A stretch of DNA of 45,894 bases, filler included, from Jimgerdemannia flammicorona (Eukaryota): NCBI GenBank assembly GCA_003990765.1. It is 2 parts of 2 records of this genome, joined end to end, with 100 filler letters (N's around TTAATTAATTAA, not from the genome) between each part and the next. Parts side by side here need not be neighbours in the genome. Positions count along the whole stretch, not along the records: positions 23,003 to 45,894 come from RBNJ01001189.1; 1 more part is not named here. One strand, written 5' to 3'. The notes beneath the pieces were generated by a model that did not search any database, was not told the DNA's origin, and saw nothing but the letters and a program-made list of their open reading frames with translations. Below, piece after piece: positions 1-45,894 of this stretch. Numbering within the stretch: position 1 is the first letter of the stretch; the number at the start of each line of letters is the position of its first letter. Position numbers and translations under genes: made by a program.

Positions 1-229
1 TTTTTTTTTTTTTTTTTGTATATATATATTTTTATATTACTATTATAATTATTGGTAGTTGTAATGATGACTATGGTTTAATGATGAATGTGTGAGTAAA
101 ACTATATAATAGTGAAGATAATTGAGCACAAGGGAAAGGGGACAAGATGTTGGGCATGATATATATATATGTAATTATCTAATCAAGTAATACACATCTT
201 TAATATACTATCTCTTTGAGATCTCTTCA

Positions 230-1100
230 ATATTGGATAACTTGATAACTCAGATAACACAGATTCTTCTGGATTGGGTTCTTCTGAGAAATAACTTGGA
301 TGGTACAGATTCGCAAACTTCTTGAATAACTCAGACAGTGGGAATTCTCTGCAAGTTATATTAAAGACTGGCTTCATTTATATGAAAAAGTTTACTACAA
401 AGTTACATAAGATAGACTGGCTTGTTGCAAGATTCCTTAAGATGAGCTCTCTGGTAATGGCATGTTCTTAACAAAGTTATGTCAAGACTGACTTTATTTA
501 TGCAGAGTTATATCAAAGACTAGCTTTACTGCAAAGTTGCATCAACAGACTGGCTTTGTGATAAGAGGGATTTTAGGTTTATCTAGCAAGTGAATCAAAA
601 ATATAGTTGACTTCTCTTGAAAACAGACTCTTAGTATCAAAAAGTAGACTAAAGTGGAAAGTAAGCTCTCAATCTCCTACTGGTTGCTTTAGAGTGGGCA
701 TTTCTCATAAGTATTGCAATTCTTCCTAGATCAATTGGCTTTTGGCAGATATATCTCTTGAAGTATAGTAGGCAGACTTATCTTTTACTTTGATTTTTGG
801 ACTCTTCTTTGTATTGGAAAGTGAACCAAAGTTGAAGTATATTCTAAATTTCAGACTGAGGTTTATTCACTCTTATCTCTTGGGTATTTTATATAGTTGT
901 AGTTGCTATCTGGTTACTATATTGCTAATTATAAAATACTAACTATAGTAAGTATTTCTGAATAGTATAGTGTACTGGACTGATATAGTATACTAAGCTA
1001 GTATAGTATATCAGGCTGGTATGGTATACTGGTACAGAATGGGTAAAAATACTGTTTCTGATATCTCAGGTTAATTATATAGGTTGGTGTAGTAAAGTTG
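230..1100 (-). mobile_element. Degenerate repeat family B, 3' segment (downstream of a Gypsy-type integrase); homologous to ~44200-44650
   Basis: Shared blocks by eye: aaagttatgtcaagactgactttattta (~473) vs aaagttatgtcaaagactgactttattta (~44288); gatatatctcttgaagtatagtaggcagacttatctttt (~748) vs ~44512. CpG almost absent, TpA-rich. Confidence 0.6.
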
Positions 1101-1849
1101 TCTTAGTTGCCTAGTACACTAGATATGGTATGTGATTAATTTATAATTTTAGTGATATGGTTATACTGCTCATCACAATACTAATATAGTGAGTCCCTTC
1201 TACCACTCTCTATCAGAATTCTATATATTATAAGTATCTACTATCTCACAATTTAACTATTAATATTAAATTACCAGAGAAAGAATTGTGTCTCTCAGAT
1301 CTTCTATATCAATAGTACTTATTCTCTACTCTATAACTTAATAGCTCTCCTTAACCACTAAGCTCTAAGATAATATCATCTCTTTGAAAAGTCTATCTGA
1401 TATAAACCTCTTCTGTCTACTAGATCTACAAGACCTCTCAACTAATCTGACTCTACCTTCTAGTCCAAATCTAGTCTATAGCCATCTTTAATAGTTTCTT
1501 TACTACTTATATCAGAAAGTTCAAGTAATATATCAGATACTACAACTTCAGCAACAAGTAGATATTTTGAATCAATAGTCATCTGAAAAGAGAAATATAG
1601 TACTCCACCTAACTTCAGAGGACTTTCTCTCATTTAACTACCTTTCTCTCTTACTAAGTTCTAAGTAAGACTGATCTATAAACTAACAGGAATATGTTCA
1701 GATATGATACCATTTCTCTAGTAGAGACAATAGTATTCACAATACCTCTATCTATAAAACTATTCTCTAGTATCATTATCTCACACTTATGTCAGTAAAG
1801 CTTAGCCCTAGAGTACTTCTTATTATTACTTCTAAATCAATTAAATCAA

Positions 1850-2003
1850 TTTAAATTAAATTCAAATTGAATTGAGATCTGATTAGATTTGAGTTGATTT
1901 AAATTAAAGGTCTAATTCAATTCAATTTAAATCAAATTGAGAGTCTAATTCTAATTAGTCAAATTGAATTGAATATCAATTTGAGATTCTCAGTAGCTTA
2001 CTA
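1850..2003. repeat. Decayed array of short AATT(G/C)A-type repeats, possibly the subterminal region of an old hAT-like transposon end
   Basis: aatcaattaaatcaatttaaattaaattcaaattgaattgag... resembles a CpG-decayed form of the GATTCGAATC repeats in the MITE at 6779. Ends in ...ttacta (cf. TIR ...gcacta). No partner end found. Confidence 0.3.
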
Positions 2004-2379
2004 AATTATAAGATAATCAGTTCTTTAATTAAATAGCATATTACTTAAAATTTATATATAAATATATTATTGAAATTTCTATATAACTGAAATTCACACC
2101 TAACTAATTCATATATAACTGATGTATATTTTCAAAATTCTCATATATATATAATCCCAATTTTAGTCCTGGTATCAATTATATCTATTTATAATAGTAG
2201 CTATCTTATGAGTATTATATATGATCTCTTTTTCAGCAAAATATCAGAAATCAATAAATTGAGTTATTGCTAGATTTTGAGATTAATATAATATATTTTC
2301 CTATATCTTCTGTAATTTTTGCAACTTATATAAGAATAACCTTTAGTTTTTAGAGTAGTAGCTTAAGTAATAGTGATAG

Positions 2380-2560
2380 TTTGGGCATAGTTGATAGCTT
2401 AGACTTGAGCAGTAGCTTAGACTTAGGTGGTGGCTTAGACTTAGGTAGTAGCTTAGACAGTAGCTTAGACTTGGGCAGTGACTTGGACTAGAGTGGTAGC
2501 TTAGGCTTAAGCAGTAGTTTGGGCTTGAGTAGTGGCTTAAGCTTAGGTGGTAGCTTTAGA
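2380..2560 (-). repeat. Degenerate 18-bp tandem repeat (gcttagacttrggyagta-like), probably a coding repeat in a dead element
   Basis: About 9-10 imperfect units. The minus strand reads as PPKSKP/LPKSKL-like hexapeptides. Confidence 0.65.
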
Positions 2561-2904
2561 GATCTCAGGAGTAGAGACTTTAGATATAGTTTGAGAGATA
2601 GCTTCAGGGGTAGTCTTTGAGATGAATTGCTTAATTACTTTTTTTATTTTCTTCTTTTTATATTTATTATCAGTCTTAGGTTCTTTATTATCTAACTAGA
2701 TAATAACCTTATTAAGAGTATTGTTTATATCTTCAAAAGTTCTAGAAAGATGATTAATATAAAATTGAAGGTTTTTATAAGATAAGGTCATTTTTTGTTT
2801 TTTGTTTTGTTTTTTATTATTAAAGCAGGTTTACACATATATATATTTTACCTATTTTTGTTACAATATCTGAAGCTCCCAGCTTATATTTATTACTTAT
2901 AAGC

Positions 2905-5394
2905 TTGTAGAGATCTATTTAAAGTCAGAGAGAGCTACTATCACTATAGTTCTTTTATATAATCTCTAAGCCAATCTCTTATTTGTTATTAATAAAGAAG
3001 AGTACCAAACTATAGTATATTTATATTGATAGCTTTACCTATTTGAAGATCAGACAAATCTAGAAAAACTTATATAATATCTATATAATATTGTTAAAAG
3101 TTCTTAATATACTATATTCTGATTATATCACAGTATTCTAAAAGAAGATAAAGATACTTATATTTCAGCATTCTCAGCCTAAAACTCTATACTTCTCTAA
3201 AATAAAAATATTATTGAGGTTATGAAGATATAGATTCTCTAATCTTTTCATACTTAAGTCTAGTAGTTGGCTAGTAATCTCACTATAAAGCAGCTCAAGA
3301 TATAAAACTTTTATAAGATATGAGTTATAAAACTCAGCCTCAGCCTCCTCTCTCTTAATTCTCTGATAGCTAATCCAACTTTAAAGATAAGTAGTACTAT
3401 TGCTATAATAGATAAGATAGTGATAGATATTAAGATAGAAGTCTCTAATTTGGATATCTCTCTAGCTATTGGTATTAACATCTAGCTCTCAATAAGATTC
3501 AAGTTCCTTAATATATATAAACTAACTCAAAATAAGTTCAATATACTTAATTAGTTAATTAATCCTATTCTTATTATTCTTTTTATTTGTAATATATAGT
3601 TTATTTTACTATATCTCTCTCTGCTCATTTACATGTCTTCTCTACTATTATTCTATAGAATTATAGATCATCAGAATAGTGATCTCATAGTTCTTATGTC
3701 AAATTATTTTACTGCTCTTATCTCCAGATCCTCTGTTGATCTCTTTTATATCCAGCTCATATTCTAGAGCCTGACTTTAGTCAGGATCTATATTGTCTTC
3801 TTTCTTCCTATTAGTGACTTCTGTGATCTTATATCTGACCCTTTCACAGATAAGGTTCTATTAATTATTTTCTTTTTAATAATATTATCTCTAATCCTCA
3901 GAATTAGGTAGATATCATGATTACCTTTATAATTATATAGTTATTGAACTATCTGATACTAGTGGTGAGATTTATATACATTAACTACATATTCACTACT
4001 ATATCTCTTTCTATACCCCTCTCTTACTCTGTTCTCCATATTGCTACTAAAAAGATTATAACTTCTCTCTCAGACTTTTTTTTATAGATAATATTGCTCT
4101 CACTCCTTATACTATTACTAAGAGATAGAGAATAGTTAACTTCTATAAGGATTGGCTCAAGGTCAATAATATAGAACTTAATTTTAAGAAATATAGTTAT
4201 ATTGATTCTTTTGACTATAATATACAGATTGAGGGTAAGTTATACCTATTGTCTCTCTCTTAAGTAGATAGAACTCTTAACATTTACCAAACTTATAATC
4301 TCTTCTGATCACTATTGATCAGTTAGCTATCATTCATATATAATTCAGACCTCAGTTAGAATACATCCTCTCTCTTCTTTATGTATCTTATCTAGCTACT
4401 ATTAGAGAGCTTTAGATATTGAAGTACATATCTTAAAAAGATATTTAATGAGATTATTACTTAGGCTGTTAGATTTTCTGATAGCTTCTTATTTAATAGT
4501 TTGATTCTTAGCTTTTTTTTTTAATTTTTTCATCAATATTGGACCTCTGTTATATATTCTAAACTTATCTAGATTAGTTTGGAAAATCTGACAATAACTC
4601 ATTTAATCCTCTTAGTAAATAATTTATTATATATCTCTTAAGTTCTGTTGTTGATAAGTTCTATTACTAGACCTTCTGGCTTGACTTTCTTAACTAGGAC
4701 TGAGATCTCTATCAACTTCTTTGACCAACTTCACTCTTGTCTATATAATGATCAGTTCTACTGAGATGATCTTTATAGATATAGTCTTCTTAATAGTTCA
4801 TACTTAGTCTTTTAAGATAATTCTGATCATAAGTAACTCAACTGATTCACTGATAAGGAATTGGAGAAAAAACTTAATATTTACTCTCTTTATACTCTTT
4901 ATAAGATAGCCTATTAAATAATTAATTAATCATAATTTTTCTTTATTTTTATCTCTTCTCTTATATATTCTAGTTAGTTCTTCTTTATAGTTGAGAGGAA
5001 ATTGATTTATTCATTTCATATTAGTCATTTGGTATTCAGTTATCAATACTTATTTCTTATAGTTATTATTAGATATATATATATTTCATTTTATTTTCTT
5101 TATTTTTACTTTTTACAATTTATTTCTTTATAGTTATGACAAAATTATTTCTTTAGCTCATCTCTATGGTAGTTGTCTCCCTGGTCTTATTTGTTTCTTC
5201 TTAGCTAATTGCTTACTTTACTAGTCTTTTTCTACTTTTTATATTTTTTTCCTATTGTACTTTGACTACTTTTTTTAGTAGTCATATAAATCTCAAGACA
5301 TCTTTAACTATTTTTTTTATTATCTTTAGTAGCTTTGGCTTTTTTTGTACTGATATACTTTGCCTTTTCTATAATATATAATTATTACTTAAAG
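2905..5394 (+). mobile_element. LINE family 1, copy A: 5'-truncated, internally deleted, heavily C>T/G>A mutated, with 3' UTR
   Basis: gaagatcagacaaatctagaaaaacttatataatatctatataatattg (~3045) matches aagatcaggcagatctggaagaacttgtatgatgtccatgtgatattg (13103). 4055-4200 matches the RT FADD region (~15420-15570). 5130-5240 matches the 3' UTR at 16835-16950. Ends ttacttaaag vs ttacttgaag (17025). Confidence 0.8.
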
Positions 5395-6050
5395 TACAGG
5401 TCTACTTCAAGTCAGAGGGAGTTACTACTACTATAGCTTTCTTACTAATGATCTATATATAAGCCAACCTCTCATTGTTGCTAACTGAGAAGGATACTAG
5501 ACTATAGTACATTTATACTAATAAGTTAACCTATTTGAAGATTAAGTTGATCCAGAAGAACTTATATAATATCTATATAATATTATTTAAGATTCTCAAA
5601 ATAATATATATATATCTAGTATTGACTATCAAATTCCTTTTGAGTTCCAATTATATTATAGTGTTTTAAAAAAAATAATAGCACTTGAGTTCTCAGTACT
5701 CTTAGTCTGAAACCCAATACTCTCTTGAAATAATAATGCTATAGAGTTATGAAGATACAGATTTTCTAACTTTCTATACTTGAGTTTAGTAGTTAGCTGA
5801 TAATATTACTATATAGTAGCCTAAGGTACAGAACTTCTATAAGATTTGGACTACAGAACTTAGCCTCATCCTTCTCTTTCTCATATTCTCATCAGCTAGT
5901 CCTACTTCAAAGACAGATAGTACTATTGCAGGTGAGACAGTAATAAATCTTAAAGCAAAGTCTTTAATTCGAGAATCTCCCCAGCTATTAGAACAGATTT
6001 CTCAATATATATAAACTAACTCTGAATAAGTTTGATATACTCAGTCAATC
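5395..6050 (+). mobile_element. LINE family 1, copy B: ORF1 3' half and ORF2 start, heavily mutated
   Basis: Parallels 2905-3560 and ~12960-13650 (e.g. ctatttgaagattaagttgatccagaagaacttatataatatctatataatatt). Starts immediately after the 3' end of copy A. Confidence 0.75.
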
Positions 6051-6639
6051 TAGTAATAGCTTGAGATTTATCTAATTTGATAGATCTCACTAAGTATGTT
6101 TAGGGTATTCTATTGAGTATTTAAAAAATTGAGAAGTACTAGACTATAAATATTTATAAGAGATAAAGATGCTATAGCCTAGTTAATAATAGTATTACAA
6201 ATGTTAGTACAGAAGAAGTTGTAGATTTTAGTAGTAATATCTGGATATATATGTTCGAGAGTTGTGGTTATTGTTGATTTGTTATAATTCTCTATTTTGA
6301 TATACTGTATATATAGTCTATATCCTTCTGATCTTAATTGATAAGATTCTGTTTTCATATATCTTATATTTCATAACTTTAGCTTTATAATCTGTAACTT
6401 TAGTTTTGACTCAACTTTGTAATCTTATAAATAATTTCTGAATTTGTTCTGTAATTTCAGTAACTTAGAGATTGATACTTATAATATAGCTAATTATAAA
6501 ATATACAGTGAGGCTAATTTTGAAAAGTATTCTTTCAGAGAACAGATATTTCTTCAGAGTACAGATATTCTCTCAGATTACATATATACTTTAGATTTAT
6601 AAAATTTGTCCTAATCTAGTATATTAGCTATTTATATAG

Positions 6640-7990
6640 TAGGGGTATAAAGAGTAACTATAGAGTAACTAGGCTGGATATTTTATATATATATTATCTA
6701 GCTATACTCTAATATTTACTTATTATATCAGCTCTCACTAAACAATGGTCTATCCTCAGACTATTCTTTAGCCATCATTAGTGCTCCAAACGAGTCAATC
6801 TGGATGGGATTCGGAAGGATTCGAATCCCATCCAGATGGATTCGAATCAACCATTGTTTTGATTTCCAAATTAGACAATTATATGTTTACATCAATAACC
6901 CGATGAATAATCATCCAAATTTGATTATCTTGGTATCATTTGAAAGCCCATAATGAGGCCTTTCTAATGATACCAAGAACATTAAAATCAGATTATGTGT
7001 TGCCGAGATATTAAGGAACCCATTCCATTTGACAAAATTTCCAAAATCGGCAAATCGAAGAATTTCCAAAATCGGCAATTCATATGTTTTCCTTCATAAC
7101 TCAGCAATGCATGATCTGATTTCAATGTTCTTGGTATCATTGGATAGGCCTTATTAAGGGCTTTCAAATGACACTAAGATCATCAAATTTGGATGTAAAT
7201 ATTTAATTGTCTAATTTGGAAATTAAAACAATGGTTGATTCGAATCCATCCATATGGGATTCGAATCCCATCCGAGTTGATCCAGATGGGATTCAATCTG
7301 AATCAATCCAAATCCAATCTGGATTAAATTGACTTGTTAGGAGCACTAGCCATCATTCTAATATTGTAGATATCTTCTATATCTATATCTATAATATTTC
7401 TTCTATATCTTGATTACTCTATTCTAAGAGTTCTTTTCCTTCTTCAGAGAATAGTACTTTAATACTGCTAATGATGAATTGATAACTGGCTACATTTATT
7501 TATTATATATTAGTTAAGTTCAATAGAGCCTGATTGAGAACTAAGAGATTTCTTTAATATATTATATATAATCTGTCTGCAGCAATATTATTCTTTCAAG
7601 TCAGACTAGTGGAACTTCTTATATTAGTATGGTCTAGTATTGAGAGATCCGAAATTATTATTTGATTCCTAATTAGACCACTAGTTAGTAAATTTGTAAC
7701 AGATATTGAGTGATGGTGAGATTATTCAGAAGTATTCAGACTTATTGAATACAGTTTTCTTGAGCTTCTTAAAACTTTAGTAGTGAGATTGGAAAGATCT
7801 AGAGTGAATTAAGAATAAGAGTCCGAAGGTACTGGTCAATTCTCTAGTTCATTATATTGAAGATATATCTTAAGATAATTGATATAGACTAGAGTTCTGA
7901 AAATTCATCCATCTATACTTCTTTTATAAATACTGATTATGTTGAAATATCTTAATTATAGCAACTCAATATAGAGTATTATAGCTTGAC
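6640..7990 (-). mobile_element. Degenerate family B segment including Gypsy-type integrase C-terminal remnant, interrupted by a MITE
   Basis: 6730-6778 plus 7357-7450 match 44948-45105. 7812-7920 matches 45449-45560. Minus strand reads SIDG*IFRTLVYINYLKIYL. Confidence 0.55.
6779..7348. mobile_element. 570-bp foldback MITE, hAT superfamily by TSD and TIR
   Basis: TIR TAGTGCTCC...GGAGCACTA. Perfect 8-bp TSD GCCATCAT (6771-6778 and 7349-7356). Long inverted arms with GATTCGAATC subterminal repeats. An empty-site homologue is present at ~44975-45000. Confidence 0.9.
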
Positions 7991-8007
7991 TATATCATTA
8001 CTATAAA

Positions 8008-8440
8008 TGTCACAAGAGAGGGCCCCAGTTAGTGTCCAGTAGGTGAGATTAAAGGAGACTGCTAGGGTTTACTGGAGTCAAGCTAGTAAGATGCCAGGAA
8101 GGCAGAGGAGGAGGTGGGTAACCTGGGCTTCTGCTAGATTGGCTGGACTTTTAGAGGATTGGTCTGGCATCTTAGCCCTGGAGAGAGTGGAGGACTGGAG
8201 GGTGATGCAGGAAGAGAAGATGAGAGTGCAGGGTCTGGCTGCACAATTATACTGACAGAGACTGAGAGAGGGGAAGAGGCCCTCTAAGTATCTTTTAAGA
8301 ATCCTTCAGACAAGTAAAATAAGGTAGATATGAGAAGGGGTTCTTGATAGTGATGGTCTGTTAGTGTATGGTTCATAATATATTCTGGACTTATTGAAGG
8401 AGAGGTGAAGTTGTTTGTGGACTGAGGAGAAGGGTGGGGC
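8008..8440 (+). pseudogene. Fragment of L1/Tx1-like LINE ORF2 (endonuclease-RT linker), family 2
   Basis: Reads ...VQGLAAQLY*QRLREGKRPSKYLLRILQ...GVLDSDG..., similar to the GE(K/R)PxxY linker motif and paralogous to ~11690-11860. Confidence 0.5.
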
Positions 8441-8796
8441 TGACAGTATCTTTCTCAGTTACCACTCACATTATACACACTTTTACAACACACTTTTAAG
8501 TATTTATTGGAGAAAGGTACTAAGGCAATGGTAACTAATAAGCAAGCCAACATTCATACTAGGTTGGGTAGATCTAGAGCCTTTGACTGGTAATATGTTA
8601 AATATGGGTAGAGATTAGGGATAGAGTCATTCAGTGGTCCAAGTGGACAGGGCAGTTCAGACAGTAGTAGCAGTGCTGGGAGAGGAGCAGGAGGGTGGAA
8701 GGAGAGGAGCTTTGCAGATACATTAAAGAATAGTGGATGGTCTGTTGGATCTTATAGCAGACAGATGGAGGGAAGGATAAGCAGAGGGAAGGAGAA

Positions 8797-9467
8797 GTGG
8801 GAGGTGCTGTACCTCAGCTGGTGGAGAAAAGGGCTAGTGGAGCAGCAGCTGGGAGTAGAGGAGAGACTGCTGATGGTGGTGTGACTGGGAATCTGAAAAA
8901 AAATCCAGATGTAACTACCATTGAGTGGGCTGAGCAGATGGGCCCAAAGAGGAAGGGGGATCTAGCAGATGGTGTGATGGGGCTAGCAGTAGCACCATTA
9001 CTCAAGAAGTTGATATTGGAGTTTGCAGTAACCTTGTGCTTCTGGGGCTTGACCATGACAATAAGGATGGTTCTGGGGATTATCTCAGAGCTAGTGGCTG
9101 GGGCTGCATCAGTGAAGTTTTTGAAAAGACTGGAAGGGGTTGAGGTAGGTGTTGAGAAGGCAGGCTCACTGAAGGAAGCTTTGAAGATTGGAGTAGCAGT
9201 AGGAGAGAGGTGGTTCCTATGGTACAGTATATGAGGTGAGACCCTAGAGTGGTTCGGTTGCTGGTAAAGAGAGTACCTCCAGTGATGAAAGTTGAGACTA
9301 GGAGGTGGGTGGAGGAGATGATGACAGAGTATGGTGATGTAGTTGATATTGAGTTCCAGATGTGGGAGAAGACCACTTTCAGGATAGAAGATGTTGATGT
9401 CAGGATTAGACTAGTAGGAAGAGAGGCCACTGGGAGGACAAGTAACTGGCCTTTGGTTATATCATGA
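8797..9467 (+). pseudogene. L1/Tx1-like ORF1 remnant (RRM-like halves), frameshifted
   Basis: VRLLVKRVPP...EEMMTEYGDVVDIEFQ...DVDVRIRL resembles the YG.V RRM pattern of L1/Tx1 ORF1. Lies upstream of the ORF2 remnant on the same strand. Confidence 0.4.
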
Positions 9468-10606
9468 GGGGTCTTCATCTATAAGGTGTCTAGGGTAAAG
9501 GAGAGTGAGGAGGAGGAGGAGGACCTGCTGGAGGCCTTAGAGAAGATGAGTGGGGCAGTTGAGCAGAGGGTAAAGGCCTGGAAGATGTATGAAGAGACTA
9601 CACATTTGGAGATTATAGATAGAAAGCATATTCATATAGACAAGAGGCAGTGGGAGAGGGCTCAAGAGTGCAAGAGACAGAGGGAGTTATTGACAAGCAT
9701 AGTCAGAGAGATAAAGAAGGAGGCTGGTGGAGCTGAAGTATCTAGAGGGACTGAGGCGAGTGTCTGGAGGGACTGAGGCAAGTGTCTGGGCTAGTAAGAG
9801 AGGAGGGAATAGAGAGGAGTGCTTGGATGGGGCCAGGAAGATGCCATGCAATGACCCATATGCTGATGGTACATTCAAGATCTGGGAAGAGAAATTGGAT
9901 AGCACTCCTCCTCCTCTTATCAGGAGGGGTCTAGCTCAGAGGAGTAAGGTGGTGGAGGATATGCTAATACATAGTGCCCAGCAGGTTTACTTTGGAGTTC
10001 CTGACATAGCAAAAGGGGAACAGGTGGTGGCAGTTGGCAAGGATGAGCTGGTGGATATTTTGGAAGAGGGGTGGGATGAGACAGTGAGTGTAGAGGCTGA
10101 TACCACAATACTGGATGCTGGGAGGCTGGTGATGTCAAGAGGGAAGGAGGTGGAGAACCTACTGTGGATGTATCAGATGATGAACAACTTCATGGCTGAA
10201 TAGTTGGGAGAAGTGGATCTGAGAGTGATGAGTGAGGAGCATTGGGCACAGATTCTGCATGAAGATGGAGTGGTGGAGATACTGAAGGTAGAGGTACTTG
10301 CGATTCTTCTGGAGGAGGAGAGGTATGAGGTTGATAAGGAGATGGAGGTCAAGCTGGCTGTTGTTGCTGGTGAGAGGGCTGCTTTCTTTTGGGTAGAGTG
10401 TCATGGGCTGAAACTCTGACAAGAGGCCTGCCTGGAGTATTATGAGGAATTTGAAGAAAAGGAGAATAGGGAGATGACCAAACTGCTGGTTAGATTGGAG
10501 GCAAGAGAGGCTGAGGAGGAGGAATTGGCTGCTGAACATAACTTGGATGTGGCTCAAAAGGGAAGAAATATAGACTTATAGAGGATGAGTAGGACACTAC
10601 TTCTCA

Positions 10607-12062
10607 ATGAATAGTATAACTAACATTTTTTCTCTGAATGTGGTTATGGGGATCTGGGTAGTGGAAGAACATTTTTACTTGGCTTAAGAGATTGGAGGCT
10701 GATCTCTTTCTACTGCAGGATATATGCTATGAGGATGAGGTGGATCAAGTAGAGTGGGCTAGAGAATGGGGGGGAGCTACATATTGGATTAGCAAAGTAG
10801 TAATATTGTTGTGGAGGGGTAAAGGAGATCTTAGTGGAATCAGAAGCTGGATTGACCATTTATTATAGAGGGAATGATGTAGACCTGGGTGGGAGCCAGT
10901 GAGAGTTGGCTCTTACTACTGACCTACAGCTAGGGGTGAGCAGATTGCATGGATTCAGAGTCTTTTAGAGAAGGGCACATTCTTGGAGGATGGGGTAGAT
11001 GTTCTAGAAGATGACTTCAATATGGTGTAGAATCTTCAGTTAGATAGAACTGATGGAGAAAGAAGTGCTAGAAGAAGGAGTGGAGGCCTGAATGCATGGG
11101 AGGAGGTGGAGAACCTTAGCTCCTTAGGAGATATGGACAGAATGCATTGTGGAGAAAAGAGGGTTTACATGCATTAGATGAATTATCTAGGGACAAGGAT
11201 TGACTGGATACTGACAGCCAAATGCTGGGGCCTGATGTTTGGAGGACTCTAGAGGTAGAGTAGTGCCCATAGTCAGACCATTGGGGACTATTAGGTTAGG
11301 GGCAGTTTGGGGGGAGTAGAGATGGATCTGGACATTGGTGTCTTAACTCCTCTCTGCTGGCTGAGAAGATATTGTGAAACCCTTAGGCAGAGGATATTCA
11401 GGAGAAGATTATAGGCTTGATACATGAGAGCTTGCAAGTAAATATCCAGTGGATGAAGTTGAAAGAGGCTGTGAGGGTTTACTAGAGAGAAGTTGATAAG
11501 AATGCTGGGAGGTGAAGGAGGACAGGGGTGAGATGTGCTTTGAATAAGTTTGTTAGACTGCAGATGGAATGGGCTGATTTGCTAAATTTGAGTGAGGCAG
11601 ATGATTGGTGGTTAGCATGACTAGAGGTAATGGAAGTACAACAGGTGTTGAGAGAGGAGAAGAAGATGTGTATGAAAGGAATGATAGCTAGGTTGAGATG
11701 GCAGGAGCTTGAGAAGGGAGAGAGGCCATTGAGGTACTTGCCAAGACTCCTTCAGACAAGAAGGGTGTACCACCAGTGAGATGGAGTCCTTGATGCTGAA
11801 GGGGAAATGATACATAGTATGCAACAGATGTTGGGGTTGCTGAAGGAGCAATGGCAGGGTCTGTGGAGTAAGGAGGAAGGGGGTACCAATGTAGAGACAA
11901 TGGAAGATACTCTGGAGAACTAGGAGCCACTGCTAGTAGAGGGTCTGGGGGATTTGATCCTTCTAGTCTAAGAGGAGGAGGTTTAGAGAGTCATTGCAAC
12001 AACTAAGCTTAGTATGGCATCAGGAGAGGATGGTCTATCTTGGGACTTTTGGAAGAAGATAG
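10607..12062 (+). pseudogene. L1/Tx1-like LINE ORF2 remnant (APE endonuclease, linker, start of RT), truncated where LINE family 1 copy C begins
   Basis: Motifs in order: ADLFLLQD (LQET-like), WAREWGG.YW, DDFN at ~11010 (GDFN), LDR, TRID, SDH at 11273-11281, GERPLRYL, SGEDGLSWDFWKK (PGPDG-like RT start). Many stops and frameshifts. Confidence 0.75.
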
Positions 12063-12088
12063 GGTATACACCTTCGCCTATTCCAGCA

Positions 12089-13588
12089 ATGTCGGCCACC
12101 TCCTCCATTGTTGGCAATGACGGCATCACCACCCACCTCTTCATGCGCTTCGGCGCCTCTCTCTGCTGTACTGAATGTTGCGGCATCAGTCTCCTTTCCC
12201 TTGGCTTCAGCGAGGGTAGCCTTATGGCGATGTGCAGGTCATATGGAGATGAATGACCGATATCAGTATATTTATCTTCCCTACATGATGCGGAAGATGA
12301 CGAGGAGATCGCGATCTCTTCCAATTCGGACCACAATACCCAGTGCCCTCCCTTCTCTCCCACGCTACCGCTTCTCAATCGGAACAAGTGCGGTTGCCCA
12401 AACACTAGTTTGGGTATGACCCCGACTGCTGCTCATGCAGGCCCCTCAGCCGACCCCAATCTGGTCATGGAGATGGCCATGATGAGAAAGCAGATCTCGG
12501 ACCTGCTGACTCAAGTGGCCGAACTGGCCAAGATCAACACCCAGCTGATGGCCCAGCTTGCTGCGCAGTCTGCGCCCACTGCCCCCTCATCATCTGGTGC
12601 TCCTTCGGGTAGTACCCCTGCTGCCCCTTCCACATCTGCCCCCCCCAAGTCCTCGGCCCTCCCTCCTACTGGTCCTGCTACTAACACGCGGTCGAAGGCC
12701 CAGAAGCGAGCGGACAAGTGGGCCGCTAAAGCTGCTGCGTCGCAGTCTGGTGCGCCACCAAAGGAGGTAACTCTCATAGCTGCACCTTCAGCCACTAAAG
12801 CCGCACCCCCTAAGAAGGGCAAGGCCAAGGCCCCCAAGCCAGTGCCCCAGGTTACGCCTGTGGGACCCAGCACCGCCGGTCCGTCTTCATCCTCCGCTTC
12901 GACCCCCACCCCCCCCAAATCATATGCTGCCACCGCCAAGAAGGTTTCTATTAAGGATAGGACCCAGGCCTACCCTGAGATAGAAAGGGCAGCTGCCGCT
13001 GCCACCCTTTCGCACATGACCCACAAGCTGACCTCTTATTTGTCGCCGACTGAGAAGGGTGCTAGGCTGCAGCACGTATATGTTGATGGATTTGCTCATC
13101 TTAAGATCAGGCAGATCTGGAAGAACTTGTATGATGTCCATGTGATATTGTCAAAAGTTCTCAACATGTTGTACATCTTGGCGTCGACCATCAAATTCCT
13201 CCTCCACCCTGATTATGTCACAGCATTCCAAAAGAAGATAAAGGCACTTGGATTCTCAGTACTGTTGGTCTGGGACCCTGCGCTCCCACAAAACAAGAAT
13301 GCCATAGAGGCCGTGAAGATGCGGGTACTCCAATCCTTCCATACTTGGGTCCGGCAGTTAGCAGGCGAAGCAACTGCGAAGAGGCCTGAGGTGCAGACCT
13401 TCTATCGAGCTTGGGCCACGGAACTTGACCTCACTCTCCCCTCCCCTGCCTCCCCGTCGGCTGGCCCTGCTTCGAAGGCAGGTGGTACCATGGCCATGAC
13501 TGGTGAGATGGCGATGGATTTGGAAGCCGAAGCTTCCACTTCAGGTGCTTCCCATGCTGTTGGTGCTAATGCACCTGACCCACAATGA
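12089..13588 (+). pseudogene. LINE ORF1 (~500 codons): N-terminal CxxC..CxxC-like motif, coiled coil, Pro/Ala/Lys-rich linker, C-terminal globular domain; one in-frame stop at 12254-12256
   Basis: ORFs 12014..12256 and 12410..13588 share a frame. The MSATSSIVG start is conserved in copy D. Confidence 0.8.
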
Positions 13589-16500
13589 GAGTTGGGTTCC
13601 TCAATGCACACGGACTACCCCAGGACAAGTTCAATGTGCTCAGTCGGTTGATTGGTCCTGCCCTCGACATTCTTGTCATATATGAAATGTGGTACATTCC
13701 ACTGCATCCCTCTCTGCTCATTCACATGTCCTCTCCCCTGGTGTCACACAGGATCATGGGCCACCAGAATGGTGGTCTCATGGTCCTCATGTCAAACTGT
13801 TTCACCCCTCTTATTTCCAGGTCCTCCGCTGACCCCTTCCATATCCGGCTCATGTTCCAGAGCCTGGCTTTAGTTGGGTTTATGCCCCCCCCTCTCTTCC
13901 CATTAGTGGCTTCCGTGATCTTGTATCTGGTCCCTTCCAGGGTAAGGCCCTCCTGATCAGTAACATCAATACCTGCTTCGATGCCTGCCTTGGTGATGTC
14001 AACTCTGGCCCTCATGACTGGATGGATGTCATTGATACCTCCTTAATGACATGGTCATTGAACCACCTGACCCCGGTGGCTGGATCTACGCGCGTTGATC
14101 ATGCATTCATCACTATATCCCTCCACACATCCCTCACCTGCTCCACCCCTCCTGTCGCTACCGACCACCCCTCCCTCCTCACTGTCTCCTTCCCCTTCTC
14201 CCCCTCACTAGTTGCTGCCTTGGCTGGCATCTGTCGTTACTCTGCAAGATACCTAACCAATCCAGTTGTTCAAGCTCACCTCTGGGAATCAGCGAATATC
14301 ATTTGCGATACCGTTGTCAGGTCCATCTACTCCATCCAGGATCATGTCACTGGCTTTCACTCTGTGGAAGATCGCCAGCAGTTCGTGGATTCTCTGAATG
14401 CCCTTTTGACCTCTGGTCTACAGTCAGTTTGCAAGGATATTCTTGGCTCATATGACGCAAGAGAGATCAGGGCAGCACCACTCCCCTGGCGGGACCTTCT
14501 TTACAGTGCATCTTCAGTCTCTGATGCCATTTGTGGTTTTAAGCGAGCGTACTGCTCCACCCTCCTTGCTCCCCTTCAATCCTGCTCTCCCTATATTCTG
14601 GTGTTCAACGATGTGGTTGCTTACTTTACCACTATCTTCGGCCAACCGAACACCTCCCTCCATCTCAATGACTCTGAGGATGTCTTTCCCCTTGGCGTGG
14701 GTGCTCTTGGACTGCAGTCTTGGTTTGATCAGCCTGCAGTTTGGAGGGCTATCTGCAGCTACCCCCTCTCAAAGGTCTGTGGAGCTGACTCCTTGTATGT
14801 CCAGATTCTTCGAGTGATAGCAGGTGAGAAGAATGCCCCCTGTAGCCTGTCGAAAGCCTTGTCCTTTTTCTTCCAGATGTGCATGGTTTGGGGGCTCACT
14901 CCCTGCTGCTGGAACTCTGCCATCATCACCCCAGTTCCTAAGAAGGAGGAATCGCATATGATTGATGGATTTCGCCCTATCGCTCTGACTGAAATGTTTT
15001 GCAGACTCTTTGAGCAGTATTTGGAAGAGTACATCAAGAGCCGAAGTGGCTTGACAGAAATGTCATGCTGCCAAGGTGGCTTCTGAACCTGCTTCTCATC
15101 CCTCTCTCATGTCTTGTTATTGCATAAGGCGTGGGCTAAGGGATGGGGCCGCTGTGTCTTTCTTGACCTCTGGCAGGTATATGATCAAGTCCCCCTCAAG
15201 CTTATTCTTTCCCAGCTTGAGGCAAGAGGTGCTGATGCAGCCCTCCTTAGCATTATCCGAAGCCTGTTCAATCACTATTCCTATCAAGTAGTTGTTAATA
15301 GCCTTGTCACCCCTTTGGTCCCCACTGAGCGTGGCCACTTCCAGGGCTCCCTCCTCTCCCCTTGGCTCTTTGACGTCTTTATCGACCCCCTCGCCTCCTC
15401 TTTTGATAAACAGTTCAAGGAGTACAACTTCCCCCTCGGGCTCTTCTTTGCTAATGATATTGCCCTCACCGCCCACACTGCCACGGAAGGATAGAGGATG
15501 GTTGACTTTTGTGAAGATTGGCTTCTGGAGAATGGTATGGAGCTCAACCCCAAGAATTGTGGATATGTTGGCCCAGCTGACTGTTCCATGCGGATTGGAG
15601 GAGAGCCCTGCCCATGACCCCCCTCTTACATGTACGTGGGTGTGCCGTACACTAACAAAGGGTTTGACTTTGTCAGCCTTGCATTACAGAATGCGGCAAA
15701 GGCAGAACACACTCTTGGGTTCTGCCATGCCCGTGGTCCTCTCTGGTCGCCAATGGTCAAGCTGGCCATCCTACGAACATTCATCAGGCCTCAGCTAGAG
15801 TATGGCCTTCCTCTTCTATGAGCTTCCTGTCTGGCAACCACCATGGGGCTTCAGGTGTTGAAGCATCCCGAGCAGGTCTTTGATGATGCTATCACTTGGG
15901 CGGTTGGATTTTCTGGCCAACCCTTGCTTGGCAGTGCGATTCTCGGCCTCCCTTTCTTCCTTCATCATACATCCGACCTCTGCTGTATGTTCTAAGCCCA
16001 TCTGGATTGGTGTAGCAAGTCTGGCAACAACCCCATTGGCCCCCTTAGCGAGCGCTTTGTCACGTGTCCCCCAGGTTCTATTATTGACAAGTTCCAGCAA
16101 TGGACCTCTTGGCTTGACTTCCTCGACTGGTACTGGGACCTCTGTCCCCAGGTCTGCAAGACTTGCTCGCTCTGCTCCTTCCTCTAGTCCTTCCTTTGGG
16201 ATCAGCTGCTGCAGGAATGGGCCTCTTCCTCCCAGGCTCTCATTCAGTATATCACTCCCAAAGGCCGCTTGTGGTCGCGGGGCGCCGGCCGTGTCCTTTC
16301 CTTCCCCCCCCAGCTTGTGTGTTCTGCCCTCGCCTAGCGTTATGGCTACTTTGGCCAATCCTGCTCCTGCCCCTGTGGAGATAAGTTTCATCATGGCCAT
16401 TTCCTCAGGTGCAGTCTTCTCGACGGCTCCTATTCTGCATTCCGAGGTACTTCTGATCATGATGAATAGCTCGATTGGTTTACCAGTGACAAATGGCAGG

Positions 16501-16631
16501 AAGAACTTCATGCCTACCCTCTTTATACTCTTCACGAGATAGCCTACCATGCTATCAACGCTATGTGTAATTCTGGTGGCCACCTCGCAGTCAGGTTTTG
16601 CCTGACCGAGATTACAAAGATGCTTGAGTGA
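13585..16631 (+). pseudogene. LINE ORF2: APE endonuclease, reverse transcriptase, C-terminal CPCG..H..H..C motif; disrupted
   Basis: MRVGFLNAHG, DHAF/TDH, PVPKK..FRPIALTE, QGGF, FLDL..YDQVP, QGSLLSPWLF, FFANDIAL (FADD in copy D), RPQLEYG. Confidence 0.9.
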
Positions 16632-17025
16632 TCGAGCAATCGCACATTTTCTTTATTTCTTTCTTTCCTCTCATTCACCTTGGTTGGTTCTTCTTGTTAT
16701 TGAGAGTGCATTGAGTTATTCATCTCATGTCAGCCATTTGGTGTTCGGGTGTTGATACGGTTCCTGTAGTTGGCACTGGGAGAATGTATATTATATCTTA
16801 GCATTTCTTTTCTTTGCTTTTCGCATTTATTATGTTTACGGCCATGACAAAATGGTTTATCCAGCCCATCCATAGGGTGGTCATCTCTCTGGCCTTTGTT
16901 TTGTACTTCTTAGCTAGTTGTTTACTTCGCTGGCCTTGTTTTGCTTTTCTCATCTTCAGAGTCTTTGCCATTTATTTCTCCGATGTATCTTATCTTCTCT
17001 ACAATGAATGAATCCTTACTTGAAG

Positions 17026-17042
17026 CCTAACCTTAACCCTAA
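17026..17042 (+). repeat. Three imperfect telomere-like units CCTAA-CCTTAA-CCCTAA at the copy C/D junction
   Basis: Read directly. Immediately follows the inferred LINE 3' end. Confidence 0.5.
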
Positions 17043-20000
17043 GCCACTCATGTGATTTCCCATTTGGCTAGACTTGGCTTTATGGTCCAAAGCTATTCCA
17101 AATTAAGAAAGCAGTCACTTTCATTAGCTAAGCCTCTCATCAGGTATAAATACCCCCCTTCCCCATTATTTTTTCATTGTACAAACAAAGGTCAAGTGAC
17201 CTGCATTTCACAATTTCACATAAACAAACAAATACACCTTTACCTATTTCGACAATGTCGGCCACCTCCTCCATTGTCGGTGATGATTGCAACACCACCC
17301 ATCTCTTTGCGTGCTTTGGTGCCTCTCTCCACTGCACTGAGTGTCGCAGCATCAGTCTTCTTTCCCTCAGCTTCAGTGAGGGTAGCCTTACAGTAATATG
17401 CAGGTCATGCAGGGATGCACAACCAATATTGGCATATTTATCTTCCCTGTGCAATGCGGAAGATGTGAGGAGATTTCACTCCCAATTCAGACCATGATGC
17501 CCAGTACCCTCCCTTCTCTCCCATGCCCCCACCCCTCAATCAGAATAAGCACGGTCGCCCGAACACTAGTTTGGGTATGACCCTGATGGCCGGTCATATG
17601 GGCCCCTCAGTCGACCCCGATCTGATCACAGAGATGGCCATGATGAGGAAGCAGATCTCGGATCTGCTGTCTCAAGTGGCTGAACTGGCCAAGATCAATG
17701 CCCAGCTGATGGCACAGCTTGCTGCACGATCTGTGCCCACCACCCCCTCATCATCTGGTACTCCTTCGGGAAGTACCCTGCCACCCCTTCCACCTCCGCC
17801 CCCCCCAAGTCCTCGCCCCCCCCTCCCACTGGTCCTGTCGCAAATATGTGGTTGAAGGCCCAGAAGCGAGCAGACAAGCAGGCTGCTAAAGCCGCAACAT
17901 TGCAGTCTGGTGTGCCACCAAAGGAGGCAACTCCCATGGCTGCGCCTCCGGCCACTAAAGCCACCTGCCCTAAAAAGACCAAGGCCAAGGCCCCTGGGCC
18001 AGTGCCCCAGACTACAGTCCATCTTTGTCCTCTGCTTTGACCTCTGCCACCCCCAAATTGTATACTGCCACCACTAAGAAGGTCTCTATCAAAGATAGGA
18101 CCCAGGCCTACTCCAAGATAGAAAGGGCTGCTGCTGCTGCTGCCCCTTCGTGCATGACCCACAAGCTGACCTCTTATTTGTCATTGACTGAGAAGGGCGC
18201 TAGGCAGCAGCATGTTTATGTCAATGGGTTTGCCCACCTTAAGATCAGGCAGATTTGGAAGAACCTGTATGATGTCCATGTGATGTTGTCAAAGGTTCTC
18301 AATATGTCATATGTCTCGGCGTTGACCATCGAATTCCTTCTCTGCCCTGATTATGTCATAGTATTCCAAAAGAAGATGAAGGCACTTGGGTTCTCAGTAC
18401 TGTCGGCCTGGGACCCCATGCTCCCCTGCAACAAGAATGCCACAGAGGCCGTGAAAGCATGGGTACTCTAATCATTCTATACTCAGGTCCGGCAGTTGGC
18501 TGGCGATGCCACTACGAAGAGGCCTGAGGTGCAGACCTTCTACAGAGCTTGAGCTATAGAACTCGGCCTCACTCTCCCCTCCCCCGCCTCCCCATCAGCC
18601 GGCCCTGCTTCGAAGGCAGGTAGTACTGTGGCCATGACTGGTGAGATGGCGATGGATTTAGAAGCTGAAGCTTCCTCCTCAGGTGCTTCCCATGCTGTTG
18701 GTGCTAACACTTCTGGCCCACAATGAGAGTTGGGTTCCTCAATGCACATGGACTACCCCTGGACAAGTTCGATATGCTCAGTCGGTTGATTGGTCCTGCC
18801 CTCGAGGTTCTTTTCATATGTGAAACATGGCACATTCTGCTGCATCCCTCTCCGCTCATTCACATATCCTCCTCTCCAGTATCGCCCAGGATTGTGGGTC
18901 ACCAAAATAGTGGTCTTGTGGTCCTTGTGTTAAACCATTTTGCCCCCCTCATTTCTGGGTTCTCCGCCGACCCCTTCCATATCCGGCTCATGTTCCAGGG
19001 CCTGGCATTGGTCAGGGTTTACGCCCCACCCTCTCTTCCCATTGGTGGTTTCCATGATCTTGTGTCTGGACCCTTCCCAGATAAGGCCCTTTCGATCGGT
19101 AACATCAATACCCATTTCGGTACCCACCTAGGTGATGTCAACTCTGGCCCTTGTGACCAGATGAATGTTGTCGACATCTCCCTGATGACGTGGTTGTTGA
19201 ATCACTTGACCCTGGTGGCTGGATCTACATGCATTGATCATGCGTTCACTACCACGTCTCTCTGCGCATCTCTCACCTGCTCTACCCCTCCTGTCGCTAC
19301 CGACTACCCCTCCCTCCTCACCATCTTCTTTCCCTTCTCCCCCTCACTGGTTGCCACTTTGGCTGACATCTGCCATTACTCTGTGAAATACCTGACCAAT
19401 CCGGTAGTTCAAGCTCACCTTCAGGAATCAGCGGATATCATTTGTGATACTATTGTCAGGTCCATCTACTCTATCAGAGAGCTGTCACTCTGTGGAAGAT
19501 CCTCAGCAGTTCATGGATTCTCTTGATAGCCTTTTAACCTCTGGTCTACAGTCCATTTGTGAGGACATTCTGGGCTCGTATGATGCAAGAGAGATAAGGG
19601 CAGCACCGCTCCCTTGGCAGGACCTTCTTTGCAGTGCATCTTCAGTCTCCAATGCCATTTGTAGGTTTAAGCAAGCATACCACTCTACTGCCCTCATGCC
19701 CCTCCAATCTCGCTCCCCCAATGTCCCAGTGTTTGATGATGTGGTTGATCATTTCACCACTATCTTCAGCCAACCGGATGCCTCCCTCCGCCTTGATGAC
19801 TCTGAGGACATCTTTCCCCTTGGCATGGGTGCTCTTGGACTGCAGTCTTGGTTTGACCAGCCTGCAGTTTGGAGGGCTATCCACAGCTACCCCCTCTCTA
19901 AGGCATGTAGTGCCGACTCCTTACATGTCCAGATCCTTCAGGTGATGGCAGGTGAGAAGGACACTCCCTATAGCCTGTCGAAAGCCTTATCCTTTTTCTT

Positions 20001-21755
20001 CCAGATGTACATGGTCTGGGGGCTCACTCCCTACTGCTGGAACTCTGCCATCATTACCCCAGTCCCTAAGAAGGAGGAATCGCATACGATCGATGGATTT
20101 CGCTCTATTGCTCTGACTGAAATGTTTCGTAGACTCTTCGAGCGGTGTTTGGAAGGTTATGTCAAGAGCTGAAGCAGCCTGACAGCAATGTCACGCTGCC
20201 AAGGTGGCTTCCAAACCCGCTTCTCATCCCTCTCTCATGTCTGGTTATCACACAAGATGTGGGCCAAGGGATGGGGCTGCCGTGTCTTTCTTGACCTCTG
20301 GCAGGCATACAACCAAGTCCCCCTCAAGCTCATTCTTTCCCGACTTGAGGTGTGAGGTGCTGATGCAGCCCTCCATAGCATTATCTGAAGCCTGTTCAAC
20401 CACTGTCCTTACCAAGTGGTTGTTAATGGCCTCGTCACCCCTTCAGTCCCCACTGAGCATGGCCTTTTTCAGAGCTCCCTCCTCTCCCCCTGGCTCTTTG
20501 ATATCTTTATTGATCCTCTTGCCACCTCCTTTGATGAACAATTCAAGGAGTATGACTTCCCCCTCGGGCTCTTCTTTGCTGATGATATCGCCCTTACCCC
20601 CTACACTGCTCCAGAAGGGCAAAGGATAATTGACTTTTGTGAAGATTGGCTTCTAGTGAACAGTATGAAACTCAACCCCAAGAAGTGTGGTTATATTGGC
20701 CCTGCTAACTATACTGTATGGATTGGGGGCGAACCCTGCCTGCAACCCCCCTCTTACGTTTACCTGAGTGTGCTGTACACTAATAAAGGGTTTGACTTTG
20801 TCAGCCTTGCATTACAGAATGCAGCAAAGGCAGAACAAACTCTTGGATTCTGCTGTGCCCATGGTCCCCTCTGGTCACCAATGGTCAAGCTGGCCATCCT
20901 ACGGACATTTATTAGGCCTCAGCTGGAGTATGGCCTTCCCCTTCTACGAGCTTCCTGCCCGGCTACCACTATGGGGCTTCAGGTATTGAAGTGTCCCGAG
21001 CAGATCTTTGATAACGCTGTCGCCTGGGCGGTTGGGTTTTCTGGCCGTCCCTTGCTTGGCAGTTTGATTCTCAGCCTCTCTTTGTTCCTTTGTCACATAT
21101 CTGACCTCTACTGCATGTTCCAAACCCATCTGAATTGGTGTAGTAAGTCAGGCAACAACCCCATCGGCTTCCTTAGCGAGTGCTTTGTCATGCCTCCCCT
21201 GGGTTCTATCATTGATAAGTTCCGGCATTGAATCTCTTGGCTTGACTTCCTCGACTGGTACTGGGACCTCCATCCCCAGGTCCGCAAGACTCGCCTGCTC
21301 TGCTCCTTCCTCCAGTCATTCCTTCAGAAACAGCTGCTACAGGAATGAACCTCTTCTTCCCAGGCTCTCATTCGGTATATCACTCCCAAAGGCCGCTTGC
21401 AGGCACAGGGTGCCGATTGCATCCTCTCCTTCCCCCCCCAGCTTATGCTTTCTGCTCTCGCCTGGCGTTATGGCTACTTTGGCCAACCTCGCTCCTATCC
21501 CTGTGGAGATAAGTTTCATCATGGCTATCTCCTCAGGTGTGGTCTTCTCGACAGTTCCTATTCTGCATTCCGAGGTACTTCCGATTGTGATGAACAACTC
21601 GATTGGTTTACCGGTGATGAATGGCAGGAAGAACTTCATGCCTACTCTATTCACGCTCTTCACAAGACAGCCTACCATGCTATTGATGCCATGTGTAATT
21701 CTGGTGGCCACCTCGCAGTCAGGTTCTGCCTTACTGAGATTACAAAGATGCTTAG
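17043..21755 (+). mobile_element. LINE family 1, copy D, with putative 5' region (TATAAATA at ~17146); lacks the 3' UTR of copies A and C
   Basis: Colinear with copy C through ORF1 (ATG 17255, stop 18726) and ORF2 (ATG 18723; ETW, VYAPP, FFADDIAL, LNPKKC). Homology ends at ...acaaagatgctt (~21753). Confidence 0.92.
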
Positions 21756-22902
21756 AAGATCAAGGAACACGAAAATTCGTCCCTTTCTCCGCTACCTTAC
21801 CGGTCACAAGGTTTGGTAGGCGACCTTCCAAGTCCCCTTTCCCCTAATATTACCCCCTCTACCTCGGGTTGGTTTGCTGTGCCTGTAGGGGCATGGTGGG
21901 AGGAGGGCAATGGTGTTGAGTTGTCCCTTTATCGGTGTCGGATCGGTGCTTCCTCAACTTTTTCGCAGATTCTGGTACCTTCAGCTACGTCTGGGGTGTA
22001 CCTGTTTTGGTGCAGCGCCTTCTTCCTTTTGCCATCACCAACAAGGAGTTGTCTCGGTGTGTCTCGGGCTACGTAGGGAGTCGGCCGACCTTGGGCATCA
22101 AGTGCTCAGTGTAGGTTACCTGCAGGTCCTCGGTGCCTGTGGTGGGGCCCTCTGGCTTTGGCGAGCTTCCCGGCGAGCGCAGTTCTGACGTAGGTGACTG
22201 CTTTTTGGGTGTTGTCGGGATGGGAGGGGAGATGGCCGTCACAGATAGGCGGAAGGGCAATTACGGTGAACCAGTAGAGTGCCAGGCTGGGGGCGGTCAT
22301 CGGGGCTGGGGCAGGTGCTGCTTCGGTGGGGCCTTTTGATTGGTGCGGCGTGGTTAGGTGGTAGGTGACTCTCTCGGCTTCTTTTGGCAGGTAGCGGGGT
22401 GAGGCCCCAGTTGTCAGGGGGGTCGGGGGGCCTGAGGCTACCCATTTCAGGTATCTTGGCTGCACTCAACTGGAACCGGGAGCTGACACGGCAACGTGAT
22501 CGAGGCCCACAGGCTTGAGTAGTGGGGTATTGGGAGTTTCCTCCCGCCTCACATGGAAGTCCTTTACTCACCTCAACTGGGAGAACCAGGCCCTACCCAC
22601 CGTGTTGTGCTTTGATGAGGGTTTTTATTTGCCTGTCATTCTCTTTGGGGTGGCAGGGGCTATTCTATTTGGCTCGGGCATGGCCTTGTACATACATTGG
22701 GTTCTCAGGCGTGCGCTTTCAGTCATTGGCGTATGGTTGGGTTTCCCCTGGTGGTAGGGAGAGCATGGTGCGCAGAATGAGGTACGGACTTATCAGCCCT
22801 GCTGCGCCTGGTATGGTCGAGCTGCTGGACAATAGCTAGCCTAGGTTAATGGGGGGGCAGTGCTTGGTGGGTGGTGGGGGAGGGTTTTGGCCTATATAGT
22901 CT
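21756..22902. other. Unclassified GC-rich, CpG-intact, hairpin-rich segment running into the gap
   Basis: No recognisable protein in any frame. Several tetraloop hairpins. Composition differs from the flanking LINE. Confidence 0.4.
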
Positions 22903-23002
22903 NNNNNNNNNNNNNNNNNNNNNNNNNNNNNNNNNNNNNNNNNNNNTTAATTAATTAANNNNNNNNNNNNNNNNNNNNNNNNNNNNNNNNNNNNNNNNNN
23001 NN
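22903..23002. other. Artificial contig linker (44 N + TTAATTAATTAA + 44 N)
   Basis: Symmetric 100-bp spacer whose core gives stops in all six frames. Confidence 0.95.
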
Positions 23003-23686
23003 AAATAGGGGGGGGGGGGGGACGCAAGAACGGTTGCGCATCACATACTACTCAAAGGGTTCTGACTAAATGATCTATGGCCATTCACGGAGTCGCGCAA
23101 TGCTTCTTTGCTTATCGTGCAACATGGAATTTCGCAACCAAGATGACACGTCATACTGCTAATCCACATACTCTTGCCACTAGATAGCAAATAATATATA
23201 TCAGTCAACTCTTCAGTAAAACACCAAAGTACCGAGAATTACTCAGTGACAGGATTGGGGTCGTGAAAAACTCAATACGTCAACCACATCTCAGGAGCTC
23301 CTCACGACTTGAGAAGAAGGGCGGTCAAGAATGGACGTGTGCTGGCGGAGAGCGGTAAGTGGTGAACGGCGAGCGGCGGTGATCGAACGGCGATGATCGG
23401 TGAACGGCGAGCGGTGAGAAGCGAGCGACGGTTGAAGCTGATTTATATAATAACAATGTCTTCCTCCGGGCTTTGCTGGATAGGGTTCTTCATCGTCACT
23501 CATCGCCCCAACCGCACAGCCAAGGCCGAACAAACATCATTGTTTTAGACTACGTGTGTGGTTTGTAGATACAGCGTGCGTATATGATTTGCGCATTCAC
23601 GCGCTAAAGGTTCCCATTCTACCCGCCCGACACACCCATAATACCCTATGACGCACCATTTAGCCGCTCACCAGCCTCAACATCAT

Positions 23687-25779
23687 CTACTTTCCACCAA
23701 CCTCCACCTTAACGACTTTCCCGCCGAACTTCTTCTCCCTCATCACGACCGTCACGCGCTCCTCCGCATCTACCGTCACCACGACCTCGATTTTACTCCG
23801 TCCCGCCTTCAACCCGTCTGCCAGTCCATCAAGTACCAGCTCGGCCAGTAACGTATGCGCCTTGGTCTTGAGATGGACGACGGTCTCCGGCTCGTAGCCT
23901 TCGTCGGCGTCCGCAGGCTTGGACAGGGTCTCGCGGACGACCTCGTGCTCGCCCTCCCAGAGGGCGAGGTAGACCTGCTTCTGACCTTCGGCAACGTTTC
24001 CGAACTCGAATGGCCGGCGAACGGGTAAGGGGGTGTCGCGCGGGACTATGACGACGAAGTCACCTTTGGCGTCGATAACGCCGATGGGCTTGGCAGTATG
24101 CGGAGTGAGAGTGATGACGGGGTGGATGGAGGCGGCGATGTCCTCCGGATCGAAGCCCTGAATGAGCGAGGCCTGGATAGCACAACCGTAGGCCACTGCC
24201 TCGTCGGGCTCGATGTCGAGGCGGATACGAGTGGACTCAGATTTGAATATGTCGCGGAGCTTGGTGGAGAGTTTGGGGATGCGGGAGGAGCCGCCGACGA
24301 GGAGGACCTGCGGAGGGAAGATGTCGGCGCGTGAGTAAAATGCGTGCACACTAGCTGGGTTCGTTGATCAAAAGAGAATGTATTGTGCATTAAGGGCACA
24401 ATAACCTAATAAATAATTTACTTCATCGATCTCATTCGGGTCCAAATCCGCCTTCGTCAGCACCTCCTGAATGACATCCAAGCACCTCGAGAACACCTTG
24501 CTCGCCAAAATCTCGAACCTCAACCTATTGATAGTCCCATGGAAATCCAATCCATCCGCCAACGACTCGACCGAGCATGGCGCCTGGTTCTGATTGGTTA
24601 GGGTACGCTTCGTGATCTCTGCAGATGCACGTAGCTTTGCCAACGCCTTCTTATTCTCCGTGACGTCAATCTTGGTCTTCTTTTTGAATTCGCTTGCGAA
24701 ATGCGCTACGAGCAGTTCGTCGAACGTGACTCCCCCGAGTTGGGTATCGTGAGCGGTAGCAAGGATGTTGAACATGCCTGAGCGGACGTTGAGGACGGTG
24801 ACGTCGAAAGAGTGCCCGCCGAGATCGGCGATGACAACGGTCTGGTCGCGGGGTTCGTGCATGTTGCCCTGCTGCCCGACGTGGTAAGCGAGTGCAGCCG
24901 CGGCGGACTCATGGATGAACTGGAGGACAGGGATGCCGGCGTCAGTGGCGGCGGCGCGGAACTCGTCGCGCTGGTGGTCGGTGAAGTAGGAAGGGATGGA
25001 GAGGACTGCCCCAGTGATGGGGTTCCCGAGGAAGGCTTCGGCGGAGGAGCGGATGTGGCGCAAGTATTTACTCGTGACCTCCTTGACACTGAAGGTGACG
25101 GTCTTCTCGTCATCTAGGGGAATTTCGTACGCGGGGAGGCCATTCTTCTCGATGACGGGGGCGGCGGAGCCAGTAAGGATCTCTGTCTCGGAAAAGCTGG
25201 GAAGAAGGGTATCGGAAGTGGATTAGAATCGTCGCCTTGATGTAACAACTTGTGGTCCGTCAAAGGGTGAATGGAAAAAAAAAAAAAAAAATGTACCTTT
25301 TGCCGATCAAATTCCTAAACGCGGCAACGGTGTGGTTCGGATTGCGGACAATTTGCGCTTGCGCTTGGTTACCCGTGTACTGATAATAGAAGGGAAATCA
25401 ACATAGATACAGCCACAATCTTCTATGAAGGTGTTGGAAAAGTACAAGTCTATCGTCCACCAATGTCATTATAAAGAAGAAACACAAAAATGGTTCATAC
25501 CTCTTCCACCCCCGAGAATGCAATGACGGAGGCGATCTGCCTGTCACCGTCTGGGTTCGCTATGCAGTCAGGGCGGCCGTCCTGTGTGGAAATAAGGCGT
25601 GTTTGGTGTCACGGTGGCGAAGACGAAGAAGACGAAGCAACTCTGTCACGGTCATGAGTCGCGTTTGGCCCACCCTCTCTCTACCCAGAAAGTAATCCCA
25701 ATGGCACCTTATTGATGCAAGCTATGGCGGAATAGGTTGCGCCAAAGTTAATGCCGATGACTGTAGTCTGTTCTGCCAT
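23687..25779 (-). CDS. SSZ1: Atypical Hsp70, ribosome-associated complex subunit Ssz1-like, 543 aa; exons 25779-25708, 25581-25501, 25379-25297, 25196-24422, 24307-23687
   Basis: VIGINFG (instead of GIDLG), IANPDGDRQI, ADLGGHSFDV, LVGGSSRIPK, EPDEAVAYG. Ends after the beta substrate-binding domain with no lid and no EEVD. All four introns are GT-AG and exon lengths sum in frame (1632 nt). Confidence 0.9.
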
Positions 25780-25927
25780 TTGTGCAGTTGGTGGTGTCAA
25801 TCAAGAAGAAGGTGGCCAATGTCAGTCTTTGAGTATTTTATTTTTTTTATGACGTAACTCCTTCCAAGTTGGGTGAAAAAATTAACGTCACAGATCTAAA
25901 TCTTGTGCGCACGGAGTATCATATCAC

Positions 25928-26078
25928 TAAAAACCATGAAGTTGAAAACAGGGATACATTAAAAACCATGAAGTTGAAAACAGGGATACATTAAAAACCA
26001 TGAAGTTGAAAACAGGGATACATTAAAAACCATGAAGTTGAAAACAGGGATACATTAAAAACCATGAAGCTGAAAACA
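25928..26078. repeat. 32-bp minisatellite TAAAAACCATGAAGTTGAAAACAGGGATACAT, 4 perfect copies plus a partial fifth
   Basis: Read directly. No spacers. Confidence 0.95.
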
Positions 26079-26198
26079 AAAAAAAAGAACATAGAAAAAC
26101 TAAAACAAAAAGAACTACAGCTGACTCTACCAATTAAGCTGCGTCGGTTCCCGGTTCGAGCCATCCTTAAAATGATGATTATGCCCAACACAGAACCT

Positions 26199-29100
26199 TC
26201 ACTCTCTCAACCTTCCCTGCTGCCAATCAATAATCTTCAACAGCGTAGGTTCCCTCACCGTAGTTTCCCTCACTGTAGTTTCCCTCACCGTAGTTTCCCT
26301 CACCGTAGTTTCCCTCGCCGTGGTTTCCCTCGCCGTCACCGGAGACCCCTCCATCACAAATGACAGTTCCATTCCTCCCATAGACATTCCTTTCGCCAGC
26401 GGTGCCTCGTCCACCTCCATCATCTCCTTCACCGGCGATTTTTTCTCCACCGACGACGCCCCCCCCACCGCCGTCGCCAGCTTCTTCACGGCTGTCTTCT
26501 TCGATTTCTTCACCTTTTCTGATTCGGCCGTCACTCCCTCCACCTTCTCCGCGCTCCTATCTTTAGGCGGCCTCCCCAGCCTCTTCTTCGGCGCAGGCTC
26601 TGTTGGAATACATTTGATCGCACACCCATCATCCACAATACCTTCGCCAACTGCGTTCTCTTCCTTCTTCGCCGCCGGTTTTCTCCCCCTCTTGCCAGGC
26701 GCGGACTTCTTCGTTGCGTTCGTTGCGCCATCCACACCCTCCTCCCCGCTCTTCGCCACCTGGGTTTTCGGCTTCCGACCCCTCTTTCGCGGCTGCGGTT
26801 TTGACTTCGCCAGCATCTCGTCAAGCACAATGTCTTCCCCTTCTCTCGGCACTGACAAGACTTGGCCAGCCGACCCAACATCTTTAGGTGGTGACGCGAC
26901 CCTCGCACTCTGCCTCGGCTCAGGCGTTCCCGTGTTGATGGTTCCATCGCTGAAACTTTCCTCGCCGTCCCCGTGGTCGACGGTACGGTGGTCGACGGTA
27001 CGGCGGGCGTGCTTCCTTGCCAAAATAGTCATCCGTTTTTTTAACTGAGACTTCATGGTAGTCTCAGCTTCCTTCTTCTCCTTCGCTCGTCTCACCACGC
27101 GCTCGCCTTCCACCTCATCCCACGGCACCTCCGTTACCAGCTTTCCACCAACGCTCTCCCGCTCTACTGCCATCGCCCCCTCCTCGCCGTCCTCACGACC
27201 CTCTGCGCCGGAGCCCAAGAACTGATCGCACGATGCCCACGCGAAAAACAGAATATTCCTCAGCTGTAGCACGTCCTCCTTCTTCCTCTTCGCGCCGATC
27301 TGGCTCATGAGTCTGAACTCCTTCGTAAGCTCCGCGCACCGCACAACGTTCTCCGGGCTTACGAAATCCATTGCGCACTTTACGGCAGCGGCATAGTTGC
27401 ACACCTGATGCGCACACCCGGCGGGGATAAAGACGGCGTCCCCCGGGTTTTGGTAGATGCGCCAAGGGCGCACTCCGTGCTCCTCCCAGAGCCGCTGTCG
27501 GAGCTTGGCATCAAGGTAGATCCATTGGTCGTGGACTGGGTCAACTATGTGATTGTATTTTACCTCTTGAGCATATATGTTGAGAAAATTTTTAATCTTT
27601 GGTAGATCGTCCGCGGGGAAGATGTCCCATACAGCGGCCGCCACTTTTTTGTGCTCCGACGTCTGGTCTACGGCCGACGAGTAAAACATGACATTGACGG
27701 CGTCCGCCATGTCGCAGTGCAGATTCGTCGTACCCTTGCCCTCCTCGCCGTCGTCCGACCCGTACGCTATGTACATCTTGGGGCCTAGGTCCGGCGGGAC
27801 GAACGTGTCGGGTAAGCGGCTAGCCAGGTTCAGCACGCCGTTATCGCCGGTGTAGTCTTTGAAGGGAAGGACGGCCATGAAGTCCTCGTAGAGGACCGGG
27901 AATTCGTCTCTAAAGTCCTGTCTCGGAGGCCAATCCTACGCATTAAAATCAACCAAATGTCTGAGAATTAGTCACTATACAGAATTCACAACTCACATGT
28001 CCAAATTTCTTAATAAATACATATCCATACATAACCCATCCACAACCACCACCATCGTCCCAACCCACCTACTCACCTTTAATTTCAACACTTTGTACTT
28101 GCCGTTCGTATGCTTTTCTCTCTTGGAGACGTCTTCAAATCCCTCAAAAAATCTCTCGACGGTACTGGCGACCGTGATCCCGGTCTCGCAATCGATGACG
28201 TCGACGTCGCGCGCGCCATACTGCTTTACGAAGTGGTCGGGCGACCAGGTTACCCTACTCTCACCGAGCACGTCACGTATAACCACGGCCTCGCCCCGAC
28301 GCCAACGGTCCTGGAACTGGACCAGTTGAACGGCGGAGGCCGACGCATAGAGAAATGGAAGAGAAGAGGGTGACTGCGGATGCGGTGAAACTTGCTGTTG
28401 CTGTTGCAGTGGGGATGGTGGGTGCGATTGTTGTGACGACATGCGCAGTGGCGACTGTGGCAACGATGACGGCGAGGTCGGGTGCAGAGACGGGGAGTAG
28501 CATGGTGACCTAGTCGGGGACCCAACACTGGATTCAGATGAGTGAGTTGGCGAGAGGGGTGATGAGGAGAAGATATCCTGATTGAATGTTGTTGTCGTGT
28601 CGAAAGAAGATGTTCCCGTCGTCGGTCTCGGTATGTTATCGAGCCTCACATGCGACGAAGTCTCGAAAGACCCGGTCACGATCGGGACGAGAGTGCCTTC
28701 CAATACCACGCTTTCCTCTACCTCCAGCTCCGGCTCGCCCACCTCCTCCCATCCACGCTCCGATTCTCGCTGATCCCTCCCCTTACACTGGATCTTCCTA
28801 GTGTTGACGGCGGCCTTCCATACCTCTTCCAGACTCTCCTTCATAAATTTGCTCATACTGAGCATCTGCATTTTGGTGTGGACCTTATCGAACGAGCATC
28901 TCGATGCTCTGGCGACGCCGCCTTCGTCCCATGCGTCATAACAATCTAGACACATATCGACACCGCACGACGAGCACGTCCAGTACGAGTTGAATATGGA
29001 CGTGAGGCAGTAGTCGCACAAGTGCCGCACATAGGGTGCGGGCAACCTCCGGAAGCTCTCATCACTTCTGAGATGGACCATCTCCCTTGCGAGCATGGTT

Positions 29101-32100
29101 TCGAGCGGCCCGGAGATGGTGCGAAGAATGAACGCTTCAACGGTGCGCGCGAAGTCCCGATTGGTCGACCGGTTGGGTTTCCCGATCCGGTACTGTGGGT
29201 CGGGCACGGTGGACGACACGAAAAGTGGGACAAGCGCAATTGTCTCGTTCTTGTCCAGTCGGACGGTCCCCCTTGGCACCGAGGTTGCTCCGGCATCTCC
29301 AACGGTATTTGGTAGCGTGGGAATAATCTCGAAAGCGCGGAACATTTGAAACCGGCAACAAGTGTCACCAGCGGCCTTCCTTGTACAGGCGCGACACTTG
29401 TCGAGTCTTCCGTAGACTCGGCCCACACACCTGTTCCGTTGAATATGCAAACTCTCCTGCGGCACCCTTCTCGCGTTTTCAACTGCTTGCCGGCGTGTCA
29501 TGACTTGCGTGGGCGGGTCTGCAGACGGGCTTTTCGCGTTGGCGTTGGCGTCGGCGTCGGCGTCGGCGTCGAGTCTGCGCCGCTTTAAGCCGCGGCCGCT
29601 CCGTGAGGGTTTTGAATCCTTATCGCTCGTCATAGGAGACACCGGGGTCCGGTCGTCGGCAGATCCCGGAGCGTGGTGCCGATGCTTGGCGACATGAGCC
29701 TGGATTTCGGGAGACGGCTCCTTATCGGAGGTGTTGACAAGCATAGACCTGACCACCTTTTCGACATTGAGATTGTTGTGGATCGGGACGCGCACACGGG
29801 AGGAGCGGCGGCGGCTGCTTGAATTTTCAACGACGGGCCTGTTTTCTTGCTTGGCCATGCGATTGAGCTCGGGTCGACCCCGCTTGCGGGGGGTCTGTGC
29901 GGAAGTAGTAGCGGTGTCGCGAGGATTCGACGCCTTCGTACCGACTTCGTGATTTCCTGAGGGATTTATGCTGGGCTGATGTTGAGCGGCGTCGGAGGGA
30001 AACGCGGTAGCGCGATCGTCAGCGCACGGCTCCACAACCAAGCTTTTGCCGTCACCGCCACGAGCCTTCTCATGCTTGGTTTCTAAGAGCCTGCTCCGTT
30101 CTTCTTGCTCAGTCGGTTTGAGACCAGCCACCTTACCCCTTCCCACCAAAACTCCAGCTCGTTCCTGCTGCTTCAGAACCTCGGCACCACCATCCTCGGT
30201 CACTTCGACCACCCCCTTATCTTTGTCATCCGCCCTCGCACCCCACGCCTGAGCTGTCTCGACCCTTCCATCTTGTACAGCGTTGAGTGTAACCCCACCC
30301 CCGGTGCCGAACCCCTCTTTGGCGTACTTGGCCTGGCTTCGTTCCCGCGCATCGTCCTCACTTGTGTTGGTCGGCGCAAGCAAGAACGCAATACTGGTGA
30401 CAGATCTCGACCGACGCTCTGCGCTGTCATATTCCGTCGGCTTGGTCAGATCGACGATTGGCGTGGTCAGGTCAATGAGCGGCGGCTCCTGAGGATACGC
30501 ACCCTGATGGTACACACCCTGAGGATACGTACCCTGAGGATACGAACGCTGAGGATACGCACTCACGGGATTCCCGCCACGCCATCCAGAGTACCGCGCC
30601 TCGGACGTCGGCATCCCTCCAGTGTACAGTGGCGCCACGCCACCGACACTAGTCCTGTCGGCACGCCGCCTGTCCTCCCATATGCTGGTATATAAGGTGT
30701 CGCCATGCCGTGCGGTGTCAACCATTCTGATGTCCTGGCGCGGCGAAGCCTGTGTGCGACCCGGGGCGAGCCCAACCACGTCACCGGCGTCGGCTGTATA
30801 CGCGGAATTATTTGTTGACTGCTTCTTCGGCCTCGGTGGGGGTACCTCGACTAGCACGACAATATCCGAGTTATTGTCTTCATCGTCGGTTTCGCCGGGA
30901 AAGACGTGCTTATCCTCGTCGCGGGACCTACCCTTTCCGTTTCGCCTTGCCTCATTCCCACCATCCCTGACATTACTAATTTGGCCCTTCCGTTTTTTCT
31001 CCCAGGTTCCATCCCACACCGGCCCATTCTTGGCCCCGACGGGATCAATCTCGTCCCTTTTCCTTTTTGCTGGGACGGACGGCTCCTTCTCGACTACAAT
31101 CTCTGGATACGCGTCCTCCGACTCCTTCGCCTTTGCCGCGGCCCCAGTTTTCAGTGCAGCGGTGGTTGCCTCCGCGCCCTTCGCACAATAGGTGCACCCC
31201 CACCCACACGTAACGCATGTTCTCTGTTGGGGTGGATTGGACTTGACGGGCCATTTGCCCTCTTGGATTTCTCTCCTCCTGCGTTTACGCATGGCTTCCC
31301 AGAATTGCCTTGCGAGCTCGACGTCGACGCATCCCGATAGGCGGACGACGGTGGATACGCGCTCGACGGGCATGTCAAAGTCGCCGCCATAGATGCCCCA
31401 GAACGAGACCAGCCACTCGAGCTGCGTTTCGTCCATGTTCGGAAGGCACTCGTCGGGAGGGATGTGAAGATTAATTGCGGCAGCGTGGGTGGTGGCGGCG
31501 GCGGTGGTGGTGGGACGACGTTGCGTCGTAGAGCTTGAGATGGGGGTTGTAGAGGTAGAAATAAAGTTGCTGCCACCTTGGGGACGCTTGTCGATGTCAT
31601 TCCCATTCACATTTCCCTTCACGTTTCCGTTCACATACGCCGATGCCGTCGAAACCGTCCCTGACGGCTTCCTCCTCCTCGACACCTCCCAATCAACATT
31701 TGGTCTCTCAACTCTCTCACGCTCACCGTCATTTACATTCCGCGTCGCCGCCATAGTCGTGCGTTGTCTCTTCGCGTCCGACTTGGATTCCAGCTCGAAC
31801 TCCGGCTGCCTCGCGACGGCGGAGTCGTCGGGGTACTCCCATATGTCTGGAACCGAGAAATTAATAAGGGGGGTGGACCGGGGAGGGGCGGGAACTGTGA
31901 CTATGGATCGTCCGGCATGATGTGCGTGCTGCGAATGGTCCCTTCCGGCTTCGAAGCCGTGTGCCGGTCCTGAGGAGTCAATGTGTTCCTCCAAGAGGCC
32001 AAATCTCCGGTTCTGATCCTGGTTCCTGGCGGGCTGGTACCGTTCGCTGACCTTGGTCGCGTCAACGGGACCTCCGAAATTAAACGTCAATGGGTAAGTA

Positions 32101-32624
32101 GGGGCGGTGGTACGGAGGCCGCCTGGTTCTGGGCTCGCCCACGGGTGGCTGGAACTTCCACCGTGGTTGAGGAGGCCGTTGGTGGTAGAAAGGGCGACGG
32201 AGGTTGAGGTCAGAGTGGGACCCGGAAGTGTGAGAGGATCAGGATCGTCATCTTCTTCGTCTTGATAAAGGTTTTCGTCACTGCTTTTTGCTTCGTAGAG
32301 GAAAAGCTCTGGTTCTTCTTGTTCCTCTTCTGTGTTCTCTTCGACGTTTATCGGTTGATGGTACTTTAAGCGCTCACGGCGTGGTGATTCCTTCTTTCTA
32401 CGCACGTCTGATTGCTTGCGGGTGTGGGCGCGTGTTGTTTGTGTCATTGTGTCTCCGTCGTCAGCACCGAGCAGATCAATGATGGTGTCGGATCTTTTCA
32501 GTGACGCGGGGTTGTGCTTTTTGCTCGTGTTCGGGCGCTGTTGTCGGAACAGGGGTTGGCTGATATTTTGACGTCGGACAGGCTTTTCCTGGTAATGTGT
32601 GAGGTAGTTTTCTCTTGTCTTCAT
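26199..32624 (-). CDS. KDM3: KDM3/JMJD1 (JHDM2)-type JmjC histone H3K9 demethylase, ~2100 aa; intron 28076-27936; may have further 5' exons
   Basis: CRAC..CRF..FR motif, zinc finger CDYCLTSIFNSYWTCSSCGVDMCLDC, LKLK|DWPP across a GT-AG intron, GTTNLHCDMADAVN (HxD), PGDAVFIPAGCAHQV (distal His). Confidence 0.88.
26243..26335 (-). repeat. 15-bp coding repeat (RETT[AV]) x~6 at the JmjC C-terminus
   Basis: cgtagtttccctcac units. Confidence 0.85.
30488..30562 (-). repeat. 15-bp coding repeat (YPQ[G/R]x) x5 inside the JmjC ORF
   Basis: gaggatacgNaccct units. Confidence 0.85.
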
Positions 32625-33133
32625 CGTGGTTTGGGCGGCAGCTAAAGCTTTCGCGTGAGAAAGAGAGAGAAAGTAAGGAGAGAAGCCGGGGGGGTGGCAG
32701 TATACACACAGTGACTGCTGCGTCGCGCAGTTAGCATGATGTCAGAGAGCATAAGGCTGACTGGAACATCACATCATCGACGAAACTAGTTAGCCTTTTA
32801 TTGTCTACACACGGAAAAAAAAATATATGTATTGTGCATTTGTTTTTGCTATTTACAGCCAACCCAGAAAATGTGTGTGTGTGTGGGGGAGGGGGAGGGG
32901 GGGGGGTTATGTACAACTAATTATATAGAACAAGACTATTCACAATGTTTGTCATTCGTGTGCAAGGAATGTAAATGGAACACGGGAAAATTGGTGAAAA
33001 GAGAAGCAACCAAACGCTTCCGGTAACGAAATCTGTACATCTGTTGCGCTGAGCAAGGAAAGAAAAAGTGCGGGGCGGAATATAACGGTTTTCTTTTTGT
33101 ACACAAGCATATCACTCCTCGACACCTTATCCT

Positions 33134-34356
33134 CTAAACCAAACACCCGAACGGACGATCACCAACACTGAGGCTGCGCATCCTGGTCATGGCGAGCACT
33201 TGCATCATGGCTGTGCTCCAGCTGGATCGTTTCGAGGTCTCAGCGTCGGCGTCGGCGTCAGCATCGTGGTGCGAGAGCGGGTCTATGCCCTTACGCGGAC
33301 GGCGGGTGCTTTTTTGACGGGGTTCATTGTATTTAGGTTCAGAGATGGTCAGCTGCGTGAAAGGTGAGTTGAGAGGCATGGGGTTCTGAGTGCGGAGGAT
33401 GGGAGAGGCTGTGCGCATGAATTGTAGAGTTAGTATCCGATGTGAGCATTTTATGATGAACTGCGAAAACTTCGTCATATTGCGAACAGTATACGTACCA
33501 GGCACAACGGGCGGCGGCAAACCTGATACCAAGTAATCACACATCAACTCCACAGGCTCCTCATACAAGTCACCACCATCCTCCCCTTCGACCATACTGT
33601 TCCCTCCGACCACCTCGACCTCGACATACCTAACCTCATCCCCATTCTCCCTTCCCTCCTCGTCCACGACCCTCTCGTCTTCCTCCCACAATCTCGACAC
33701 CCTCCTCCTCTTCCTATTACAGACTTCGACACCTCTATCCAAGCAAGATCTTGCCCTAGGCACGACCTCGACCTTGGGAGGGGCGGGAGACGACTGCCTC
33801 GATGGCCAACAGTACGGTGAACCGGGGTCGTAGCGGTCGGGGAGCCGGGAGGCACGCGAGATGATCTCAAGAAGCTCAGCATGAGCAGCCTGGTCGGCGT
33901 GCGTGCGGTCGGTGAGCCTGTGTATGTAGTATGTAGGATGGAATGGGGGAAGGTCTGGATGGTGAGTTGAGAACACAAACTCAACAGTCACCGCATTGAA
34001 CACCACAGGCGAAAGCGAAAGCCCGCGCCCGAGGCAAACTAGCAATACCAAAAACAGAAGAGAATAGCAACTCACCACAAGTCCCCTTTACTCAGATTCA
34101 GCCCCTCGTTCACATCCTCATTCCCACCGTCTTCCCCACCGGCGAAGACCACCATCTCAACCCGCACCTTCTCGACGTTCTCCTTATCCTCGTCATCACG
34201 ATCCTGTTGCTTGGGAGGCAGTCCCTTACGCGCGAAAGCTGCTCCGTTCCTTTTTATCGTCGGCTGCTTGGCTGCCAAGAGCAGGCGCACGGCCTTGAGC
34301 GGCGCTGGGGCGACGAGTTTCGGGTGTGAGTGGTTGAAGGTGGGGTCGGACACCAT
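33134..34356 (-). CDS. Spliced ORF of unknown function (exons ~34356-34076, 33917-33499, 33408 onward); a separate gene or 5' exons of the JmjC gene
   Basis: GTGAGT donor at 34075 with CAG acceptor at 33918 keeps frame (W-LTDR). GTACGT..TACTAAC..CAG defines a 90-nt intron at 33498-33409. Confidence 0.6.
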
Positions 34357-35039
34357 ATCTTTCCGTGTGTGGATGCGGTTGCGGTGTGTACGGATGAGTT
34401 GTTTTTAACCTTCAATGCGGGAGAGAAAGGGGCGTCTGCCTGTCCTTCACGTCGTTGACGGAAAGGGGAAGGGGACTAGGCTCAACCAACTTCATTTTTC
34501 ACTTAATACCTGAATCTGAGGCTTGGCGGTCCTCCGATCACATGATCGCCGACCTGCGCCCCCTTTATGAATCTGCTATATTCCGCATGCGCCCCGTAGG
34601 CCCATATCCTCCACCCATTCGGCCATTCGGATCCTTGGCCGATCGATAATTCGCGAGATAATGTGATGTCGGATGGATGGCTTCATGATTATGCGAGATC
34701 GATCCTTTGCGGCGCGGCGATCGCACTCCAAGATATTAAAATGAAAAGGGTACGAGTAGGTTTGCAAGGTTCTGATCAATCAAATGCTATTTCTGTCTCA
34801 AGTTAAATGAAAATTGTCTGATCCCTTCGTGGAAGCACGCCTTTCCTTCACGGTTGTCTATGGAATAGTAAATTGTAAATGTAAACATAGGATGGGTCCA
34901 CGGTGCGTGCTTCGCGGAGCGTGGCTGACGTGATCTGCAAAGTCCACAAACTACATCACTTGGTGCCGTTGGCGTGGCTGGGCCAGGTGCAAGGAGATAT
35001 GGAAGTGGAGGTTTGGCAGGATGTGGGGGGGGGGGGGAC

Positions 35040-35482
35040 GATTCTTACTGACTTTCTCCATTTATTTTCTTTATAATAAATTCACTATAAAATATCAAGG
35101 TTATATTTAGTATTTTAATTGATTAATAGATTTAAATCAATTTTTAAAAAAATATTAGTTATGTATCTTTAATAATAAATAATAAATAAAAGTTATAGTT
35201 TTATTTAGCTTATTAAATATATTTATATAGTAAACTTTAAATATTATTTTATTTATTATAAAAACTTTATATTATATTTTAAAATAATTAATATATTATT
35301 ATTATTATTATTAAATTAAAATATTTACTCTAATGTATAAATTATATATTTAATTATTTTATATATTTATTTTACTTTTTATATAAAAATCATTAGTAAA
35401 ATAATATAAAGATTTTTTTTTTTTTTAAAAAAAATATTAATTATTTTATTAATAATAATTAATCATAACTTATTTTTTATTA

Positions 35483-35520
<38 letters not shown>

Positions 35521-36149
35521 TCTATAATTTTTAAATTATATAAATTTCTTATTTTGTTATATATTTAAATTTAGTTATAAAAGATTAAAATAGTTAATAT
35601 ATTATCAAATTGATTTATTTTATTTATAAGTATTAATATATTTTTATTATTTATCTTAATCTATATATAAATATTCTTATATTATAATATATAGTAGTAA
35701 CTTAGAAAAAATTAGATTTAGAGAGTTCTGAGATCTTTAATCTATTTTTTTCTTTTATCTTATTTTTTTTATTACTCAGATATCTTATTTTACTTTAGCT
35801 CTTTATTATATATTATCTTTTTTTTTAATATTAATTACTTCTAGCTCTTCTATACTATCTCTAATACTCTCTATAGAATTGTCTTCTATTTTTCTTTCTC
35901 TAATACTACTAACTCTAAACTATTACTCTAACTAGTTACTACTATTAATCTACTAGTTTTCTTATTTTTATCTATCTCTTTCTCTCAAATATCTACTGAT
36001 AATATATATATAGTATATATAATAGTTGATCTAAATTAGAAATATAAATTAAGAGAATAGATATTTAATTATAGAATTTGAACATAATTTCCAAATATAG
36101 TATATCTATAAATAGCAGTTATTTTTTATAAATATCAAGATTTAACAAA
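35040..36149. repeat. Extremely AT-rich degenerate repeat DNA including (TA)n at 35485-35517
   Basis: Near absence of C and G over ~35100-35700. Starts just after a poly-G run. Confidence 0.7.
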
Positions 36150-36476
36150 TGTTAAAATTTGATAATTCTCAAAATTTCATAGATATCAAAAATCCATACT
36201 TATGAAAAGTAACTCACAGAAAACATAGTTATAACTTAGCCACCTTATAGCTAACAAACTTATATAAATATCTCCAGTATCTAGAGTGAATAAACCTTAG
36301 ATTAAAATAGTTCAAAGTAAAGAAAAAGTAAGAGAACTAATAAGTCTATAGGTAGATATATGTATTTCAAACTCACACATCTGTACTCTGAGGACTCTGT
36401 GAGAGTTGAAATAAGATCAAGTTTCAAAATATAGAAATCTGCTATACTTCTGAGATTGAACATCTACTATATTACA
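36150..36476 (+). mobile_element. 5' LTR of an older outer LTR element, followed by a degenerate PBS-like site and gag-like DNA to ~37346
   Basis: Begins TGTT and ends TTACA. 36227-36476 is a direct repeat of ~43399-43644. Followed by acttagtatc (TGGTATC-like). Confidence 0.6.
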
Positions 36477-37346
36477 ACTTAGTATCTATTGGCTGGTAAT
36501 TTAAGATAAATCTCTCACTTTTAAGCTAAATAACAAACAACTGCTATCTAAAGAATAACTATATAAACCAAATTAAGATATTTAGACAAAATAGATATAA
36601 GACTACTAGTATTCTATAAATATACTTCAGATGGATTAATTATTATCTTTATTAATGATTTGAATAATATACTACTATAAGAATTCTGACAGTAAGATAG
36701 CAAGTAGTCTTTATACTCTTTAGTCTCTAAAGTTCAATAAGAGTAGTATTTATAGTTGTAAACTATATAAAAGCAGATGATGATACTATATTAGTAGTAC
36801 AAAAGGCCTGGTTCTGAACTACCTACTATATAGATGAGATTAAGTAAGTTCTAAAGAATTAGCTCAATATAATATACTAAGAAATAAGTGAAGATTCAAA
36901 TATATTCTACACCAGAATCTAATATTAGATAATTTTTACTAATTATACTAATACTATCTAAGACTAAGTAGCTGAAGCAATCTTTATAAAAAGAATCTAC
37001 TTAGAGATAGCTATGACTATTTACCACTACTAGTAGTCTTGGACCTGCTACAAAATATCACTTATGCTTAGCAATACTAGATAGCTAGATATTCTCAAAA
37101 CTATATAATAGAAAGAGTTACTAGAGTTAGAATTAAAGTATCTAAGACAACTAGTATAATCTCTACCATAGTGATCAATTAAAATACACCTTAACTAAGA
37201 GCTACTGAATAGTAGAGGAATAGTAACTCTATGAAGAAACTTGCTAAGAAGTTTGCTAAAATAACTGCCCACCTAGAAGATATAGTAAAGAAAATTAGAA
37301 AAAGAGACTGCTACCCCATCGAGAAGTTTGCTGTCACTATAGACAG

Positions 37347-37749
37347 TATAACAGTTCTAGTTTCTAAATGAGGAAGTGACTAATTCTGATGGTCTTAAGT
37401 AGCTCGAAAAGATATTAAGGATTCAAGTATTCTCAAAAGAGTTCTGAGAGAAAATATTCTGAGGCTTTATTCATGAGAACAAAGGGAATATTTATACAAG
37501 ATCTGAAAGAAGGATCTGGAAGGATCTGAGAAATCAAAGGAAAATACCAAGAGGAAAGTTCTTAGCAAAGATGACAAATGATGACAAATAAAGTTCTACA
37601 AGTTTTCAGGATAATCAGTAACTAGCTAAATAAGTACTAGAGGATGCTTGGCACTAAGAAAGGATTTCTAAGCATTCAGAAAGTACTGGAAGGTCATAGA
37701 ATATTGAAGAAAGATAAAGAAAAGAAATAAACTATGCTAAAATGTTACA
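37347..37749 (-). repeat. 3' LTR of the chromovirus
   Basis: TATAAC...GTTACA on the + strand, adjacent to the PPT. Confidence 0.93.
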
Positions 37750-38089
37750 TCTCCCCCTTCTTAAGAATCAATATCCTCATTGAATTCTCAAAGTTATATA
37801 TGATAAAAAATAAGACTAAAAGAAACTTCAAATTAAATGTATTGACTCATTGGCAAGAATTGGTCATCCTTATATAAGGCAAGGACCAAAGTATCATCTT
37901 GATCAGATGAGAACTGGTTCAAATCTCATTGGTTGTAGGATTTATAGGGTTCTCTTATATCTCTTGTTTCTGATGTTATATCCCTTAGAGAGCCCTGATG
38001 TGTAATGTGCCTAATCAGTACAGTAGGTTATCTACTATCCAAGGGGAGAATCTCACAAGCAGTCAATGAGTTCCTTTTTGCTCGAACTC

Positions 38090-41000
38090 TTAGATGAGGT
38101 CTTGGGAGTTCTTGAGATTGGCAGCAGGTTCCCAGGTAGTATTATATTTAGAGTAACCCATCCACTTGACTAGGTATTCTGTGCGACAGTATCAGACTCG
38201 CTTGTCTAAGATTTTCTCAACTTCATACTTGATGTGGTCTTCAACTATAACTGGTGCTGATGGTATCAGAATTTGGCCAGGGTATGGGAGTGACTGGTTC
38301 CAGGCCTTGAGTTATGATATATGGAATACTGGGTGTATATATATGATTGTTGGCAAGTTGAGATAGTAAGACCAGGTGGAGACTTGCTTGGTGATCTCGA
38401 AGGGTCCAAGGTACTTGGGCTAGAATTTGGCTGACTGGCAGTTGACTTGAGATTGAGTCTTGATATTGTTGGCTTTGAGTAAAACCATATCACCAATGTT
38501 GTATATGATATCTCACTGCTTCTTATCTGCATACTTAGCTTGATGTTGCTGAGCCTTTTGTAGGTTCATAGTGGTGATCTTGAGAAGGGAATCTATTTTG
38601 TCAATAAGGTTCTGGGCTATAGAGACTTGTGTGTGACTGGATTGCTGGAATTGGACTAGGCTTGCAGGAGTCTCAGGATTTTGACCATGAAGTAGCTGAA
38701 ATAGGGAAAGACCAGTTGATGATTGGTTAGCATTGTTGTAAGTAAACTCGGCATAGGTCAGATAGTGGTCCCAATCATCTTGCTCATAAGACACATAGTT
38801 TCTGAGCATTTGTTCAAGTATTCTGTTCATTCACTCAGTCTGTCCATCAGTTTGAGAATGGAAGGCAGTGGACATAGCAATTTGGGTTCCAAGGGTCTTG
38901 AAGAGTGCTTGCCAGAAGTAATTTGTGAACTTGGGATCACAGTCACTGATAATTACTCAGAGAAGTCCATAATGGTGGAAGACAGTCTTGAAGAAGATTC
39001 TTGCAATTTCTAGGACAGTGATATTGGTTGTGGTTGGCTCAGTGATTGTAATCTTGGTGAGACAGTCTACAAACACAACAATAGCATCATAGTCTGTTTT
39101 GGTTTGTGGGAGTTGTACAATAAAGTTCATTGTGACTTGTTCAAACTTCTTAGTTGGAATTGACAAGGGTTGTAGAAGACTGGCAGATGCTTGGTTGCTT
39201 GACTTGTTTCTTTGACAAAGATCATAGCTTTGGACATACTCCTTGGTTTCCTTGAGCATGTTTGGCCAGTAGTAGTCTTGTTGGATATTCTTGATGGTTT
39301 TCTCAGTTCCAAGGTAATCAGCTAGTGGGGAGTCATGATGTTCATGAAGAATTTTGTACTGTAGTTTAGGGTTGGTAGGAATATATACTTTGTCTTGATA
39401 GTATATGAGGTTGTCCTTGATGGTGTACTTTTTCTTGAATTCCTTGGTATTCCTTTGTAGAACCAGAGAGTCTTGTTTGTATGCCTTCTTGATTTGATTG
39501 AGGAATTCAGGTGCTATGGTGACTTGTAAAATTGTGATAAGGTCAGGTCTTCTTGAAAGTACATCTGGTACAACTAGAGTTTTGCTGGGCTTGTAGATGA
39601 TGTTTGGGGTAAAGGTCTGAAGTAGTTGACTCCACTTGGCTTGTTGGCAAAAAAGGGTTGGTTGAGTGTTGATGTACTGAAGGGATCTGTAATCAGTGAT
39701 CATGTCAAACTCAACTCCTTCTAGATAGTATTGTCAGATCTTAAGGATATATATGATTGCCAAGAGTTCCTTTTCATGAATAGCCAGCTTTTGTTCTACT
39801 GGGGACAATTTTCTTAACTCAAAGGCAATAGGTTGGTGTCCTTGACCATCATCTTGAGAAATGACTGCACTAATGGCAAAGTTAGATGTATCTATAGTGA
39901 CTGTGAACTTCAAGTTTGGGTCTATGTTTCTCAGAACAGATGCATGGGTCAGGCAGTTCTTGAGTTCTTGAAAAGCTTGTTGACAGAAAGCATCCCAGAT
40001 ATAGGGGACATAGAGGTCAGAGTTGGGTTCCTTTCACAGGAGGTTTGTCAAAAATTCTGTAATGCCAGAGAAGTTCTTGACAAATTGATAGTAGTATCCA
40101 GCCAGACCAAGAAAGGACCTGGGTTCGGTGAGGTTTGCTGGTACAGGCCACTGTTCAATGGCTTGTATTTTCCTTGGGTCTACTTGAATTCCTTTGGCTG
40201 ATATAATGTGTCCAAGGTATTCAACTTGATCCTTGAAAAATTTACATTTCTTAAGCTTTGCATAGAGCTTATTCTCACAGAGGATCTTGAGGACTTATTC
40301 AATATGCTTGAGATGTTCTTCTTCAGTTCTACTGAAGATCAGGATGTCATCAATATATACAAGTATAAAGATATAGAGCTGGTCCTTGAAGACAGTTTGC
40401 ATGAGATCTTAAAAGGTTGCTGGTATATTGGTGAGACCAAAGGCTATGACTAGAAATTCATAGAGTTCAAAGAGTGTCATAAAGACAGTCTTGGGTATGT
40501 CTTCTGGCTTGATTTGAATTTGGTGATATTCAGAGGTAAGATCAATCTTGGTAAAGTACTTTGCATTCTTGAGAGCATCAAAGATTTGATCTATGAGCAG
40601 TAGTGGATAATAGTTCTTGACTGTGATCTTGTTGAGTACTCGGTAGTCTATGCATATTCACAGAGTATCATTCTTTTTCTTGACAAATAGAACTGGGGAG
40701 CCAAAGGGTGACTTGCTTGGTTGAATAGCTCCTCACTCAATGAGTTCATTGAGTTCCTTCTTGACTGCTTCAATTTCGAGTAGAGATATGTAGTACATTT
40801 TCTTCTTAGGTATAGCTACATTAGGTACTAACTTGATTTCATGGTTATGGTCTCTTGAAGGTGGTAGACCAGGTAGTTTGTTTGGGAAGACATCCTTGTA
40901 CTTATTCAGTAGTAACTTGACACTTTCACTAATTGATAGCTTCTTGTCTTCTTTCTTTGGTCGGACTAGTACCACAAAGGTACAGGTAGCTTTCTTGAGG

Positions 41001-41457
41001 GCCTTCTTGAACTGAATTGCTGAAAGGGTAGCAATTGGAGTTCTCGTCTGAGTCTTGTCTAGCTTGATGGTAATGTTGGCTCCATCCTGAATCAAGGTGA
41101 CTTCATTCTTGGTCCAATCAATCTAAGAGTTGTGCTGTGTAAGCTAGGGTTTGCCTAGGATCAGGTCATGGTCTCCTAGTGGTGCTACCTCAAAGTCTAA
41201 ATGTTCTCAGTACTTCTGGATCTTGAGGGGAAGTTTAGTGGCAATTGAGTCAATTGGTAAGGTAGTGCTATCTGCAGTGATAACTCTACTATTCTTGCTA
41301 GCTAGTTTGGTGAGAATCTTGAGCTTGTCAATGAGGTTCTTGTTGATGAAGTTCTCAACAGCTCCACTGTCTATGAGAACATCTAGTTCTTGTCCCTTGA
41401 CTAGACCTTTGAAAATGAGCATTGAATTGGCTCAGTTCTCAGCTATGCTTGCAACTT
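38090..41457 (-). pseudogene. pol: aspartic protease, RT, RNase H, integrase, chromodomain; many stops
   Basis: [97 protein letters not shown]. Confidence 0.93.
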
Positions 41458-41860
41458 AGTCAGTGCTGCCAAAGCCTTTCTGATCTCACTTGGTTGGAGA
41501 TAGCTTGGTGACTTCTTTGATGACTGGTAGAGTAGCTCGCTCCAGAATGAGCTGTGCAATTCTGTCACCTTCATTGACAGTGTATGGTTGGTTCTTGTAG
41601 TTGACTAGCAGGACTTGCATTTCACCTTGAAAGTCAGAGTCAATGACTCCAGCACTAATATTCAATGAGTACTTGAAACTGAGGCCAGATCTTAGTGCAA
41701 TTCTTACATAATATTCCTTGGGGATTTTGACTGAAAGGCCAGTTGGAATGAGCCTTCTCTCATGTACTGGAATAGTGACTTGTTATACTGCTTAAAGGTT
41801 CAAACCAATGGCTCCTTCTGACTATGCTTGAGGGATCTAGGCCTTGGGGTTGACTCATAT
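41458..41860 (-). pseudogene. Trimeric dUTPase domain within the retrotransposon polyprotein, in frame with gag
   Basis: My translation: GAIGLNL*...IPTGLSVKIPKEYYVRIALRSGLSFKYSLNISAGVIDSDFQGEMQVLLVN...GDRIAQLILE...*DQKGFGST, matching dUTPase motifs I-V. Confidence 0.92.
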
Positions 41861-42720
41861 GAAATTGAGTATAACTTCTTGTTCAACTGGTTGACCTTGA
41901 GTATCTTTGGACAGAACCAGGATCCTTTTTGGTTTGGCAGTTTTCTTGGGACATTTGGTTGCAATATAATCAGGCTGACAGAAAAAGAAGCAGGCTCCAG
42001 CCTTCTTGAGATGCTCCTTTTCCTCAGGTGTAAGCTTGCCTTTCTTGCTCTTGTTGATGGTGTCTAGGTCCATGGGGGCAGGTCCAATTGTTCTGACTTT
42101 GGGTTCCTCCCTTCTGTGGTTATTGTTGTTGAAAGGCAGTCTCTTCTGTTCAAAGCGGTGACTATAAGTGATGACATCAAACCTATCAGCAATTTTCATT
42201 ACTATATCTAGGTCCTTGGGTTCTTCTAGTTCAACATGAACTCAGGTTTGACCTTTCAGGCATCAGATGTACTTGTTGACCTTCTCATCTTCAGTGACAT
42301 GTGGTAATTCTAGCAGGATTGATAGGAATTGTATATTGTATGCTTGCACAGACTTGAGTTGTTTGACATTTGCCAGATGGTCTCATATAGCCTTGATGCT
42401 ATTGACTGGTTTGAATTGGCCTTGAATAGCATCAGAGAATTCACCCCAGGTCTTGATTCAGCCAGAGAATCTGGTATTCTGGACATGATTTCACTACCAG
42501 ATTGCAGTATTCTCTTGGAGAAATGTAGCAGCAAATTGGACTAGTGTTGCTTCTTCCAAATTGGTCAGTTCTTTATATTGCTTCAATTGGAAAGCCAGAC
42601 ATTGGTAGACAGTCCTCCTCTTTGACCATCAAAGATGTTGGGTTTCTGAGGCTTAATAGTGACTGCTGTCGGATATATTGATATCAGTGGGGGTACAGAG
42701 GTATGAGCAGAGGCCTTGCT
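41861..42720 (-). pseudogene. gag of the chromovirus
   Basis: KPQKPNIFDG, FAATFL..AIW, PAPMDLD, KLTPEEKEHL..GACFFFCQPDYIATKCP (degenerate CCHC knuckle). Confidence 0.85.
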
Positions 42721-42966
42721 TTTCTTTCTTTCTATTCATTCTTAAAGTTGAGCAATTTAAGCTAATGCAGTCTGCAAAAGACTCTCGATGGCCCCATTTG
42801 ACTGAGTAGGGTTTTGCTGTTCCTCTTCTTCTTACTGATAGTATGAGATATTGCCTGGACCATAGATACTATAAAGGATTCCACCCATTGTTCTCCATAG
42901 TGTTGTGACTGATATCTTGAGAGATGTCTTGATAAGGCTAGGTGTAACTTAACCACTGCTACCAAG

Positions 42967-43369
42967 TATAACAGTTCTAGTTTCTAAATGAAGAAGTGAC
43001 TAATTCTGATGGTCCTAAGTAGCTTGAAGAGATACTAAGGATTCAAGTATTCTCAAAAGATTTCTAAGAGAAAATATTCTAAGGCTTTATTCATGAGAAC
43101 AAAGGAGATATTTATACAAGATCTGAAAGAAGGATCTGGAAGGATCTGAGAAATCAAAGAAAAATATCAAGAGGAATATTCTTGGCAAAGATGACAAATG
43201 ATGATAAATAAAGTTCTACAAGTTTCTAAGACAATCAGTGACTAGCTAAATAAGTACTAGAGGATGCTTGGCACCAAGAAAGGATTTCTAAGCATTCAGA
43301 AAGTACTGGAAGGTTATAGAATATTGAAGAAAGACAAAGAAAAGAAATAAACTATGCTAAAATATTATA
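42967..43369 (-). repeat. 5' LTR of the chromovirus
   Basis: Ungapped match to 37347-37749, adjacent to the PBS. Confidence 0.93.
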
Positions 43370-43398
43370 GATATGAAGAAAGATACCTACTATATCTG

Positions 43399-43644
43399 AG
43401 TTATAACTTAGTCACCTTATAGCTAGTAAACTTATATAAATATCTCTAGTATCTAAAGTGAATAAATCTTAGATTGAAATAGTTTAAAGTAAAGAAAAAG
43501 TGAGAGAACTAGTAAGTCTATAGGCAGATACTTTTCAAATATACATCTCTGTACTCTAAAGACTCTATAAGAGTTAGAATAAGATTAAGTTTCAAGATAT
43601 AAAAATCTACAATACTTCTGAAATTAGACATCTGCTATATTATA
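43399..43644 (+). mobile_element. Partial second LTR of the outer element
   Basis: Direct repeat of 36227-36476. Ends TATTATA (from TATTACA). Confidence 0.65.
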
Positions 43645-44199
43645 ATAGCTATTATTATCTATAAGCTTAAAATTCTCTCTAAACTTCTTTAGATATCTCA
43701 AATATTACTAATTAATCTTTATTATATAGTTATCTCTATTATCTATTTAGTTTTTTACTCCTTATCTTTTTAATATCTTTAAAATCTTTCTATATCTTGA
43801 TAGTTTACTAAGATATATTCTAATATCTATATCTTACTACTGTAATATATCAGCTCAATAAAGACAAATTATAAAGTTAGAAGTACTATATAGTTTGGCT
43901 TAAGTCTTTAGTTACTTTGTCAAAAAGTAACAAAATGTTCAATAGTTTCTAGTATTCTTATTAGTATTTAGTAGTATAATAGTCAAATCTAGATAGAGTA
44001 GTTGATTTTCTTATTGAAATAGTTCTTAGATATAGTGGTAATTTATATGTAATTTTTTTTTTTTGAATGGCAGATAATTTCTATATAGTGTGATAATCTT
44101 TAAATATATATAATTTCTATATAATAATCTTATATAATATAGCAGATTTGGTGAGATTCCTTAATAAGAAGTGAGTTAGTAGTTTCAATAAGTAACTTA

Positions 44200-45894
44200 G
44201 TCTTAATAGATAACTTAGATAACTCAGATATATAACTTAATAACTCAGATGGTAGATAACTTGAGTAGTATAGATTCTTTTCTTAGCAAAGTTATGTCAA
44301 AGACTGACTTTATTTATATAAATAAGTTCACTGTAAAGTTATATAAAAATAGATTAATATTATAGTAAGATATAAGTAGACTTCTCTTCTTTATATCAGA
44401 AAGTAGACCAGAGTAAAAAGTAAGCTCACAATCTCCTAGTAGTGGTTTTAAAACAGATATTTCTCCTAAGTATTGCAATTCTTTTCCTTTAGGATTAAGT
44501 GACTTTTAGTAGATATATCTCTTGAAGTATAGTAGGTAGACTTATCTTTTACTTTGAAATTTTTAGACTAAGATTTATTTATTCTTATCTCTGGGGTATT
44601 TTATATAATTATAGTTGCTACCTAATTACTATTTAACTAACTATAGATTGCTATTTATGGGAGAGAAGCAGACATTTACTATTAGGGTAATCTTTGAAGT
44701 TAGAGTGATCTTTAGGATCAAAGTGACCTTTAGGATCAGAGTGACCTTTGTAGTCAGAGTGATCTTTATGGTCAGAGTAACCTTTATGATCAATAATGTT
44801 TCTCTCTTTAGTTATTTGGTTATTTATACAAGTTGGTACAATAGAGTAGTCCTGATTAGTTAGTATATATAGTATAGTATATAGCTAAATTATAGTAACT
44901 AATTCAGATAGTAACTTGGTATATTTTTCTACTAACTCATTATATCAGCCTCTACCAAAGAATAGTCTATCTTCAGACTATCTTTTAGTCATCAGTTCAA
45001 TATATATAGATGTCTTCTATATCTATGCTAGTGCTATTATCTTCTTTTATATCTAGATTACTCTATTCTAGTTCTAGGTCTTCTTTCTGTTCTTTAGAGA
45101 ATAGGATATCTACTTATTGAAGAGTGCTTTAGAAGGTTACCTCATTTATCTGATAGATATCAATCAGATAAAAATAGGCTTATAACAAGGCTCTTATATT
45201 TTATTCATATAGAGTATAAAGTCTTTTTATAATTTAGACTTCTCAGAGAGTTATATCAGCTGGTCTTCTTAGATATAGTTGCTCTTATAATAATTGTCTA
45301 ATATTATAGAAGGTCTGCAGATAGTGGATCTATAATAGCCTCTGAACAATGGTAAGGTTTTCTTAATACTTTTGGATCAATTATATCAGAGTTCCTTCAA
45401 GTAGACAGAACTAAGGCAAGAGAATAGACAGAGCTTGAAAGGAACTGAAAATAAGGATCTGAAGATACTGGTTAATTCTCTAGATCATTATATAATAGTA
45501 GATATATCTTGAGATAATTAATATATACTAGAGTCTTCAGAGGTTATCTATCTATACTTCTTAAATAGATACTGATTTCTCTGATATTATATATAAGATA
45601 AAGTCTTTCTCATTTAGACTCTAATTTGATAGTAAAGTTTATTTCAATTATACTTCTCCAGACTAGTACTTGATCTCTAATTTTGATCTTCTGATTCTTC
45701 TATTTCTGATTATAGTCTTTTCTGAGTCTTAATTATCTGAGCTTAGACTTGATTATATAATTATTCTGCCTTTTTGAGAAGATCTCTGAAATTCTCATAA
45801 TTAGCAGTTTTGGTTTTCTTAATAAACATTATCTCAAATAGCTTTTGTTTGATAGTAGAAATATTCTAAATTTTCTATAGGATCTCTTTTTTTT
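44200..45894 (-). mobile_element. Degenerate family B copy: integrase C-terminal GPY/F-like domain (~45490-45740) plus long 3' region
   Basis: Minus strand reads KIRDQVLVWR...KLESK*ERLYL...RSIDR*PLKTLVYINYLKIY, which reverts by transitions toward GDQVLV..KLEPKWEGPY..RLKIY. Homologous to 230-950 and 6640-7990. Confidence 0.55.
44681..44791. repeat. 18-bp tandem repeat (rtcagagtgayctttakg-like) x6
   Basis: Read directly. Minus strand reads as HKGHSD-like hexapeptides. Confidence 0.85.

Follow-up and report, generated by a model that had tools for sequence, protein, structure and literature searches.

Directional C>T/G>A decay of repeats across all cytosine contexts, RIP-like in outcome, in a genomic window of the Endogonales fungus Jimgerdemannia flammicorona

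A Ty3/Gypsy chromovirus and all other repeats within a 45,894-nt stretch of DNA from Jimgerdemannia flammicorona (hereafter the window) have been degraded almost only by C>T and G>A changes, on both strands and with the target preference CpG >> CpA > CpC > CpT. Based on the aligned copies and their neighborhoods, we consider it somewhat probable (roughly 0.6) that these repeats suffered a 5-methylcytosine-linked deamination of cytosines in all contexts that was RIP-like in its outcome. Mutation of the RIP or RIP-like kind is considered a Dikarya trait, and here the repeats of a mucoromycote window have been destroyed by C>T change that is directional and affects all cytosine contexts, within the kind of GC-rich/AT-rich mosaic by which RIP is commonly recognized.

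Results

The in-genome evidence comprises a single 46-kb window and one 1-kb environmental relative. An early-diverging fungal host had been the premise of the sequence-only reading that preceded this analysis, and an SSZ1 fragment, which is 99% identical to a J. flammicorona protein, places the DNA in the Endogonales (Mucoromycotina) and not in an ascomycete; judged by this match, the host is J. flammicorona or a very close relative. The genome measures 231 Mb, of which 73% is repeat.

By its sequence organization, the element at the center of this study, which lies on the minus strand, is a dead Ty3/Gypsy chromovirus that is nevertheless complete (Table 1), with LTRs, a primer-binding-site-like motif, a polypurine tract, the order gag-PR-RT-RH-IN, and a C-terminal chromodomain. 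Pfam matches within one frame run from the Ty3 capsid/gag through dUTPase, aspartic protease, RVT_1, RNase H, integrase (H2C2, rve), and SH3 to the chromodomain. The target-site duplication is weak, because GACAG and GATAT are identical at only 3/5 positions. The minus-strand position of pol was absent from the sequence-only reading.

Table 1. Features of the window, with positions counted along its full length.
Feature	Position	Strand	Basis
Copy c, AT-rich relic (27% GC), same family as a and b	2885..6041	+	62-70% identity to a and b, collinear blocks
Copy a, RVT_1-bearing retroelement, 52% GC, CpG o/e 0.35-0.57; comparison copy	12066..16625	+	self-BLAST, RVT_1 E = 4e-16
Copy b, same retroelement as a, in tandem with a	17232..21753	+	self-BLAST, 83.5% to a over 4.5 kb
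Single-copy gene block, internal control, 44-60% GC, CpG o/e 0.87-1.24	23003..35050	-	composition, gene matches
AT-rich block between last gene and LTR element, 5-38% GC, CpG about 0	35051..37346	.	composition, self-BLAST
Possible target-site duplication GACAG, paired with GATAT at 43370-43374	37342..37346	.	flanks
3' LTR, 403 bp	37347..37749	-	direct repeat of 42967-43369
Polypurine tract AAGAAGGGGGAGA, adjoining 3' LTR	37750..37762	-	motif read in sequence
Internal region, single gag-pol frame, 1738 codons	37750..42964	-	Pfam matches, stop counts, polarized replacements
Primer-binding-site-like motif TGGTAGCAGTGG, 2 nt beyond 5' LTR, which we take to be a putative tRNA primer site	42953..42964	-	motif read in sequence
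5' LTR (element orientation), 403 bp	42967..43369	-	direct repeat of 37347-37749, 26/403 differences
AT-rich block right of chromovirus, with repeat X and element E	43370..45894	.	self-BLAST

The gag-pol frame is interrupted by stops at 42 of its 1738 codons (22 TGA, 11 TAA, and 9 TAG), while no frameshift occurs across 5.2 kb. A stop column was considered judgeable if at least 4 of 12 homologues were aligned and at least 75% of them agreed; of the 8 stops that qualified, 7 lie where the homologues have Arg or Trp, in line with the earlier claim that pol stops replace Arg, Gln, or Trp. Since Arg, Gln, and Trp together account for only 71 of 571 conserved columns, this represents a significant enrichment (P = 3e-6), and for 15 of the other 34 stops, a fitting residue is present in at least 1 homologue. 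Overall, the chromovirus differs at 168 of the 571 conserved columns. Replacements explicable only by a single C>T or G>A outnumber those explicable only by the reverse changes by 73:4, compared to 114:53 in the 12 intact homologues pooled (Fisher P = 1e-6). Among 78 polarized C>T/G>A sites with a unique position, the present context is CpA for 31, CpG for 21, CpC for 18, and CpT for 8; thus, 57 of the 78 fall outside CpG. On the coding strand, 43 of these changes are G>A and 35 are C>T.

The alignment of the two LTRs bore out what had been read by hand, namely 26 differing sites in 403 bp without indels, consisting of 24 transitions and 2 transversions (P = 5e-10 against a 1:2 null and P = 0.0025 against a 2:1 null), with termini (TGTTACA versus TATTATA) that were the same in both readings. 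The A/T state is found at 10 sites in the copy starting at 37347 and at 14 in the copy starting at 42967, and therefore both copies have been altered, as had been proposed. The changes also lie mostly outside CpG: counted on the C-bearing allele, 12/43 cytosines in CpA, 3/16 in CpC, 5/68 in CpT, and 1/1 in CpG are affected, while 3 further sites have a differing neighbor. On the plus strand, the differences divide into 12 C/T and 12 G/A.

This strand symmetry bears on the possibility that an APOBEC-like deaminase edited the cDNA or RNA of the retrotransposons during retrotransposition, prior to integration. In favor of such editing, the elements are retroelements, and the chromovirus contains a dUTPase domain, which serves uracil avoidance in some retroviruses. 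However, neither the LTRs nor the coding region shows an excess of coding-strand G>A only, the two LTRs are not identical although they belong to a single insertion, and both carry changes, and the same spectrum is found in AT-rich repeats that are not retroelements. Pre-integration editing is therefore disfavored, and we regard it as very improbable.

The retroelement represented by copies a and b looks LINE-like by eye. These tandem copies differ by 647 transitions and 106 transversions, with changes at 146/230 CpG sites plus 90 discordant TG/CA sites, 116/577 CpA, 91/658 CpC, and 41/577 CpT, and the LTR pair follows the same context ranking. The decay of copy c, which contains an internal repeat (2885-3547 matching 5377-6041), was polarized at sites where copies a and b agree. 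Here, C>T was found at 222/510 sites and G>A at 237/441, while the reverse changes were rare (T>C 28/510, A>G 13/362), amounting to 459 forward versus 41 reverse transitions. Cytosines were lost from 41/50 CpG (82%), 149/218 CpA (68%), 123/268 CpC (46%), and 61/245 CpT (25%). Among the non-CpG contexts, CpA ranks first in each of the three comparisons, exceeding CpT with Fisher P = 0.006 in the LTR pair and with P = 1e-10 and 3e-21 in the others. Transitions likewise dominate over transversions in all five other repeat pairs of the window (30:4, 55:17, 14:8, 17:8, and 117:39). The window also holds repeat X (36227-36477, with a second copy at 43399-43645) and element E (44280-45577, with further occurrences at 465-941 and 6691-7938).

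The recurrence of the signal in six further independent repeat pairs also speaks against an assembly artefact, in which LTRs or repeat copies would be chimeras of different genomic copies within a short-read scaffold. Two N runs in the window (22903-22946 and 22959-23002) and the N50 of the public J. flammicorona assembly, about 11 kb according to a published table, could be seen as pointing to such an artefact, but a chimera would not yield a transition-only, directional spectrum, and the chromovirus is collinear with its primer-binding-site-like motif, polypurine tract, and single frame. An artefactual origin is thus hardly credible.

Within the window, the C>T decay is restricted to repeats and leaves the adjoining genes and spacers untouched, a contrast that is compositional and could also reflect selection or biased gene conversion. 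The gene block encodes an SSZ1-like Hsp70, a JmjC protein, a 1543-aa ORF, and a 314-aa ORF. Genes have a CpG o/e of 1.12-1.14, four single-copy segments of non-coding DNA have one of 0.87-1.10, and in old repeats it drops to 0.00-0.12. The boundaries are sharp: near 35050-35100, about 100 bp suffice for GC to go from 40-59% down to 5-10%, and at the 12066 junction, the CpG count per 100 bp switches between 0 and 2-8.

Since the unique-DNA control is compositional only, we also considered ordinary AT-biased neutral mutation of old, unconstrained repeats, in which selection or biased gene conversion would keep genes and spacers GC-rich and no repeat-specific process would be involved. Mutation is generally AT-biased, and the repeats are non-functional. 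However, the skew in copy c is extreme, as C>T is per site about 13 times as frequent as T>C (3-6%); the implied equilibrium GC of 7% fits the tract that is richest in AT, at 35100-35700 (6.5% GC), but not the unique spacers (44-53% GC). Furthermore, CpG o/e is near 0 in repeats only and near 1 in the four unique non-coding segments, composition flips within 100 bp at element junctions, and the 73:4 ratio of the chromovirus departs from that of its intact homologues. We therefore consider a purely neutral bias improbable.

Neurospora RIP prefers CpA, and strand-coherent C>T or G>A tracts within one copy are another of its features. No such tracts were detected in copy c (161 strand switches versus 157.7 expected from a context-matched simulation), and in a, b, and both LTRs, the number of switches did not differ significantly from the same type of simulation. 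Inside the LTR element, (CpA+TpG)/(ApC+GpT) amounts to 1.24-1.52, which fails the threshold of the classical CpA-type RIP index; moderately decayed elements lie at 1.3-1.8, corresponding to a TpG/CpA excess with CpG depletion, and values below 1 are confined to the AT-rich relic blocks, where TpA/ApT is high. Positive values of the composite RIP index occur in the 1-kb windows at 1001-6000, 35001-37000, and 43001-45000. Finally, the elements are unequal in their ratio of non-CpG transitions to transversions, with 23:2 for the LTRs versus about 305:106 for a/b (Fisher P = 0.054). This suggests that mutation was episodic and not clock-like, a point against the reading that we prefer below.

Discussion

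Two claims of the sequence-only reading have to be qualified in light of these results. That transitions are not limited to CpG holds, as they extend well beyond it on both strands and in the C>T/G>A direction, but CpG is hit much harder than any other context, and methylation-type decay is therefore part of the picture. Accordingly, of what methylation-linked CpG decay alone would leave, the repeat-limited CpG depletion and TpG/CpA excess were found, but the C>T excess is not limited to CpG. As for a RIP-like, repeat-directed hypermutation, the directional C>T change confined to repeats within the window stands, while the failed CpA-type index and the lack of strand-coherent tracts do not agree with it. 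The further proposal that the locus lies outside the lineages with established RIP is supported, since our literature search found no published account of such repeat decay in Endogonales, and a kingdom-wide screen from 2025, which reports RIP signatures only in ascomycetes, calls J. flammicorona "no_rip" (PMC12543289).

In the reading that we prefer, repeats would receive 5-methylcytosine through DNMT1- or DIM-2-type methyltransferases, heavily at CpG and more lightly at other cytosines, and the methylated cytosines would then deaminate, either spontaneously or aided by an enzyme. In a first stage, at which the LTR element (39-43% GC) may be placed, all CpG would be lost and the sequence would become rich in TG/CA; later, the loss of CpA, CpC, and CpT cytosines would produce AT-rich relics of 27% down to 5-14% GC. 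The end state resembles that of RIP, with many stops, no frameshifts, and sharp-edged AT-rich blocks.

A genuine repeat-directed C-to-T mutator in Endogonales goes further than this, and we consider it possible but doubtful. Duplicated DNA would be detected, probably around the sexual cycle, and both copies would be deaminated in bursts without RID, probably by a DIM-2- or DNMT1-type enzyme. The prevalence of C>T/G>A in every repeat pair, the 42 stops without any frameshift, the sharp edges between AT-rich relics and GC-rich genes, the regions of positive composite index, and the departure from a clock-like transition:transversion ratio would all fit such a process, and a DIM-2-dependent branch of RIP is described for Neurospora in excerpts of a preprint (bioRxiv 10.1101/2021.04.05.438447). 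However, CpG and not CpA is preferred first, the CpA-type index is not satisfied by the LTR element, strand-coherent tracts are absent from the copies analyzed, the tandem copies a and b retain 52% GC at 83.5% identity, and, according to excerpts of PMC9963178, RID is on record only from Pezizomycotina. If such a mutator did exist, RIP-type genome defence would predate the Dikarya or have arisen a second time, and it would have turned a 231-Mb genome with 73% repeat into a mosaic of GC-rich islands of genes and AT-rich relics while being missed by a kingdom-wide k-mer screen.

Should the directional, all-context decay seen in this window extend genome-wide, it would place the origin of mutagenic genome defence outside the Dikarya or reveal a convergence there, tie such defence to DNMT1/DIM-2-type enzymes rather than to RID, and affect transposon and gene annotation in Endogonales genomes. 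Moreover, screens that set repeats against other non-coding DNA would lose power at 73% repeat.

Among known systems, RIP of Neurospora and other Pezizomycotina shares with the window C:G>T:A change on both strands of repeats, stops without frameshifts, AT-rich relics beside GC-rich genes, and high TpA/ApT. Transitions of this type dominate the repeat differences here, as they do in canonical RIP (24/26 in the LTRs, 647 versus 106 in a/b, 459 versus 41 in copy c), but CpA is not the preferred target, strand-coherent tracts are lacking, and the host is a mucoromycote. According to excerpts of PMC9963178, RID is exclusive to Pezizomycotina, and DIM-2-like methyltransferases occur in Endogonales, a statement made at the level of the order; PMC8298701 credits RID to the AMF clade.

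Hypermutation of transposons in Basidiomycota is CpG-centered and is ascribed, in excerpts of PMC3318451, either to deamination linked to methylation or to a process resembling RIP. It resembles the decay described here in its non-ascomycete setting and in CpG being the strongest target, and differs in that non-CpG loss is heavy here, ranging in copy c from 25% at CpT to 68% at CpA. Horns et al. (2012) reportedly found a TpCpG preference in Basidiomycota, while a 5' T had no effect at CpG here (TCG 18/22, CCG 12/14, ACG 3/4, GCG 5/7). In Zoophthora radicans and other Entomophthorales, a RIP-index signal similarly suggests RIP outside the Dikarya in a repeat-rich, early-diverging fungus (PMC11105155, in excerpts); that signal stems from another phylum and from a composite dinucleotide index only, whereas we used aligned copies, polarized changes, and counted contexts within one window.

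In Zymoseptoria tritici, repeats undergo Dim2-dependent CA>TA mutation in mitosis; over 98% of the C>T transitions are at CA, and CG is spared (PMC8016269, in excerpts). Repeat-linked and putatively 5-methylcytosine-linked C>T change at CpA, as a DIM-2-type activity would produce, was found here as well, a DIM-2-type enzyme is on record in the order of the present host, and neither RID nor meiosis would be necessary. In contrast to Zymoseptoria, CpG is the first target here, and CpC and CpT are hit too; since the context that is hardest hit in the window is spared by Dim2 mutation there, one would have to assume either that two or more activities are at work or that the enzyme has a different preference.

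Results

The element in which repeat-directed hypermutation had been proposed is a structurally complete Ty3/Gypsy chromovirus, as follows from its domain order, its two LTRs, a PBS-like motif and a polypurine tract. Its internal region encodes, in this Pfam order, Ty3 capsid/gag, dUTPase, aspartic protease, RVT_1, RNase H, integrase H2C2 and rve, SH3 and a chromodomain. The PBS-like motif TGGTAGCAGTGG lies 2 nt internal to the 5' LTR and the polypurine tract AAGAAGGGGGAGA adjoins the 3' LTR; support for a putative target-site duplication (GACAG vs GATAT) is weak. The gag-pol frame of 1738 codons contains 42 stops (22 TGA, 11 TAA, 9 TAG) and zero frameshifts. The dUTPase domain (PF00692, E = 2e-28), situated between gag and protease of the polyprotein, was also found in several of the best environmental protein homologues (P0244, P0256, P0258, P0267, P0268, P0280).

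Coordinates of the chromovirus, the other repeats and further features of the window
Feature	Coordinates	Strand	Basis
LTR direct repeat, 403 bp	37347-37749 and 42967-43369	minus element	repeat search + self-BLAST
Chromovirus internal region, 5.2 kb, single frame	37750-42964	minus	Pfam domains + translation
dUTPase domain	41462-41842	minus	Pfam
Retroelement copies a and b, head to tail, 5166 bp apart	12066-21753	plus	self-BLAST
Retroelement copy c	2885-6041	plus	
Element E, contiguous	44280-45577		
Element E, split	465-941 and 6691-7938		
Arrays of 18/36-bp tandem units	2388-2539 and 44690-44793		
G-rich block, 4 kb	8000-12065		
Extremely AT-rich tract	35100-35700		
32-bp tandem unit, 4.7 copies	25928-26078		
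Two runs of 44 N	22903-22946 and 22959-23002		

The sequence-only reading had described about 26 differences between the LTRs, 24 of them C/T or G/A, without indels and with changes in both copies. A position-by-position comparison confirmed this, since 26/403 positions differ by 24 transitions and 2 transversions with 0 indels, and since the A/T state at the transition sites is found 10 times in one copy and 14 times in the other. On the plus strand, the transitions comprise 12 C/T and 12 G/A, and transitions remain in significant excess even when a 2:1 null is assumed (P = 0.0025). Sorted by the context of the C-bearing allele, changes affect 12/43 CpA, 3/16 CpC, 5/68 CpT and 1/1 CpG, with CpA exceeding CpT (P = 0.006), and at 3 further transition sites the neighbour had changed as well. 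No TG/CA discordant pairs were found between the two LTRs, from which we infer that they had almost no CpG when the chromovirus inserted.

To assess the direction of change in the coding region, the frame was translated through its stops (written as X) and aligned with intact homologues of 45-48% identity, 12 of which were chosen among 120 listed. The claim that pol stops fall where Arg, Gln or Trp is expected was borne out for the stops that could be judged: 8/42 lie in conserved columns, and 7/8 of these are at Arg or Trp, compared to an R+Q+W background of 71/571 (P = 3e-6). The 38 conserved-Arg columns include the codons TGA (4), CAA (4), CAG (2), TGT/TGC (4), TAT/TAC (3) and CAT (1); 16 codons were scored as CpG-decay products, one of the 3 TAT/TAC among them. 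Overall, the chromovirus differs at 168/571 conserved columns, with 73 amino-acid pairs explicable by one C>T/G>A only, 4 by the reverse transition only and 44 by transversion only, while the same test, applied leave-one-out to the 12 intact homologues pooled, yielded 114 forward, 53 reverse and 209 transversion pairs (Fisher P = 1e-6 for forward/reverse and P = 7e-7 for forward/transversion). The 78 forward changes whose site is unique divide into 35 C>T and 43 G>A on the coding strand, and their present context is CpA for 31, CpG for 21, CpC for 18 and CpT for 8; some of these CpA sites may be former CpG. By this alignment, the damage to the chromovirus is directional, affects both strands and lies mostly outside CpG.

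A search for related loci provided one close relative (L001), which was used, and one distant relative (L002), which was left out. L001 is a 1077-bp metagenome contig whose positions 6-950 encode integrase and SH3 of this chromovirus family (82% amino-acid identity). At the DNA level, it is 86% identical to the integrase region, with 115 transitions and 24 transversions, and it is broken by at least 8 stops, so that decayed copies of this family also occur in an environmental sample.

The LTR observation is real, and the same process is found, at other stages, in every repeat of the window. Copies a and b, a tandem RVT_1 retroelement with 52% GC that looks LINE-like by eye, are 83.5% identical over 4.5 kb (self-BLAST) and differ by 647 transitions and 106 transversions. 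The differing fractions are 146/230 for CpG (plus 90 TG/CA discordant sites), 116/577 for CpA, 91/658 for CpC and 41/577 for CpT; estimated by hand from these counts, their ancestor carried ~340 CpG (o/e ~1.1), ~65% of which were lost in each copy. The third copy, c, is AT-rich (27% GC) and was polarised at positions where a and b agree, revealing C>T at 222/510 and G>A at 237/441 sites, compared to T>C at 28/510 and A>G at 13/362, with few transversions. Losses in copy c amount to 41/50 for CpG, 149/218 for CpA, 123/268 for CpC and 61/245 for CpT, while T>C stays at only 3-6% whatever the context, and no clear effect of the 5' neighbour on the copy c changes was seen. Transitions and transversions number 30:4, 55:17, 14:8, 17:8 and 117:39 in five other repeat pairs. 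Element E, an old AT-rich repeat, is contiguous in one place and split at the window's left end by an insert of ~5.7 kb that contains copy c, resulting in a nested structure. Arrays of 18/36-bp tandem units lie inside AT-rich blocks.

Repeats and unique DNA were contrasted by composition, which serves as a surrogate for a control on single-copy non-CpG transitions. The composition is a striking mosaic: GC is 47-60% and CpG o/e 0.9-1.24 in the genes at 23-35 kb, and 44-53% and 0.87-1.10 in four single-copy non-coding segments; the corresponding values are 39-43% and 0.00-0.12 for the LTR element and 14-31% and near 0 for the blocks at 1-8 kb, 35-37 kb and 43-45.9 kb. GC falls from 40-59% to 5-10% within ~100 bp near 35050-35100, and right at the 12066 junction, where two elements meet, the CpG count per 100 bp goes up from 0 to 2-8. 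Furthermore, the equilibrium GC derived from the copy c spectrum is 7%; GC in the most AT-rich tract is 6.5%, and the unique spacers are far from 7%.

This tract (A 42%, T 52%) adjoins the gene block, contains overlapping internal repeats of ~160-200 bp and could represent either satellite DNA or a repeat that has decayed fully. The G-rich block (46% GC; G 34%, C 12%; GC skew +0.42 to +0.51) has almost no CpG and stops exactly at the start of copy a. No Pfam family was found in its three plus frames and no real similarity to copy a, tblastx returning 9 short low-complexity matches only. The 32-bp tandem unit (99% identity), located in the spacer that separates the SSZ1-like gene from the JmjC gene, is unmutated, in contrast to the long repeats. 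The two N runs separate the retroelement array from the gene block, at the joint of the two records.

Regarding the host, the SSZ1-like Hsp70 fragment is 99% identical to Jimgerdemannia flammicorona (NCBI protein), 84% to Endogone sp. and 66% to Umbelopsis, and the JmjC protein search returned generic JmjC clusters only. The best matches of one protein, the Hsp70, thus place the host in the Endogonales (Mucoromycotina), in line with an early-diverging fungus rather than a RIP-competent ascomycete.

Discussion

The process is a directional C>T mutation in all contexts, confined to repeats (by the compositional surrogate), in an early-diverging fungus. To this extent the proposal of a RIP-like process stands, and it is right in part only: the CpG-first order, the index values of the LTR element and the lack of strand-grouped tracts argue against classical RIP. 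cDNA editing and assembly artefacts were considered as sources of the changes and rejected.

Methylation-linked deamination of repeats, which would affect CpG first and then CpA > CpC > CpT, is the reading we favour, with a probability of roughly 0.58. Homology-triggered RIP, with duplication as putative trigger, we consider unlikely, because the first-hit context is CpG and not CpA, the CpA-type index failed in the LTR element ((CpA+TpG)/(ApC+GpT) of 1.24-1.52, with a negative composite index) and the mutations are not strand-grouped. A positive composite RIP index occurs in AT-rich relic windows only. No strand-grouped mutation tracts were found, with 161 switches in copy c vs 157.7 ± 9.3 expected, and strand-run tests on a, b and both LTRs were not significant. 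Methylation-linked deamination accounts for the evidence no less well than homology-triggered RIP does. Moreover, non-CpG transitions and transversions number 23:2 in the LTRs vs about 305:106 between a and b (P = 0.054), a hint of episodic action.

Badet and Croll (2025, PMC12543289) report repeat-enriched mutation signatures in ascomycetes only. In their table, 'Jimflamm' carries the status 'no_rip', with zero k-mers enriched in repeats and 23 enriched in non-coding DNA, the highest such number in the 30 Mucoromycota rows. They also give a genome of 231 Mb with 42.8% GC and 73% repeats and the use of scaffolds above 50 kb only, so that the contrast of repeats with non-coding DNA probably had little power in the J. 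flammicorona genome. A full-text literature search of incomplete coverage returned no published description of RIP-like mutation in Endogonales. In Navarro-Mendoza et al. (2023, PMC9963178), RID is assigned to Pezizomycotina only and DIM-2-like enzymes are described in Endogonales and Glomeromycota, and Möller et al. (2021, PMC8016269) describe repeats that are mutated CA>TA in mitosis in a Dim2-dependent manner.
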